In this document: positions 1 through 64,000 of the stretch, one piece after another
Numbering within the stretch: the stretch's first letter is position 1
Layout: each line of letters begins with the position of its first letter
DNA from: Elusimicrobiota bacterium
Lineage (GTDB): Bacteria; Elusimicrobiota; Elusimicrobia; F11
Assembly: GCA_044221725.1 (NCBI GenBank)
Contig: JBGAON010000003.1
Span: 448,001-512,000, forward strand
Direction of reading: 5' to 3'
Length of the DNA stretch: 64,000 bases
Program-made: the position numbers and the translations under genes
The notes under the pieces: generated by a model
Databases searched by the model: none
The model's input: only the letters and a program-made list of their open reading frames with translations
What the model was told of the DNA's origin: nothing

Positions 1-366
1 TAACAACGCGCTTTTTATGTTCGTGAGAGGGGTTGGGCTGTTCAGCGAATCGATTGCGAAATTTGCCGGGCCGAACTTCTGTTGATTTAACAACGATCCG
101 AAAACATAGACCGGCCCGTCGCCGCGTGTCGCCGCAATGTCCGCCGACAATTGCGGAAGGCGCATCGCTTCCGCCTGTTTCACTCCGGCATCGGCTTCAC
201 GAATTTGCGCGGATGAGGCCTGCAGGCCCGCGCTGCGGGTAACCGCTTGCTCGACTCTGGTGAGCAAATTTTGTTGTGGCGCGGACGTCACCAAAGATGT
301 TCCTATCGTAACGATCGTGACACTGGTGACGAATCCATGAAGCCGAACCTTCCATTTTGTTTCCAT
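1..366 (-). CDS. TolC-family outer membrane efflux protein (5' part; runs off the window)
   Basis: Not in the ORF track. Manual translation from ATG at 366 is open to base 1: METKWKVRLHGFVTSVTIVTIGTSLVTSAPQQNLLTRVEQAVTRSAGLQASSAQIREADAGVKQAEAMRLPQLSADIAATRGDGPVYVFGSLLNQQKF. It has a signal peptide, a TolC-type first helix and LPxL motif, and an AAAGGA SD upstream. Confidence 0.75.
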   Translation of the reverse strand, partial: METKWKVRLHGFVTSVTIVTIGTSLVTSAPQQNLLTRVEQAVTRSAGLQASSAQIREADAGVKQAEAMRLPQLSADIAATRGDGPVYVFGSLLNQQKFGPANFAIDSLNSPTPLTNIKSALL

Positions 367-377
367 ATCCTTTGCTT

Positions 378-1136
378 TTACCTCGCCACCCAACCTCCGT
401 CAACGACCAGCGGGTGTCCCGTCACAAACGACGCGCCTTTCGAACAGAGCCAAACAACCGCGTCGGCAATCTCTTCGGGTTTTCCCATTCGCCCCACCGG
501 TTCTTGGGCGGCCATATCAGCGGCGATTTTTTTATCCCCTTTCGTGAAGCGGTCCACCATCGGCGTCCAGATCACGCCGGGACAGACGGCGTTGATTCGA
601 ATTCCGGTTTTCGCATATTCCATGGCGGCGGTGCGCGTGAGTTGATTGACGCCTCCTTTCGATGCACAATAGGCAGGAATTCCTTCGAACGCTACCTGGC
701 CGGCGATCGATGACGTGTTAACAATCGATCCGGATTTTTGTTTGAGCATTACCGGAATTTCGTATTTCATACACAGCCAGACGCCGCGCAGATTAATGTT
801 AATGACGCGTTCCCAATTCTCTTCGCTGCATTCGGCGGTGGGCGCTGTTTCCCCTTCGATTCCGGCGTTGTTGAACGCGGCGTCCAGCCGGTGAAATGCT
901 TGAAGGGTTTTGTCGATGAGCGTCTGAACATCGGAACTTTTCGACACGTCGGTACGCACAAAGATCGCGTGACCGCCGGCGCGTGTTACGAGATCAACGG
1001 TTTCTTCCCCTTTCTCGACGAGCATATCCGCAACCACCACCTTCGCGCCTTCGCGCGCAAACGCCAGCGCTGTTGCGCGCCCGATGCCGGAACTTGCCCC
1101 CGTTACCAGGCCTACTTGTCCTTCCATCGATTTCAT
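378..1136 (-). CDS. Short-chain dehydrogenase/reductase (classical SDR, glucose-1-dehydrogenase-like)
   Basis: TGASSGIG, NNAG and YCASK motifs. Start re-set to MKSMEG at 1136 (AGGAGG SD, ATGA overlap with the ppsA stop). Confidence 0.92.
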   Translation of the reverse strand: MKSMEGQVGLVTGASSGIGRATALAFAREGAKVVVADMLVEKGEETVDLVTRAGGHAIFVRTDVSKSSDVQTLIDKTLQAFHRLDAAFNNAGIEGETAPTAECSEENWERVININLRGVWLCMKYEIPVMLKQKSGSIVNTSSIAGQVAFEGIPAYCASKGGVNQLTRTAAMEYAKTGIRINAVCPGVIWTPMVDRFTKGDKKIAADMAAQEPVGRMGKPEEIADAVVWLCSKGASFVTGHPLVVDGGWVAR

Positions 1137-3535
1137 AAAGGCACCTCCTGTTGAGCGTTGTTCGTTGACGCGTGCCGCGCCAATCGCTGGATGACCGAAA
1201 CCACGCTGTCCGGATTCAGTGAAATAGAGTCGATTCCACTGCGAACAAGAAACTCGGCGAATTCTGGATGATCGCTCGGCGCCTGACCGCAAATGCCAAC
1301 CTCGCAACGCTTGCGATGGGCTGTTTCGATCACGTTTCGAATCATAATCTTGACCGCTTCGTTGCGCTCGTCGAAGATCTCAGCCAAGTCCTCAGAATCG
1401 CGGTCCACGCCGAGAACAAGTTGCGTAAGATCATTGGATCCAATCGAAAAGCCATCGAACCGATCGGCAAATTGATCGGCCAGAATCACGTTGGATGGAA
1501 TTTCGCACATCACGTACACCTGCAACCCGTTCCGACCGCGGCGCAGACCATGCGTCGACATTTCACTGAGCACCTTGTCAGCTTCCGTGAGCGTGCGGCA
1601 AAACGGAATCATCACGATAATGTTCGAAAAACCCATCTGCTCACGCGCGCGCAAAATCGCTTCGCATTCGAGCGCAAAACCCTCTCGATATTTTTCGTTG
1701 TAATAACGTGACGCTCCACGAAAACCGATCATCGGGTTTGCTTCGATCGGCTCGAACGAGCGTCCACCCAGCAAGTTTGCGTATTCGTTCGTTTTGAAAT
1801 CGCTCATTCGCACAATCACCGGATGCGGGTATTGCGATGCGGCAATTTTTGCGATGCCGCGCGCAAGCACGTCCACGAAATATTCCTTCTTGGGTTTGTA
1901 TCCGTGCGTGAGATCCTCAATTTGTTTGCGTTCCGCACGATCGCGTACCCGATCAAAATGCAGCGTGGCCATTGGATGAATTTTTATCACGTCGCTGATG
2001 ATAAATTCCATGCGCGCGAGACCGATGCCGCTCGTGGGCAGGCGCCACCACCGAAGTGCAGCCTCTGGACTTGCGATGTTCATCATGATTGGAATCGACG
2101 GTTTCCCCAATGTTTCGAGATCGACTTCGTTCTGTCGAAACGCCAACCTGCCATCGTAAACGAAACCGGTTTCGCCTTCGGCACAGCTGAGCGTTATTGC
2201 GGTATTGTCGCGAAGAAGCTCGGTTGCTCGCCCGGTGCCGACAATCGCCGGTATTCCCAATTCGCGGCTTACGATGGCCGCGTGCGACGTTCGTCCGCCG
2301 TGGTCCGTAACGATGCCGGCCGCTTTTTTCATTACCGGAACCCAATCGGGGTCTGTGGTGGTGGTGACGAGAATGGAGCCGCTTCGGAATTTCGTTAAGT
2401 CCGAGGCATGTCGAATAATTTGAACCGGTCCGATGGCGATGGCATCTCCGATCGCAAGTCCTTCGATAATCTTACGTCCTTTCTCGACGAGTTCATACGA
2501 TGTGAATGTCTTCCTTTGACGTTGTGATTGAACCGTTTCGGGACGAGCTTGAACAATGAAAAGTCGTCGCGACTCCCCATCCTTTGCCCACTCAATGTCC
2601 ATGGGGCGGCCATAATGACTTTCGATGAGCACAGCCCACCGCGCGAGCGTAAGCGTTTCCGCGTCGGTTAACACAAAGCTGGACCGCTCGACGGCGGACG
2701 TGCGAACTGTTTTCGTTGGTTGGTTTACGTTGGCCGTGATAATCATTTTTTGTTCTTTTCGTCCGCGCTTTTTTTCGACGATCGGCGTCGTTTGCCGGGC
2801 GGCCAACAGCGGTTTGAAAATCATGATTTCGTCGGGATCGACGGTTCCTTGCACGACCGTTTCGCCGAGTCCCCACGCCGCGTTGATAACCACGGCGTTC
2901 GGAAATCCCGATTCGGTATCAATCGAAAACATGACGCCCGATCCGGCGCGATCCGACCGGACCATTTTCTGAATCCCGATGGACAACGCGACTTTCATGT
3001 GGTCGAATTTTTTTTCGCGGCGATAGGCAATCGCACGGTCCGTAAACAGCGACGCGAAGCATCTTTGGCAAGCGGCGAGCACGGCGCTTTCTCCGCGCAC
3101 GTTGAGAAAGGTTTCCTGTTGACCCGCGAAACTCGCATCGGGAAGGTCTTCCGCGGTGGCACTGCTTCGCACCGCAACATCGACGTCTTTCATGTGGTAG
3201 CGCTGCCCCAATTCGCGATAGGCCTGCTGTATTTGACCGATCATTTCGTCGGAAAAAGTGGACCCGAGAATGATCTCGCGAACGGCTTGCCCCATTTTTC
3301 TTAGGGATTTATTCTCGTTTTTTATTTTTCCGAGCAACGAACGGATCTCATCTTTTGCGCGGTTCTCTCTCAGGAAATCCCAGTACGCTTCCGCGGTCGT
3401 TGCAAAACCGTCGGGAACATCAATTCCTTTCGGTTTCAATGTTTGAACCATTTCTCCGAGCGATGCATTTTTCCCGCCGACGATAGCGATATTCTGAATT
3501 CCGATATTTTCAAACCAGCGGATATACGTTTTCAT
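1133..3535 (-). CDS. ppsA: Phosphoenolpyruvate synthase (pyruvate, water dikinase)
   Basis: VGGKNASLGEM, VAVRSSATAED, GGRTSHAAI (phospho-His) and FSIGSNDLTQ motifs. Start re-set to MKTYIRWF. Confidence 0.96.
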   Translation of the reverse strand: MKTYIRWFENIGIQNIAIVGGKNASLGEMVQTLKPKGIDVPDGFATTAEAYWDFLRENRAKDEIRSLLGKIKNENKSLRKMGQAVREIILGSTFSDEMIGQIQQAYRELGQRYHMKDVDVAVRSSATAEDLPDASFAGQQETFLNVRGESAVLAACQRCFASLFTDRAIAYRREKKFDHMKVALSIGIQKMVRSDRAGSGVMFSIDTESGFPNAVVINAAWGLGETVVQGTVDPDEIMIFKPLLAARQTTPIVEKKRGRKEQKMIITANVNQPTKTVRTSAVERSSFVLTDAETLTLARWAVLIESHYGRPMDIEWAKDGESRRLFIVQARPETVQSQRQRKTFTSYELVEKGRKIIEGLAIGDAIAIGPVQIIRHASDLTKFRSGSILVTTTTDPDWVPVMKKAAGIVTDHGGRTSHAAIVSRELGIPAIVGTGRATELLRDNTAITLSCAEGETGFVYDGRLAFRQNEVDLETLGKPSIPIMMNIASPEAALRWWRLPTSGIGLARMEFIISDVIKIHPMATLHFDRVRDRAERKQIEDLTHGYKPKKEYFVDVLARGIAKIAASQYPHPVIVRMSDFKTNEYANLLGGRSFEPIEANPMIGFRGASRYYNEKYREGFALECEAILRAREQMGFSNIIVMIPFCRTLTEADKVLSEMSTHGLRRGRNGLQVYVMCEIPSNVILADQFADRFDGFSIGSNDLTQLVLGVDRDSEDLAEIFDERNEAVKIMIRNVIETAHRKRCEVGICGQAPSDHPEFAEFLVRSGIDSISLNPDSVVSVIQRLARHASTNNAQQEVPL

Positions 3536-3673
3536 GATGACTTCACCACCCAAACGATGCAATACGTTACGAGAAAAGTTTACGTTTCCAATAAAGATTG
3601 AAATATGACGACGCTCATAATGTGCCGGAAACCGAAATGAGAAAATTATCACGAGGAAGCGAAGGGGGTCGTT

Positions 3674-4468
3674 ATGAAACGCGACAGGCGTCTATTCGCG
3701 CTGGTGGGTTCTTTGTTGGGGCTTGGGGCGCCGCTGGGTTGGCTATTTTGGCGAGCGTTGCTCGATCAGCCGATGTGGTTGAGAAATGAATTTCAGCAAT
3801 TTGGCGCTTTTTACGTTTATCTTGCGCTTGCAACCGTCACTGTGTTTACACTTTTCGGATATTTTCTCGGACGGCACAGCGACGTGGTTGGTGACCAATC
3901 GGCGTCGGTTAAAGAAACGCTGCGCAAAGTAAATTTGCTCGCAATCACCGATGCGTTAACGAATATTTATAACGCACGCTATCTTCATGAACAACTTTCG
4001 ATTGAGACGGAAGCCGCAAAACGCTACCACACGCCGTTGACGTGCCTCATGATGGATATCGACAATTTTAAGTCGATTAACGACCGATTTGGTCACCCGG
4101 CTGGGGACGTCGTTCTTGCAACGTTGGCAAAGATTGTTCAGCAGTCCGTGCGTCGGGTGGATATTGTCGGACGCCTTGGCGGTGAAGAATTTCTCGTAAT
4201 CATGCCTCACACCGCTCAGGGCACCGCCTTCCGCGTCGCTGAACGAATTCGCCAGGCGGTTCAACGATGGCCGTTTAAATTGGAGGGCGTGGCGATTCCG
4301 GTGACGGTCAGTATCGGAGTCGCGTGTTTGCCAACGGCGGGCATCGCGAACAAGAGCACGCTGATGAAAGCCGCCGATAACGCGTTGTACGAAGCGAAAA
4401 AATCCGGAAAGAACCGCAGCGTTGTTTCGCAATTTGTGGTTTCCCCTCCCGTCGGTTCTGTAAAATAA
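3674..4468 (+). CDS. Membrane-anchored diguanylate cyclase (GGDEF domain)
   Basis: Two N-terminal hydrophobic helices, TDALT, DIDNFKSINDRFGH, RxxD I-site (RRVD) and GGEEF active site. Confidence 0.93.
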   Translation: MKRDRRLFALVGSLLGLGAPLGWLFWRALLDQPMWLRNEFQQFGAFYVYLALATVTVFTLFGYFLGRHSDVVGDQSASVKETLRKVNLLAITDALTNIYNARYLHEQLSIETEAAKRYHTPLTCLMMDIDNFKSINDRFGHPAGDVVLATLAKIVQQSVRRVDIVGRLGGEEFLVIMPHTAQGTAFRVAERIRQAVQRWPFKLEGVAIPVTVSIGVACLPTAGIANKSTLMKAADNALYEAKKSGKNRSVVSQFVVSPPVGSVK

Positions 4469-4496
4469 AGATTCTAAAAATAAAAAGGAGCCGAAA

Positions 4497-5582
4497 ATGC
4501 CAGCCATATATTTTTTTGAAGTAACCCCAAGCGAGCGGTCGCATCTAAGAAATTATCGTCCGAACGGTTGTTCCGTGCGATTGTTTGCGGAACGTGTTGA
4601 CGAGGTCGATGCGACGACGCTTCGGGGGGCCGATGTCATATCGGTTTTTATTTATTCTCGCGTTACGGCTGAAATTCTTAAAAAGGTTCCGCGACTGAAA
4701 CTCGTGGCGACGCGTTCAACCGGCTTTGACCATATCGATGTCGACGCCTGCACGAAGCGCGGAATTGCGGTGGCGAATGTTCCGTTCTACGGAGAAAACA
4801 CCGTTGCTGAGCACACGTTTGCATTGATTCTCGCTTTGTCACGCAAAGTGCATCAAGCGTATTTCCGAACCATTCGCGGCGACTTTTCATTCGATGGTCT
4901 CGAAGGGTTTGATCTGAAGGACAAAACGTTGGGAATCGTCGGTACCGGCCACATTGGAATCCACGCGATTCGAATTGCAAAAGGATTTGGCATGAACGTT
5001 ATCGCCTACGATGTGATCAAAAATAATTTTATGGCCGAGACGCTTGGTTTTAAATACGTTTCGTTTGATGAGCTGCTCGGCGCATCGGACATTATTAGTC
5101 TTCATGCGCCGTACCGAAAAGAAACCCATCATTTAATCAACCGAGAAAACATTAAAAAGATTAAGAAAGGAGCTCTTCTCATTAATACGGCTCGGGGAGC
5201 TTTGGTGGAAACGGAGGCGCTTACGCTGGCGCTGGATCAGAAAATTTTGGCCGGAGCAGGATTGGATGTCCTCGAAGGCGAAGAACTCATAAAGGAAGAA
5301 CGGCAAATCTTGTCGAAAGAGTATTCCATTGAGCGTCTAAAGACATTGCTTCAAAATCACATCCTTCTTAATCGTGAAAATGTCGTGATCACGCCCCACA
5401 TTGCGTTTAATTCGAAAGAAGCGTTTCTTCGAATTTTGAACACAACGCTCAGCAACATTCGGGCTTTTTCATCAGGAAAACCCGAGAACGTTGTCGGCGC
5501 TAAACTTGTCGGATCACCTCAACGGAGCAATGCGCGCGGGCCGCAACCGCGGTCGAAACGCCGCCCATCAAAAGCCGTTTGA
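4497..5582 (+). CDS. D-isomer-specific 2-hydroxyacid dehydrogenase (D-lactate dehydrogenase-like)
   Basis: RSTGFDHID, VAEH, GTGHIG, INTARG, LDVLEGE and TPHIAF motifs. Confidence 0.9.
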   Translation: MPAIYFFEVTPSERSHLRNYRPNGCSVRLFAERVDEVDATTLRGADVISVFIYSRVTAEILKKVPRLKLVATRSTGFDHIDVDACTKRGIAVANVPFYGENTVAEHTFALILALSRKVHQAYFRTIRGDFSFDGLEGFDLKDKTLGIVGTGHIGIHAIRIAKGFGMNVIAYDVIKNNFMAETLGFKYVSFDELLGASDIISLHAPYRKETHHLINRENIKKIKKGALLINTARGALVETEALTLALDQKILAGAGLDVLEGEELIKEERQILSKEYSIERLKTLLQNHILLNRENVVITPHIAFNSKEAFLRILNTTLSNIRAFSSGKPENVVGAKLVGSPQRSNARGPQPRSKRRPSKAV

Positions 5583-6363
5583 CACGCGTGAGCCCGCGAG
5601 CGCCGACGAAAATACAATTGGCTTTCCACAATTTTGCTTCTCTGAGAAGCACGTGCTTTGGATTTCCTTTTTCAACCTTGCAGCAAACGCGCATTCCTTT
5701 CTCGCGTAAGCTTTCTGAGTACGATTCGAGCATGGCGAGTTGGTCGATAAACGTTGGTTTTGCGGAATCCATTACGGACAACAGCAGAATTTCTGTTCCG
5801 ATAGGCCACGACCGGCGCGCTACCGCTTGTACCGCGGCAGCCGAGTTTGTGGAGCCGTCGATTCCGATTAGCAAGCGTGGAAATTTTCGCTTTGTTTGAG
5901 TGCCGTGGCGACCAATTCGAACCGAGCATTTCGCTTGCAGGAGTATCATTTGGGACACGCTCCCGAGAAATCGACCCAGGCCGGAGTGTCCGTGGGCGCC
6001 CACCACTATAAAGTCCGGCTTCCAAGATTCTGATTTCTTGATAATTCCCCACGCGGCCGAGTCTTCGCACGATGAATTTTGAACGGTCCATTCAGGAAAC
6101 ATTGACTGAATTTTTTTTCGCGCCTGGGCCGACAGCTGGGTTGCTTCCTGCATCTTTCTTTTCACGGCTTCCCGGGAGCGCAGAATGCTCGCTCGGATCG
6201 GTTTCGGGATTTTTATCTCTGGTCCCTTCGGCAACAAAACCTCCGCCGCCGAGAGAACATGAATATTTGTTTTTCGCGGTAGTCCCGCCCGTTTGAGGTC
6301 TGCGATAGCAACATCCGCGTAGTTCGAACCGTCATAACCCACAAGCAGTTTCATTCTTTTCAT
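5500..6363 (-). CDS. Tandem universal stress protein (two USP domains)
   Basis: LVGYDGS...VVGAHG...LGSVS and LIGIDGS...FVGARG...MGGVS...AHCSVEV. Start MKRMK has an ATGA overlap with the ATPase stop. Confidence 0.9.
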   Translation of the reverse strand: MKRMKLLVGYDGSNYADVAIADLKRAGLPRKTNIHVLSAAEVLLPKGPEIKIPKPIRASILRSREAVKRKMQEATQLSAQARKKIQSMFPEWTVQNSSCEDSAAWGIIKKSESWKPDFIVVGAHGHSGLGRFLGSVSQMILLQAKCSVRIGRHGTQTKRKFPRLLIGIDGSTNSAAAVQAVARRSWPIGTEILLLSVMDSAKPTFIDQLAMLESYSESLREKGMRVCCKVEKGNPKHVLLREAKLWKANCIFVGARGLTRVKRLLMGGVSTAVAARAHCSVEVIRQV

Positions 6364-9116
6364 GGCGTTCTCCCTTTCTGTTGTTGCGTTCTCCTTCGAA
6401 TCCATTTGTCAAGTTCTGCGATCCAAAACACCGATGTGCCAAGGACCAGACATATTGTCAATTCTTTTGGTGGCAATGAAACGGTGTTAAAGAAGGATTG
6501 AAAGAATGGCGTATAGATAACAAAAAGTTGCAAGACTATCGACAATAGCACCGCGCCCAAAAGGGGCGTGTTTGAAAACGGAGGCATTCGAAAAAACGTT
6601 TCTCGCTGCGATCGAAAAGCCAGCGCCATCACAACGTGCAGCACGATGAGGGTTGTGAAAATCATTGTCTGCCAAAGCGGACTTCGGTGGTGCCAATACC
6701 AAGCTCCGATCCCAAGAGGAACCAATCCCACGAGGAAACCAAGCCAAAGTATCTGTACGCCCATTCCGCGCGCAAAAATATTTTCATTCGGAGCGATCGG
6801 AGCACTTTTCATTACGTTTTTCCCGGCGGGCTCGACTCCCAGCGCTAACGCCGGAATTCCGTCCGTGATCAAATTTATCCACAGAATCTGAACGGGCAAA
6901 AGGGGCATCGGCATCCCGATGAAAGGCGCCGCCAACATCAACCAAATTTCTCCGACGTTGCCCGTCAACAAATATCGCAAGGACTTGCGAATATTTTCAT
7001 AAATTACGCGTCCTTCCTTTATTGCAGCGATAATCGTCGCAAAATTATCATCAAGCAACACCATGTCGGAAGCCTCTTTTGCAACATCGGTTCCGGATAT
7101 TCCCATGGCGACTCCGATGTCCGCCTTCTTCAGTGCGGGCGCATCGTTGATTCCATCGCCGGTCATTGCCACAATATGTCCCCGCTTTTGCAACGCTTGA
7201 ACGATGGTCAATTTGTGTTCGGGACAGACACGAGCATAAACGGAAATTTCCTCCGCTATTGATTCGAGCTTGGCCGGCGACATTTGATCCAATTCCGCTC
7301 CGGTTAGAACCGTTCCCACTGAAAATCCCAATTCTCGCGCAATAGCATTGGCTGTTAACGGATGGTCACCGGTAATCATCACGGGTTTAATTCCAGCCGC
7401 CAAACACGTGTGGACGGCGTCTTTCACTTCCGTTCGCAACGGATCCATCAACGCGACAAGACCAATAAAAGTGAGGCGCTGTTCAATGGAAGATTGATCC
7501 GTCTGTGACAAAGTGGTGCCTTCCTCTATTTTGCGGTAGGCAATTCCTATGACACGCATTCCTTGCTCGGCGAACGCGCTCTGCGCGGTTTGGATTCGCT
7601 CCGACCAATGCGTATCCAACGTCTGGATTTTCCGATCGATGAAGACATGCGTCGAAATCGAGAGCAACGAATCAACCGACCCCTTCGAAAACACCGCATA
7701 AGAAGAACCGGTTTGCGAGTGTTGACGGGTTGTTTCAAAAGCTCCCCAATGTTCGGTAGCGTCAACAATCTTATGGACCGTGGTCATTCGCTTTCGATTG
7801 GAATCAAATGAAAACTCGCGCACGCGTGGAAATTCTTGTTCAAGCCGCGTTTTATGCAAACCGAAACGGGCCGCGGCCACCGCCAGCGCCGTTTCCGTTG
7901 GATCTCCGATTGCATCAGCGTTGGACGTGCCTTTGGTGTCCTCTTGAAGAATCGCATCGTTGCAAAGAGCGCCTGCGATTAACACAGGATCGATGACGCC
8001 GAGTCGTTCTGTTTCCGGCACGTTGTTTCTTAAATCGATTTTACGGTCGAGCCGATCAATGAGCGAGACCGTCATTTTGTTTTGTGTCAACGTTCCGGTT
8101 TTGTCCGTGCAAATAACGGACACCGAACCCAATGTTTCAACGGCGGGAAGACTTCGAATAAGTGCGTTGCGTCTCAACATGCGCCGGGCCCCAAAGGCCA
8201 GGTTGATGGTAACGATGGCGGGAAGACCTTCGGGAACCGCTGCAACGGCGATGCTCATGGCTGTCAGGAACATCAGTTTCAAATTCTCGCCGCGCAACAT
8301 TCCCAGCGCAAATATGACGCCGACAATAACAAGCGCCGCAAACGCTAAGCGATTTCCGACATGATTCAACCGTCGTTGAAGCGGTGTTGAATCTTCCTGA
8401 ACGGACTGAATCATGCTCGCAATTCGCCCCAATTCCGTTGTCATGCCGGTTTCGGTAATGACCATGAGACCCCGACCGAACGTGATAAAGGTGCCGGCGT
8501 AGGCCATGTTGAACCGCTCGGCGAGAGGCGCGTTCGCGTCTGCAACAACGCCCGCTTGTTTTCTCACCGAATCCGATTCCCCCGTGAGCGCGGATTCTTT
8601 TATCTGGAGATTGATGCTCTCAACGATTCGGCCGTCGGCGGGCACAACATTGCCTGCTTCAAGCACAACCACGTCTCCGGGCACAATCTCGGACGCGGAA
8701 ATCTGTTGAACGCGCTCATCCCGTTTGACTTTCACGGTGGGTACCGTGAGATTCCGTAACGCCGCCAGTGCCCTTTCGGCGCGCCGTTCTTGAATAAAAC
8801 CGAGCAAAGCGTTCAGAACCAAAATGGCGCCAATCGAGATAACGTTTTTGGTATCGCCCAGCGCCGCCGAAATAACGGTGGATGCCACGAGAACGAGGAC
8901 AACCGTCGACGAAAATTGCGAAATCAAAACCCGCCACGCGCTGCGGGCTTTTACTTCCACCAATTCGTTGGGCCCGTACTGAGCGAAGCGATTCTTCGCA
9001 TCCCGCTCGCTGAGCCCAACCGAACTGTTGGATCCCAGTTGCTGCAGCACTTCGTTGACGGTTTTCGTGTGCCAGCGGTCGGTTCGAACGGATGCTCTTT
9101 GTGCTCTTGCTCCCAC
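6360..9116 (-). CDS. Cation-transporting P-type ATPase (P2A/Ca2+-type)
   Basis: TGES, PEGL, DKTGTLT, TGDH and GDGIND motifs; multiple TM helices; GGAGGT SD before the GTG start. Confidence 0.95.
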   Translation of the reverse strand: MGARAQRASVRTDRWHTKTVNEVLQQLGSNSSVGLSERDAKNRFAQYGPNELVEVKARSAWRVLISQFSSTVVLVLVASTVISAALGDTKNVISIGAILVLNALLGFIQERRAERALAALRNLTVPTVKVKRDERVQQISASEIVPGDVVVLEAGNVVPADGRIVESINLQIKESALTGESDSVRKQAGVVADANAPLAERFNMAYAGTFITFGRGLMVITETGMTTELGRIASMIQSVQEDSTPLQRRLNHVGNRLAFAALVIVGVIFALGMLRGENLKLMFLTAMSIAVAAVPEGLPAIVTINLAFGARRMLRRNALIRSLPAVETLGSVSVICTDKTGTLTQNKMTVSLIDRLDRKIDLRNNVPETERLGVIDPVLIAGALCNDAILQEDTKGTSNADAIGDPTETALAVAAARFGLHKTRLEQEFPRVREFSFDSNRKRMTTVHKIVDATEHWGAFETTRQHSQTGSSYAVFSKGSVDSLLSISTHVFIDRKIQTLDTHWSERIQTAQSAFAEQGMRVIGIAYRKIEEGTTLSQTDQSSIEQRLTFIGLVALMDPLRTEVKDAVHTCLAAGIKPVMITGDHPLTANAIARELGFSVGTVLTGAELDQMSPAKLESIAEEISVYARVCPEHKLTIVQALQKRGHIVAMTGDGINDAPALKKADIGVAMGISGTDVAKEASDMVLLDDNFATIIAAIKEGRVIYENIRKSLRYLLTGNVGEIWLMLAAPFIGMPMPLLPVQILWINLITDGIPALALGVEPAGKNVMKSAPIAPNENIFARGMGVQILWLGFLVGLVPLGIGAWYWHHRSPLWQTMIFTTLIVLHVVMALAFRSQRETFFRMPPFSNTPLLGAVLLSIVLQLFVIYTPFFQSFFNTVSLPPKELTICLVLGTSVFWIAELDKWIRRRTQQQKGRTP

Positions 9117-9144
9117 GATGGCGCACCTCCAATGGGGCTTAGGT

Positions 9145-9528
9145 TTACTTTAGGTCGAGCAGTTCTTGTTTGGAATCGGTTCCAAGGATGGCGAGGCAGG
9201 CTTCGATATCGTTTTTTATTTCTTGAAGCGCGGGAACAGTGGAAATTTGTTTGTCGGTGCTGGTCGCAAGCGGGCGGTTGGAATAAATTCGACCGAGTTC
9301 GCGGCGCGCGCCGGCGAGGGTAAATCGCTTTTCTACGACCAAATGTTTTACACGGCCAATCATGTCGATTTCCGATTTCGTGTATTTGCGGTGACCCGAA
9401 TATCGGCGAGCGGGCCTTAAAAATTTAAATTGCGACTCCCAATACCGAAGCACGTGTGGCTTGATGCCGGTAATTTTCGCGACGTCGCCAATCGTGTAGT
9501 AATGTTTTTCGGGCAGCGTCCAATTCAC
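9145..9528 (-). CDS. MerR-family HTH regulator (type usually found after ihfA)
   Basis: YYTIGDVA...PHVLRYWESQF...GHRKY; directly follows the HU/IHF gene. Confidence 0.88.
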   Translation of the reverse strand: MNWTLPEKHYYTIGDVAKITGIKPHVLRYWESQFKFLRPARRYSGHRKYTKSEIDMIGRVKHLVVEKRFTLAGARRELGRIYSNRPLATSTDKQISTVPALQEIKNDIEACLAILGTDSKQELLDLK

Positions 9529-9782
9529 ATGAAATCCTTGGCTTTTCGGAATTTAACGGCGGGACGTTCGGGAATTAAAACTTCCTGTCCTGTTTTTATA
9601 TTCCGTCCTTTCTTTGGTTTGCGCATCACAATGTGAAAACTGCCAAACCCTTGCACGACCACTTTCTCGTGTTTGCGAAGCGCGTCTCGCATTGCGTTAA
9701 ACAAAAAGTCGACGATGCGTTGAGCCTCCACCCGTGATCCTGTTAATTTTGAAACGCCCTCCACCATGTGCGCTTTGTTCAT
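9525..9782 (-). CDS. HU/IHF-family DNA-binding protein
   Basis: MNK...GFGSF...GRNIKTG...VKF signature; 85 aa. Confidence 0.92.
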   Translation of the reverse strand: MNKAHMVEGVSKLTGSRVEAQRIVDFLFNAMRDALRKHEKVVVQGFGSFHIVMRKPKKGRNIKTGQEVLIPERPAVKFRKAKDFM

Positions 9783-10798
9783 ACGGCGATTCCCTCCATC
9801 TCTGCTCCCACTTGCCGTGCCATGAGGTCACGAATCGAGTCCTGTGGAGGCTTGTTTTCAAAAAGAATTTTATAAATCTCGTTAACAATCGGCATTTCAA
9901 CTTTTTTCGCGCGCGACAAATGGTACGCAGATTCCGTTGTGTTGACGCCTTCGGCCACCATCGTCATTTCGCTGAGCGCCTGTTTCAGATTTTTTCCTTT
10001 GCCAATTTTTTCGCCGAGCATTCGATTGCGTGAATGTTTTGACCCGCAGGTGACGATCAAGTCTCCTAAGCCAGATAAGCCAAAAAATGTCACCGGTTGC
10101 GCTCCCATCACTTTGCCGAGCCGCGCCATTTCCGCCAATCCGCGCGTCATGAGGGCCGCTTTTGTGTTGTCGCCCAGATCGAGTCCATCCACAATGCCAC
10201 TGGCCACCGCATATACATTCTTAATTGAGCCACCGAGTTCGACGCCCAAGGGGTCGCTGCTTGTGTACACGCGAAAGCGTTCCTGTGAAAACATCTCTTT
10301 CACGCGATCCGCGGCGGACCTTGATTTGGAGGCCGACACCAGCGCGACCGGTCGACCCAGCGCCACCTCTTCGGCGTGGCTGGGCCCGCTGAGAATAACA
10401 AGTTCGCTTGCCGCTGGGAATATTTCAGAAATTATCTGGCTCATTGTGCAAAATGTTCGATTTTCAATTCCTTTGGTCGCGCTTATAACGAGCGCTGTGT
10501 TCGCCAACGCACCGCTCGATTGGGCGGCCGCGAACGTTGAGCGGACGCCATGAGAAGGCGTAACTGACAACACCACAGGCCGGTCGCGCAATGTTTCACC
10601 AATGTCGTTTGATACTTGAACGGAAGCAGGAATTTGCAACTCCGGTAACGTTTTCAGCGTGCGCTGCTTCCTTAAGAAGTCCGCTACATCTTTAGCGTAT
10701 TCCCAAATCATCACATCGTGGCCGAGTTTTGCGAGGTGAACGGCCAACGTTGCGCCCCAGGTTCCTCCTCCCAATACGGCCACCCGCTCTTTTTTCAT
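9779..10798 (-). CDS. gpsA: NAD(P)H-dependent glycerol-3-phosphate dehydrogenase
   Basis: GGGTWG, ATKGIE, SGPSHAEEV, KNVYA, GLGDLIVTC and SRN motifs. Confidence 0.95.
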   Translation of the reverse strand: MKKERVAVLGGGTWGATLAVHLAKLGHDVMIWEYAKDVADFLRKQRTLKTLPELQIPASVQVSNDIGETLRDRPVVLSVTPSHGVRSTFAAAQSSGALANTALVISATKGIENRTFCTMSQIISEIFPAASELVILSGPSHAEEVALGRPVALVSASKSRSAADRVKEMFSQERFRVYTSSDPLGVELGGSIKNVYAVASGIVDGLDLGDNTKAALMTRGLAEMARLGKVMGAQPVTFFGLSGLGDLIVTCGSKHSRNRMLGEKIGKGKNLKQALSEMTMVAEGVNTTESAYHLSRAKKVEMPIVNEIYKILFENKPPQDSIRDLMARQVGAEMEGIAV

Positions 10799-11391
10799 GA
10801 GAATTTCGCCTTTGGCTCCTCGCCTTTTGCGAGCCGTTTCATGTTGGGAATGTGTTTAACAAGAATCATGAGCGCGGCCACAATACCAAGAATTCTTAAA
10901 GTGGGTGGTGTGTTGGTCAAAAACATACTTACCAATAGTACGAGCGCACCGGCCATGGATCCCACCGAAACGTGTCGCGTGGACAGAAAAAAAATCAGAA
11001 ACGTCACCACAGCCAAGGTGGCCTGCAGCGGAACGAGAGCGAGAAACACGCCGGCCGAGGTCGCAACGCCCTTTCCTCCCGATCCCATCAGAAAAATGCT
11101 CCAGTTGTGTCCGACAATCGCCGCGAGCCCGCACGCGACCGCAAATCCGACGTGGTTCGGAAAAAAATGTCGCACGAGAACGACGGGCAAAACACCTTTC
11201 AACGCGTCGAGCGTCAACGTCGCGATTCCGGGCTTCTTCCCGAGAACACGCCACACGTTTGTTGCACCGGTGTTTTTCGAACCGTGTTCCCGTATGTTGA
11301 CGTGATAGAAAACACGCGCAATGATCACGCCGAACGGAATGGCCCCGATCAAATAGGAAATTGCCACGACCAAGTTTATTGACGGTGCCAT
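10795..11391 (-). CDS. plsY: Glycerol-3-phosphate acyltransferase PlsY
   Basis: YLIGAIPFG, GSKNTGATN, GHNWS, GGKGVAT and KHIPN motifs. Start re-set to MAPSIN at 11391 (TAATG overlap). Confidence 0.93.
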   Translation of the reverse strand: MAPSINLVVAISYLIGAIPFGVIIARVFYHVNIREHGSKNTGATNVWRVLGKKPGIATLTLDALKGVLPVVLVRHFFPNHVGFAVACGLAAIVGHNWSIFLMGSGGKGVATSAGVFLALVPLQATLAVVTFLIFFLSTRHVSVGSMAGALVLLVSMFLTNTPPTLRILGIVAALMILVKHIPNMKRLAKGEEPKAKFS

Positions 11392-11912
11392 TATGTCCAA
11401 GCTCCCAATTTTTTTTCTCCTACGATGACATAGTCGACCGATGACGCGATCGTAAAGAGCAACATAAGCCACAACGAAAGTCTCACGATATCGGGCGACG
11501 CGGGAATCAAGCACACGAGCGCGGTGGCCATCTGCACGGCGGTTGTAATTTTTCCAAGAATGCGCGGTTCGATTGCTGAAGAGCCCGTCAGGATATGAAT
11601 CACAGCCCAACCGAGCACAATGAGCAGATCGCGCGAGAAGACGACGACGAACGTCCACATCGGTACTTGATGCAGATACGTGAGCGTCATAAAAATTGAT
11701 GTCAGCAGCAATTTGTCGGCCATCGGATCGAGAAATGCGCCGAGTTTTGTTCCCTGCTTAAAATGGCGCGCGACAAGCCCGTCGAGAAAGTCGGTGGCCA
11801 TGCACACGAGCAGCAGCGAGTAAACAGTCTTAATGTGGTTCTCAAGCAGCGCGATGACAATGATCGGCACCATGAGAATACGCCCGGTGGTTATTTTGTT
11901 GGCAAGTGTCAT
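11391..11912 (-). CDS. pgsA: CDP-alcohol phosphatidyltransferase (PgsA-like)
   Basis: ANKIT..R and DFLDGLVAR...GAFLDPMADK signature. Confidence 0.85.
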   Translation of the reverse strand: MTLANKITTGRILMVPIIVIALLENHIKTVYSLLLVCMATDFLDGLVARHFKQGTKLGAFLDPMADKLLLTSIFMTLTYLHQVPMWTFVVVFSRDLLIVLGWAVIHILTGSSAIEPRILGKITTAVQMATALVCLIPASPDIVRLSLWLMLLFTIASSVDYVIVGEKKLGAWT

Positions 11913-13165
11913 GGCGTTGTGAGCTCGTGTGAAATTTTTTCCCAGTTTGCGGGATCGATGCGCAAGCGCAGATTTGTTCCGGTGGCCGTGGCGTTCTGTT
12001 CGAGAATGTGAGCGGTCCGATAGATGTCTGACATTAGTCGTTGTTTGGTGTGCGGAAGATCAAAGTTGACTTCGATGAGATTTTCATCCAGCTTTTGTTC
12101 GATGGCGGAAAGCAACTCGTTTAATCCCAATCCTGTTTTCCCTGAGATATGGAAGCCGTCGTTCCCGCGCAGGCGAGAACCCAGACGCTGAAAATTTTTG
12201 GGAGCGACGTCCGCCTTGTTGAATACGGTGATCATCGGAATTTTGTCGGCGCCTAGGTTTTTGATGACGTCGAGCACCGTGCGTTGTTGTTCTTTCCAAT
12301 CGGGTATGGATGCGTCAATCACGTGCACGAGAAGCGACGCTTCCGACACTTCTTCGAGCGTCGCACGGAACGCGGCCACAAGTTCGGTGGGCAATTTTTG
12401 AATAAAACCCACGGTGTCGGTGAACAGCACGGCCCGACCCGCTGGCAGTTTCACGCGGCGCGTGGTCGGGTCAAGCGTCGCAAACAGTTTGTCGTCGGCG
12501 TACACTTCGTTCGCCTTCCCTATTAATGAGTTCAGCAACGTTGATTTTCCGACGTTTGTGTAACCGACCAGCGCAATCTGCGGTAGCGGTACGCTTTGAC
12601 GGTTTACGCGCGCGCGGTCGCGATGCTCACGCACGTCTTCAATCTCTTTTTTAAGGCGTTTAATGCGCTCGCGCACGTAACGGCGCTCCACTTCAATTTT
12701 TCGTTCACCGGGACCACGCGTTCCGATGCCACCCATTTGTTGCGAAAATCCGCGCCATGAACCGGTGAGCCGCGGCACCAAATAATTTAGCTGTGCCAAT
12801 TCGATCTGAAGTTGTCCTTCGCGGGTACGCGCGCGCTGGGCGAAGATGTCGAGAATGAGCCGTGTTCGGTCCACGATCTTCGCGTGCAAAATCTTCTCAA
12901 TATTCTTCTGTTGGGCGGCCGTAAGGTCGTCGTCAAACACCACGGTTTTGATTCCGGTGCCTTGAATGCTTTGTTCGACCTCGGCAATCTTCCCTTTCCC
13001 AATGAGCGTCGCAGGATCTTTTCGCGCCCGCTCCTGCGAGAACTCTTTCACAACCGTTCCGCCCGCCGTTTCTACAAGACGACGAAGCTCTTCCATGAGA
13101 CTTGAGAATTGGGTTTCGGGTTGGCGAGGTTGTCGGATTCCGACGGTGGCAACTTGTTCCATCAT
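11909..13165 (-). CDS. hflX: Ribosome-splitting GTPase HflX
   Basis: ILDIFAQRA, GTRGPGE, GYTNVGKS, LFATLDPT, DTVGFI and NKAD motifs. Start re-set to MMEQ at 13165. Confidence 0.95.
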   Translation of the reverse strand: MMEQVATVGIRQPRQPETQFSSLMEELRRLVETAGGTVVKEFSQERARKDPATLIGKGKIAEVEQSIQGTGIKTVVFDDDLTAAQQKNIEKILHAKIVDRTRLILDIFAQRARTREGQLQIELAQLNYLVPRLTGSWRGFSQQMGGIGTRGPGERKIEVERRYVRERIKRLKKEIEDVREHRDRARVNRQSVPLPQIALVGYTNVGKSTLLNSLIGKANEVYADDKLFATLDPTTRRVKLPAGRAVLFTDTVGFIQKLPTELVAAFRATLEEVSEASLLVHVIDASIPDWKEQQRTVLDVIKNLGADKIPMITVFNKADVAPKNFQRLGSRLRGNDGFHISGKTGLGLNELLSAIEQKLDENLIEVNFDLPHTKQRLMSDIYRTAHILEQNATATGTNLRLRIDPANWEKISHELTTP

Positions 13166-14133
13166 GCGGAGGCAGTATAACAAAAAGCCTTCATTCTCAT
13201 GGCCAATTCCTGCTTTGTTAAGACTTTTCCGCCCTCTTCGCACGCAAACCATGCGGGTTTGATCTGCGTACGAAACCACGTGCGTTGGCGTTTTGCGTAG
13301 GCCAGCGTTCCCTTGATGAGTGCCGTGAGGAACTGATCGCGATTGAGTGTTCCTTGTACCACCTGAACCGCTTCGCGGTAACCAAAACTTTCGAGTGCGG
13401 GGCAGTGCGGCGAGAATCCTTGGCGGAGCACCTCAGCGGTTTCTTCAATCATTCCGTCTTTCAACATTCCGGCCGATCGTTCGCGAATCCGCATTTCCAA
13501 TCGTTCTTTGTTCCAATCGAGACCCATAACAACAAACGAGTGCCGCGGTTTTTCGCGCGAAACGTTTTTCCAATCCGAAAAACGTCGGCCCGTAAGTTCC
13601 AATACTTCGAGTGCGCGAATGATTTTGTGTTGATCGTGCGAGGTAATGGCGGCCGCGGCGGTGGGATCGATTTGAACCAATTTTGCGTACAGTGCGTGCA
13701 CGCCGTTCGCGGTGATTTCGTTTTCAAATTTTTTTCGAATGGCGGCGTCGGCTTTCGGTAACGGTGGCAGTCCTTGCTGCAGCGCTTTGAAATAAAATCC
13801 CGTGCCGCCAACGAGGATGGGTGTTTTTCCCCGCTCCAAGATTTCATCGATTAAGCGGTTGGCGTCGGCTGCGAAGTCTCCGGCGTTGTACGGCTGGTCG
13901 GGTTTTAGAAATGCCATCAAGTGATGCGCGACGCCTTCGACAACAAACTGATCGCCGCTGCGAACGCCAGCCGGCGTTGCCGTTCCGACCGGCAACCCCT
14001 CATAAACCTTTCGCGAATCAACCGAGATTATCTCTCCATCGAGCAACCGCGCGAGCTCGATGCCGATCGATGTTTTCCCGGACGCCGTTTGCCCAAAAAG
14101 TACCGGAATATTTTTCTTCAGAGGAACTGCCAT
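13162..14133 (-). CDS. miaA: tRNA dimethylallyltransferase
   Basis: GQTASGKT, DSRKVY, VGGTGFY and YAKRQRTWF motifs. Confidence 0.94.
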   Translation of the reverse strand: MAVPLKKNIPVLFGQTASGKTSIGIELARLLDGEIISVDSRKVYEGLPVGTATPAGVRSGDQFVVEGVAHHLMAFLKPDQPYNAGDFAADANRLIDEILERGKTPILVGGTGFYFKALQQGLPPLPKADAAIRKKFENEITANGVHALYAKLVQIDPTAAAAITSHDQHKIIRALEVLELTGRRFSDWKNVSREKPRHSFVVMGLDWNKERLEMRIRERSAGMLKDGMIEETAEVLRQGFSPHCPALESFGYREAVQVVQGTLNRDQFLTALIKGTLAYAKRQRTWFRTQIKPAWFACEEGGKVLTKQELAMRMKAFCYTASA

Positions 14134-14157
14134 AGCGGCGGAATCGTATCAAATGGA

Positions 14158-14201
14158 AATGGGGCTGCAGGTTCCTGCGACGCAGGTCCTACAGCCCCAT
14201 T
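14158..14201 (-). terminator. Long hairpin, probable terminator of the 14206-14550 gene
   Basis: AATGGGGCTG (14158-14167) pairs with CAGCCCCATT (14192-14201), with inner CCTGCG/CGCAGG arms; it sits right after the stop codon. Confidence 0.6.
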
Positions 14202-14205
14202 CTAT

Positions 14206-14550
14206 TTATTGCTGCGATTTCTTTTTGAACGGATGCGTTACGGTAATGCGCTGCGCTTTGTTGATGTCGTTTTCGGTCACGTACGACACAATGAGAGATT
14301 GGCCGATCTTTAGTTCGGTCGGCTTCACCTCTTTGCTGTCCGACAGAACGGTTGTTTGGTCGTTCCATTGGAAATGAGCGTCCAGCTGTTGCTTTTTGTT
14401 ACGAACGGTCAGGTTTTTCTTCGCGACATCGATCGCCGCAATTTTTCCGTAAAACCGTTCGCCCGGCATGGACGAGATGGGTTCGGCAGCTTTCAGCGAT
14501 GCAACGACGAGGCAGGTGAGGCCGGCAATGGCCAATGCAACTTTCTTCAT
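14206..14550 (-). CDS. Small secreted hypothetical protein (beta-rich, possibly OB-fold-like)
   Basis: Signal peptide MKKVALAIAGLTCLVVASLKA with AGGAG SD. The G.I.AID...LTV / LKIGQSL.V.Y pattern resembles periplasmic OB-folds. Confidence 0.7.
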   Translation of the reverse strand: MKKVALAIAGLTCLVVASLKAAEPISSMPGERFYGKIAAIDVAKKNLTVRNKKQQLDAHFQWNDQTTVLSDSKEVKPTELKIGQSLIVSYVTENDINKAQRITVTHPFKKKSQQ

Positions 14551-14602
14551 GATGAAACTCCTAGTTAGGAAGGAGGGCTCCAATTATTTGGAGAGGTGGC
14601 TC

Positions 14603-14656
14603 ATTCTACGACGGAGAACGCGGATGAATGTAAGCGGAGTGTAAACTTTGTGTAAG
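14603..14656 (-). promoter_or_regulatory. Promoter with triple 11-bp-phased TTACA repeats (OmpR/PhoB-like site) and a TAGAAT -10
   Basis: TGTAA at 14629, 14640 and 14651 on the + strand; TAGAAT on the minus strand at 14603-14608. Confidence 0.55.
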
Positions 14657-15022
14657 TTAGCGTGCGGTGCGCCGACGATCTTTCTTGAGCTTTGTGTTCG
14701 GTAAAGACTCATCGGATGTGGGAGTGGGAACATCGCCTCCCCAACGCTGAATGTCGATACCGCTCTCAAATTTTGATTCATCTTTGGAGCGCTGCGTCCA
14801 AACGACCCGGCCTTCGCAATACGTGTGGTTGGATGCGTCGGCAAATGAAATGTGAAGGTACGACGCTTCGACGAGCGGGATCGATGTGATGAGCCGCATT
14901 CCGTTCGGCCCAATTTCCACGCCAGCACCAAGGATTGGCGTTCCGTCAGGTAGAAACCGGATTTTCACTTCAAGGGCGGTGTCGTAGCGGAGAGCCTTTC
15001 GGCGATCGTTCGTGGCGCTCAT
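14657..15022 (-). CDS. PilZ-domain protein
   Basis: RRKALR (RxxxR), EIGPNG (variant of D/NxSxxG), GRVVW and GIDI strands. Confidence 0.8.
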   Translation of the reverse strand: MSATNDRRKALRYDTALEVKIRFLPDGTPILGAGVEIGPNGMRLITSIPLVEASYLHISFADASNHTYCEGRVVWTQRSKDESKFESGIDIQRWGGDVPTPTSDESLPNTKLKKDRRRTAR

Positions 15023-15345
15023 GCGGATTTTCGAAAAATCTCAAAAATGCTTTTTTTTGGTGGAGCCAGCCGTTGCAATTCGCGGATCAAATCTTCCCGC
15101 GCTTTATCGAATTGGACAGCGAGCGGACGAAGAGACTGCAGATCGGCGAGAAATTGGTGCGAGGCGTCATCTTTCAGGAAATCAAATGTGGGCGATTCTT
15201 TTGCCGCGGGTTCAGGTTTGGGCGGGAGGATTTTTTCAATCTCGTGCTGAGTCGGCACATCGATAGAAACGGATTGAATTGGCAATTTGTTTTTGTGTTC
15301 GTTCCCCTGGAAAAACCAATGCCACAAGTCGATCAAAAATTGCAT
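15019..15345 (-). CDS. Hypothetical protein
   Basis: 108-aa ORF with an ATGA overlap to the PilZ gene; preceded by TTGCAT-16-TAACCT-6nt-ATG. Confidence 0.55.
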   Translation of the reverse strand: MQFLIDLWHWFFQGNEHKNKLPIQSVSIDVPTQHEIEKILPPKPEPAAKESPTFDFLKDDASHQFLADLQSLRPLAVQFDKAREDLIRELQRLAPPKKSIFEIFRKSA

Positions 15346-15400
15346 ACGCCAAGGTTAGCTGAGATTCATCCAAATGCAATGGGGATAAACGATTTTTCCG

Positions 15401-15456
15401 AAAGAACTGGGGGCTCATCTACATCCCCTCCGACATAGAGAGCCCCCAGAAAGGCG
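15401..15456 (-). ncRNA. Candidate small hairpin RNA, or terminator
   Basis: CTGGGGGCTC (15407-15416) / GAGCCCCCAG (15440-15449) stem followed by TTCTTT on the minus strand; starts about 7 nt after a TAATAT -10. Confidence 0.35.
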
Positions 15457-15462
15457 AGCGCA

Positions 15463-15517
15463 ATATTAATGGAGAGGCGTTCCACTCAACGTAAAGTGTA
15501 TGTAAGTTAATTGTAAG
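15463..15517 (-). promoter_or_regulatory. Second promoter with triple 11-bp-phased TTAC(A/G) repeats and a TAATAT -10
   Basis: (C/T)GTAA at 15490, 15501 and 15512; TAATAT on the minus strand at 15463-15468; same geometry as 14603-14656. Confidence 0.55.
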
Positions 15518-15538
15518 AAGTTGGCTTATGAAAAGGGT

Positions 15539-15970
15539 TTAAGCGGCTGAGGCGGTGAGGATGGGACCGGCGGACACCAATAATTTCCGCCGCGGATCGA
15601 CACGAAGATTCATGCCTTCCATCGTGTGCGCGCCGAAGATCTGCAGATCCCCCTTTTGGGCAAACACCACTTCTTCTATGGTCTCAATATCGCCCAAATG
15701 CAAGACCACATAGCCAACGTAACGCTTTAAGATGCTTCCATTGGCCATAACAAATGAGAGAGGTTTCTCTTTCCTCACGGCGCCAATACTTTCGAGAATT
15801 TCTTCTGAGATCCAAGTTGATTCGGCGCCGGTGTCGACCAGCATATTTTCGACGAGCGCCTTTCTTTCGGAGTGTCTGTAATTTTCAACGATGCAACTTG
15901 TGTAGAACGTACCCACTGTGTTTCCTTCCTTTAGTCGGAGAGGTTGACTTTTTTCCATGGGAGAGGTCAT
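15539..15970 (-). CDS. Clan AA (retropepsin-like) aspartic protease
   Basis: MLVDTGA catalytic motif, MANG flap and IFGAHTMEG. Start is either ATG 15970 or GTG 15916 (AAGGAAGGA SD). Confidence 0.85.
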   Translation of the reverse strand: MTSPMEKSQPLRLKEGNTVGTFYTSCIVENYRHSERKALVENMLVDTGAESTWISEEILESIGAVRKEKPLSFVMANGSILKRYVGYVVLHLGDIETIEEVVFAQKGDLQIFGAHTMEGMNLRVDPRRKLLVSAGPILTASAA

Positions 15971-16011
15971 AACGCGCGAAATATTACCACAGCGGTCAAC
16001 AGCACCATGAT

Positions 16012-17310
16012 TTATTCACCGGCGATGGTGAGATTCGCGAAAAGGATTCCTTGAGGAACGAGCGCACGTTCGCGTTGGGTGCGTTCTTTGGATAGCGTGC
16101 ATTCCAAAAGATTTCTTTGCAAAACGCCGGACACCGAACCGCCTTTAATGGGACGCACACCTTTGTTCGAAATTTCGTAACCGGCGCGAATTTCGGCGCT
16201 AAACGCACCGGTAATCGCGTTCGGTTCGAACGCAGAGAACGCTTGCAGATGATAAATCGGCTTTCCTTCTCCGATCTCGGGGTCGAGCAACGTTTGAAAC
16301 GGTGTACTCCCGCTTTCCACTTCGGTGTTCCCCAACTCTCCGGTGACCGGCACTTTCAAATAATCGGAGTAGCGTTGATCGGACAAGTAAGCTTCGAGTT
16401 TGTTCCTATTTATTAGGCGCACGCGGTTCGTCGGTGTGCCGTAGGAATCGAACGCGCTCGAACCGACGGCGCGGTCAATCACACCGTTGGACCACAGCGT
16501 GATGGAATCTCCTTTGATGGGTCCGTCTTCGACAACGCTTTGCCCGAGGTCGCTTTGCATCATCTTGTTGTATTTGAGTCTCGCGCTCGCACGCGCGATG
16601 AGCGGATTAAAAAGTCCATCGAGTGGTTCGTCGGATAGAACAACAGGAAACGTTCCGGTCTTGGGAAGCGCGGCGGCTGTCGCGTCGCGCGCGAACCGCG
16701 CACTTTGAGTAACTTCTCGCTCCAAATCAAAATCCTCGAGGAAGCGGCGCTTGTAACGGTTGATGTATTCGTTTTCTTTTGTGCCCGTGCGCGCGAGCAA
16801 AATAAATTCGGTTTCGAGCAGTGTTTCGTTTTGCGAAACGTCGAGCCCTTTGTGATTTACGAGGCGTGTTTCGATTTGATCAATAAAAAACTCTGCGGAT
16901 GAAAGCCGAATGCCTTTTTCTTTTGCGATGGCCGCAAGCAATTTTTCTTCGCACTGTTTTGGGGTCGCCGCGTCGATGTTTTCATCGCGCAACAAAACGT
17001 TGGGCAATTGTTTTGGACTTTCTGGAAGCTCAAACGGCTCGTTGTTCACGAGTTCGGCTGCGAAAACCGCTTGCTCAAATTCTTTATCGAAGTTTGCGAG
17101 ATTGGCGGGTGTGATTTTGAACGAGGACATGCCAAGCTTGCCCACGGCGTTCTTCTTGTAGATTGAAATCAAGCAGGCTTCCGTTTCCACGAGCCGCCGA
17201 CATTCCGTTGTGCCTTTAGCAAGAAACGATTGATGAGACTGCTTACGCGCCCACCGAATCTGCCAGCTCAAGTTCGAATTTTTAAATTTGTCCGCGATTT
17301 TTTGAATCAT
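16012..17310 (-). CDS. pmbA: TldE/PmbA-family protein
   Basis: Follows tldD with an ATGA overlap; FDSYG.P and NAITGAFS..I..GY.I features; lacks HExxxH. Confidence 0.8.
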   Translation of the reverse strand: MIQKIADKFKNSNLSWQIRWARKQSHQSFLAKGTTECRRLVETEACLISIYKKNAVGKLGMSSFKITPANLANFDKEFEQAVFAAELVNNEPFELPESPKQLPNVLLRDENIDAATPKQCEEKLLAAIAKEKGIRLSSAEFFIDQIETRLVNHKGLDVSQNETLLETEFILLARTGTKENEYINRYKRRFLEDFDLEREVTQSARFARDATAAALPKTGTFPVVLSDEPLDGLFNPLIARASARLKYNKMMQSDLGQSVVEDGPIKGDSITLWSNGVIDRAVGSSAFDSYGTPTNRVRLINRNKLEAYLSDQRYSDYLKVPVTGELGNTEVESGSTPFQTLLDPEIGEGKPIYHLQAFSAFEPNAITGAFSAEIRAGYEISNKGVRPIKGGSVSGVLQRNLLECTLSKERTQRERALVPQGILFANLTIAGE

Positions 17311-18683
17311 GCCAAGCGCGCTTTCATTCTGAGGTGCGGTCCACCTGTCGTGTTCTTTACCCACTCTTTGTGGCCTTTGCCGCACATGCCAAGCCCTGAA
17401 ATCCAGCGGTCATTTCCCACCATCGAAATGGATTTCAAAAGATCCGGCACGAAACCCGTCATAATGACCGGCGAATAAACTTTTCCGGTGAGTTTTCCTT
17501 TTTTAATTTCTTCGGCCCACAAGCCTTCCACTTGAATTCCCCACGCTTGTGGATCTTCCATTCCGTTCGTCGCGTGCCGCAAATAAAGTCCATTCTCGAT
17601 CGAGGCGATCATTTCTTGGGGTGAATTTTTCCCGTTGTCGAAAAAAGTGTTCGTCATGCGCGCGTACGCCTTGCGCGCAAAGCTTTCGCGGCGGCCGTTG
17701 GCGGAACGAACAAGCCTAAGTGCTCGCGCGGAGGCAAGATCGGTGAGTCCGCGTTGAAGAATGCCATTCTTAATAATGTGCGTGCGCGTGCTCGGTTGAC
17801 CCTCGTCGTCGAAATAAAATCCACCGGCTTCTTCAATAAGCGACGGGTCATCAAACATGTTCACGATCGGCGACGCGACTTGCTTGCCGATGTAATGCTG
17901 ACTCAGCGCGCGCTCGCGCACATAAAGGTCCGTTTCCATTCCGTGTCCGAAGCATTCGTGCGCGATGATTCCCGACCAATCGGGATCGGTGACCGTGTCG
18001 TAAAGTCCGGGCGTGAGGCGCTCCGCTTTTGCGAGAACGGCCGCGTCCGCGACCATGCGTTTAATCTCTTCATCGGTGATGACCGCTTTCTCGAGGCCGC
18101 CATTTTTCGAAACGCCGCCGTGCACATCGGCCATTTTTCCGTCGACAGCCACAAACGTTACAAGAATCGCGTCGACGCGCGTGATGTGTTGCGACATGCG
18201 CTTCGCGCGGTTCACAAAAATATCTTCACTGGTCGTGTCGCCGAGAATCGACACGGCGTTTGCCACGCGCGGGTCAACGCCCAGCGCTTTGTTCATTCGG
18301 TCGCGCGCCAGTTCGAGTTTTTCTTTGGCAGAAACCGTGGTTGGATCTTTCTCGACCGGTGAACGAAAATCTTTATCGATCGATGCGCCAGCGTCGACAT
18401 CGGAGACGGGCACCTTTTTGTCCAATTCTTTAACGCAGGATTTTGCGAGATCGGTCAGCGTGGATTTGAGCGTGGACCATTCCCATTTGTTTGTCGCGTA
18501 CTCAAAAAAGTTCTGACCGTTCCAAAGCGTGACGGTCAAGCCTTCGGCGGGATCTTCGGGCTCCACGTTCTCCTGAACACGATTCACATTTACGCGCAAC
18601 CCCGATTTCTTCTTGTACAGCGCCGCCGCGTAAGGAACCGTTTTCTCAAGATGGGCAACGAGATCAGAAAGTTCGTCTTTCAC
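17307..18683 (-). CDS. tldD: TldD metalloprotease
   Basis: HECFGH (HExxGH), FDDEG, NGRRES, RMTNT and CGKG motifs. Confidence 0.92.
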   Translation of the reverse strand: MKDELSDLVAHLEKTVPYAAALYKKKSGLRVNVNRVQENVEPEDPAEGLTVTLWNGQNFFEYATNKWEWSTLKSTLTDLAKSCVKELDKKVPVSDVDAGASIDKDFRSPVEKDPTTVSAKEKLELARDRMNKALGVDPRVANAVSILGDTTSEDIFVNRAKRMSQHITRVDAILVTFVAVDGKMADVHGGVSKNGGLEKAVITDEEIKRMVADAAVLAKAERLTPGLYDTVTDPDWSGIIAHECFGHGMETDLYVRERALSQHYIGKQVASPIVNMFDDPSLIEEAGGFYFDDEGQPSTRTHIIKNGILQRGLTDLASARALRLVRSANGRRESFARKAYARMTNTFFDNGKNSPQEMIASIENGLYLRHATNGMEDPQAWGIQVEGLWAEEIKKGKLTGKVYSPVIMTGFVPDLLKSISMVGNDRWISGLGMCGKGHKEWVKNTTGGPHLRMKARLA

Positions 18684-18686
18684 AAT

Positions 18687-18758
18687 GCCGTCATCCCTTC
18701 TGGGCCCCGGCTTATGCTGTTTCGGGTCAATTGCACCATTCGACGGACCGGGGCGACG
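18687..18758. repeat. Degenerate REP-like palindromic element
   Basis: GCCGTCATCCC ... CCGGGGCGACG ends match the dispersed family. Confidence 0.45.
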
Positions 18759-18765
18759 AAGTTTT

Positions 18766-19755
18766 TCATCGTCCTAATCCCATTAGCTTTTTGAGTTCTG
18801 CCATCCTCGGCCGAGCAATCGCGCTGGCTTTCTCCGCGCCTTCCGTGAGAATCCGCTGAAGCTGCGCTGGGTCCGACGTAAATTCCTGAATTCGCTTTTG
18901 CATCGGCGCCAAGCCCTCAACCACCACTTCGGCCAAATCTTTTTTGAAATCGCCGTAGCCTTTGCCGGCGTATTTGCTGACCACGTCTTCAACCGGAATG
19001 TTCGCGAGTGATGCGTAAATCGTCACGAGATTGGACACCGCCGGCCGTTTCTGTTCATCGAATTCAATCGTCGTTCCCGAATCTGTTACGGCCTTTTTGA
19101 TTTTTTTACGAATCGTGTCCGCTGAATCCGCCAGTGAAATGTAATTGTATTCGCTCGATGCGGACTTGCTCATCTTTGCGTTCGGATCATCCAATCCCAT
19201 CACGCGCGCGCCTTTTTTGCCAATGAACGCGTTTGGCACGACGACCCAGTTGGCCACATCTTTTTCGAGGCGTCGTGCAATGAGTCTCGCCAATTCCAAA
19301 TGTTGCCGTTGATCGTCGCCGACCGGCACCGAATGCGTGCCGTACAGCAAAATGTCGGCCGCCATGAGCACCGGATACGTGAAAAGTCCGGCCGATGTTC
19401 CTTCCCCGCGCACCGTGGACTTGTCTTTGAACTGCGTCATGCGCGTCAGTTCCCCATAGTACACAACGCAATTCAGCAGCCAGGCCAGTTCCGCGTGTTC
19501 GGGAACGTCCGATTGCACAAACAAAATTGATTTTTTCGGGTCCACTCCGGCGGCGAGCGTGGTGGCGGTGGTGAACAGGATGCGGTCGCGCAAATCCTTT
19601 GGATCTTGAGGGACCGTGATCGCGTGCAAATCGACGATGCAGTAAATGCATTCGTATTGATCTTGCATGAGGGCCCAATTTTGCAGCGCACCAATATAGT
19701 TTCCGATGTGCACGATGCCCGAAGGTTGAATGCCGGAGAAAACGCGTTTTTTCAT
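18766..19755 (-). CDS. trpS: Tryptophan--tRNA ligase
   Basis: SGIQPSG..HIGN, YPVLMAAD, VPVGDDQ and KMSKS motifs. Confidence 0.97.
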   Translation of the reverse strand: MKKRVFSGIQPSGIVHIGNYIGALQNWALMQDQYECIYCIVDLHAITVPQDPKDLRDRILFTTATTLAAGVDPKKSILFVQSDVPEHAELAWLLNCVVYYGELTRMTQFKDKSTVRGEGTSAGLFTYPVLMAADILLYGTHSVPVGDDQRQHLELARLIARRLEKDVANWVVVPNAFIGKKGARVMGLDDPNAKMSKSASSEYNYISLADSADTIRKKIKKAVTDSGTTIEFDEQKRPAVSNLVTIYASLANIPVEDVVSKYAGKGYGDFKKDLAEVVVEGLAPMQKRIQEFTSDPAQLQRILTEGAEKASAIARPRMAELKKLMGLGR

Positions 19756-19799
19756 GATAGGGAGAGCAACTTAAGAAATTTGTATAAATTACGCCAACG

Positions 19800-19830
19800 T
19801 GGCCCCGGCAAGCTTCTGGCCGGGATGACG
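19800..19830. repeat. REP-like palindromic element
   Basis: TGGCCCCGGCAAGCTTCTGGCCGGGATGACG. Confidence 0.65.
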
Positions 19831-19844
19831 TATCGGAGGTCAAA

Positions 19845-20207
19845 ATGCAAGTTTTCATTCGGGGACATGAGACAACAGTACTCGCTCGTTGGCGCGATCA
19901 TATTTATGATCGCCTCGCGAAACTTGATTCGTTTGAAGACCGAATCATTCGACTGGAATATTTTTTAACAACAAGCCATCACCACAACAAGGGTGCGGAA
20001 ATGTGCCACATCATTGCAAAAGTTCCGCGCAAGACGATTGACGTTAAAAAAACCGCGGAAACGATGATGGAGGCAATTGATGCGGCCTCCAAGGTGCTCG
20101 AAGAACAAATTCGCAAGCTCTACAAAGACATTCGGGATCGCCACCGCCGCACCCGCGAACGCCGCCAAGTGATGGCCGGGATTGAAACCTTCGCTACCGG
20201 CCGCTAG
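19845..20207 (+). CDS. hpf: Ribosome hibernation promoting factor (HPF/RaiA family)
   Basis: MQVFIRG start and AIDAASKVLEEQIRK helix; GGAGG SD. Confidence 0.8.
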   Translation: MQVFIRGHETTVLARWRDHIYDRLAKLDSFEDRIIRLEYFLTTSHHHNKGAEMCHIIAKVPRKTIDVKKTAETMMEAIDAASKVLEEQIRKLYKDIRDRHRRTRERRQVMAGIETFATGR

Positions 20208-20853
20208 CGAATCGTAAAAATTCGCTTCGGAAGAATTTGTTTTTGAACAAGCCGCCCGTCAGATGAAGCGGTGTCATCGGCGCGAGCTTGAGTCGCATCC
20301 GCACATCTTTCATTAGGTAGTTTAAGTGAAGGAACGCTTCTTGCACGATGCGGCGCTCAAACGATTTTGGTTTCCGCTCAGCGATTCGCAGCACTTTTTT
20401 CGCTAATCCCGCAATCTTCGCCACCGCATCCGGCCCAGTGACGTAAGCACGAATTTCTTTCAGATCGGCGCCCATTTCGTTGCGCATGCGAAGGTATTCG
20501 CGGCCGATCCAAAACGCGGAGCCGTCGTCTCCCACCAAAGGCCCCAAGCCTCCCGAGCGCGCCGATTGTCCTTTGTTGTTTCGGCCAAACGCAATTGAGC
20601 CCGTGCCCGCATTCAACACAATTCCCATACCCGTTCCGAACGATAGGTGGTGGGCAAGCTCGATATCCGATAAAACGACGACGCGCGGTGCAATCCCGCT
20701 CAGTTTTTTCTTCCATTTCGCTTTTTCGGCCGACGTCCACACGCCGCGCATTCCAACCACAAGCTCCGATACCTTTCCGCGGCCTTTCGACCAAATCCGG
20801 GTGTTGGTGCCACCGACGTCGGCATAAATAGTTGCTTTATGTTTACTCTCCAT
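20194..20853 (-). CDS. Short BadF/BadG/BcrA/BcrD-type sugar kinase (GlcNAc/MurNAc kinase-like)
   Basis: DVGGTNT, SD..LA, NAGTGS, RSGGLG..VGDDGSAFWIG and LTGGL motifs; only 219 aa. Confidence 0.78.
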   Translation of the reverse strand: MESKHKATIYADVGGTNTRIWSKGRGKVSELVVGMRGVWTSAEKAKWKKKLSGIAPRVVVLSDIELAHHLSFGTGMGIVLNAGTGSIAFGRNNKGQSARSGGLGPLVGDDGSAFWIGREYLRMRNEMGADLKEIRAYVTGPDAVAKIAGLAKKVLRIAERKPKSFERRIVQEAFLHLNYLMKDVRMRLKLAPMTPLHLTGGLFKNKFFRSEFLRFASGR

Positions 20854-22369
20854 AGATTTTATTGACCAAGGCTTCGATCTGGCACTTCCGCCAGCCGAAT
20901 GCGGTTAGGCCGACGTCTTTCGGTCGCAAGAATGTTCGGTCGTATGGGTCGCGAAGCAACGCAACCACGAGTTTCCGGGCCGTGCGTTGCAGCATCGCGA
21001 AGAGTTGCTGTTGGCGGGGGTGCAGATGGGCGTCGTAACAGAAGAACAACGTGACGGTCGATTTTCGGGCCAAGTTGGCGCAGTTCTCGATATCTTCGTC
21101 GGTTGGGTCGATCCCGTACACTTCGGTCACGTGTTTCTCGGGAAGGTGCCCCAAAATGCTATGAAAAAAACCAATTTCATCTTCAAATTCTTTCTCAATC
21201 ATTATTTTTTGCGAAAAGCTCGAGAGTTGCGGAAAAACAATTCCGACGTCTTCGCGCAGCGCGTCGGACAGCGGGAGCACGTGTTCTTTGTCTTGAATGA
21301 CCTCAACGGCCTCGGTCGCGACTTTCAGTGCGAGCGGCGCACCAACAGCAGTGGGCGCCGGTGTCCCCTCGAATCGCTGCGCGTGCTTGGCCTTTAGTTT
21401 GTTGATGCGGTCCACGCTTTCTTCCAGCTCATTAATAGGAAGGAGCTTTCCTTTGTAGGCCTCCAGAAGCCCCCGGAAAACCCGGGTTTGGCTGTCCAAA
21501 TCATGGCACGCGAGCACCAAATCGTGGCCGGCGGCAACCGTTTTGACGGCCGCGACATCGATTCCGATGGTTTCCTTGATCGCCCCCATCTCCAAGTCAT
21601 CGCTGGCGATTACGCCTTTAAACCCCAGTTCGTCGCGCAAACAGTCGGTCATGATCCGGCGAGAAAATGTTGCAAGGTTCGCTGGGTTCGGATCGAGCCG
21701 CGGATATTTCGGGTGAGACGACATAATCACCTCAACGCCCACCTCAATCGCTTTGATGAACGGTTGGAGATGCACTTGCTTCATTTCTTCCCACGTTGAA
21801 TTCAGTGTGGGAAGCTTTAAGTGCGCATCGATGCCCGCTTGTCCGCAGCCCGGGAAATGTTTTGCGGTGGCCGCCACGCCCCCCGCCTGCAGGGCTTTGA
21901 TATACGCCGCGCCCATCTCCGACACCAATTTCCAATCTTCGCCATACGAACGAATACCAATGTTTGGCGAATATTGGCCGCCCAACACATCGAGCACCGG
22001 CGCAAAGTTGATATCGGTACCGAGCGCGCGCAGTTCTTTGGCCGTTATCTTGGCGGCCTCGGTTACGTATTCAATTTTTCCAGCGCGACCGAACGCAAGA
22101 TTATCCGGAAAAATGCTGACGCCATCGCGGTACATGACGACACGGCCGCCTTCGTGGTCAACGCAAACCAGCAACTTTCGGCCAAGAGCGTTCTCTAAAT
22201 CGGAAATGAATTTGCGGATTTGGGTGGGCGATTCAAAATTGATGCGGTAAAAAATAATGCCACCGGCGTGCGTGGCTTTGAAATGTTGAACAATCTCCGG
22301 CGTTACTTTTGTGCCAGGAACACCGATGACCAGTTTCGAGCCAATAAGATTTTCTAACTGCTGTGGCAT
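20843..22369 (-). CDS. nagZ: GH3 beta-N-acetylhexosaminidase NagZ (two-domain)
   Basis: DHEGG, NFAPVLD, IGIRSYG, KHFPGCG..IDAH (Asp-His dyad) and SDDLEM nucleophile. Confidence 0.9.
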   Translation of the reverse strand: MPQQLENLIGSKLVIGVPGTKVTPEIVQHFKATHAGGIIFYRINFESPTQIRKFISDLENALGRKLLVCVDHEGGRVVMYRDGVSIFPDNLAFGRAGKIEYVTEAAKITAKELRALGTDINFAPVLDVLGGQYSPNIGIRSYGEDWKLVSEMGAAYIKALQAGGVAATAKHFPGCGQAGIDAHLKLPTLNSTWEEMKQVHLQPFIKAIEVGVEVIMSSHPKYPRLDPNPANLATFSRRIMTDCLRDELGFKGVIASDDLEMGAIKETIGIDVAAVKTVAAGHDLVLACHDLDSQTRVFRGLLEAYKGKLLPINELEESVDRINKLKAKHAQRFEGTPAPTAVGAPLALKVATEAVEVIQDKEHVLPLSDALREDVGIVFPQLSSFSQKIMIEKEFEDEIGFFHSILGHLPEKHVTEVYGIDPTDEDIENCANLARKSTVTLFFCYDAHLHPRQQQLFAMLQRTARKLVVALLRDPYDRTFLRPKDVGLTAFGWRKCQIEALVNKIYGE

Positions 22370-22463
22370 GGCGCCAAATTTATCAAATCATGCTCGCGCT
22401 GGCGCGGCGAGCGCGGCGCGAACGGCGAACCTGGGATTCGCTTTGTTGGGTGGACTTAAGCCG

Positions 22464-22493
22464 TTGCAAATCAGTTGTAAACATGGTTATCTT
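22464..22493 (+). promoter_or_regulatory. Sigma-70-like promoter for murQ, probably leaderless
   Basis: TTGCAA (22464) - 18 nt - TATCTT (22488), 6 nt before GTG 22500; no SD. Confidence 0.5.
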
Positions 22494-22499
22494 TCCGCC

Positions 22500-23396
22500 G
22501 TGACAGCGCGCACCAATTTCGCTCAATTACCGACCGAAGCCAACAACGCTCGTTCCCGCCATATTGATCGCGTCTCCATTCAGAAAGCGCTGCGGCTCAT
22601 CAACCAAGAAGACGCGTCGGTCGCTGGTGCCGTTCGCGAACAGATCCCCAACATTTCGAAAGCCGTGGTTGCGATTGTGTTTGCGCTTAAAGGAAAAGGT
22701 CGCGTTTATTTCGTCGGAGCAGGAACAAGCGGTCGCTTGGGTGTTCTGGAAGCCGCCGAATGTCCCCCCACTTTCAACACGACGCCATCGATGATTCAGG
22801 CCTTTATGGCCGGCGGAAAATCGTCGGTGTTCCGGTCGAAAGAAGGCGCCGAGGATCGCGGCGCCGACGGCGCGCGCATCGTGAAGTCGCGTGTGCGCGA
22901 GCACGATGTTGTGATTGGAGTGGCCGCGAGCGGTGTAACGCCGTTCGTTCGCGAAGCGCTCGTGGCCGCAAAGAAAAGGGGCGCGGTCACGGTGCTCGTC
23001 ACGTGCCATTCCGGAAAATTGGATTCACCGGCGCAGCACACGATTGCGGTCAAAACAGGTCCGGAAGTGATTGCCGGTTCGACGCGGCTCAAAGCGGGCA
23101 CGGCCACCAAAATGGTTTTGAACATGATGACGGTGGCGGCCATGGTTCAACTTGGAAAAGTTTTCGGAAATCGCATGGTGGATCTGCAACCGCGCTCGGC
23201 CAAACTCCGCGCGCGCGCGATTCGGCTCATCAAGGAACTCGCGGGCGTCTCCCCCGCGCGCGCGGCGCAATTGCTTAAACTTTCCGGTGGAAACGCTAAG
23301 ACGGCCATCGTGATGGCCAGAAAAAAAGTATCGAGAAAAGAAGCAATCGAAGTCCTCGAAAACAACGGCGGCCAACTGCATGCGGCATTGGAATAG
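22500..23396 (+). CDS. murQ: N-acetylmuramic acid 6-phosphate etherase
   Basis: TEANN, GAGTSGRLG..EAAECPPTF, EGAED and GPEVIAGSTRLKAGTATK motifs. Start re-set to GTG 22500. Confidence 0.95.
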   Translation: MTARTNFAQLPTEANNARSRHIDRVSIQKALRLINQEDASVAGAVREQIPNISKAVVAIVFALKGKGRVYFVGAGTSGRLGVLEAAECPPTFNTTPSMIQAFMAGGKSSVFRSKEGAEDRGADGARIVKSRVREHDVVIGVAASGVTPFVREALVAAKKRGAVTVLVTCHSGKLDSPAQHTIAVKTGPEVIAGSTRLKAGTATKMVLNMMTVAAMVQLGKVFGNRMVDLQPRSAKLRARAIRLIKELAGVSPARAAQLLKLSGGNAKTAIVMARKKVSRKEAIEVLENNGGQLHAALE

Positions 23397-23406
23397 CCGT
23401 GGCGAG

Positions 23407-23440
23407 AATGGACCCTGGATAAAAGCATTCCAGGGTGACG
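23407..23440. repeat. REP-like palindromic element
   Basis: AATGGACCCTGGATAAAAGCATTCCAGGGTGACG; close match to the reverse complement of 30511-30546. Confidence 0.7.
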
Positions 23441-23441
23441 A

Positions 23442-24554
23442 ATGACGGGCCAATTAGCGCTTGGTTTGATGTCCGGCACGTCCGCCGACGGAGTTTCCGC
23501 GGCGCTCGGTCGGTTTCACGGGCATTCGTTCGAATACATTGACGATCTCACCGTTGATTACTCCCTCGAAGTTTTAAAAAAGATTCGCCAGCGTGGAGCG
23601 TTGTCCGTCGCCGACGCGTCGTTGTTGAACCGCGAATTGGGCGAAGTTTTTGCGCATGCCGCATTAAAGCTTCTCAAAAAAAATCAGATCAAGCCGGCGA
23701 ACGTCGCGTGCATCGGTTCGCACGGTCAAACCATTTATCACGGGCCGAACGATGCACTGAAGAACACGCTGCAATTGGCAGATCCGGCGGTGATCGCCGA
23801 GCGCACTGGCATTCCCGTGGTTTCAAATTTCCGCCAGCGCGATGTTGCGGTGGGCGGCGAAGGCGCTCCGCTCATTCCGTTCTTCGACAATTTCTTCTAT
23901 GGATCCGGCCCCGTGCGCGCGTTGCTCAATATTGGAGGCATCGCGAACGTCACCGTTGTTGGTCGCGGTGTCGATGCGCCGATCGCGTTTGATACCGGGC
24001 CCGGCAACTGTTTGATGGACATGGCCGTGCAGCACATCACGGACGGAAAAGATCATTTTGATCATCACGGCCAACGGGCCAAACACGGAACGATTGATAT
24101 GGCGGCCGTGAGCAAGATGATTGAGCATCCGTATTTTAAAAAGTCACCTCCGAAGTCCACCGGTCCGGAAATATTCGACAACGAATTTCTGAAAAAACAT
24201 TTTGGCGAAAAAATGAGAACGGCGCCGAACGATGTGCTCGCGACGTTGAACTATTTCACCTGCCTCACAATTCAAGAAAGTTTTCGCAATCATATTTTCG
24301 GTAGGTTTTCCGTGAACGATATTGTTGTTTCGGGTGGCGGCGTTCACAACAAGACGCTGATGAAAAAACTTGAATGCTTGTTTGCCCCGATTCCAGTGGT
24401 TTCAATCGAATCAGTGGGCCTTCCCGCGCAAGCAAAAGAACCGCTCGCGTTCGCGTTCTTTGGGCTGCGTTGCCTGCATCATCAAATCAATCATTTCCCG
24501 TCGGCGACGGGCGCAAAGGAGGCGCGGGTTCTTGGCTCTCTCACAAGACCGTAG
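23442..24554 (+). CDS. anmK: Anhydro-N-acetylmuramic acid kinase
   Basis: GLMSGTSADG, GSHGQT, GGEGAPL, NIGGIAN, DTGPGN, PKSTG.E and KE motifs. Confidence 0.95.
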   Translation: MTGQLALGLMSGTSADGVSAALGRFHGHSFEYIDDLTVDYSLEVLKKIRQRGALSVADASLLNRELGEVFAHAALKLLKKNQIKPANVACIGSHGQTIYHGPNDALKNTLQLADPAVIAERTGIPVVSNFRQRDVAVGGEGAPLIPFFDNFFYGSGPVRALLNIGGIANVTVVGRGVDAPIAFDTGPGNCLMDMAVQHITDGKDHFDHHGQRAKHGTIDMAAVSKMIEHPYFKKSPPKSTGPEIFDNEFLKKHFGEKMRTAPNDVLATLNYFTCLTIQESFRNHIFGRFSVNDIVVSGGGVHNKTLMKKLECLFAPIPVVSIESVGLPAQAKEPLAFAFFGLRCLHHQINHFPSATGAKEARVLGSLTRP

Positions 24555-24572
24555 ATCCGTCGGACGAATCTG

Positions 24573-26069
24573 ATGAACTGGTTCAGCGGTCCATCGAATC
24601 TCACGGCTCTCGACTACGGAGTTGTCTCGATTTCAATCGCCGTGTTGTTCGCAATCGGCTTTTGGGTCGGGCGCGAAGAGAATTCCACTCAGTCGTTTTT
24701 TCTCGGTAACCGAAAAATTCCGATGTGGGCAGCGTGTTTGTCGTTCGTCGCTACAGAGGTCAGCGCGGTCACCATCATTTCGGTTCCCGCCACCGCGTAC
24801 AAGGAAAATTGGCAGTACCTTCAGTTTTTTATCGGTTCGTTCGGCGCGCGTGTCATGCTGGCATTCTTTTTCATCCCGGCGTTTTACCGGTTTAACTGCA
24901 CAACCATTTATGAATTCCTGAAGCATCGCTTCGGTCCCGAGTCGCAGTACGCGGGCACCGTTTTCTTTTTTGTGACACGATTGTTCGGATCCGGTGTGCG
25001 ATTGACTGTGGCCGCGAAAGCGGTCTCAGTTCTTGTCGGATGGAATTTAATTCCGACGCTCATATTGTTTTCGATAATCTCAATGCTCTACATCAGTTGG
25101 GGCGGCATCAAGGCGGTCATTTGGACCGGCGTTTGGCAGGCGATTTCGTTTTTGCTGGGCGGTCTTGCGACCATTTGGTTCTTGTCGACGGTCATCGACG
25201 GCGGATTCTTCGGCATATTTCACGCGGCGAACGCCGCCGGCAAACTCGACATCATGAATTGGGGACCGAAAATATCGGATCCAAATTTTTTCAAAACAAT
25301 TTTTGGGGATCCCAATATTTGGTGGCTGGCCACCTTGAACGGTTTTTTTGGATCCATGGCCGCGTACGGAACCGATCACGAACTTATGCAGCGCTTGCTG
25401 ACCCTTGAAACGCGCGAGCAAAGTCAGAAGACCACGCTGTTCACGCCGCTCGCCGGACTTCTCGTGTTGCTGGTTCATTTGATTATTGGTGCGGGCTTGT
25501 TCGTTTTTTATCAGCAGCACGCGCAGGCGCCGCTGCCGGCGAAGCCCGACGACATTTTTCCCCACTTCGCGAATTTCGAGATGCCGAGTTTTTTGCGCGG
25601 GCTCGTGCTCGGCTCGGTGGTCATGGCGAGCATCGATTCGCCGCTCGGCTCGCTAACGGCATCGTTTGTGACGGACATCTACAAGCCGCTCGTGCGCAAA
25701 GACGCGAGCGATCAGCACTATCTGTGGGTGGCGCGCGTGATGGTTCTCGTTTTTGGAGTGGCGCTCGGGCTTCTCGCGTATTCGTTTAGTTTCTTGCACG
25801 GGTTTCTGTGGTGGGCGTTTAAAATTGGCGGTATCACGTTTGGATCGTTGCTCGGCGTGTTTTTGCTCGGCCTTTTCACAAAGGTGGCGAGCAATCGCGC
25901 GAATATTGTGGCGATGGTGACAATGGCAATCGTAAACGCGACGCTGCTTGTGCTCACCGAAAAAGGTGTGGTCACGGTTGGATGGACATGGCTCGTGATC
26001 CTCGGCACGTTTGGAACGATGGGAATTGCGGCGCTGCTCGCACCAGTGATGGATAGATCCGGTGAATAA
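24573..26069 (+). CDS. Sodium:solute symporter (putative amino-sugar/muropeptide importer)
   Basis: FFLGNR..P.W, SFVATEVSA, GGIKAVIWT and GTDHELMQR motifs; about 13 TM helices. Confidence 0.88.
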   Translation: MNWFSGPSNLTALDYGVVSISIAVLFAIGFWVGREENSTQSFFLGNRKIPMWAACLSFVATEVSAVTIISVPATAYKENWQYLQFFIGSFGARVMLAFFFIPAFYRFNCTTIYEFLKHRFGPESQYAGTVFFFVTRLFGSGVRLTVAAKAVSVLVGWNLIPTLILFSIISMLYISWGGIKAVIWTGVWQAISFLLGGLATIWFLSTVIDGGFFGIFHAANAAGKLDIMNWGPKISDPNFFKTIFGDPNIWWLATLNGFFGSMAAYGTDHELMQRLLTLETREQSQKTTLFTPLAGLLVLLVHLIIGAGLFVFYQQHAQAPLPAKPDDIFPHFANFEMPSFLRGLVLGSVVMASIDSPLGSLTASFVTDIYKPLVRKDASDQHYLWVARVMVLVFGVALGLLAYSFSFLHGFLWWAFKIGGITFGSLLGVFLLGLFTKVASNRANIVAMVTMAIVNATLLVLTEKGVVTVGWTWLVILGTFGTMGIAALLAPVMDRSGE

Positions 26070-26074
26070 TCCAC

Positions 26075-26205
26075 GCCGTCGCCCCGGCAATTTTTTGGCC
26101 GTCCCGTTCCACAATGATAGGGGTGTCGGTACGCACCTTTGGTACGGGGCGCAGGTGTTATTGGAGAGAACCTGGATCCCGGCCAAACGACTTGCCGGGA
26201 TGACG
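26075..26205. repeat. Inverted pair of REP-like elements (REPIN-like)
   Basis: GCCGTCGCCCCGGCAATTTTTTGGCCG ... TGGATCCCGGCCAAACGACTTGCCGGGATGACG. Confidence 0.65.
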
Positions 26206-27378
26206 ATATTTATTCTTTTGATGTGTCGCACCGGTTTTTCGCAAGTTAGCTTGGGTATCGACGAGTTGGAGAAAAGCAATTTCAAAGAGCTCCAGGGCCG
26301 GCGTGTTGCGCTGATCACAAATCAGACGGGCATCGACCGGGATGGTGATTCCACTGTTGATCTGTTGTTGCACGCTCCGAAAGTCACACTCGTTTGCATT
26401 CTTACTCCGGAGCACGGATTTCGCGGTGTTGATGAACACGGCAAAGCCATTTCTGATTCGATAGACCCGGTTACGCATCTGCCGGTTTACAGTTTGTACG
26501 GCGATACGACACGGCCCACAGAGAAGATGCTGAAAGGAGTCAACACGGTCGTGTTTGATATCCAAGATGTCGGTACGCGGTTTTATACGTACGTCACCAC
26601 CATGGCCATGGCGATGGAAGAAGCCGCCAAACGAAAGTTGCGATTTGTTGTGTTGGATCGACCGAATCCTGTCCGCGGCGATATTGTCGACGGAGATATT
26701 TTGGACCGCGACATTAAGCGTATGACCGGTTACTATCCAATTCCGGTCCGCCATGGCTTAACGATTGGCGAGCTCGCAAAGTGGTTCAACGAAACGGAGA
26801 AGATCAAATCCGATCTCGTGGTGATTCCAATGAAGCAATGGCCGCGCGATCAATGGTTTGATCAAACGGGTCTGTTGTTTGTTAATCCCTCTCCCAACAT
26901 TCGTTCGACCACCGAAGCGGTTCTCTACTCCGGTATAGGATGTTTTGAGGCGAGCAACATCGCCGTTGGACGCGGCACGGACACGCCGTTCGAAATTTTT
27001 GGAGCACCGTGGATCAAAGGGAAAGCGCTGACGACAATGCTGCGTGAAAAGAATTTCCCTGGCGCGCTGTTTGAACCGGTCACCTTCACACCAGAAAAAG
27101 ATATTTACGCCGGCGAAAAATGCGAAGGGACGCGTATCATTGTAACGGATCGCGAACGGATTCGGCCGTACCGCATTTTTGTGGCCGCGTTTCTGTATCT
27201 GCATGAGATGTTCCCGAAAGATTTTAAACCGGACTGGGAGGAGGTACGCGTCGTCACGGGTTCGAACAAATTAAAAGACGTGGCCGAGAATCGATTGTCC
27301 GTGGACGAATATTTCCGTTCGATCGACGATGCGATACGATTGTTTCGCGAACAAATTTCTGCTTTTTATCTTTACTAA
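26200..27378 (+). CDS. namZ: Exo-beta-N-acetylmuramidase NamZ (DUF1343); start may lie up to 26062
   Basis: TNQTG, PEHG, SLYG, FDIQDVGTRFYTY, LDRPNP, RHGLTIGELA, PSPN and GRGT..PF motifs; N-terminal hydrophobic signal. Confidence 0.9.
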   Translation: MTIFILLMCRTGFSQVSLGIDELEKSNFKELQGRRVALITNQTGIDRDGDSTVDLLLHAPKVTLVCILTPEHGFRGVDEHGKAISDSIDPVTHLPVYSLYGDTTRPTEKMLKGVNTVVFDIQDVGTRFYTYVTTMAMAMEEAAKRKLRFVVLDRPNPVRGDIVDGDILDRDIKRMTGYYPIPVRHGLTIGELAKWFNETEKIKSDLVVIPMKQWPRDQWFDQTGLLFVNPSPNIRSTTEAVLYSGIGCFEASNIAVGRGTDTPFEIFGAPWIKGKALTTMLREKNFPGALFEPVTFTPEKDIYAGEKCEGTRIIVTDRERIRPYRIFVAAFLYLHEMFPKDFKPDWEEVRVVTGSNKLKDVAENRLSVDEYFRSIDDAIRLFREQISAFYLY

Positions 27379-27435
27379 TATCAACGCTGCGCCGACGATC
27401 AGAATCACAATCGGCGAAACCCAAGGAGGATTGTA

Positions 27436-28203
27436 ATGTTTCATTCACGTCGCAGAGCCGTTTCGTTTGCAGCCGCCATCGTTCTCACTTTTTCGTTGGC
27501 ACCAAACGCCGCTGAAACGCTCGTTATTTCCCCCACCACTTTCGATTTCGGCTGGAGCCCCGATAACGCAAAAATAAGTGCCGAATTCACAATTAAGAAC
27601 ACCGGCGTGGCGGCCATTCCCATCAATTCTGTTCAACCAACCTGTGGTTGCACGGTCCCCCAATTTACGCCGGGCACATTGGCCACAAACGAGGAAACGA
27701 AAGCGACATTAACGTTCAACACGCGCGGTTACGCTGGTTCCTCATTCCACAAAAGCGCGAAAGTGAAAACCGATTCTGAAAATTCCGAATACAGCGTGCT
27801 CATGACCGGTTATGTTCTTGATCCGAACGCGAAAGTTGTTCCCGATCAGAATGGCACCGCCGGTTTTGAGCCCGGTTCAAAAGAAAAAAAGAAGACGATC
27901 AAAATCCAAAACAAAAGCGATAAAGACGTTACTCTTTCAGTGGTCCAATCCCCAGCGTCGTGGGCGACCGCCAAATTGCAGGCGGCGAGTGTGAAAGCCG
28001 GAGCGTCTATCAATCTCGAGATTTCCGCCGAAGGTCCGTACGATCAAACAAAAGAAACGTCCGTCACTTATGAAGTCGCGGGCTTGGATCAACCGGCGCG
28101 TTTCACCGTGGCGATTCGAACCGGTACGCCGCCCACACCGGTTCGGGCGGTGGTGCCACCAGCGCCCGCCGCTTCTCCGAAAGCCTCTCCCGTCAAGAAA
28201 TAA
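27436..28203 (+). CDS. Secreted DUF1573-like tandem Ig-fold protein
   Basis: Signal peptide; FDFG...F.IKNTG...I..V.PTCGCT motif; Pro/Ala tail; AAGGAGG SD. Confidence 0.8.
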   Translation: MFHSRRRAVSFAAAIVLTFSLAPNAAETLVISPTTFDFGWSPDNAKISAEFTIKNTGVAAIPINSVQPTCGCTVPQFTPGTLATNEETKATLTFNTRGYAGSSFHKSAKVKTDSENSEYSVLMTGYVLDPNAKVVPDQNGTAGFEPGSKEKKKTIKIQNKSDKDVTLSVVQSPASWATAKLQAASVKAGASINLEISAEGPYDQTKETSVTYEVAGLDQPARFTVAIRTGTPPTPVRAVVPPAPAASPKASPVKK

Positions 28204-28226
28204 AGGCGGCGCCCGGCCGATCGAGT

Positions 28227-28706
28227 ATGTTCAAGCAAGCGATACTTATTGTTGGATTTGCTTTGCCCCTGGCTACTGTGCGGCAATTTTTTCCGCATGG
28301 TATCGCATGGAATGGTCGTTGGCCGACGTCGTCCACCTCGGCTGAAGAGGCGTATCAAATGATGGCCCGCCCAACCGATCCGGCGTTTGTGTCGCTTGCG
28401 GAGGCCATCGAGATTCAAGAATCAAAAAAGGCCACGCTCATTGATGCGCGCTCGGCCGAGGAATACAAGGCAGGGCGCATTCCGAACAGCCGCAGCCTTC
28501 CTTATTACGAGATGGATGCGAAACAAGCGGAGGCGCTGAAAGATCTCGAAAAAAATTCTCCGCTGGTCATTTACTGCGAAGGAGTTGGTTGCGAGTTAAG
28601 CTTTTTTTTGGGACGCGAATTGCAAGCGCAGGGATATTCAAATATCCGCATTTTCTACGGTGGTTATCCAGAGTGGCAGCAAGCGGGACTCCCCATTGAA
28701 AAATAA
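28227..28706 (+). CDS. Membrane-anchored rhodanese-like protein
   Basis: IDAR...Y..GRIP, YCEGVGC active loop, GY.N and GGYPEW..AG.P motifs. Confidence 0.88.
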   Translation: MFKQAILIVGFALPLATVRQFFPHGIAWNGRWPTSSTSAEEAYQMMARPTDPAFVSLAEAIEIQESKKATLIDARSAEEYKAGRIPNSRSLPYYEMDAKQAEALKDLEKNSPLVIYCEGVGCELSFFLGRELQAQGYSNIRIFYGGYPEWQQAGLPIEK

Positions 28707-29118
28707 ACTTCAATTAATTTTCAGGATTGGCCTCGGAATTTTGTTCATCGCGGCCAGCTATTACAAAATCGTTTCCCCGGGCGCGTTCGCGCATCAAATC
28801 TACAACTACAAGATTCTCCCTCCGTGGACGATCAACCCGTTGGCGATTCTTTTGCCGTGGGTGCAACTGCTGTGCGGCGTGGCGCTCCTGACAAACACGT
28901 TCACAAAGGGAGCGAGCGTATTAATTGTGATGATGCTTGCTGTGTTTCAAATTGCGCTCGCCTCGGCGCTGCTGCGAGGTTTAAACATTTCCTGTGGTTG
29001 TTTCAAAAGCGGCGGAAGCGCCGCGACATGGTGGACGTTTGCGCGGGACACAGGACTGTTGGCTTTGGCTATTTTAAATTTGGGAATTCAAAAACGTGGA
29101 ATTAAACGACTGTCCTAA
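28696..29118 (+). CDS. MauE/DoxX-family membrane protein
   Basis: R..LG..F..A...KI..P..F, LPWVQL, GLNISCGCF and RD..L motifs. TTG start at 28696 overlaps the rhodanese stop. Confidence 0.85.
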   Translation: MKNKLQLIFRIGLGILFIAASYYKIVSPGAFAHQIYNYKILPPWTINPLAILLPWVQLLCGVALLTNTFTKGASVLIVMMLAVFQIALASALLRGLNISCGCFKSGGSAATWWTFARDTGLLALAILNLGIQKRGIKRLS

Positions 29119-29308
29119 AAACGTGCGCCGGTTTTTGCTCGAACACTGGACCAAGAACGAATTGGATGATCAAATGCGCGATCCCGAATATTTTATCGAT
29201 CAGGTTGTGATTCCGCGGTTGGATTACTTGCGGCGCCAAGGAGAAGATGTGCCGCGTGTCCGGCTTAAGCGATCGCCAACCGGCGAGTTTTCGCTGCTGC
29301 TGACCTAA
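29096..29308 (+). CDS. Small hypothetical protein
   Basis: 70-aa ORF filling the gap between MauE and the convergent aminotransferase; no recognised motif. Confidence 0.45.
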   Translation: MELNDCPKNVRRFLLEHWTKNELDDQMRDPEYFIDQVVIPRLDYLRRQGEDVPRVRLKRSPTGEFSLLLT

Positions 29309-30489
29309 AGAAACTTCCGAATAACGTTGCCGAGTTTTTTGATGCCGGTGTTGATCGCCTCGTCCGTCGAATTCGTGAAATTCAGCCGCATGGTGTTCTC
29401 TCCGCCGCCGTTCGCGTAAAAAACGCTTCCATCCACAAACGCCACGCCGTCGGCAATTGCTTTCTTAAACACATCCTTGGCCTTGATTCCTTTTGGCAAG
29501 GTGCACCAAAAAAACATTCCGCCTTCCGGCTCAACGTATTCCACTTCGGGTGGAAAGTGCGTCTCGATCGCTTTCGCCATCACTTGCGCGCGGCGCGCGT
29601 AGTCTTTGATGATCAACGGTAAATGTTTTTCGAGAAAACCGTGTTTGCAGTAGTGGTACACCGCGTATTGAATTAGCGTGTTGGTCTGCAAATCCGTTGG
29701 TTGTTTGGCGAGCACCAACTGATCGATAAGCTTTTTTTCTGCGAGCACGTAACCCAAACGGATTCCAGGCGACAACAATTTTGAAAACGTGGACATGTAC
29801 ACCACGCCCTTGCCTTTCGCAAGCGCGTACAGCGAGGGCACGACGTCGCCTTTGAAACGTAGAAGGCCGTACGGGTCATCTTCGATAATTGGCACGCCGA
29901 ATTTATCCGCGAGTTTTAACAGCGCATGTCGCCGATGCAGCGTCATTGTGATTCCCGCCGGGTTTTGAAACGTCGGCACCACATAGATAAATCGAACGTT
30001 CGGATTCTTCTTAAGCGCCGCTTCGAGCGCTTCGGGTTTCATTCCGTGGTCGTCGATCGGCACCGTGACGTATTTGCACTCGAACGTGTTGAACGATTGA
30101 ATCGCGCCGAGATAGGTTGGGTCTTCGACGAGCACCGCGTCGCCGCTATTGATGAAAATTTTTCCGAGCAATTCGAGCGCTTGCTGCGAGCCGTGTGTGA
30201 GCAACATTTGTTCGGGCGTCCCTTTGATTCCCTGCTTGCTTAGCCAATCGCACAGATACTGTTTGAGCGGACGCAGTCCCTCGGTTACCGTGTATTGCAG
30301 CGCTTTGGTGCCATCCTGACGCAGCGTCTCTCGTAGCGCAAGTTCAAATTTCTTTAATGGAAATGTTTCGGGTGCCGGAAGTCCGCCCGCGAACGAAATA
30401 ATTCCTGGTTTCGAGGAAACCTTGAGAATTTCGCGGATGATGGACGCGCGCATGCGCTTCGTTCGACGAGCAAAGGAATAGTGAACCAT
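29305..30489 (-). CDS. PLP-dependent class I aminotransferase (2-aminoadipate transaminase-like)
   Basis: ISFAGGLP, GSQQAL, FQNPAG, EDDPY and TFSK(PLP)LLSPGIRLG motifs. Confidence 0.92.
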   Translation of the reverse strand: MVHYSFARRTKRMRASIIREILKVSSKPGIISFAGGLPAPETFPLKKFELALRETLRQDGTKALQYTVTEGLRPLKQYLCDWLSKQGIKGTPEQMLLTHGSQQALELLGKIFINSGDAVLVEDPTYLGAIQSFNTFECKYVTVPIDDHGMKPEALEAALKKNPNVRFIYVVPTFQNPAGITMTLHRRHALLKLADKFGVPIIEDDPYGLLRFKGDVVPSLYALAKGKGVVYMSTFSKLLSPGIRLGYVLAEKKLIDQLVLAKQPTDLQTNTLIQYAVYHYCKHGFLEKHLPLIIKDYARRAQVMAKAIETHFPPEVEYVEPEGGMFFWCTLPKGIKAKDVFKKAIADGVAFVDGSVFYANGGGENTMRLNFTNSTDEAINTGIKKLGNVIRKFL

Positions 30490-30510
30490 AGGGGCGGGAT
30501 GATACGAAAT

Positions 30511-30594
30511 CCGTCACCCTGGAATGTCTCTATCCAAGGGTCCATTTTACCGATGGTTTCATTGGATCCTGGCTAACGACATGCCAGGACGACG
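30511..30594. repeat. Inverted pair of REP-like elements (REPIN-like) at the end of the large operon
   Basis: CCGTCACCCTGGAATGTCTCTATCCAAGGGTCCA ... TGGATCCTGGCTAACGACATGCCAGGACGACG. Confidence 0.7.
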
Positions 30595-30612
30595 ACAGTA
30601 AGGGCGACGGTA

Positions 30613-31557
30613 CTATTTTGAATTCATTACGAGCCGCAGCACTTCACCGCGGTCGGTCGCTTTGTCCAGCTTGTGGCGAATGTCCACGGCCGGCATGTTC
30701 GTCGCGTCAGAAATCGAATTCACGGCCGCTTGACGACGATCTTCGGCGAGCGTTGAATTCGGGCTGTTCGCGTAAACTTCCACGGTGAGCGGCTTGTTGG
30801 AATTTTCACGAATCACATCGATGGCGCGTGCCCAAAGGCCGTCCATGACCGGACGAAATGTGGCGTTGTCGTCTTGAAACAATCGCTTCGCGGCAAATTC
30901 AACCACGAGTTTTCCTTTCTGGTTGTACATGAGAGCGTCCAATTGGAAAGGTTCGCCCGGGAACGTGTTGGCATTCTCGTGTTCATCGTAGGTTACAAAC
31001 TGGTACGAGTAGAGCGTACCGACCGTTATGTACTGGCCGCGTTCATTAAGCCCGTTCCAATCAATTTGGCGCGGCGGAACGCCTTTGCCTTGAATGAGCT
31101 TTACCACCTCGCCATTTTGATCGGAGACGCGGAATTCCCAGCGTTTCGAAGCTACTTTCGAAAGCCCCGGATAAAACGTGACAAGTGGTGGTTCCGGAAT
31201 GAGCGGCAACGACGGCCGCAACACTTGATTCGAATTCAGCACACCGTAATTTTCAAAGTCTTCTTTGCTTGGGATTGGTTTTGCTTCTTGCAAAACTTTG
31301 TCCGTTTGCGCGGTGCCGCTTTCGATGATGTCTTTGACGTCCAATTCAATCGTCGGCGGTGGTTTCTGAATATCCAGCTGTTCTTTCACTTGCCCTTTCA
31401 CTGTTTCTGAGAGCGGCTCGGATCCCATCGTTTCTTTTTGTCCGCCACCCCCACTGTTCGTGGCCGCGGTGGCCTGAGTCTCTTCTTCGGCGTACGAGGG
31501 CTGAATCACGACAGCCGCGACAAACAGAAAATTCAAAAGAGAATATAAACGTTTCAT
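30613..31557 (-). CDS. Periplasmic protein with a FlgD/CTD-like Ig domain and a degenerate OmpA-C-like domain
   Basis: Signal peptide; WEFRVSDQNGEVVK...IDWNGLNERGQ...Y; C-terminal LF...ATF......I.......LTVEVY....LAEDR pattern without the GHTD motif. Confidence 0.6.
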   Translation of the reverse strand: MKRLYSLLNFLFVAAVVIQPSYAEEETQATAATNSGGGGQKETMGSEPLSETVKGQVKEQLDIQKPPPTIELDVKDIIESGTAQTDKVLQEAKPIPSKEDFENYGVLNSNQVLRPSLPLIPEPPLVTFYPGLSKVASKRWEFRVSDQNGEVVKLIQGKGVPPRQIDWNGLNERGQYITVGTLYSYQFVTYDEHENANTFPGEPFQLDALMYNQKGKLVVEFAAKRLFQDDNATFRPVMDGLWARAIDVIRENSNKPLTVEVYANSPNSTLAEDRRQAAVNSISDATNMPAVDIRHKLDKATDRGEVLRLVMNSK

Positions 31558-31560
31558 AAA

Positions 31561-32871
31561 TTAAACTCCTCTAAACACAAACGTGACCACACCTTCTTGA
31601 ATTTCGTTCGAGCGGCCCGCCGGTAGTCGACTGAAAATCCATTGTTGCAGAGAGCTGATCACCTTTTGATCGAACGTCGGACTTCCCGACGACACTTCGA
31701 CAATGATGCCATCCAAAACATTTCCGTTGGCGTTCACGCGAAAACGCAACGCGACACGGCAATCGATTTCGTAACGTGCAAAAGATTTTTGGACAATCGG
31801 TCGATTCGCAAGAGCACCGGTGATATTGAATCGCCCATCGCTGACCGACTTCATTCCCGCGGGTTGGGACTCACTAACCGTGTTGCGCGGCAGCGTTGAC
31901 ATTTGGGTGCCGGTCCCGCCGAAACCGGAACCGCCGCCGTAACTCCTGCCTCCTCCGCCACTTCCAAATCCGCTTCCGCTCGAATGACCGGAGCCCGTTC
32001 CACTCCCGCTTCCAGCGCCATAACCGTTTCCGCCCGATCCAGCGGCGCCACTTCCGGAACCCGTGGATCCCGCCGGTCCACCGACCGAAGCGCCGCCCAT
32101 CGCCAATCCTCCGCTCGAACCGCCGCCGTGCGACGAACTACTGCCCGAGAAGCCGCCGCTTGATGCGGATCCTTTCGGCGCAAAAGCCTTTGTCTGGAGT
32201 GCCGGCCCGGATCCGGGCCCGCCGCTCAACGAGCGCACGGCTGAACTTGTTTTGTTTCCGGTCTCGACCGGAATCGCGTTCACGTTCACCAATTGATCTT
32301 TCGCGTTCGAGTCGATGATCTTAAACGGCATATCTTTCTGCGCGACTTTGAATTTGTTTTCCTTGAGATTCGGTTCGGACTTTTGGAAATTTCCTTTCGA
32401 AGGCTGAACCAGCACCTGCTGCGTTTGTCCTTTCGAAATATCGAGTTCGTCCTTCTTCGCAAGGCCGTCGAAACCTTTCTTTTGAAACGGTTTGTCCGTC
32501 AAAGCGTCGGGTTTGTTCCAGGCCGGCTTGGCCGGTTCAACGGGAACCGCTGTTTGTTGGCCCATCGCGACTTCGGATTTCGCGCCCGGGCGTTCGCCCC
32601 TCACCAACGATTTCACCTTCGAGAAGAAACTTTGTTTTGGTCCGGTTCCACCGCCGGCCGGCTCGTAGCTCGGGATGTCGGACCGGAAATCCACATTCAC
32701 CAGCATATCACCCATTCCACCATTCCCACTTTCGGGCAGCGACAGCATTCCGCCTTTCCACAGCAACAACGTTGAGTGCACCGCGAGCGCGAATACCAAG
32801 CACGCGAAATCACGGCCCGAGAAATCAAATTTTATGCCGGTGGATGGAATTCCGTTAATGGGTTGCATCAT
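31561..32871 (-). CDS. TonB/TolA-like energy transducer with Gly/Ser-rich linker
   Basis: Single TM with His (FALAVHSTLL), long low-complexity linker, and TonB-C-like end (VALRFRVNANGNV...SSG...FD......LQQWIF...GVVTFVF). Confidence 0.8.
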   Translation of the reverse strand: MMQPINGIPSTGIKFDFSGRDFACLVFALAVHSTLLLWKGGMLSLPESGNGGMGDMLVNVDFRSDIPSYEPAGGGTGPKQSFFSKVKSLVRGERPGAKSEVAMGQQTAVPVEPAKPAWNKPDALTDKPFQKKGFDGLAKKDELDISKGQTQQVLVQPSKGNFQKSEPNLKENKFKVAQKDMPFKIIDSNAKDQLVNVNAIPVETGNKTSSAVRSLSGGPGSGPALQTKAFAPKGSASSGGFSGSSSSHGGGSSGGLAMGGASVGGPAGSTGSGSGAAGSGGNGYGAGSGSGTGSGHSSGSGFGSGGGGRSYGGGSGFGGTGTQMSTLPRNTVSESQPAGMKSVSDGRFNITGALANRPIVQKSFARYEIDCRVALRFRVNANGNVLDGIIVEVSSGSPTFDQKVISSLQQWIFSRLPAGRSNEIQEGVVTFVFRGV

Positions 32872-33295
32872 TGGTTGGCTCCAATTTCCCCGCTCGTTGC
32901 GTGGTGGCAATGGCGACCGCGCGATTTCCGACATACCGGTTGACGGTGCGCAGGAAATTTTCGACGTTTCCGTACGGCAAATTCTTGTCGGCGCGCACGA
33001 TCACAACAATGTTTTCTTTTCTATCGCGCAGCTTTGCAACAAGTGCACGTGGCAAGTCTTTCCATTGAACGATATCCGTGTCGATCGAAATTGAACCATC
33101 GGATCCGAGACTTACGGTAATATTTTGATCTTTGGTTTCTTTGGTCATCGCTTCCGGCAACTCCACCGGAATATTCGGCAAATTCATGATGGGGCTCATC
33201 AACAGAAGAATCACGAGCAATACCAGCGTTACGTCGATCACCGGAATAATGTTGACGCCCGAAATGGCTTCTTCGCTTATGTTGACACGTTTCAC
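32855..33295 (-). CDS. exbD: ExbD/TolR-family protein
   Basis: NIIPVIDVTLVLL (conserved Asp), VELPEA and VRADKNLPY motifs. Confidence 0.9.
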   Translation of the reverse strand: MKRVNISEEAISGVNIIPVIDVTLVLLVILLLMSPIMNLPNIPVELPEAMTKETKDQNITVSLGSDGSISIDTDIVQWKDLPRALVAKLRDRKENIVVIVRADKNLPYGNVENFLRTVNRYVGNRAVAIATTQRAGKLEPTNDATH

Positions 33296-33756
33296 GATGC
33301 GCCATCCTTGTGCGGCACGAGCGACAAACTTACGGCCCCGCTCTGACGCACGAGATCCAAAATGCGGACCACGTTCTGATATTTCACGTCGGGTTGTGAC
33401 GAAATTAAGACCGTTCGGTCTTTTCTACCACCGAGATTTTGCTGCAAAACGCGGAACAATTCGTATTCGGTAGCGATGGCCTGACTATTAACGGTGAATC
33501 CATTGCTTTTAATATCCACGAAGATCGGTTTCTCTGAAATTGTGGAACTGGACTTTGAAGCGACGGCTTGTGCGGCTTGAACCTGAATCATTGATTGAAG
33601 CGCCATCGGAGAAATGACCATCAATATGATCAGCAATACCAAGGTCACGTCCGCCAATGGGACGATGTTGACCTCGTTTAATTCGCCGTCTTCTTGGTTA
33701 GCGGAGCTTTGCACGGATTTCGCTCGGTTTCGGCTGCGCTGGCTTGTCGCCCGCAT
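33292..33756 (-). CDS. exbD: ExbD/TolR-family protein (second copy)
   Basis: EVNIVPLADVTLVLLIILMV (conserved Asp) and VKYQNVVRILD motifs. Confidence 0.88.
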   Translation of the reverse strand: MRATSQRSRNRAKSVQSSANQEDGELNEVNIVPLADVTLVLLIILMVISPMALQSMIQVQAAQAVASKSSSTISEKPIFVDIKSNGFTVNSQAIATEYELFRVLQQNLGGRKDRTVLISSQPDVKYQNVVRILDLVRQSGAVSLSLVPHKDGAS

Positions 33757-34378
33757 CTTCGCCGCCGTAGATTTGAATAATCAGTTCGTGCGCCGCGTTG
33801 TTCAAACGAACACCAATGCCGCGCATCTTGATGGTGAAGTAGTTGTAGAAAAGAGCTGCAGGAACGGCGACGATAATGCCGGCCGCCGTGGAAACAAGCG
33901 CTTCCGATATACCCGCCGCGACGATGTTTGCGCCACCCGATCCCGAACGTCCCAAATCGGCGAACGCTTGCATAATTCCGGTGACGGTTCCCAAAAGGCC
34001 AACAAGAGGCGAGATAAAAGACAGAGTTGAAAAGAGTCCAAGGCGTTTCCGCAGTCTTTCGATTTGGCTTTCTTTCGCGATTTGAACGAGATCTTCGTTA
34101 TCAGCGCGGGATAGATGCGTCGAGCTGATGGCAACCAAGAACGTTTGTGCAAAAACATTGTTCGACTGTGCGCACAGGTTTCGTGCGTCGTGCAAGCGGC
34201 CCGAGGCCACGCTGTTCTTCACGCGGTGCCAAAACTCTTCGCTCCACCCGGTGTGAGCCATGAAAAACCAGAGGCGTTCCAGCAAAAATGTCATCAGCAA
34301 CACCGAGAAGAAAAGAAGTGTTGTGATGATCGCTGGATTTACTTTCAATATTCCCATGAATCCCAATTCTTTTAACAT
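33698..34378 (-). CDS. exbB: MotA/TolQ/ExbB proton-channel protein
   Basis: SPLVGLLGTVTGIMQAF and AGISEALVSTAAGIIVAVPA motifs; GGAGGG SD. Confidence 0.93.
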   Translation of the reverse strand: MLKELGFMGILKVNPAIITTLLFFSVLLMTFLLERLWFFMAHTGWSEEFWHRVKNSVASGRLHDARNLCAQSNNVFAQTFLVAISSTHLSRADNEDLVQIAKESQIERLRKRLGLFSTLSFISPLVGLLGTVTGIMQAFADLGRSGSGGANIVAAGISEALVSTAAGIIVAVPAALFYNYFTIKMRGIGVRLNNAAHELIIQIYGGEDAGDKPAQPKPSEIRAKLR

Positions 34379-34404
34379 GTTGTTCCCTCCAGTTTTTTTC
34401 GAAA

Positions 34405-37386
34405 TTATTTGGCTTCGGATCGCAGGGTCTTCGCGCGATCGATCGCCGCTTGTTTCCAGTCCGGGTTTGAGCTGTTGCTCGCTATGTCTTCGTACACCGA
34501 TATGGAATCATCAACTTTGCCAAGTTCCTGATACAGTTCCGCGAGAGTGACCATCCCCGTCAGTCGCACCTCGTTCGAGCGTGGACCTTTCGCGCGGAGT
34601 TTTTCGTACATCGCGAGTTCTTGGTTCGGCATCTTCATGATCCGGTAAAGTTTTGCTTGAGCGACATACGAAGTGAACGATTCGTCGGCGTCGTCGGGAA
34701 TCATCTGGTAACTCTTTAGCGCCACTTCATAATTTTTCATTTCCTCGTTCGCGGCGCCCATGTCGAGAAGTACCTTGTTCCGTTGGGGATCGTTAGGAAA
34801 GCGTTCCAGGAAGCGTTGTTGCGCGGCGAGGGCTTGGGCCGGTTGATTCATCTTTTTGTAGCAAAGAGGAATGTTAACGAGAGCGTCACGCGCCAATCCA
34901 CCGTTGGGATCGGCTTCGAGCGTGTCGTTAAACGTAATCACCGCTTCGCGATAGTTCTCAACCTGGAAGTAGCTCACGCCCAAACGGAACAGCGCTTGCA
35001 CGCGGTTCGGACTGTCCGGGAAATTTAGCACGAAGTTTTTGTAAGCGGTAACCGCGTTCGGGTATTCTTCGAGAGCGAAGTGCGACTCGGCCATATAATA
35101 ATAGGACTGTGCCGCTTGTTTTGATTCCGGAAATTCTCCAACGAGCTTGCGGAAATATTCAAGCGCTTGTTTGTATTGCTTGTTGTTGAAAGCATCGGCA
35201 CCCGATTGCCAATAAATGTCGGCCGTGAGTTTGCTCTTTGGGAATTTTTCGGTCAAGCTCGCGAGATCACCCGATCCTTTGGCTTCGCGGTAATGCGCCA
35301 TTTGCAAAAGTTCAAGCACGTCCTTTGCTTTCGGATCTTTCGGATAATTGTTCAAGAATTCTTGCAGTCGTTTGGATGCCAATTCGAACTGGCCCTGGTT
35401 GTAATAGCACTGCGCAATTTGAATGCGCGCGTCTTTCACGTTTTCGGATTGCGGATATTTGTCGATCAACAATTGGAATTGTTTGCCGGCCTCGTCGTAT
35501 TTTCCAAGACCGAATTGGGTTTTCGCGATTTCGTACACCGCTTTTGGCGCGAGCGGATGGTTCGAGTAGTTGGTCGCCAGTTTCTGCCAGCGCGCAATTG
35601 CTTCGGTGTAATATTCGAGACGATAGAAGCTTTGCCCGCCCTGAAATAACGCGTCGGGAACCATCGGATCGTCCGGGTAACGGTTCACGAACTCGTCAAA
35701 ATACCCCATCGCCTTGTCGTACTTCTTTTGCGTAAAAAGAACTTGAGCGGTATCCATGAGCACGGATTTCTTAACTTCTTTGCTCTTGAGATTCTCCGCC
35801 ATCGCCAACGCCCGCTCGTGCGCGACACCGGCTTCGTCAAATTGTCCTTTTCGCGCCAACGAAGCGGCGACGCCGAGCATCGCGTAGGCCAGCTTCGGCG
35901 TATCTTTATAATTGTCGACGATCAGTTGATAGTTGCGTTGCGCGGCATCAAATTGATTGAGTGCGTAGTAGGCTTCGGCCACCCACAAATAAGTTTCGGC
36001 CTGCCAACGCGTGGGGCTTACGGGCGCTACTTTTAATTGCGAGTTGAGAGACGTCACAATCTCCGCCAGCTGGTTGTTTTGGAAATAAGACGTCCCCATC
36101 AAGTAGAGTGCTTTTTCCGAATGGATTGAATTTCCAAACTGATCCAAAACGATTTGATACTCGGCGTTCGCTTCCACGAATTTCTTCATGCGTTGCAGGC
36201 AGATTCCCTTGAGAAGGTGGGTTTTGGCAGCCAGTTCTCCCCACGGATATTCTTTGAGAAATTTCTCCGCGCGCGCAACGGCCGTATCGTCTTGTTTCTG
36301 CTCGGCCATGCACCAAACAATCTTGTATTGCGAATCCATGCGCAGTTCGTGCGCTTCAGAAATTTGGCTGAAGAACGAAATCGCTTTCCCGTAGTCGCCG
36401 AGGCGCAGCGCCATTTCTCCGAGCATGTAGATGCCGTACGGCAAATTTACATCGTCTTCGAACCCTCTGACGAGTTCTTCCCACTTAAGACCGGCTTCCT
36501 GAAAACGGCCCAGATGAAATTGAATGCACGCCATCCGGTGCAACGCGTACGGGCGAAGTGGGCTCAATTTGAATTTGTCGTAGACCTTGCGAAAGCTGTC
36601 ATAAGCCAAATTCAGTTCGTTTACTTTGTAATAGGCTTCGGCCATCTGGAGTTGGGCTTTGTCGGCCCAGAATCCGGTCGGATCTTCCTCATAAACGTCC
36701 TTAAACATTTGGGACGCCGCAATTGTTTGTCCAAGCATGCGCAAAACGACGCCATGATAATAACGGGTCCCCAAATCGTCTTTAATCAGTGAAAACATAT
36801 CGAGCGCGTCTTGGAGTCGGTTGCGCTCCATGTACAATAGGCCCAGCGGTGTGACCGCGGCCGGATTTGATTTGTACTTCGGGTACGATTGCAGAAGTTC
36901 GACCAGCATGTTTTCGGCTTTTTCATGGCTGTTTAAAGCGATCAGCGATAACGCCCAGCCAAGCAATGCTTCGGATCGCAAAATCTTCGGTGCTTTGTTT
37001 TTGACGACCGTGAAGTGATCGATCGCGTTCAAATACTTTTTCATGTTGAATTCGCAATGACCAAGTCGCAACTCCGCGTTCATCGCTTCGTAGGTGCCGG
37101 AGTATTTTTTCGTAACAACTGTATATTCGTCAGCGGCTTCCGGATATTTCTTCAGGGAAAATTTTATTTCGCCGAGCGCGAAACGCGCTTGTGCCGCGAG
37201 ACGGTGGCCCGGGAATGTTTTTAAGAAGCCTTCGTATTCTTGCGCAGCGCTATCGAGGCGACCATTTTGGAAAGCAAGAGAGGCGATTTTGAATTGTTGG
37301 AGAGGATCAACCGAAACTGCAAAAGATGGTACGGCGCTATTTGCCACGAGGCAAACGATGCCTAAGAGCTGAGCGAGTTGTTTCAT
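34405..37386 (-). CDS. Secreted multi-TPR protein (CpoB/BamD-like TPR pairs along its whole length)
   Basis: Signal peptide; more than 20 TPR-like units with A..f..l...YP....a..A patterns. Confidence 0.88.
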   Translation of the reverse strand: MKQLAQLLGIVCLVANSAVPSFAVSVDPLQQFKIASLAFQNGRLDSAAQEYEGFLKTFPGHRLAAQARFALGEIKFSLKKYPEAADEYTVVTKKYSGTYEAMNAELRLGHCEFNMKKYLNAIDHFTVVKNKAPKILRSEALLGWALSLIALNSHEKAENMLVELLQSYPKYKSNPAAVTPLGLLYMERNRLQDALDMFSLIKDDLGTRYYHGVVLRMLGQTIAASQMFKDVYEEDPTGFWADKAQLQMAEAYYKVNELNLAYDSFRKVYDKFKLSPLRPYALHRMACIQFHLGRFQEAGLKWEELVRGFEDDVNLPYGIYMLGEMALRLGDYGKAISFFSQISEAHELRMDSQYKIVWCMAEQKQDDTAVARAEKFLKEYPWGELAAKTHLLKGICLQRMKKFVEANAEYQIVLDQFGNSIHSEKALYLMGTSYFQNNQLAEIVTSLNSQLKVAPVSPTRWQAETYLWVAEAYYALNQFDAAQRNYQLIVDNYKDTPKLAYAMLGVAASLARKGQFDEAGVAHERALAMAENLKSKEVKKSVLMDTAQVLFTQKKYDKAMGYFDEFVNRYPDDPMVPDALFQGGQSFYRLEYYTEAIARWQKLATNYSNHPLAPKAVYEIAKTQFGLGKYDEAGKQFQLLIDKYPQSENVKDARIQIAQCYYNQGQFELASKRLQEFLNNYPKDPKAKDVLELLQMAHYREAKGSGDLASLTEKFPKSKLTADIYWQSGADAFNNKQYKQALEYFRKLVGEFPESKQAAQSYYYMAESHFALEEYPNAVTAYKNFVLNFPDSPNRVQALFRLGVSYFQVENYREAVITFNDTLEADPNGGLARDALVNIPLCYKKMNQPAQALAAQQRFLERFPNDPQRNKVLLDMGAANEEMKNYEVALKSYQMIPDDADESFTSYVAQAKLYRIMKMPNQELAMYEKLRAKGPRSNEVRLTGMVTLAELYQELGKVDDSISVYEDIASNSSNPDWKQAAIDRAKTLRSEAK

Positions 37387-37426
37387 GTTTTCTGTCCCCT
37401 CTTCTTCAATACTGCGACAGTACGGC

Positions 37427-38908
37427 TTACTTCGTAGGTTCGGTTACCTCGGGCTGCGCTTCCGCGGGTTGCGTCGCTTCAGCGGGCGCGGCTTCTGGTT
37501 GCGTTCCTACACTGCTATTGTCTTGCTTGGCCGGTGTTTCGACCGGAGCTGAAATTGGTGTTGCGCTCATCGCTTTTTCAGCGGCCGCATCTTCTTTGGT
37601 TTTTGCGGTCAGTTCTGTTTCACGCGCGCCGTTCAGTTGAAGGCTCATATCGATCACTTCTTTGCGATCGTGATCTGGCAACGCGAGTTTCAGGTCGCCG
37701 TCGTTCTCCCATGTCTTTCCGTTCTTGTAATTGACTTGGAAGTGATAGGCATACATTCCGTCAACAACCGGTTCGCCGATCGCGTTTTTCGCGTCCCAAA
37801 CAATTTTCTCTGGCGGACGCAAGTCGCCTTCCAGGCGGCGCACTTCTTTGCCTTCGGCGTTGTTGATGGAGAGACTCCAACGAGCGACCGTTTGGGCTGG
37901 CACGTCGGTCTTAAACGCTACCTGGTTTTCAAAACCACTCAACGGATACACCGCACGACCCTCTTTCATTGGAGGTTCTATGCCCGTTTTATAAATGTTG
38001 TGCCATGCCCACGTGATGGACACTTTATTAAAGGCTCCAAGATCGGTATCGCTAAACGCATAGTCAATTCTGAACTTTTTGATATTCGCTCCTACACCAA
38101 GAGTGTAACTGCGATTCGCGTTGTAGCCAGTCCTTAACGAAAAAAATCTGTTCACGGCCCATTCGGCACCGGCGGCGTACTGGTTATCTTCATGACTTAC
38201 TCTGCTCATGTCGAAGGTCAGCGTGAGTCGATTTCGGAAAACGTCCGTGGCCGCTCCAAATCGGGTCACCGGGCGAAATACATCTTCTTCGGTTTGCAGT
38301 TTGATGCCCGGCTCGTTGAAATTCGCGAACATCGCGCCAACGCTCAAAAACCGAAACGGTTTGTACATGAAGCCCGCGTCCATCGCGAGCGTGTTGCCAG
38401 AAAGTCCACCCACCTTTTGTTGAATGAATTTCGCGTTCACGCCCGCGGAAATACGCTGCGTGAGCTTGTGCGCATACGAGGCCAGCACCGCATTGTTGCT
38501 CAAAGCCCCGTTCGAATCGGTTTCATTGTTGAAATTGTCGCGCAACGAGTATCCGTTCGAGAGCAACATTGCATCGGACAACGCCAATGCACCCCATTTA
38601 TCGCCCAGGGGATTGGCTGTCGCAAAATAGTTGTAGCTCGAATCCAAATAAAGGGGAGCGTGCATCAGCATCAGTTGGTGTTCGTCCATATACGCTAGAC
38701 CGGCGGGATTGAAGTAAGGGGCGGACGCGTCATCGGCCAAACCCGTGAAAGCTCCGCCCATCGCCAACGAACGAGCACCCGCACCAATGTTGAAAAGGTC
38801 GGAGGCTTGGCCATAGGTTGCGGCCGCGTTTAGAGAGCTTAGATGGCTGGCTAATGTCAGCACAATCAAGCTTGCTTTTAGCACTGTTTTTGGCGTTAGG
38901 GATTTCAT
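37427..38908 (-). CDS. PorV/PorQ-like (FadL/UPF0164-type) beta-barrel fused to a C-terminal FlgD/CTD-like domain
   Basis: IGAGARSLAMGGAFTGLADDASAPYFNPAGL hatch motif, amphipathic strands and IDYAF, then W.L.I....G..VR...IVWDAKNAIGEPVVDGMY and a Pro/Ala/Glu tail. Start is ATG 38908 or GTG 38917. Confidence 0.8.
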   Translation of the reverse strand: MKSLTPKTVLKASLIVLTLASHLSSLNAAATYGQASDLFNIGAGARSLAMGGAFTGLADDASAPYFNPAGLAYMDEHQLMLMHAPLYLDSSYNYFATANPLGDKWGALALSDAMLLSNGYSLRDNFNNETDSNGALSNNAVLASYAHKLTQRISAGVNAKFIQQKVGGLSGNTLAMDAGFMYKPFRFLSVGAMFANFNEPGIKLQTEEDVFRPVTRFGAATDVFRNRLTLTFDMSRVSHEDNQYAAGAEWAVNRFFSLRTGYNANRSYTLGVGANIKKFRIDYAFSDTDLGAFNKVSITWAWHNIYKTGIEPPMKEGRAVYPLSGFENQVAFKTDVPAQTVARWSLSINNAEGKEVRRLEGDLRPPEKIVWDAKNAIGEPVVDGMYAYHFQVNYKNGKTWENDGDLKLALPDHDRKEVIDMSLQLNGARETELTAKTKEDAAAEKAMSATPISAPVETPAKQDNSSVGTQPEAAPAEATQPAEAQPEVTEPTK

Positions 38909-38920
38909 TGCGTTCACCTA

Positions 38921-41900
38921 TTATTTCGCCACCAAAATCTTCGTTTTCATCCTTTGACCGGTGGCACCGACTTTAACGACCACTACATATCCTCCATTTG
39001 CAACGGTCGTGCCGTCATCGTTAATACCGCGCCAAATCACACGGTTATCCGTGCGTGCTTCGCCACCTTGCTGACCAGCATCAATTGTCTGGTGCCAAAC
39101 TTTTTGACCAAACAAGTCATAGATGTCCACGTCCACGCTGGACGCCGATGCCAACGGATACTGAATCGTTATGAAGTTGTCCCCGTTCGAACTCTTCGGA
39201 TTAAACGGACTCGGGTATCCGACGAGCTTGTCCGATAGTTGATAGGTAAGAATGTCGAGTGTGTGCGGCCCACCGTTCGTAACCAACTCACTTACTTTGT
39301 TCACACAGGTCGGATCGACATTCGGGTAGCACACGTCGGAATACCAACGGAAATCGTATGTCTTTGTGGTCGAGAAGCCTGTTGCACCGCTGCTCGGGTT
39401 GTAGGTCTGATACGGGCCACCATCAAGGCTGTAATAGGTGGACACAACACCACCGGCGCTCACCTGCAAACCCGTGAGATCGATAAACCAAGGCGTGTTC
39501 ACGGGGATGCGATTTCCGCCCAAGGTCAACGCACGTCCCGGGCCACCGTTGATACCGAGAATGTTCACCTTAAATTCTTTCGCGAATCCACGATTCGGAC
39601 GATCCAAATCAAGAATGCGAACCGTGATGAGCCCGTTCGCGTTCGGCAAGGCGCTGAAGGTCACTTTCAGTTCGCCGTTCGCATCGGTAAGCGCCACGAG
39701 TTCGTTGCTTTCGCTGTTCATCCTCAACTGACCAGGAATGTCCGCCGATAGCGAAACCTTCTGGTTTGGAATGAGGTTTCCGAACGTGTCCTTGAAGGTC
39801 AGCGTCTCGTCGTCACTCGTTCCGGCCAAAAACTGAATCGGGTCTTTAACGTCAACGGTGACGAGTGCGCCCGGATTGATTTTGATGGCGGCTCCCGAAA
39901 AATAGTATTGCTGAGTCGGAACCGGTGGTGGGTCAAAAACCGTGGTGTTGTCGGCCAAGCGCAAATAGATCGTTTCAGCGCGATTGTATGTGGCGGACAC
40001 CGTGATTTTTCCGTTCACGACGTTCACGAGGTTTGGCACGAACGTGCCGCCCGCTGGAAGTCCCGACACCGACACAAACGCTTCGAGCGGAAGGCCCGTG
40101 CGATTCATGTTTTTGATTTCGGTTCCGGTGTCGGAATCGATCGCTTGGATCGTAAAGTTAAAAAGTTTGTTCACTTCGCTTTCCGCCGGAATATCGCGGA
40201 ACTGATAGGTGACCGCGCGCGGAATAAAACTGATCACATTGCTCACGCTTTCGTTGTCTCCGGTCAAATCTTTCACGCGCAAACGAATGCCTTCCGCAAT
40301 CGTGTACCGTTGATTTGTAATGGTCACGTTGCCCGCGACAAGGTTGGCTGAAGTGACATCCAATGTTCCGGTCGCTTTCGACCCGTCCACTTGCAGCGCT
40401 TCAATCGTGATGGGGCCAAAGGCCGGAACCACCGCTCCAGCACTGTTGCGCAACGAAATGGTCATGCTGAAGGCTTGGCCGGTAAACTGTGTGGCTGGCA
40501 CAGCGATATCGAAGAAAGTTCCGATGACAGGAACGTCGACTTTTTGCGATACGATCGTTCCGTTGTTGTCGTCGCGAACGATGACTGGAATCGTGCCTGC
40601 TTTATTGAATGTAATGGCGGTCGCAGTTTGACCGCCCGCCAGCGGAGCATCCTGCGGGACTGGCGCATTTAAGAATGCGAGCGCGTCCGTCGATTCAAAA
40701 TGGATTTTCCCACCGTTGAACGAATCGACGGTGTTCGCGAATTGGTCGGTTCCTTTCACTTGGAACACCACCGACAGCTTTCGGTCTTGCTGATTTGGCG
40801 TGCCAGTTTTTCCGGTCGGGTTTGCCGTTACCCCCGGCGTGTGAGTCTCGCCGGGCGCGATGATAATGAGTTTTTTGTAGGAATCCGGACTCAATGTGAT
40901 TGCGTTGCTGTTCCGAGGAACAATTGTCCATCCCGCCAAATTAAGATTCGATGCTTTCAGTACGATCGCTTCGGCTTTTGTGTAAGCGACGTCGATCGCG
41001 CAAATACCGTTCACGAGGCTCGCGCTTGAGACGGACAACGTTCCGTCTGCCGTCGGAAAAAGAAGTGATGTCGCTTCCAATCCGACCGTGTGGTTGTAAA
41101 GTGGGCTTTTGATCAGCGTGTCGGTGCTTCGGTCGCGCAGTTCGATGCGTGCACGGAATGTGCTCGGTGGGCCTACGATACCGGTGGCCGGGACAGAGAC
41201 GGTGTATTTTAGGCCGCTCGGTTGAACATCGATAAGGTTTGAGAACGCGATACGACCGAAGTTGTCACGGACTTTGATTTTAATTCCCTCTACATACTGG
41301 TAGTTCAGATCATTAATTACGACGACGCCGTTGTTCGTCACAAACTGGCGTTCGCTTCCATCGGGTGTGAACTGCCCTGTTGCTGGCGTACCGTCGGGCA
41401 ACACCGCGCTCAGGAAGACCGTTTGGCTGTATCCGTTCACCGGAATTCCATTCATCTGGAGCGAAATGGTAACAGCACCGAAATTTGAGCCCGCGACCGC
41501 TGTCGCCGGAGATTGAATGTTGTAGGTCGGGCCCGGAACGACGTGGATCGTCACTTGTCCGAACGTCTTCGTGAGATCGTTCTGGTCAAGAGCTTTAAGC
41601 GTGTAAAAGCCTTCGCTACCGAACAGGACGCTGCGCGTGTGGGTTCCGGTTTGGATCGTGCGAGGCGTGGGGCCGTTCTGCGTGTTATTGGGCGGTAAAT
41701 AAATTGTGTTTGTTGGTGACGAAACGAACAGAACATCACCGCCGGAAAATTGCACCGGGTTGTAATAGTTATCGACGGAGAGAATGGTCACGGTGTTTGC
41801 CACGCTTACCATTTGATCGGATGGCGGGAACCCCGCTTTCTTTCCGCCGGTCGCTTCGTTTCCCGGGTCCGGCAATTCGCCGGGCGCGATAATTTGCAAG

Positions 41901-44791
41901 CGCGAGTACGGTCCTGCGAGCCCTTGAATTGTGCTCGAGCTGGCCGTCACACCGCCCGCGGTAATATCCGTTGCGGTCAGTGTGTGAATCACTGCGGCTT
42001 TCAAAACAAGCGTTGTACTGAATTCGCCGAGCGCCAGATCTCCCTGCGCGGGGCTAAATTGCGCGTAGGAATCGCTCGCGAAGGCGACTTTCTGCGACGA
42101 GATTGTTGTTAATTGGTTGAAATACTGATCGCAAGCGACGGCGCGAACCGTGATGGCCGTTCCAACCGAGCGTGGAGCATTTGCGCCAGTTTTTCCCCAT
42201 GTTGTTCCGGGCGCCGCTACCTCGTCGGGACCCAGCAGCAACAATTTTTTATATCCGAGCGAATTCGGAAGAACCTTAAATGAATTGCTCGTGCTGGTTG
42301 TGCCGCCCCATTGCATGACGATTTTGACGGCGTTGTTCGCCGCGAAGCAGGTGATCGGACCATTGTAGATACCGCCGGACATCGATACGGTCGCTGGAGA
42401 CATCGTGCCCACGCCGGTTGTTGCCGACAAATTAATGGAATTGTTGAAATTGTTGATGATCTGATTGAACTGATCTTCTGCTTGAATCAAAACGTTGAAC
42501 GGAACGCCCGCCTCTTTGTCGGTATTGCTAGCGAGAGTGAAACGGAAGTGATCGACGTTTCCCGGACCTACCGGAATGGAAACACTCTGGAAAAGATTGG
42601 CGTTTCCGGCATCTTCGACGCGCACTGCTGAATTTTCGCCGAGCGACACGCTAACCGTGCGGTTGCTGGCGGCCATTGAAACGGATTGGCCCAACGTAAT
42701 TCCGCTGATGAAACTTGCAGCGTTGCTTGGCGTGATAGAGAAGCGCGTATTGGCGTACGGCGGATTCTGTAGCGGATTCCAGTATTGATCGGTGAGATAC
42801 GCGGTCATGTTGAACGCGATACCAGCGCCTTGCGTTGACGGCACTCCTTCTTTTCCATTTGCGAAAAATGAACCGGGGCGTAATGTTTCGCCGGGCGCTT
42901 CAAACGCGACACGATTGTAGGCGCCTGCGGAGACAGTTACCGTCGAGCTCAAGAAATCTTGCGGGGAAAAATTTGTGGTGGCGCGAAATTGCTTGTTGAG
43001 GCCCGCGGTACGCATGCTCACGCGGAAAGACGTGTCAAACGGCGGTGTCTGATACGTGAGTTCACCCCCGATCGGGAACGTGACGGTCGGATCGGCTGGG
43101 TGCGTCGCCGTGATATATGAGCTCGGAACCAAGCTCGACAACGTAATAGGAGTTCCCGTAATCGCAGGACCGGTAACCACATTCCAGTGCGCATCGGTCA
43201 AGCGAGCTTCGACAACCAACTGGTCGCCGGCCACGATGGTCGGCGGCGTGCCGCTGTTGCCGGGATACGTTCCAGGCGTAAACGTTTCTCCGACGAGCAC
43301 GCCGGGTTTCCCCAAAATTGTCATATGGACTTTGCTGAGGGCACCGGTCCGGACTTCGAATTGGTTGCTGTACGTTCCGACGCCAAATTGATCCTCAAAG
43401 TGCAAATCGACAACTTGGCTGCGTTTCGTAACGTTCAAATTAACGGTCGCGATACCGGCGACGAAGTTCACGACGTTGTCCGGAACGATTGTGGACGGGT
43501 TTGTATCCGCCCAAAGAACATTTTCTTGCACCGGCGGGCCGCTGATGCGCGCCGACAATTTTGCGCCCGGAAGAGCACCGTAGAGACTGGTGAGCAGAAT
43601 TCCACCGGACCGCGCTTCGATTTGAATCGTGATGACATCATCGGTTGTGAAGATCTGCCCCGGATTTGGTTGCACCGTAAACGCGTATGTGTTCGTCGCA
43701 CCGGGTGCCACCGGAACCACGGATTGATCCGCTTGGGCGGACTGTCCATTTGGGGTGGCTGTAATCGTACGCGTTCCGTTCGTGTTAAAAACAAAGCGGT
43801 TCGGTGCCGGTTGGCCACCGGCGATTTGTAGCGGCGGCGTTGTGAGACTTTGGGTGGGCGGTAAATAACTCGGCGCCACGGTGTCCGTCGGTTCCGACGA
43901 TGTGAATCCCATGCTGAGACTGACCGCTGAATAAATAGGATTGTAGAAAGCATCGACCGGCCAAATGGTGACAAGTCCTACCGGAACCGCGGCGACCTGA
44001 GTTCCAACCGTTCCACTTTTACCGATGCCGGGCGTCAGCGTTTCTCCTGGAAAAAGCATTGTGACTTTGGAATAAGCCCCCGGCGTTAAATTGAACAATG
44101 GACTCGTGTACGTTGGCGCGGGCACAGGGCCCGGCACGTTGAAACCGGTCAATCCGGAAATTGTCAGTGAAACTTTGTTGTTCATATCGCCGGCTTTTGT
44201 TGTGACGATGGCGGTGGCGATGCCATTTCCCGTCACGAAAGCGTTGCCGTCCACCGGTGTCAAAATACCCAAAGCGCTGCTGTCGACGATTTGAACCGGG
44301 TCCTCGAAATAAGAAACGAAGATTCCGTTCGCATCGAGCGGCGTGATCTGAATCGTGTAAGAAGTGTTTGCCGTAATCGACGGAATGGTGGGCGTGATCT
44401 GAAAGGTTGTCGGATACCGTTGCAGCGAGGCAGAAACCGTCGTGAAAATTGAGGGATCGTTTTTGTTTGTCACCGTCAGGTTTACATTGCCGGGAGCCTG
44501 ATGAAAGCGAATCGTGAAAATAAGTTTTCCGGTCGCATCCACTTTGTATTCGTTGGGCCCCACTTGCACACCGTTTCCGACGAAGATATCGCACGAAGCC
44601 AACGCGCCCGACGTTTGCAAAAATACGTTGTCGAAAAGCGCGGGTGAGGAAACGATTTGCAATTGATAGTCGCGCCCTTGAACGAGATTGAGCGGACGCC
44701 CATCGGTGCGCGTGATCGTGTAACCGGCGAACGCCGAGCTGACCGCCGACAGGAGGATTCCTCCAACAAAAGATAGAAGTTTGCGGTTCAT
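38921..44791 (-). CDS. Giant secreted Ig-like repeat protein with T9SS/FlgD-like C-terminal domain
   Basis: Signal peptide; repeated D.y.N beta-sandwich units and PGE..PG...GK.G repeats; C-terminal YPSPFNP...DIYDLFGQKV...WRGINDDGTTVANGGY...KILVAK. Confidence 0.82.
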   Translation of the reverse strand: MNRKLLSFVGGILLSAVSSAFAGYTITRTDGRPLNLVQGRDYQLQIVSSPALFDNVFLQTSGALASCDIFVGNGVQVGPNEYKVDATGKLIFTIRFHQAPGNVNLTVTNKNDPSIFTTVSASLQRYPTTFQITPTIPSITANTSYTIQITPLDANGIFVSYFEDPVQIVDSSALGILTPVDGNAFVTGNGIATAIVTTKAGDMNNKVSLTISGLTGFNVPGPVPAPTYTSPLFNLTPGAYSKVTMLFPGETLTPGIGKSGTVGTQVAAVPVGLVTIWPVDAFYNPIYSAVSLSMGFTSSEPTDTVAPSYLPPTQSLTTPPLQIAGGQPAPNRFVFNTNGTRTITATPNGQSAQADQSVVPVAPGATNTYAFTVQPNPGQIFTTDDVITIQIEARSGGILLTSLYGALPGAKLSARISGPPVQENVLWADTNPSTIVPDNVVNFVAGIATVNLNVTKRSQVVDLHFEDQFGVGTYSNQFEVRTGALSKVHMTILGKPGVLVGETFTPGTYPGNSGTPPTIVAGDQLVVEARLTDAHWNVVTGPAITGTPITLSSLVPSSYITATHPADPTVTFPIGGELTYQTPPFDTSFRVSMRTAGLNKQFRATTNFSPQDFLSSTVTVSAGAYNRVAFEAPGETLRPGSFFANGKEGVPSTQGAGIAFNMTAYLTDQYWNPLQNPPYANTRFSITPSNAASFISGITLGQSVSMAASNRTVSVSLGENSAVRVEDAGNANLFQSVSIPVGPGNVDHFRFTLASNTDKEAGVPFNVLIQAEDQFNQIINNFNNSINLSATTGVGTMSPATVSMSGGIYNGPITCFAANNAVKIVMQWGGTTSTSNSFKVLPNSLGYKKLLLLGPDEVAAPGTTWGKTGANAPRSVGTAITVRAVACDQYFNQLTTISSQKVAFASDSYAQFSPAQGDLALGEFSTTLVLKAAVIHTLTATDITAGGVTASSSTIQGLAGPYSRLQIIAPGELPDPGNEATGGKKAGFPPSDQMVSVANTVTILSVDNYYNPVQFSGGDVLFVSSPTNTIYLPPNNTQNGPTPRTIQTGTHTRSVLFGSEGFYTLKALDQNDLTKTFGQVTIHVVPGPTYNIQSPATAVAGSNFGAVTISLQMNGIPVNGYSQTVFLSAVLPDGTPATGQFTPDGSERQFVTNNGVVVINDLNYQYVEGIKIKVRDNFGRIAFSNLIDVQPSGLKYTVSVPATGIVGPPSTFRARIELRDRSTDTLIKSPLYNHTVGLEATSLLFPTADGTLSVSSASLVNGICAIDVAYTKAEAIVLKASNLNLAGWTIVPRNSNAITLSPDSYKKLIIIAPGETHTPGVTANPTGKTGTPNQQDRKLSVVFQVKGTDQFANTVDSFNGGKIHFESTDALAFLNAPVPQDAPLAGGQTATAITFNKAGTIPVIVRDDNNGTIVSQKVDVPVIGTFFDIAVPATQFTGQAFSMTISLRNSAGAVVPAFGPITIEALQVDGSKATGTLDVTSANLVAGNVTITNQRYTIAEGIRLRVKDLTGDNESVSNVISFIPRAVTYQFRDIPAESEVNKLFNFTIQAIDSDTGTEIKNMNRTGLPLEAFVSVSGLPAGGTFVPNLVNVVNGKITVSATYNRAETIYLRLADNTTVFDPPPVPTQQYYFSGAAIKINPGALVTVDVKDPIQFLAGTSDDETLTFKDTFGNLIPNQKVSLSADIPGQLRMNSESNELVALTDANGELKVTFSALPNANGLITVRILDLDRPNRGFAKEFKVNILGINGGPGRALTLGGNRIPVNTPWFIDLTGLQVSAGGVVSTYYSLDGGPYQTYNPSSGATGFSTTKTYDFRWYSDVCYPNVDPTCVNKVSELVTNGGPHTLDILTYQLSDKLVGYPSPFNPKSSNGDNFITIQYPLASASSVDVDIYDLFGQKVWHQTIDAGQQGGEARTDNRVIWRGINDDGTTVANGGYVVVVKVGATGQRMKTKILVAK

Positions 44792-45156
44792 GGCCGCACC
44801 TCCACCGCTTCTTCCACATATCTTTGGGTGTCGGGATTTTTGTCATCCGTCAAAACGCAAACCGTGTAAGAACCGATGAACGCAGCGTGCAACGTAATTT
44901 TTCCAATGCCGTCACGCAGGGTAACGCGGTTCGGTTCACCAACACCACGACGCCGCAATTCAACAAGGACTGTTTCGTTCGTCTTGAATTTTTTTCCGTC
45001 TTTGAGCGCGGTTATTTCCACCGGAAGATCGGATTTAAGTGAGATCGATTTCGGAACCGCAACTTTAAAGCTTTGAATTTCGCTGGCGTGGATCGAGAGA
45101 ATTCCAAAAAAAACGACGGCCGCGCACGTAGCTATAATTTTTGTGAATCGTTTCAT
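44788..45156 (-). CDS. Small secreted Ig-like protein, first gene of the operon
   Basis: AGGAGG SD; signal peptide MKRFTKIIATCAAVVFFGILSIHA; beta-rich; ATGA overlap with the giant gene. Confidence 0.7.
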   Translation of the reverse strand: MKRFTKIIATCAAVVFFGILSIHASEIQSFKVAVPKSISLKSDLPVEITALKDGKKFKTNETVLVELRRRGVGEPNRVTLRDGIGKITLHAAFIGSYTVCVLTDDKNPDTQRYVEEAVEVRP

Positions 45157-45252
45157 CGTTGCGTCCTCCTTGCACATTTCTCTCGATCGTTCGAGTAAAT
45201 CCCTGAAAACCTTAAATCACAATGTGTTTTTGGTCACAGGTTTGCCTTCCAA

Positions 45253-45274
45253 ATGTCACCGAAACTTGTGACAT
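45253..45274. promoter_or_regulatory. Inverted repeat ATGTCAC-N8-GTGACAT at the predicted transcription start
   Basis: Perfect 7-bp arms at 45253-45259 and 45268-45274. Confidence 0.5.
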
Positions 45275-45283
45275 AAGCTCGTG

Positions 45284-45299
45284 TGCAATGTTCATGCCA
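45284..45299 (-). promoter_or_regulatory. Sigma-54 (RpoN) -24/-12 promoter
   Basis: Minus strand TGGCATGAACATTGCA gives GG-N10-GC, one mismatch from TGGCACG-N4-TTGCW; intergenic and oriented toward the operon. Confidence 0.75.
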
Positions 45300-45408
45300 C
45301 GAATTAGCGACAGGAATCGTGTTGGTTTAGCGCGGTGATTTAGGAACGAGGGGCGAGGTTTGCGGACGAATTTTGCCGGGATGCGCGCGATGTTAAGACG
45401 GAAAAATC

Positions 45409-46332
45409 TTAGTGATCGCGGGTGACGACGAAATCGGTGAGGAGGTGCAGAACCTGGGCGGATGTGCCAAACGAGGCGAGAGCCGCATGCGCTTTTTTTG
45501 CAAACTTCAGAGCATGCAATTTCGATGAATCGAGTCCGAAAATTTCTGGGTAAGTGAGCTTTTTATTCGCACGGTCACTTCCTCTCTTGCCGAGTTTCAC
45601 CTTGTCCCCTACCACGTCGAGAATATCGTCGGTAATCTGAAAAATGAGACCCAGGCAATGCCCGTAGCGTTCCATGGCGGACACTTGTTTTCTGTTTCCC
45701 CCAGCCACAAGGGCGCCGGCCATAAGGCTTCCTTGGATGAGCGCCGCGGTTTTTTTGCGATGAATATAATCGAGTAATGCTTCCGGCGATCGAAATTCGG
45801 AATCTTTAAGATTTTTCCACCGGCCCTTGTCCGCTTTGATATCGGCAACTTGACCGCCAACCATGCCCCGGCTTCCGGCCGCCTGCGCGACGATCTTCAC
45901 GGCCTCGAGTGCACGCCGCGGCTCAATATTTTTTTTCTGCGAATTCTGAGCCAAAAGCTCGAATGCCCGAGTAAGCAGCGCGTCTCCGGCGAGAATTGCA
46001 ATGTCTTCACCGTAGACTTTGTGGTTCGTCGGCTTTCCGCGGCGAAGGTCGTCATTGTCCATGGCCGGCAAGTCATCGTGGATGAGCGAATACGTGTGAA
46101 CGAACTCCAGCGCACATGCCGTTTCTATAACGTCCGATGCTTTTCCCCCGCAGATTTCCGCGGCAGCGATAACGAGGATGGGGCGTAAGCGTTTTCCTCC
46201 GGCCATAACGGAATAGCGCATCGCATCGTGAATGATTGCGGGTTTGTCGGTGACACGGGGCAAAAAACGCAGCAGCGCCGTGTCGATGACTTTTCCATGC
46301 CGCCGAAAATAGCGGTCGAGCTCGGGTGTCAC
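45409..46332 (-). CDS. ispA: Farnesyl/geranylgeranyl diphosphate synthase
   Basis: GGKRLRP, SLIHDDLPAMD..D.RRG, GGQ..D, KT and FQITDDILD motifs. Confidence 0.95.
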   Translation of the reverse strand: MTPELDRYFRRHGKVIDTALLRFLPRVTDKPAIIHDAMRYSVMAGGKRLRPILVIAAAEICGGKASDVIETACALEFVHTYSLIHDDLPAMDNDDLRRGKPTNHKVYGEDIAILAGDALLTRAFELLAQNSQKKNIEPRRALEAVKIVAQAAGSRGMVGGQVADIKADKGRWKNLKDSEFRSPEALLDYIHRKKTAALIQGSLMAGALVAGGNRKQVSAMERYGHCLGLIFQITDDILDVVGDKVKLGKRGSDRANKKLTYPEIFGLDSSKLHALKFAKKAHAALASFGTSAQVLHLLTDFVVTRDH

Positions 46333-48038
46333 AGAACTGACTCGTAGATATGTTTTGTGTCGGCCACCGTACGTCGAACGTCCACTTGTGAGGTGACAGC
46401 AATAGCCGCCCGCACGATTTTGACCGCCGCACTGGTATCGCTCATCTTTCGATTAAAAGCTTCAAGAGCCTCGAGAAGGCCGAGGGCTGTCGGTTCGCCT
46501 TTAACGTACGGGATATAGAAGCCATTAACGTGGTCGGCTTCTTTCTCGATTCCTTCAAAAAAAACAAATTCCGGTACGGCACCATCGGCCGTGGCCAGCA
46601 CGGCGGCTCCGTTCATCTGCGCTTTCATGAAGCCGGTGGCCGATGCTTCGCGCGTGTCATCGGCCAGCATGATCGTACCGTCGACACCCTGATAAATCGT
46701 CGGCGCGTCCCACACGTTGAAGTTATCGATTGTAACGATTCGGTTCTGAAGACCTGGATCTTTCTCGAGGATATCCAACAAATCATAGACGATATCTTGT
46801 GCGTGATTGTCTTGCTGGTGCACCCGGCCGCCCACGAGAATCAACACATTCAGCGCATTGAATCGCGCCCGCCAATCGGGGTTCTTCAGCATTTTTACGA
46901 GCAGGTCCAGTCGTTTGTAGGGCGTGATACGGCGCGTCCATGCGATCACAAACCGATTTTCCGATTCCTTTGCCCAGTTCGGCCAAAGGTGACAGTGACG
47001 CCACGCCCAATCGAGCAGCGCTTTCTTTTTGGATTTTTTGATTTCAAGAAGCTGGGCATCGGCCAGCTGATCCGGGTTTGCGAATTCGGCAATCTGCCAA
47101 TCGGCCTTCCGTACGCCGTTCGTCACGTACTGAATTTTGTTTTTGAATTCGTGAAGCGACGGCATCGCTTTCATCACATCGCCGTGTTTCTTTGCGACAC
47201 CAAAAACAGCGTCGCAGGTGCCGACGAGCATGCTCGTAACATCGAGGCTTTTTTTCTGATCGTTCCAGCCCGGTTTGTTCAGGTAAATTTTTGGATCAAT
47301 TTTGACCAAATCCAGTGTGTGCTGATCCCAAATTGGATGCGCGTATTCCAACGGGGTGTGGTCGTTGAATATATATTTCGTGTGTGAGAAAAATGAATCG
47401 TTTTGGAACGAGTCTATGGCAAGTCTATCGTGTGCAAATATTGTCGGCGTCTCGCTAAGAACAATGATGTTCGGTTTCTCATTTAATTTTTTGCACAACG
47501 CCAAAGCACCGCGACCGACGAGCCAACTTTGTTTCAATCGCGTTTCGTGCGCCCACACGTGCGGATTTGTTGCCGTAAGATTGGTTGGCGCGTCTTTTGG
47601 CCCTGGATACACGATATCCGTGATGTGCGGAGCCGCGAGAAAATAAACCGTGGATTTTCCGTAATTCAGCTTCCAGACCGTGACATCAACGAGCTGGCCG
47701 TCGAACATTGGGAGCGCAAAGCCGAGCGACGTCGGTGTCAGCGAGGCGCGCAACGCGTTTCCAACGTTGCGCTTTTGAAGATTGATTTGTCCCCATTCGT
47801 GCCAGGCTTGGGCCCAAACGGTGTCGTATAACAGGCTTACGCCGACGACATTTAATCCGGCTTCGCCTTGCTCAAAAATGCGTTCGCGGAGCAAAGGACC
47901 GATGCCGCCCACCGATGTCGACATGGCGCACTCACGCGCTTTTTCGGCACCAAACCGCTTCGCGATATCATCGAGAAAAAATTTCGGAAGCGCCATTTCC
48001 ATGGCAACTTCTACAATCAGCGTCTTGTCGTCCAACAT
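46329..48038 (-). CDS. Short, divergent alpha-glucan phosphorylase (GT35-like)
   Basis: GGIG, HTP, TNGV, RR...YKR and EASATGFMK...NG (PLP-Lys motif EASGTSGMK) matches. Confidence 0.72.
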   Translation of the reverse strand: MLDDKTLIVEVAMEMALPKFFLDDIAKRFGAEKARECAMSTSVGGIGPLLRERIFEQGEAGLNVVGVSLLYDTVWAQAWHEWGQINLQKRNVGNALRASLTPTSLGFALPMFDGQLVDVTVWKLNYGKSTVYFLAAPHITDIVYPGPKDAPTNLTATNPHVWAHETRLKQSWLVGRGALALCKKLNEKPNIIVLSETPTIFAHDRLAIDSFQNDSFFSHTKYIFNDHTPLEYAHPIWDQHTLDLVKIDPKIYLNKPGWNDQKKSLDVTSMLVGTCDAVFGVAKKHGDVMKAMPSLHEFKNKIQYVTNGVRKADWQIAEFANPDQLADAQLLEIKKSKKKALLDWAWRHCHLWPNWAKESENRFVIAWTRRITPYKRLDLLVKMLKNPDWRARFNALNVLILVGGRVHQQDNHAQDIVYDLLDILEKDPGLQNRIVTIDNFNVWDAPTIYQGVDGTIMLADDTREASATGFMKAQMNGAAVLATADGAVPEFVFFEGIEKEADHVNGFYIPYVKGEPTALGLLEALEAFNRKMSDTSAAVKIVRAAIAVTSQVDVRRTVADTKHIYESVL

Positions 48039-48086
48039 GAAGGCGTGAACGATATCAAAATCAGAGTTTGTGTTCTTTGCTAAGGG

Positions 48087-49193
48087 TTAGCGCAGGTGAT
48101 CCCAATAGGATTCTTCTTTCATTGGAAGGATAAGAATTACCCGGTCGTTTGGAACGTCGAAGACCTCAGAAATTTTTTCCTCTTTTCGTTCGGGGCCAAA
48201 CCACGTGGAAAGCGTCAGCATCTGAGTGTTGCCGAGTTCTCCGAACGGCGTGATCGCGTAGTCGAGACTAAATTGGCGAAATTGAAGTCCGAGCCCGCCG
48301 GTCAGGCCGCTCACATTGGCGAGATTTCCCCGGTTTGTTTCGCTGGTCTGGTTGTTCGTGATACTCGTGGCGAGCTGCGCCAAATAACCAGCGCGCAACA
48401 TCACGTTGTTCGTGGCAAAAAGCTGCGTGCCAAGCGCTAATTCCGTTTGATGCGAATACGGCTTGTGATGGACGTCCGCGAGCAGAACGATCGGGTTCGA
48501 AAGACGATACGCGGTGCCAACCGACAAGGTCAGCGGCAACGCGTATTGTTCATCCACAAATTTCATTTGCGGCCCCAAATTTCGCACGCTCATTCCAAGC
48601 GACATCCGGTTAATTGGCGTCGCCGATAAGAATCCCAAGTCAACCGCGAATCCATCCGCTTCATGGCCCGCTAACTCCTGTCGAATCACTTTTAACTGCG
48701 TTCCCATCTGCATGCGCCCAAAGTTGTGCGCGTAGGCTGCCCCCAGCGCAAGATCAGAGGCCGAAAGCGAACCGGTTTTGTTGCGCTGATCATCGTAGCG
48801 GTCCTGGTCCGTGTAGGACAAATGAATCAGATCGAGACCCCAAGAGCTGGCGCCGGATCGGCTGGGAATAATGGCGCCCAAATGGTCGAGGTTCGTTTCG
48901 GAAAATTGATCTTGATGGGAAAGGGAAAGGCCCAGGGTTGGGTGCGGAAGCTGAGTTGCGCCGCGAAGATTGACAATCCCGGCCGGGTTCCAGTTCAGCG
49001 CGTTGATACCGTGGGCGAGGGCGGTGTAAGCCTGTCCCAATCCTGCCGGCTCCGCTCCAATCGGAATTTTTAGAAAATCGGCGCTCGTATCCACCCCGGC
49101 ACGAGCCACCGACAAAAGAGGAAAGACAGGCGCCAAAAAAATCGCCGCCCGCGCAACCCGCCAGAATCTATGCCGAACCGAATCCCGTTTCAT
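48087..49193 (-). CDS. PorV/PorQ-like beta-barrel (second copy)
   Basis: ADFLKIPIGAEPAGLGQAYTAL......WNPAG, FAVDLG, VRNLG, LRAGY and LDYA.TPFGELG motifs. Confidence 0.82.
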   Translation of the reverse strand: MKRDSVRHRFWRVARAAIFLAPVFPLLSVARAGVDTSADFLKIPIGAEPAGLGQAYTALAHGINALNWNPAGIVNLRGATQLPHPTLGLSLSHQDQFSETNLDHLGAIIPSRSGASSWGLDLIHLSYTDQDRYDDQRNKTGSLSASDLALGAAYAHNFGRMQMGTQLKVIRQELAGHEADGFAVDLGFLSATPINRMSLGMSVRNLGPQMKFVDEQYALPLTLSVGTAYRLSNPIVLLADVHHKPYSHQTELALGTQLFATNNVMLRAGYLAQLATSITNNQTSETNRGNLANVSGLTGGLGLQFRQFSLDYAITPFGELGNTQMLTLSTWFGPERKEEKISEVFDVPNDRVILILPMKEESYWDHLR

Positions 49194-49248
49194 CTTGAAC
49201 GCCCGCCAAGCCGTGGACGGTGTTACAAGAATGTTACGTGCTCTTCGA

Positions 49249-49274
49249 TTAAAACCGCTTTAACTTCAGATTAA
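49249..49274. promoter_or_regulatory. Triple TTAA-N7 phased repeat upstream of the barrel gene
   Basis: TTAA at 49249, 49260 and 49271; also TGTTAC-N5-TGTTAC at 49221-49237. Confidence 0.4.
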
Positions 49275-49300
49275 GTTTTAGAGAAGATTCGCAAACGGGG

Positions 49301-51106
49301 CTATTTCACAACACTGAATCGAAACCGTCGGCGGGCGGGTTCTTTATCGCCAAGTTGGTTGGTCACGACGCCGATGTACACGCCGGATTTGAAGGTTTGG
49401 GGGTCCAATTTAATTTCGTAGGCCGGTTTTCCCCCAACAAAAGTCAGCTCCGAATCAAGATGCGGATTGGAATACACCAGCGCTCCGGCCACATCGTAAA
49501 TGCGTACCGAAAGATTGTCCGACTTTTCGCTCGTTTCGATGTGCAATGTTGGAATCGCGCCGTTCGTGGTCGGGTTTGGAAACACGTACACTTCTCCGAG
49601 CGAAGGCGTCGGATTGACGACGGTCGCAAACGCGCGGTAATAACCAAAAGTTGTTGCTTGGAACGTGATGCCGGTTTCTTGGGAACGCTGGCGGGGCGCC
49701 ACGCTCCACGTCAGCCCATCCGACGAAAAATAAACTTGTGGATCCGCAAGCCCGTCCAGTGCCGGCAGAACGAACGTGCTTGATTTGGTTGCGAGGTTCC
49801 CGCCCCGAGGAGACGCGACCAATTCGACCTTCTGCTCTTCATTGCAAACTGGAATTGCGCCAGCGGAATGCAAGAATTGCTGGTTGAGTTGAACTTCGTT
49901 TCCGTTGTTCGGCGCGAAGATGAGGAGAGGGCCAATCGCCCGCAGTCCATTCGACATCGCGAATTTTTGAGAACCCACACCCACGGCGCTCTCCGCTGAC
50001 AGCGTAGACACAGCTGCCTCCAGACACGCCGTTCCCGATGGATTCGGTGAACTACTGCCGGACGGATTTGGAGACGTCGACGGATTTCCGGAAGGGTTCG
50101 GGCTTACCGATCCACTCGGTGTTGGAAACGGACTTCCGCTTCCTGATGGGTCCGGAGATACGCTTCCGGAAGGAAACGGTGACCCGCTAGGATCGGGAGA
50201 TCCTGAGGGGTCTGGGCTTTCCGACGGATCTGGACTGCCGGATGGGTCCGGGCTGCCCGAAGGATCGGGGGTGCCGGACGGATCAGGGGTGCCAGAGGGA
50301 TCGGGCGTGCCGGACGGATCGGGGGTGCCGGACGGATTCGGAGTTCCAGAAGGATAAGGCGTTTCGGGCGGCGGTACGCAGCCACCGGGGGCACCGAATC
50401 CGGCCCCACCACCGGAATATCCTCCGCCTTCGCATCCGGGCGGTGTCGGCGTGGGGGATTGTGGCGGCTTGCAGAAATCCGGAGTAGCAAACCGTTGCCG
50501 GCCCGTAATATTGAACAAACCGTTGTAAAGAAGCACCTCTATGTAACACGCGCCGCTCGGATCCACGGGGGCGTCGCCCGCGTAGTAACCATCAGCGTCC
50601 ACGGCTATGGTTCGCCAGATTGTTTTGTTGGTTCCTATAAAAGGTTCATCTTTGTGAAGTTCAACTTGGTCAAACGCGATTTCAGGGCCCATGAATTTAG
50701 CGCCCGTGTTAATCGCGTTGCGATCGTAATACCCGAGATCATTATCGTCGTTAGCGTACGGCGCCTTTCCACTCTGCTTTTCGACAGCGCGCAGAAAAAC
50801 TCTTAGATAAGGAACTGGTCGCGGATTCGGTAACGTCGTGCACGCGTTGTATCCGACCCCGATACTGATCATGTACTTGCCCGCGGGCGTCCGACGAAAA
50901 TCTTCAAGAGTGATGCGGGCGCGCTGAAAGCACCAATTTTGAACATCGAGTTGGTTCGGCACCGTGACAGGACCGCAACGTTCCGGATTCGAGCCATTCG
51001 TGACGAGCTCACAGTCGGCCTGGAGTTCCGATAAGGTAAAAAATGCGAACGCCATACCAGTGAGCGTGATGGCGATGATTTTGGTCGGAAATATTCGCAT
51101 TTTCAT
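49301..51106 (-). CDS. Secreted protein with Cys-containing N-domain, Pro/Ser/Gly repeat stalk and T9SS-like CTD
   Basis: Signal peptide ending ELQA; (PSG[TS]PD)n; C-terminal VYVFPNP...RIYDVAGALV...KSGVY...FSVVK. Start is uncertain (51100-51148). Confidence 0.78.
   Translation of the reverse strand: MKMRIFPTKIIAITLTGMAFAFFTLSELQADCELVTNGSNPERCGPVTVPNQLDVQNWCFQRARITLEDFRRTPAGKYMISIGVGYNACTTLPNPRPVPYLRVFLRAVEKQSGKAPYANDDNDLGYYDRNAINTGAKFMGPEIAFDQVELHKDEPFIGTNKTIWRTIAVDADGYYAGDAPVDPSGACYIEVLLYNGLFNITGRQRFATPDFCKPPQSPTPTPPGCEGGGYSGGGAGFGAPGGCVPPPETPYPSGTPNPSGTPDPSGTPDPSGTPDPSGTPDPSGSPDPSGSPDPSESPDPSGSPDPSGSPFPSGSVSPDPSGSGSPFPTPSGSVSPNPSGNPSTSPNPSGSSSPNPSGTACLEAAVSTLSAESAVGVGSQKFAMSNGLRAIGPLLIFAPNNGNEVQLNQQFLHSAGAIPVCNEEQKVELVASPRGGNLATKSSTFVLPALDGLADPQVYFSSDGLTWSVAPRQRSQETGITFQATTFGYYRAFATVVNPTPSLGEVYVFPNPTTNGAIPTLHIETSEKSDNLSVRIYDVAGALVYSNPHLDSELTFVGGKPAYEIKLDPQTFKSGVYIGVVTNQLGDKEPARRRFRFSVVK
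50174..50353 (-). repeat. 18-bp / hexapeptide tandem repeat, 10 units of PSG(T/S)P(D/N/F)
   Basis: PSGTPN-(PSGTPD)4-(PSGSPD)2-PSESPD-PSGSPD-PSGSPF, then degenerate units down to about 50030. Confidence 0.9.
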
Positions 51107-51166
51107 CGTTTTTAAAATTGTACCATCAAATTCCGTCAGTTTCATCAAAGTCTAGCCTGGCAGACC

Positions 51167-51192
51167 TTAAAAACGCCTTAAGAAATGGTTAA
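51167..51192. promoter_or_regulatory. Triple TTAA-N7 phased repeat upstream of the CTD cargo gene
   Basis: TTAA at 51167, 51178 and 51189. Confidence 0.4.
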
Positions 51193-51297
51193 GGTTTGAG
51201 GTGAGTTGGAAAAAATCCAGCTTTTCCGTGTTAGAATAGCCGTCCCCCCGGCAAGCGAACTCCAAACAACCAATTTCGTAGTTAAGTTATCCAATTT

Positions 51298-52158
51298 ATG
51301 AAAAGAGAACAAAGGAACATACTGCGGTCATCCGCTATCTTGATGGCCGCTTTCTTAATCGTGAGCTTCGGCGGAGCCTCCATTGTTGGCCCGCTGCCGG
51401 CGGATGTCGCTCGTCCGGTCCAAGTGGACCAGCTCGGAACTCAGTCTGTTCGAGACCTGCAGCGGCTTGGGTTATTAAGCTCGCTGTCTCAGGAGTCCGT
51501 TGAGGAATTGCTCTCCTACCAGTCTCAATCCGGAAAATCCCTTGCCCAGATCCTTCACGATCCGAAATGGGTGCAACGGTTGGGCCTCTCCGCTGATACG
51601 TTCAAAGCCACTTGGTACGCCGCCAACCCCTATGATCTGTTGCCCATCGATTTGCAAACAGCGATTCGACAAACCCAGCAACCCTTTGAAAGCCGAAGAC
51701 ACATCAACAAATGGTTAAAAGCGATGAATGCGCCGGAGCGTTGGAAAGATGCGATCGATCTCGCGCTTATCGAAACCACTCCGATTAATCTTTGGCGGGC
51801 GTCGCGAGGTCAAAAGCCGTATGCAAAGAACGGGCAGTACCTCCAGCCGATTGTCGTGGAAAAGGAATCGGGCGTGTTTGATGTGAGAGACGGTCACATC
51901 GCGACGGATCCTCGTTATATCCCGACAAACTCGCGAGTTATCTTGCTGGTACGGATTAACGGCCAAGATCGGATTCTAAGGGTAAAAGCAGCAGACATTG
52001 GTGAGGCGATCAAAGGTCAGCATGTGGATTTGCCGATCGCGATTAAGCCGCGGTATGGAAAAAATCATTCGATTCGGTTTCCGGGCGAGTATATTCGCAA
52101 CCCCACCGTCATCATTTTGACGCCGTCGCGGAAAGTCAGTCGAGGTCGAACGGCGTAA
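51298..52158 (+). CDS. Secreted or anchored protein with a 3D (MltA-like) domain
   Basis: N-terminal hydrophobic segment; IATDPRYIP and ADIGEAIKGQHVDL carry the three-Asp pattern; TGtTAGAAT extended -10 at 51229-51237. Confidence 0.75.
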   Translation: MKREQRNILRSSAILMAAFLIVSFGGASIVGPLPADVARPVQVDQLGTQSVRDLQRLGLLSSLSQESVEELLSYQSQSGKSLAQILHDPKWVQRLGLSADTFKATWYAANPYDLLPIDLQTAIRQTQQPFESRRHINKWLKAMNAPERWKDAIDLALIETTPINLWRASRGQKPYAKNGQYLQPIVVEKESGVFDVRDGHIATDPRYIPTNSRVILLVRINGQDRILRVKAADIGEAIKGQHVDLPIAIKPRYGKNHSIRFPGEYIRNPTVIILTPSRKVSRGRTA

Positions 52159-52441
52159 GCGGTTTTTCTTTCAGTCCTTCCTTTTTAACCTTCTCAACTT
52201 CTTTCTTAAATATATCGTCGCGTCGCTTTTTCTTCTCTTCAAGATTGTTTTTTGTTTGATCGAGCAAGGCTTCGCGCTTTTTCTTGTCTTCTTCGAGTTT
52301 GCGCAGTGCGGCGGACATTTTGTCTTCGCCAGGTTTGTTTTGTTGCGACGCGTCCCACTTGTGAAGAACGTCCCCGGTTTCCCCATCAACTTCGAGAAGG
52401 GTTTTGCAGCATGGGCAATTCACGTAAAACGATCGCGCCAT
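52136..52441 (-). CDS. Hypothetical protein with CPCC zinc-ribbon-like N-terminus and coiled coil
   Basis: V.CPCC...L.VD..TG, K/E-rich helix and PFDLD end; 2 nt after the ftsB stop. Confidence 0.7.
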   Translation of the reverse strand: MARSFYVNCPCCKTLLEVDGETGDVLHKWDASQQNKPGEDKMSAALRKLEEDKKKREALLDQTKNNLEEKKKRRDDIFKKEVEKVKKEGLKEKPLTPFDLD

Positions 52442-52443
52442 GG

Positions 52444-54080
<1,637 letters not shown>

Positions 54081-55286
54081 TTATTTTGTGCGGCCCGAAT
54101 TGGTCAGCGTTTCAAAAACGGAGCGCAGAATTTGTACACAGCGCATTAAATCTTTCTGCGAAATAAAATACGGCGGTAAAAATCGCAGCACGTTGCCTTG
54201 AGTGCAATTGATCAACAGCCCTCTTTCGCGAGCCAAGCCAACATACGGGTCGCCACTTTCGGTTAACTCCATTCCAAACATCAAACCGAACGAGCGAATC
54301 GTCTTCAGTTGAGGGAATTGCTGAAAGCTGGAGAGGGCCTTGTGGAGTGTCTCGCCGGTTTTTTTAATCGATCGAAGCGCTCGAGGCGGCAGGAGTTTTA
54401 ATACTTCAAGAGCGGCGGCGCAAGCAACCGGGTTTCCGCCGAACGTTGAGCCATGGAGACCCGGTACCATGAGATCGGCCACGCGCGGAACCGACAGCGT
54501 CGCGCCGAGCGGCAGCCCGCCCGCGAGCCCTTTGGCGAGCGTGACGATGTCGGGCTTTGCTCCGTAATGTTCAAACGCAAAAAATTTTCCCGTCCTTCCC
54601 ATCCCGGATTGCACTTCATCGAGGATCAGCAACAAATTATTTTTTTCGCAGAGTTCCGCGACATCGGTCATGAACTCATCCGACGCGATGTTGATACCGC
54701 CTTCGCCTTGAACGGGCTCGAGCATAATAGCGATCGTATTTTCGTTTACGAGTTTTCGCGTGGCGTCGAGATCGTTGTACGGTGCTTTTGAGAATCCGGC
54801 GGGCAACGGCTCAAACACATCGTTCGAGCGTGTGCGGCCCCAACTCGCCGTTGTTGTTGCCAGTGTACGACCATGAAATGCGTTTTCAAACGTGATGATA
54901 TCGCGACCGGGTTTGTTGTTTTTTGTCGCCCACAAGCGTGCGAGTTTGATCGCGAGTTCGTTTGCTTCAGCGCCAGAATTCGAAAAGAACACACGCGAGC
55001 CCTTGTAGCGAGCCGTTAATTCACGGGCGAGGTTCGATTGCGGTTCCGTGTAGAAATAATTGGAGCTGTGCAGTAGCTTCGCTGCCTGCTTTTGCACCGC
55101 GCGCACGACGTTTGGATTGTTGTGCCCAACGCCGCACACCGCGAGGCCGGAATAGAAATCCAAATATTTTTTTCCTTTGCTGTCCCAGACATAGCTGTCT
55201 TTTGCTTTCGCGATCAACAACGGTTGGCGTTTGAACGTGTAAAGAAAATGCTTAAGTTCTTTGTCCAGATACGGATTTACGGACAT
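54081..55286 (-). CDS. argD: Acetylornithine aminotransferase
   Basis: NSGAEANE, FHGRT, EPVQGEGG, DEVQSG, LAKGL and HGSTFGGNP motifs; next to argB. Confidence 0.92.
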   Translation of the reverse strand: MSVNPYLDKELKHFLYTFKRQPLLIAKAKDSYVWDSKGKKYLDFYSGLAVCGVGHNNPNVVRAVQKQAAKLLHSSNYFYTEPQSNLARELTARYKGSRVFFSNSGAEANELAIKLARLWATKNNKPGRDIITFENAFHGRTLATTTASWGRTRSNDVFEPLPAGFSKAPYNDLDATRKLVNENTIAIMLEPVQGEGGINIASDEFMTDVAELCEKNNLLLILDEVQSGMGRTGKFFAFEHYGAKPDIVTLAKGLAGGLPLGATLSVPRVADLMVPGLHGSTFGGNPVACAAALEVLKLLPPRALRSIKKTGETLHKALSSFQQFPQLKTIRSFGLMFGMELTESGDPYVGLARERGLLINCTQGNVLRFLPPYFISQKDLMRCVQILRSVFETLTNSGRTK

Positions 55287-56026
55287 ATCTTGGTTCCCGA
55301 TTTGAAGTCGATTCCTTTCTTGCCGTTCAAAATATCGACTTCCCCCACACCGCTTTTTATTCCGACGCGTGCCGACTGGACCTTCGGAATCATTCCGCCC
55401 GTAATGACCGCGTCGGAAATCAGTTTGTCGATTGTGCCTGTGCGCAGAACCGGGATTGTTTTCTTTTCATGATTCAGAACGCCCGATATGTTCGTTAAAA
55501 ATACCAAGTTCGCTGCACGCAGCTGAACGGCGAGCGCGCTCGCCACATCATCGGCGTTGATGTTAACGGGGTTTCCGTTCGGGTCGGATCCCACCGATGA
55601 AACGACCGGAAGAAAATCTTTTGAAAGCAGAGCGGTCAACAAAGCGACATTGTATTTCGATGGCTTCGCCGCGCGGCCCAAATTTTTCATCGGAATGGCG
55701 GTGACAAGCCCGCCATCACGGCATGAGAGTCCCACGGCGTTCGCCCCGCCTTTCGTGAGCTCGGCCGCGAGTCCCTTGTTAATTTCCCCGCTGAGGACAC
55801 GTTCCACGACCACCATCGCTTCAGGCGATGTGAAACGACGTCCATTCACAAACTTGGTCGGAATTTTATTTTTGTTAAGTTCTTGTTCGATTTGCGGCCC
55901 GCCGCCGTGCACAAAAACAACCGGCTGACGACGCGCCACGCGCGCGAGATCCGCCAAAATTTTTTTTCTGATGGGCCCGGGCAGCAACAATTCGCCGCCG
56001 GCTTTAATAATCCAAGGACGTTTCAT
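55277..56026 (-). CDS. argB: Acetylglutamate kinase
   Basis: IKAGG, VHGGG, GRRFT, NINAD and GGMIPK motifs. Start re-set to MKRP at 56026. Confidence 0.93.
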   Translation of the reverse strand: MKRPWIIKAGGELLLPGPIRKKILADLARVARRQPVVFVHGGGPQIEQELNKNKIPTKFVNGRRFTSPEAMVVVERVLSGEINKGLAAELTKGGANAVGLSCRDGGLVTAIPMKNLGRAAKPSKYNVALLTALLSKDFLPVVSSVGSDPNGNPVNINADDVASALAVQLRAANLVFLTNISGVLNHEKKTIPVLRTGTIDKLISDAVITGGMIPKVQSARVGIKSGVGEVDILNGKKGIDFKSGTKICP

Positions 56027-56748
56027 GATGGTTTGAAGTTTTTGCAGCGCCGGCCAAATTCGCAGCGCTTGCACGACGCGTGGTTTGGCGTGAAATCACC
56101 GCTTCGAATCTTTTCGGCGGCGGTCGTTATTAGGTTTTGAATCTCCTCCAGTTGAGTCTGCGACCGTTGTGTTTCAATCGCGGATCCGGACGATAGAAAA
56201 TAATAAGTGAGTTTGAGCGATGAAACTCCAAGCGTCTTCGCGAGTCCCAGCGCGTAAAACGACATTTGGCGGTCCGAGGCCACGCGCTCTTTCGACCAGG
56301 TTTCGGTTCCGGTTTTGTATTCGATGATTTCGTAGCGACCGTCGGCGTGTTGGTCAATGCGGTCCACGGTTCCTTTAAAGTGAATATCGTTTCCAAAATC
56401 GATATCGAAATTTTTTTCGGTCGCAAAAACTTTCGACGTTCGTTTTGCATCGATCTTGAAAAAATTTTCAAGGATCATTTTTCCGCGCTCGTACGCTTCG
56501 ATCGTTTGCTGCGGGGAACCAAAACCTTCGTTTACCCAGTGCTGATCAAAAATTTCAAAAAGGCGATCCAGTGAACGTTCGGTATTGTCATCGGAAAGGT
56601 ACACGGCCAGCGTGCGGTGCAGCGATTGTCCGAAAGCGGCGGGAGCTTTTGGGCCGGCGCGCCAGCCTTCGTTGTAAACCAAGTGATACATCCACGGGCA
56701 GCGTTCGTAGGTTTGGACGCGCGAATACGAAATCTCAACGGATGACAT
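56023..56748 (-). CDS. PD-(D/E)XK nuclease, RecB/AddB/Cas4-like with four Cys
   Basis: SYS...Y..CP, G..LH, E, GTVDRID, EYKTG, Q..FY and CKRCEF...C motifs. Confidence 0.85.
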   Translation of the reverse strand: MSSVEISYSRVQTYERCPWMYHLVYNEGWRAGPKAPAAFGQSLHRTLAVYLSDDNTERSLDRLFEIFDQHWVNEGFGSPQQTIEAYERGKMILENFFKIDAKRTSKVFATEKNFDIDFGNDIHFKGTVDRIDQHADGRYEIIEYKTGTETWSKERVASDRQMSFYALGLAKTLGVSSLKLTYYFLSSGSAIETQRSQTQLEEIQNLITTAAEKIRSGDFTPNHASCKRCEFGRRCKNFKPS

Positions 56749-56754
56749 GAGACT

Positions 56755-57318
56755 TTAGTTCATCGGAACGAGAAAGCTGAGTCTGCTGTCGCCGTAGTCT
56801 TCCTGGCGTTTGAGTTCCCATTTTTCGGAGGAACCGACAATTTCTTTTTTGTGGTGCTGAGCGATCACAAGACCGCCTTTCGCTAGCAATTCGTAGCGGA
56901 CAATGTTATCGAGCGTCGGTTGCACAAGCGCCAATGGCTTTTTCTCGGCGTCCTTGTAGGGAGGTCCCATAAAAATCAAATCGTAAGGTTTCGGAAGAAC
57001 CGACAAATCGCCGGTCGCATTCAAGCGAAACACCGTTGCTTTGTCTGTCATCTTGAACGCAGCGATGTTGTCATGAACGACCGTCACGCATTGAGGTTCT
57101 TGTTCGATGAACACCACGGACGCCGCGCCCTGCGAGACCGCTTCCAGTCCCACCGCCCCTGTGCCTGCGTAAATGTCTAGAAATCGCGCGCCTTGCATGC
57201 GCGGACGCAATATATCGAACAGGGATTTTTTGATACGAGCGAGAATCGGGCGGACGAGTGGATTGTTTGGAAGTGTGCGAAGGACGCGCCCGCGGGCGTG
57301 TCCACCAAGAATTTTCAT
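56755..57318 (-). CDS. rsmD: 16S rRNA m2G966 methyltransferase RsmD
   Basis: MKILGG..RGR.L, RP, LDIYAGTGAVGLEAVSQGA and GPPY (variant of DPPY) motifs. Confidence 0.9.
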   Translation of the reverse strand: MKILGGHARGRVLRTLPNNPLVRPILARIKKSLFDILRPRMQGARFLDIYAGTGAVGLEAVSQGAASVVFIEQEPQCVTVVHDNIAAFKMTDKATVFRLNATGDLSVLPKPYDLIFMGPPYKDAEKKPLALVQPTLDNIVRYELLAKGGLVIAQHHKKEIVGSSEKWELKRQEDYGDSRLSFLVPMN

Positions 57319-57337
57319 CGTACCTCTAATAATAATA

Positions 57338-57410
57338 TGGAGCTGATCGGGATCGAACCGACGACCTCCTGCATGCCATGCAGGCGCTCTCCCAGCTGAG
57401 CTACAGCCCC
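57338..57410 (-). tRNA. tRNA-Ala (GGC); CCA end not encoded
   Basis: GGGGCTGTAGCTCAGCTGGGAGAGCGCCTGCATGGCATGCAGGAGGTCGTCGGTTCGATCCCGATCAGCTCCA folds as a cloverleaf with G3:U70 and anticodon GGC. Confidence 0.97.
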
Positions 57411-57481
57411 GTAACTTTCGGTAGTCCCATCAACTATCATAATTGAGTGGGGCAACCTCAAGGGGCAACGGATATAACATA

Positions 57482-59512
57482 TTACTGACTTTCGACGTAA
57501 GGGAGGTTTAACGGGCCCGCTTGGCCGGCGTCAATGCGGTTCGTTTGATCTTCGATCGTAGGATCGAGCAAATCAATAAACGGTGTGACCTGACCGGAAG
57601 CGCCTCCGCCGAAATTTCGCTCGGTCGGGTTAACGAGAACGGACACAGGCAGTGGCTCTTCTTGCCGCTTTGTATTTTCGGTGCCCAGCAAACCGGCTGA
57701 AACTCTCCACCGTTTTGGATCGCCGCGCAACAATGTTCGCGGAAATGAAATCGAAAAAGTGTTCCCGTGCGATGTCACGGATTTGAGCGAAAGTAAACGC
57801 GGATTGCTGCCCGGTATCGCTTGATAGAGCGCAGCGCAGTTCGCCGATAACGCCACGCTGTATTCCCATGCTGCTTCTCTCATGAGGAGCGTATTTCCCC
57901 GGCGCCGCAACGCGTTGGTGCTGCCCGCGTCCGTTAATCGATTCACGTCGATATAAAAATCGAGCAGGGGCACGATGTTCGTTGGGTTGTTCGAAAAATT
58001 TTCAGCAACGTTGACGCGAAGCGTGATATCCGATTCGTCCCACGAAACCGATACCTGGCGCAAATCAAACATTCCCTTCGGATAGGCGCCTACCGGGTAA
58101 ACGTACTTTCCATTCCCGTTATCGTCACCTTTCGGGTCATTCCACGCAATATTCTGCGCTCCCTCCTCGAAAAACGGTTCATCGCTTTGCTGGGGTCTTG
58201 CGGTCGTCTTTTGCCAAGATCGTGCGGCGAACCACGTGTTAAGATTTGTTGGAACGGGTGTTTCGCACAAACGATAAATGTTCGCGAGTGTCGCCAAAAA
58301 GTTTCGTTCCCCGGAAGGTTTCTCGCCCGTATTGTTTGTGTTTGGATCATCGGAGCCAATGTTCAGCAAAAACTCGCCGCTTTCGGCCGTGCACATTTCT
58401 TCAATGGCGGCATCCAAACGTTGAAGCTTTGCGTGACCGGATCGCTGATACGTATCGATCACCTTTCGTGCGTCCGCCAGTGCGGCCCACGCCCGTTTTT
58501 GTTGCGGTAGGGAAACCCATGGCCCATAGTCGTTCGCAAAAGGGTCCGCTGACTTCGCAAGTTCAAACTCGTCGCGAAGCGGCTCGACGAAGAGTTGGGC
58601 GGTCGACGTGGCCAATTCGGTGTGCTTCGCCAAACCTTTCGCTAAGTACTCAAGAAAATATTGATCCGTTTTCGGATCTTCGAGCGACTCCGTATTAATA
58701 AGGACGAACGGATGTTCCATTGCCCACGCCGCGGTATGCTCGGCCCACGACCGGCCACCAACGGTCATCTCGTCAATCACGGGAGCCTTCGGCGGAACCA
58801 ATAACGCGATTCCGCCATAAAACCGGATACCCCAATTTTCGCTCGGGCGTCCCATGACCCAATTCATTCGAAATCGTTTGAGAGTCTCGACGACGTCTTC
58901 GGACAAACTTTGATGCGGTGGATAAAAACCGGTTGGTAACGCCGAGAAACGTTTCTGATATTTACCGCTGCCCCGCGCGATTTGAGCGGCGATATCTTCG
59001 GGCCACGCAAAATTGAATCCCCACTTGGCGACTTTTTCACCAGCGATTTGCAGATTGCCGAGAAGCGGTAGCATCGGCTCGTTCTCGAGCGCAAGTGCGA
59101 TTTCAATTTGCTTCGAACTCTGCAGTACCGCGAACTGCGATAGCAACGCACGGCGGCTCGCATCATCGAAATAGTGCGCCGGAAATATCAGGGTGAGGTG
59201 CAGGTCGTGATGCACTTTAAGAAAATCCAGCAACTTTTGTGGTTCTCCGTCCGGATGGGCGACGACAAAAACGGTGATGGATTTAAACGGTGACGGAATC
59301 TCGGTTGTCTCCGCCGCTTTGTTCGGGGCGGGCGACGGCGTTGCCTTTGGTGTCGTCACGCTATCGGGCGTTTTTGATTTTTTCTTTGGAGTCAATTCTG
59401 GGCGACGCGCGGCGGCCCAGATTCCCACCGTTGCAAAGAAGAACAGCAAGAATAAAGATTTTCGCGATCCAAAAATCAGAGACGTGCGTGCCAGCAAAGG
59501 CGGGACCAACAT
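57482..59512 (-). CDS. Membrane-anchored GH57-like (degenerate) + glucodextranase-C/DOMON-like protein
   Basis: N-terminal TM and Pro/Thr linker; QIEI...EPMLPLL, WPED..AQI and PTGFYPP match GH57 amylopullulanase regions; DPKGDDNGNGKYVYP...FDL marks the DOMON-like domain. Confidence 0.7.
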   Translation of the reverse strand: MLVPPLLARTSLIFGSRKSLFLLFFFATVGIWAAARRPELTPKKKSKTPDSVTTPKATPSPAPNKAAETTEIPSPFKSITVFVVAHPDGEPQKLLDFLKVHHDLHLTLIFPAHYFDDASRRALLSQFAVLQSSKQIEIALALENEPMLPLLGNLQIAGEKVAKWGFNFAWPEDIAAQIARGSGKYQKRFSALPTGFYPPHQSLSEDVVETLKRFRMNWVMGRPSENWGIRFYGGIALLVPPKAPVIDEMTVGGRSWAEHTAAWAMEHPFVLINTESLEDPKTDQYFLEYLAKGLAKHTELATSTAQLFVEPLRDEFELAKSADPFANDYGPWVSLPQQKRAWAALADARKVIDTYQRSGHAKLQRLDAAIEEMCTAESGEFLLNIGSDDPNTNNTGEKPSGERNFLATLANIYRLCETPVPTNLNTWFAARSWQKTTARPQQSDEPFFEEGAQNIAWNDPKGDDNGNGKYVYPVGAYPKGMFDLRQVSVSWDESDITLRVNVAENFSNNPTNIVPLLDFYIDVNRLTDAGSTNALRRRGNTLLMREAAWEYSVALSANCAALYQAIPGSNPRLLSLKSVTSHGNTFSISFPRTLLRGDPKRWRVSAGLLGTENTKRQEEPLPVSVLVNPTERNFGGGASGQVTPFIDLLDPTIEDQTNRIDAGQAGPLNLPYVESQ

Positions 59513-59540
59513 GACGCCGGCAGTATACAACTATATTTAT

Positions 59541-59571
59541 GCCGTCATTCCCGAATGACTTTATCGGGAAT
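59541..59571. repeat. REP-like palindrome abutting the barrel stop codon
   Basis: GCCGTCATTCCCGAATGACTTTATCGGGAAT. Confidence 0.55.
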
Positions 59572-60494
59572 TAAAACTTCATGTGCGCGGCGTAGCGAAA
59601 CGTATTTCCGAAATCGCCAAACGGAACCCACGCAAAATCCAAATCCAAACGACCAAATCCAAGTCCCCCGCCCAGAGTTAAACCGGCGGCGCCTGCGTCG
59701 GTGACGGTGGAGTTGTAACCGGTGCGCAGCGCAAAACGGTTTTTGGAACCAATGTCATGGCGATATTCGAGTCCAACACCAAATCCGGGGTCGTTATCGC
59801 GGAACCACCGCCCGTCGGCGGTCACTAGCAAATTCTGTCGCAGGAAAGTCGTCGCGACGCCGGCATCAACCATGAGTGGAAGCGGATCGGATTCGTTCCG
59901 GAATTCAACCGCTTGACCAAAGTTTTTAACGGCGAGGCCGAGCGATACGGGTTTTTCTTGCAGGCGTTTAATTACTCCGACGTCGCCGGCCCACGTGCCT
60001 GCGGAGGCGGCGTCGATCGACTGACTGATGTACCGGGCCGTAACACCGAGCGACGTGAGCGGTGTCAAATTGTGCCCATAGGAGAGCGCGTAGGCGGCGT
60101 CCATGGCTTTGAAGTCTCCGTTGTGCGTCTCGTCGGAGCCACGACGCTGAATATCTTCGACCTTTAGAGTCGACGCCGCAAACGCGAGCGCGCCGTGATT
60201 CGTCGGATAACAAAACGCTCCGAAATCGTAATTTGCATCGGCAATCCACTGCGTGTGCATCGCCGCAAATTCGGGACGCGCAACATCGGCGATGCCGGCC
60301 GGATTAAACGTCACCGAGTTCACATCTTCCGAAACCGCCACGAACGAATCCCCCATCGCCGTCGGACGGGCCCCCGCGCCGATTTTCAAAAATTGCGCGG
60401 CGGATGTTCCGACGTTTTTGTTCGTCGCAAAAACAAGTTGCGAACCAACCATCACGAGAGTGCTTGCGATGATGAGTTTCAGTGCCCGCATCAT
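59571..60494 (-). CDS. PorV/PorQ-like beta-barrel (third copy)
   Basis: AQFLKIGAGARPTAMGDSFVAVSEDVNSVTFNPAG, LRTGY and LDFAWVPFGDFG motifs; C-terminal Phe; ATGA overlap with the upstream CTD gene. Confidence 0.85.
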   Translation of the reverse strand: MMRALKLIIASTLVMVGSQLVFATNKNVGTSAAQFLKIGAGARPTAMGDSFVAVSEDVNSVTFNPAGIADVARPEFAAMHTQWIADANYDFGAFCYPTNHGALAFAASTLKVEDIQRRGSDETHNGDFKAMDAAYALSYGHNLTPLTSLGVTARYISQSIDAASAGTWAGDVGVIKRLQEKPVSLGLAVKNFGQAVEFRNESDPLPLMVDAGVATTFLRQNLLVTADGRWFRDNDPGFGVGLEYRHDIGSKNRFALRTGYNSTVTDAGAAGLTLGGGLGFGRLDLDFAWVPFGDFGNTFRYAAHMKF

Positions 60495-63400
60495 TTCAGC
60501 ACCGCCATCTTGATAAACCGCTTTTCCGAACCGACCGTCACGTGGCCGAGGTAAATTCCCGAAGCGACCTTTGTGCCGTGATCGTTCGTTCCGTCCCATT
60601 CAACATACGTGTGGGTACCGCCGGTGATGGTTCCCGCATCGATCGTTCGAACGAGTTCCCCCGCGATGTCGTAAATCTCGATCTTGGCCGATCCCGACAC
60701 CGTGGTGGGCGCGCTGATTTTGATCATCGTTCCCTGAATTGATTGCGACGCGCTGCTCGTGCCCGGATCCTGCAGCGTGACCGGTTTCATGTTCAGATCA
60801 AACGGATTTGGAAAATTAAAAATTTCGAGGTCGCCCGAATACCCGCCGCCGTGCACGATCGAAACACTGGATTCGAGTACGGTAAAGATCGAAGCGTGCC
60901 CAACTTCGACGGTAATCGTATGGTTCGTGCGATCCACGCGGCGATTCGTGTTCTCTATCGTGTACACACCCTGAGATTCGTTGAAGTAATAAACATTAAT
61001 GAGATCGGGATTCGCCGATTCGTCGTATTTCAATGTGAGCGATGGTTTGTTGTTGCGATCGAACACGTGACTGACGCCGGCCGGCAAAAAGATGTCATAG
61101 AAAGAGCTAAAGGGGTTCACTGACGGTGAGTCTTCAAGCGCTTTAATAGCGCGGTACATTCCTTCCGGATACGCCTTCGCTCCGAGCTGAGACGCGACGG
61201 CCATCGCCCCGATGCCGCGACGCCGCGTCGGCGAATGCAAAGCGGAGAGCGAAACCTGTCCATTGATACCCGTTACATCATCGGCGGACTGCATTTTCAT
61301 TATCAAACTTTCGTTTGAGCACGCGTTTGCTGGCACACTAAAGCCGGCGCCGTCGGGCAACGAAAGGTCCGCGCCGACGAGGCAATTCACTTCGTTTGTT
61401 TGTTGGGCGAGAATGCCGAGCGGTTGTTTGAAGCTGTCGGACACGTTGTAGTTGTCGCCGGTTTTTGGATTAATTTCGTCGGTGTTGAACGATGCATCAA
61501 ACTGCACGTAGTCGTTGCCGGTTTCGTTTCCGAGCGTGTAGGTGTAATTTGCGCCGTACCGGTCCGCGCTGAACGAATCGCCGGTCAGTGTGCCATTCCC
61601 TTTCGATATCGTCACAAACTGACTGAGATCGTTGTCCGCGTCGGACTTGTTGCGGAATTTTTGATTGCAAGCAAAGCGTGCGGAGATTTCGCTTTTCTCC
61701 GGAATCTTCAAGATGAAGTTCGCGGTGAGTTTTGGCTCGGATACCGCGTACGATAGATCAAGCGACGTGTCGGTGGCGGGCATTTCAAAGCTGTCTTTCA
61801 ACACTTTGGCGCGTCCCGATTTGTCGAGAGCGATGATTTTGTAAATCGTGTTCGCTTGCAGTCCATAGAACGTGTAACTGTCGACGTTTTCCACAGTGTC
61901 GTACGAGATTTTCGAAAGATTCGCGCGGTAGGTGTTTTTCAGCGAATCAACCGCGCGCAAATCGTCAATGTCGGTCGTTGTCGGCAGGTCGTTGCTTGTT
62001 GTTCGAATTTTGCCCGACAAGTTTGCACCGCCCGCCACAAGCGAGATCGTCCCTTGGTCGCTCACTTGACCGTTGATAACGATATTGGCCAGGCGTTTCG
62101 GCTGATGGTTCTTTGCAATGAAATCGAAATCGAATCGCCCCGTTGGAATATTGAGATTAAAACTGCCATCCGGGTTCGACAAAAATTCGTAGGTTTTCTT
62201 CTGGTTGCGCGGCGTCACAAGAATGCTCACGCCCGGTCGGTCCGCGTTGGCGCCGTAACCGGCCACCAACGATTGGTTTGACGAAGAGACAATCTGTCCT
62301 TTGATCGAACTTTTCACGCTCTGTAACGCCAGCGAGAGATTCGCGATCTGGCTGTCGGATTTGATATCGATCGAAAGACTCTGCGCTTCGGTAAACAACG
62401 GATTGGAATCCGTATTGCCGAGTGGATTTGCGATAAAGTCGTAGTAACGCACCGCATCCGAAGAAAGATTTTCAAATTTGAAAACGCCGACGTCGTTCGT
62501 AAACGTCTGAAGAGGTGAAATTGTTTTTGCCAGAGATTGATAGGCAAGAACCGGAATGTGAGGCAGCGTTGCTCCATTCTCATCCACGACCGTTCCAGAA
62601 ACCAGTTTCCCCTGTTTCAATGTTACGACACCGAGATCCACCACTTCGCCACCGGACGCAATGCGCGCGTGCAACAGCACCGGCAAGAAAGATTTTCCTT
62701 GGTCGTCTTGCGAAAGCGATGCTGGCGGTTGAATTGAAATATCGTAATCGAGATTCGGAAGAATCGACGCTTTGTATTTACCGTCGGTGCTGTCCAGTTC
62801 CATATTGATGATCTGGCCGCGCGTTGTCACGCGCACCGTGGAGTTTTTCGGCAACAACAAATCCTTGTTCGTGGATGTAACCAATGTTCCGAATTTGTTC
62901 GCGAGCGTCAGTTGAACAAGCCCCGCGTTCGAAAGCGCCAGCGTGGCTGATTTTGTGTCGGAAGCATTCAAAAGATTCACGACAACGGGTTTTGCCGTGT
63001 ACTTTGCCGGCGTGTTTTCGTCTTTGATCGACAACACGTAATCGCCGATGCGCAGATTCGAAAACGTAACGCTCGCTGATTTCCCTACCACCGAAATGGA
63101 TTTTTCCTGGATGACTTTCTTAAGCGCTGCATCAACGAGTTGAACTTTCAATTGATAGCTTGTTTCCGTGTCGGGCGTGGTAACCGCGACCGCAATGTCG
63201 CCGCCTTTTTGGATCGTAAAGTCTTGCGCGACGTTGGCGATTGGCGAGACGATCACGGACGATAACGGAAGGTCCGGTTTGCCATCGGCGTCGATATCTG
63301 GGTTGACGCTCACCAAATAGGAATTTCCCTTTTCGAGTCCATCAATCGAATACGTCCCGTTCGTTGTGTTGATGACGCCCCATTTAAATTTCGTTGGATT

Positions 63401-64000
63401 AAGAATTTGGCCCGCGATTGTTGGAAGTGGATCGGTTGTTCCGTCCGGATTTAAGAGCTGCGCTTGCACGCGCACGCTCGAGACCGATTGGTCGCCGGCG
63501 GTGGTATGGAACAAACTGTTCGTGCTGTTCGCGGCGATGTTCGCGAGCGAATCGTATGGCGGGGCCGCCGTCGTGCGAACGGTTCCGGCAATCGAGTAAT
63601 AAGACACCGCATTCAGATCAATTGAGACGTTCGTCGTTTTCCCGTTGGTGATGAACACGTCTTTGTTGCGTGAGGCGCCAGAGGCCGGATCATAAACGGA
63701 CAAGTTGTATTTGCCGTTGCTCAAATTCGAAAACGTAAATTGATTGCCGCTAATCGTGGGATTGCTGCGGTAATCCGCATCCTTATAGAGATAGGTGTAC
63801 ATGCTGTTCAGCGAAGAACCCACGGGACATGACACCGCTCCGACGAGAACACCCGAGTCCTGCGCGAAGCCAACGTTCAATGAACCAATCGATGACGCAA
63901 CCGTGAGCTTGAACGGTTGGGCACCGATCGGCGAAAAGCCTGACAAAGGATCAAAGAACACGTCGTACGTGCCGTTTGATAGACCAAGCACCGTTGCGGC
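60491..64000 (-). CDS. Large secreted protein with carboxypeptidase-regulatory-like/Ig repeats and T9SS/FlgD-like CTD (5' end outside the window)
   Basis: Repeated (I/V).G.V ... G.(F/Y).(F/I)..L..G.Y units; C-terminal NFPNPF...EIYDIAGELVR...EWDGTNDHGTKVASGIY...KMAVLK. The frame stays open to the window edge. Confidence 0.82.
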   Translation of the reverse strand, partial: AATVLGLSNGTYDVFFDPLSGFSPIGAQPFKLTVASSIGSLNVGFAQDSGVLVGAVSCPVGSSLNSMYTYLYKDADYRSNPTISGNQFTFSNLSNGKYNLSVYDPASGASRNKDVFITNGKTTNVSIDLNAVSYYSIAGTVRTTAAPPYDSLANIAANSTNSLFHTTAGDQSVSSVRVQAQLLNPDGTTDPLPTIAGQILNPTKFKWGVINTTNGTYSIDGLEKGNSYLVSVNPDIDADGKPDLPLSSVIVSPIANVAQDFTIQKGGDIAVAVTTPDTETSYQLKVQLVDAALKKVIQEKSISVVGKSASVTFSNLRIGDYVLSIKDENTPAKYTAKPVVVNLLNASDTKSATLALSNAGLVQLTLANKFGTLVTSTNKDLLLPKNSTVRVTTRGQIINMELDSTDGKYKASILPNLDYDISIQPPASLSQDDQGKSFLPVLLHARIASGGEVVDLGVVTLKQGKLVSGTVVDENGATLPHIPVLAYQSLAKTISPLQTFTNDVGVFKFENLSSDAVRYYDFIANPLGNTDSNPLFTEAQSLSIDIKSDSQIANLSLALQSVKSSIKGQIVSSSNQSLVAGYGANADRPGVSILVTPRNQKKTYEFLSNPDGSFNLNIPTGRFDFDFIAKNHQPKRLANIVINGQVSDQGTISLVAGGANLSGKIRTTSNDLPTTTDIDDLRAVDSLKNTYRANLSKISYDTVENVDSYTFYGLQANTIYKIIALDKSGRAKVLKDSFEMPATDTSLDLSYAVSEPKLTANFILKIPEKSEISARFACNQKFRNKSDADNDLSQFVTISKGNGTLTGDSFSADRYGANYTYTLGNETGNDYVQFDASFNTDEINPKTGDNYNVSDSFKQPLGILAQQTNEVNCLVGADLSLPDGAGFSVPANACSNESLIMKMQSADDVTGINGQVSLSALHSPTRRRGIGAMAVASQLGAKAYPEGMYRAIKALEDSPSVNPFSSFYDIFLPAGVSHVFDRNNKPSLTLKYDESANPDLINVYYFNESQGVYTIENTNRRVDRTNHTITVEVGHASIFTVLESSVSIVHGGGYSGDLEIFNFPNPFDLNMKPVTLQDPGTSSASQSIQGTMIKISAPTTVSGSAKIEIYDIAGELVRTIDAGTITGGTHTYVEWDGTNDHGTKVASGIYLGHVTVGSEKRFIKMAVLK

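Follow-up and report, generated by a model that had tools for sequence, protein, structure and literature searches.

A Ton-type motor module joined to a PorV-family barrel and a probable adhesin in Elusimicrobiota

What would a Ton-type motor pull on when it is encoded together with a 1956-aa surface protein and an outer-membrane barrel? The question is raised by nine ORFs, all on the minus strand, in a 64,000-nt window (the whole stretch of DNA analysed) from a 94% complete genome of an apparently non-flagellated, uncultured Elusimicrobiota bacterium. They are flanked by ispA, 231 nt upstream, and by an aminotransferase gene, 123 nt downstream, with gaps of 3, 40, 26 and 3 nt and, taking the first start codons, overlaps of 4, 59, 4 and 80 nt; no promoter or terminator was found in scans of the two operon ends. 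The original prediction of nine co-oriented genes, coding for a small Ig protein, CTD cargo, barrel, TPR protein, ExbB, two ExbDs, a TonB-like protein and a CTD/OmpA-like protein, is borne out by the ORFs, by Pfam and NCBIfam matches and by the model of the last protein, and the operon indeed contains no TonB-dependent transporter (TBDT), TolB or Pal. The earlier reading of the locus as a whole is partly supported. As far as sequence can tell, the conserved operon suggests that force may be exerted at the cell surface in a manner not yet described, and no description of it, or of this combination of motor, adhesin and carrier, was found in the literature. We tentatively favour, at slightly less than an even chance, a private, accessory Ton-type motor that would pull one carrier-adhesin pair through the N-terminal strand of g9 and a TPR scaffold.

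The first gene, g1 (44788..45156), codes for a small secreted protein of 122 aa from its likely start at 45156, which is preceded by AGGAGG and leaves 45178-45299 as upstream sequence; counted from the first ATG at 45177 it has 129 aa. By appearance only it is a single Ig-like domain, with no match in Pfam or NCBIfam and no phmmer homologue among the fetched loci. It is the least conserved operon member, a secreted ORF of 108-297 aa standing at its position in 8 of the 11 distinct loci printed for type A, a clade described below. The cargo g2 (38921..44791) is a surface protein of 1956 aa, rich in Thr, Gly and Val, that begins with a signal peptide, contains repeats marked by a PGE...GK motif and ends in a CTD-like export signal. 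Giant ORFs of 4,000-19,000 aa share its repeat, no catalytic domain was found in g2, and it is a probable adhesin. The C-terminus is a FlgD_ig/CHU_C-like domain, under the Pfam cut-off, which matches the CTD profile built in this analysis at E 9e-24, g2 itself being among the seeds. The third gene, g3 (37427..38917), codes for a PorV-family outer-membrane barrel (about residues 1-303; 125 bits against NCBIfam PorV_fam, cut-off 90, and under the PorV equivalog cut-off), for which a PDB sequence search gave no match. Its C-terminal tail, which the barrel topology would place in the periplasm, consists of a CTD/FlgD-like Ig domain (340-400) related to that of g9 (E 1.7e-8), a conserved strand and a low-complexity end, and a tail of this type is kept in every type A barrel printed.

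The motor subunits are conventional in their key residues. The ExbB/TolQ-type g5 (33698..34378; PF01618 above cut-off) has T132, E160 and T165 aligned with T145, E173 and T178 of E. coli TolQ, which we take to be proton-path residues. The two ExbDs, g6 (33292..33756) and g7 (32855..33295), both match PF02472 above cut-off. The Asp predicted in the transmembrane segment of each and the His in that of the TonB-like protein were confirmed; the latter, His53, is at least 90% conserved among 44 homologues. Across loci the first ExbD keeps its Asp wherever the pattern could be read (45 of 47, 2 being unreadable), and the second carries N, T or A instead in 6 of 45 (L016, L017, L028, L030, L044 and L051) in a survey whose pattern misread L049. 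The transducer g8 (31561..32934; TonB_C above the Pfam cut-off) comprises about 40 residues with no FHA domain, one transmembrane helix with His53, a β-strand motif, a long linker rich in Gly and Ser, and a TonB-C domain, which is shorter by about 8 residues in this family. The family profile matches 14 TonB structures and no TolA; tonB_Cterm is matched in 44/44 members and GltG in one, at E 0.001, the single GltG match in the genome covers model positions 12-150 only, and myxo_SS_tail reaches 19 bits against a cut-off of 40.

Two further proteins complete the motor module. The 993-aa g4 (34405..37386) is a TPR scaffold with a signal peptide, predicted to be periplasmic, which falls under the cut-offs of PorW/SprE (84 vs 250) and PorE (33 vs 600). 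In a FastTree phylogeny the TPRs of the module fall into a single clade, which excludes four Tol-associated relatives. The marker of the module family, g9 (30613..31557), consists of a signal peptide, a TonB-box-like strand (about 48-55), an extended linker, a CTD-like Ig domain (121-207) and a degenerate OmpA-like domain (208-314). In its predicted structure (pLDDT 83.5) the Ig domain is nearest to the PorU CTD (Z 9.2, rmsd 2.4, 83 aligned) and the OmpA-like domain gives a match with Z 13.8, rmsd 2.9 and 114 aligned. The strand motif has I or V at one position in 44/44 members and G two positions further on in 31/44. Read against what we take to be the canonical wall-binding residues of OmpA-like domains, the g9 site is degenerate, with the Arg kept in 21/44 and the preceding loop shortened in about half. 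The g9 N-terminus has no homology to the 480-aa proteins that stand next to related TPRs. We also considered a TonB-box-like strand in the barrel tail and rejected it, the g9 motif profile being significant in 0 of 18 motor-linked tails.

Type IX secretion (T9SS) has been described as a system of Bacteroidota and the FCB group that depends on the GldLM motor. The original prediction had seen no recognisable gldKLMN, sprA or porU in the window; in the genome, SprA is present, and GldL, GldM, GldN and PorU gave no match at 94% completeness. The SprA homologue (C4:344418-349817, 1799 aa) matches TIGR04189 at E 1.6e-31, under the cut-off, and 6h3i by profile at E 4e-25; a PDB search with the single SprA-like sequence found nothing. 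Its modelled residues 620-1799 form about 28 long strands for which only SprA is a strong match (Foldseek E 8e-33 to 8gl8), so an export pore for the g2 cargo exists in this genome. Searches for GldM (also 0/201 genomes), GldN and PorU (as Peptidase_C25) gave no match, at cut-offs that no control genome passed either; GldL gave only E 0.03 in a 1617-aa frame, and the one GldK match, of 362 aa, is far under cut-off, lies in an unrelated cluster and is presumably an FGE-sulfatase domain. PorV-like barrels number at least 22 in the genome, of which 18 adjoin their own CTD cargo, and 26 proteins have a C-terminal CTD-like domain by our profile. The predicted dedicated barrel therefore stands, but not as a special trait, since only one of these pairs has a motor; the remaining 17, including those with cargo of 3457 and 7987 aa, have none adjacent.

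A survey of related loci separates what is conserved from what is joined to it. The nine-gene operon recurs, but its conserved core is the six-gene unit TPR-ExbB-ExbD-ExbD-TonB-g9, found in 38 of 40 loci. The predicted synteny of motor, barrel and cargo holds in 9/40 loci, which come from three or more parts of the tree; the other 31 have no barrel. This count leaves out the 1010-1080-aa genes of seven loci, whose reading as PorV fusions was rejected when Pfam and the barrel profile identified them as Ig-OmpA rods with no barrel; one Ig subfamily is found on g9, on the g3 tail and in these inserted rods. Module ExbBs form a clade of their own (48 rows, support 97/99), apart from 15 Tol-type rows, in a tree of Elusimicrobiota sequences with no AglR among them. 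Type A is one clade in the ExbB tree (99/89) and the TPR tree (100), and a named scan found cargo and barrel in 12/12 type A loci with upstream room, 4 of which repeat earlier loci. Barrel-linked modules need four label changes, three of them forced by supported branches, and show four gene orders, so the link between module and barrel is either ancestral or recurrent. That scan returned 14 records labelled Elusimicrobiota or 'bacterium' and one unrelated Poribacteria TPR. In one metagenome locus (L110) the cargo is present and the barrel frame is broken. An ExbB relative from Desantisbacteria has no TPR upstream, and a g9-like cluster listed in the Atlas is commonest in Krumholzibacteriota, which is a lead only.

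The mechanism that we propose for the private carrier-adhesin pair would run as follows. After crossing the inner membrane by Sec, g2 would exit through the SprA-like pore, its CTD would be caught by the cognate barrel g3 as in the other cargo-barrel pairs, and it would probably stay on g3, since no PorU was found. An ExbB5-ExbD1/ExbD2 motor would use the proton gradient to reel in g8, whose TonB-C domain, to judge from the motif, may take hold of g9 by its N-terminal strand; the pull could then be relayed by g9 and the TPR scaffold to the Ig tail of g3, and the loaded carrier would either be pulled free of SprA or be shifted or retracted within the outer membrane. This reading is favoured by full-length g2 orthologues, found in 9/201 genomes and every time with the operon, by the single type A clade with cargo and barrel in 12/12 loci that have upstream room, by the shared Ig subfamily, and by the conservation of the g9 motif, whose profile also finds the N-terminal box-like strand of one of the genome's own four TBDTs (p 0.048). 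It also agrees with Flavobacterium, in which release of the carrier-substrate complex from SprA requires energy (PMC10994853) and carriers are held by periplasmic C-tails (PMC12635249). Against it, most module loci are barrel-less; a barrel was called in only 3 of the 21 metagenome loci that had upstream room and an intact TPR; the other 17 pairs have no motor next to them; and the same Ig tail is present on barrels from genomes that yielded no module (L204, L205). The motif profile moreover misses the barrel tails and three of the four TBDTs, and the strand of g9 in this operon differs from the family consensus. The predicted export, display or movement of a giant adhesin remains our best guess for this lineage, as far as sequence goes, but not as a general export role.

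One alternative has the module working like Tol: TonB-C would pull g9 onto the cell wall or away from it, in the manner of TolA with TolB-Pal, for outer-membrane tethering or remodelling, and barrel-cargo pairs and Ig-OmpA rods would be optional clients or neighbours. The conserved six-gene core, the predicted OmpA-like fold of g9, the extra TPR and OmpA/MotB-like gene of type B copies (so labelled by appearance) and the extra Ig-OmpA rod of type C copies all fit this, as does g4, whose best score is against CpoB/YbgF and whose relatives have an ExbB/TolQ gene next to them at four further loci, tolB also being present at two. We nevertheless consider it unlikely: the genome already has a separate Tol system (tolQRA-like genes at C4:453405-455239 and pal-cpoB-tolB at C5:317200-319849), g9 is by appearance not a lipoprotein and its wall-binding site is degenerate, the C-terminal domain of g8 is of TonB type, not TolA type, and the fixed link to g2 and g3 is left unexplained.

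A still less probable alternative makes the module the general motor of a GldLM-less T9SS that extracts all loaded carriers, its TPR replacing SprE. The SprA homologue, the lack of a GldM match in 201 genomes (with the control limit noted above), the SprA-like gene in all 34 genomes counted with the module, and a weak PorW/SprE match in 25/25 module TPRs speak for it. It is already weakened by the distribution of SprA, which occurs in 177/201 genomes against about 34 for the module, leaving about 143 SprA-positive genomes with no module by the g9 profile, and which is absent from every module locus. Five small, near-complete genomes have retained SprA together with 2-13 PorV-family barrels; each has a single MotA/ExbB gene and lacks a 1000-aa TPR, and in both of those examined that gene is of Tol type. 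Because SprA and barrels persist in many genomes without it, the module is not the power source of general export. It is equally improbable, or slightly more so, that we are looking at an ordinary ExbBD-TonB system for the four TBDTs with incidental neighbours. The only two matches of the TonB-like family profile in the genome are indeed the TonBs of this module and of a second copy on contig C3, which has a canonical TonB-C, and the one module genome of family f2 is also its one TBDT genome. Yet no TBDT match was found at the 80 nearest ExbB metagenome loci, many of them short, nor any TolB or SprA, which together with the separate clade supports the earlier reading; TBDTs occur without the module in 38/63 f12 genomes, the module without a TBDT match in G110, G198, G128 and G192, and the fixed TPR and g9 go unexplained. 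Moonlighting of the C3 copy for TBDTs would not contradict a private motor for the carrier-adhesin pair.

Compared with the Bacteroidota T9SS, the genome shares an SprA homologue, PorV-family carriers, CTD-like cargo, a tailed carrier and a TPR scaffold, but no GldL, GldM, GldN, true GldK or PorU was found, each cargo has its own barrel in place of one shared PorV, g3 has no Cys and thus no disulfide grip in its tail, and the motor is of the ExbBD/TonB kind and dispensable for keeping SprA. From Ton and Tol-Pal it has 5:2 motor subunits with conserved polar residues, the transmembrane His, the TonB-C fold, a TonB-box-like target, an OmpA-like domain and CpoB-like TPRs; the differences are that no TBDT, TolB or Pal is linked and that what carries the box-like strand is a soluble Ig-OmpA protein instead of the plug of a transporter. 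With the Agl-Glt machine of myxobacteria and the 'core complex' of that machine (aglRQS plus gltC, D, E and G; PMC3169522, PMC11761067) the operon shares a motor of one TolQ-like subunit and two that are TolR-like, a transducer resembling TonB, an approximately 1000-aa TPR pillar and an adhesin displayed by outer-membrane barrels. The β-strand partner of the TonB-CTD is GltF in the published model and would here be g9. Two ExbDs are also found in other Ton operons, so the subunit set is not diagnostic. By profile matches and gene content, the suggested Agl/Glt membership of the parts did not hold up: g8 has no FHA and GltG matches 1/44, GltC is matched weakly in 11/25 module TPRs and no GltE match is among the 25 families listed, the barrel is PorV-like and not GltABH, and cytoplasmic platform genes are missing from the operon.

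With SprA kept across the phylum, together with many private carriers, and GldM unmatched, it may be asked whether export is powered at all, and by what. A soluble Ig-OmpA target, and perhaps an adhesin carrier through it, would be a new output for 5:2 motors and would give a handle on the function of the Agl-Glt 'core complex' and on motility of flagellum-less magnetotactic Elusimicrobiota. A third bacterial gliding machine, in which a Ton/Agl-type motor moves the T9SS-exported adhesin g2 on its carrier g3, is a doubtful extension: no flagellar rod gene was found in the genome, and in families f2 and f12 almost every member with a small genome lacks the module, but the operon has no track or polarity genes, most module copies are without an adhesin, and motility could instead come from type IV pili or MotAB-FliG clusters. 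If true, it would combine the motor plan of myxobacteria with the adhesin plan of Bacteroidota and could account for the movement of flagellum-less, magnetotactic Ca. Obscuribacterium magneticum, motility in these bacteria being stated as unresolved (bioRxiv 10.1101/2022.07.08.499144). The operon is complete in that organism (L075), where its TPR is 71% identical.

Nine minus-strand ORFs, the first starting at 45156 (or 45177) and the last ending at 30613, are separated by 3-40 nt or overlap by 4-80 nt and so bear out the tightly packed, co-oriented operon of the original prediction, and its domain labels agree with Pfam and NCBIfam profile searches. The gene order (g1-g9) is small secreted protein, 1956-aa protein with a C-terminal export-signal domain (CTD), PorV-family barrel, TPR protein, ExbB, two ExbDs, TonB-like protein, and Ig-OmpA-like protein. 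The operon is real and conserved, with close homologues in named Elusimicrobia. The barrel g3 scores above the PorV_fam cut-off, and ExbB, both ExbDs and TonB_C exceed their Pfam cut-offs; the C-terminal domain of g2 is a weak FlgD_ig/CHU_C match. In the predicted model of g9, the N-terminal 110 residues are of low confidence, the Ig domain is nearest to the PorU CTD (Z = 9.2) and then FlgD (Z = 8.5), and an OmpA-like domain is also present (Z = 13.8). An ordinary peptidoglycan recycling cluster (GH3, SIS-domain etherase-like, AnmK, sodium-solute symporter, NamZ) occupies 20194-27378 of the window.

The g9 profile matched 70 of 201 Elusimicrobiota genomes, about 34 of which carry a true g9 by our own tally from the result table and later loci, the others having Ig-OmpA proteins. 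Forty loci were fetched around the stronger matches, with g9 present by construction. Co-oriented TPR, ExbB, two ExbDs, TonB-like and g9 genes (the module) occur in 38 of the 40, and a barrel in nine. The exceptions are L029, without motor genes, and L047, with one ExbD called. Full-length g2 was found in 9/201 genomes, every one with the cargo- and barrel-containing (type A) operon. Among the 80 nearest metagenome ExbB loci (five without an ExbB call, many on short contigs), a TPR gene is present in 49 of 57 with upstream room and a called barrel in 3 of 21 with room, and no TonB-dependent transporter (TBDT), TolB or SprA was matched.

That lack of TBDT matches speaks against an ordinary ExbBD motor serving TBDTs, a possibility the original prediction had raised against itself. 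In a tree of Elusimicrobiota ExbB sequences, those of the module, 48 in number, group together (97/99), separate from 15 Tol-type sequences. Type A loci cluster as a single clade, with the barrel-less type B copies plus L024 as their sister group. In a FastTree phylogeny of 61 TPR proteins, four changes are required to account for which sequences are barrel-linked, and supported branches force three of them, though two barrel-linked sequences sit on long branches; cargo or barrel is linked to the module in four gene orders. Genes inserted between TPR and ExbB in seven loci (L039, L044, L045, L050, L052, L053, L054) are not barrels but rods of FlgD-like Ig domains, 1010-1080 aa, with an OmpA end; similar proteins are common in Spirochaetota. 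In L070, L071, L072 and L074, twice within a tol cluster, ExbB/TolQ is preceded by a related ~920-aa TPR protein and by a 480-aa protein that belongs to no Pfam family and whose end resembles that of an outer-membrane barrel. On a Desantisbacteria-related contig (L130), restriction-modification-like genes split a module-like ExbB-ExbD pair from the second ExbD.

The source genome (2.82 Mb, 93.9% complete) has a second module at C3:282291-289222, without barrel or cargo. After it, up to 290001, comes a TPR protein of 260 aa whose end resembles OmpA/MotB, kept in five other loci. The genome also encodes four TBDTs, two MotAB pairs and Tol genes (C4:453405-455239 and C5:317200-319849), all away from the module.

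The proposed genome search for T9SS genes recovered a SprA homologue of 1799 aa, encoded at C4:344418 (TIGR04189, E = 1.6e-31; F. johnsoniae SprA by profile, E = 4e-25). When its C-terminal 1180 residues were modelled, the four SprA structures matched with E values no higher than 1e-25, and no other structure scored below 4e-5. GldM gave no match in the genome and the GldL profile noise only; a sub-cut-off GldK match lies in an unrelated cluster. GldN and Peptidase_C25 were also unmatched, weak negatives since no control genome matched either. Nearly all of the phylum, small genomes included, has the SprA-like gene (177/201 genomes; 57/59 in family f2, 42/63 in f12), and in most of 20 loci read (L090-L109; source-genome locus C4:342138-349817) it diverges from two ~360-aa genes, lptF/lptG-like by appearance.

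The module could in principle be the general T9SS motor, replacing GldLM, a reading we consider very improbable. SprA-like genes in 177 genomes stand against true g9 in about 34, a comparison in which related genomes are not independent and divergent g9 copies may escape the profile. Most SprA-bearing genomes, however, carry one MotA/ExbB gene, Tol-type in the loci read; with a single such gene, no module can be hiding even where g9 was missed. Five near-complete small genomes, each with 2-13 PorV-family barrels, have no 1000-aa TPR, and a published survey includes a group of Bacteroidetes that has Sov and PorV and lacks PorKLMN (PMC7323717). We read the module as an accessory Ton-type system, not as a stand-in for GldLM.

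ExbB retains T132, E160 and T165. The transmembrane Asp is always kept in ExbD1 and lost from ExbD2 in 6 of 45 loci, a sequence pattern consistent with one motor containing a mixed ExbD pair. The TonB-like g8 has its transmembrane His and a TonB-type C-domain. After its signal peptide, g9 carries a strand of consensus L/P-x-E/D/S-V-V/T-I/V-K/T-G, which we take to resemble TonB boxes; its profile matched one of the genome's four TBDTs (p = 0.048, a weak test). In the family of the window operon, this strand has diverged from consensus jointly with the TonB-C domain, which shared descent alone may explain. One Ig subfamily is common to g9, the g3 tail and the inserted rods. From the motor residues, the g9 strand and this shared subfamily we propose a chain in which force would pass from the motor through TonB-C to g9 and the TPR protein, then to the g3 tail and g2, each putative contact drawn from homology and gene linkage. 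Published work on Flavobacterium places the energy requirement at the point where the carrier-substrate complex leaves SprA (PMC10994853), and describes periplasmic C-tails that hold carriers on a moving track (PMC12635249). Cys is absent from g3, so any grip must differ from that of Flavobacterium.

By analogy, the working plan appears most like Agl-Glt, as far as the accessible text of PMC3169522 and PMC11761067 describes it, with T9SS parts. The operon is nevertheless not Agl-Glt, lacking an FHA-bearing GltG, nor a canonical T9SS, GldLM not being found, nor a Tol-Pal or TBDT-linked Ton system; a hybrid gliding machine seems unlikely. It is apparently undescribed: no description was found in the open literature, though subscription papers and supplements could hold a mention, and the accessible portions of a review of TolA/TonB evolution (PMC12204202), a magnetotactic Elusimicrobiota preprint (10.1101/2022.07.08.499144) and a giant-gene preprint (10.1101/2023.11.21.568195) do not mention it.

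With g3 as query the genome yields 22 PorV-like barrels (27 matches with the barrel profile), and 26 of its proteins have a CTD-like domain at the C-terminus. For 18 of the 22 barrels, a protein of this kind is encoded no more than 300 bp away; cargo with a private carrier is therefore the general pattern in this genome, of which g2-g3 is an example. Two further pairs lie inside the window (48087-51148 and 59571-63991), and barrel tails vary genome-wide (none, TPR, LysM-like, Ig). CTD-bearing giants reach 13,689 aa (C3:407319-448388) and 8,766 aa (C5:215703-242003). One motAB cluster is at C5:183464-186635, in a genome where no flagellar rod gene was found. In the other, C3:209236-267724, motA-motB lie together with coiled-coil genes, a FliG-like TPR protein, a PorV-TPR barrel and two giant ORFs of 8021 and 7987 aa that may be pieces of a single broken gene; this cluster is a second candidate motor-cargo link.
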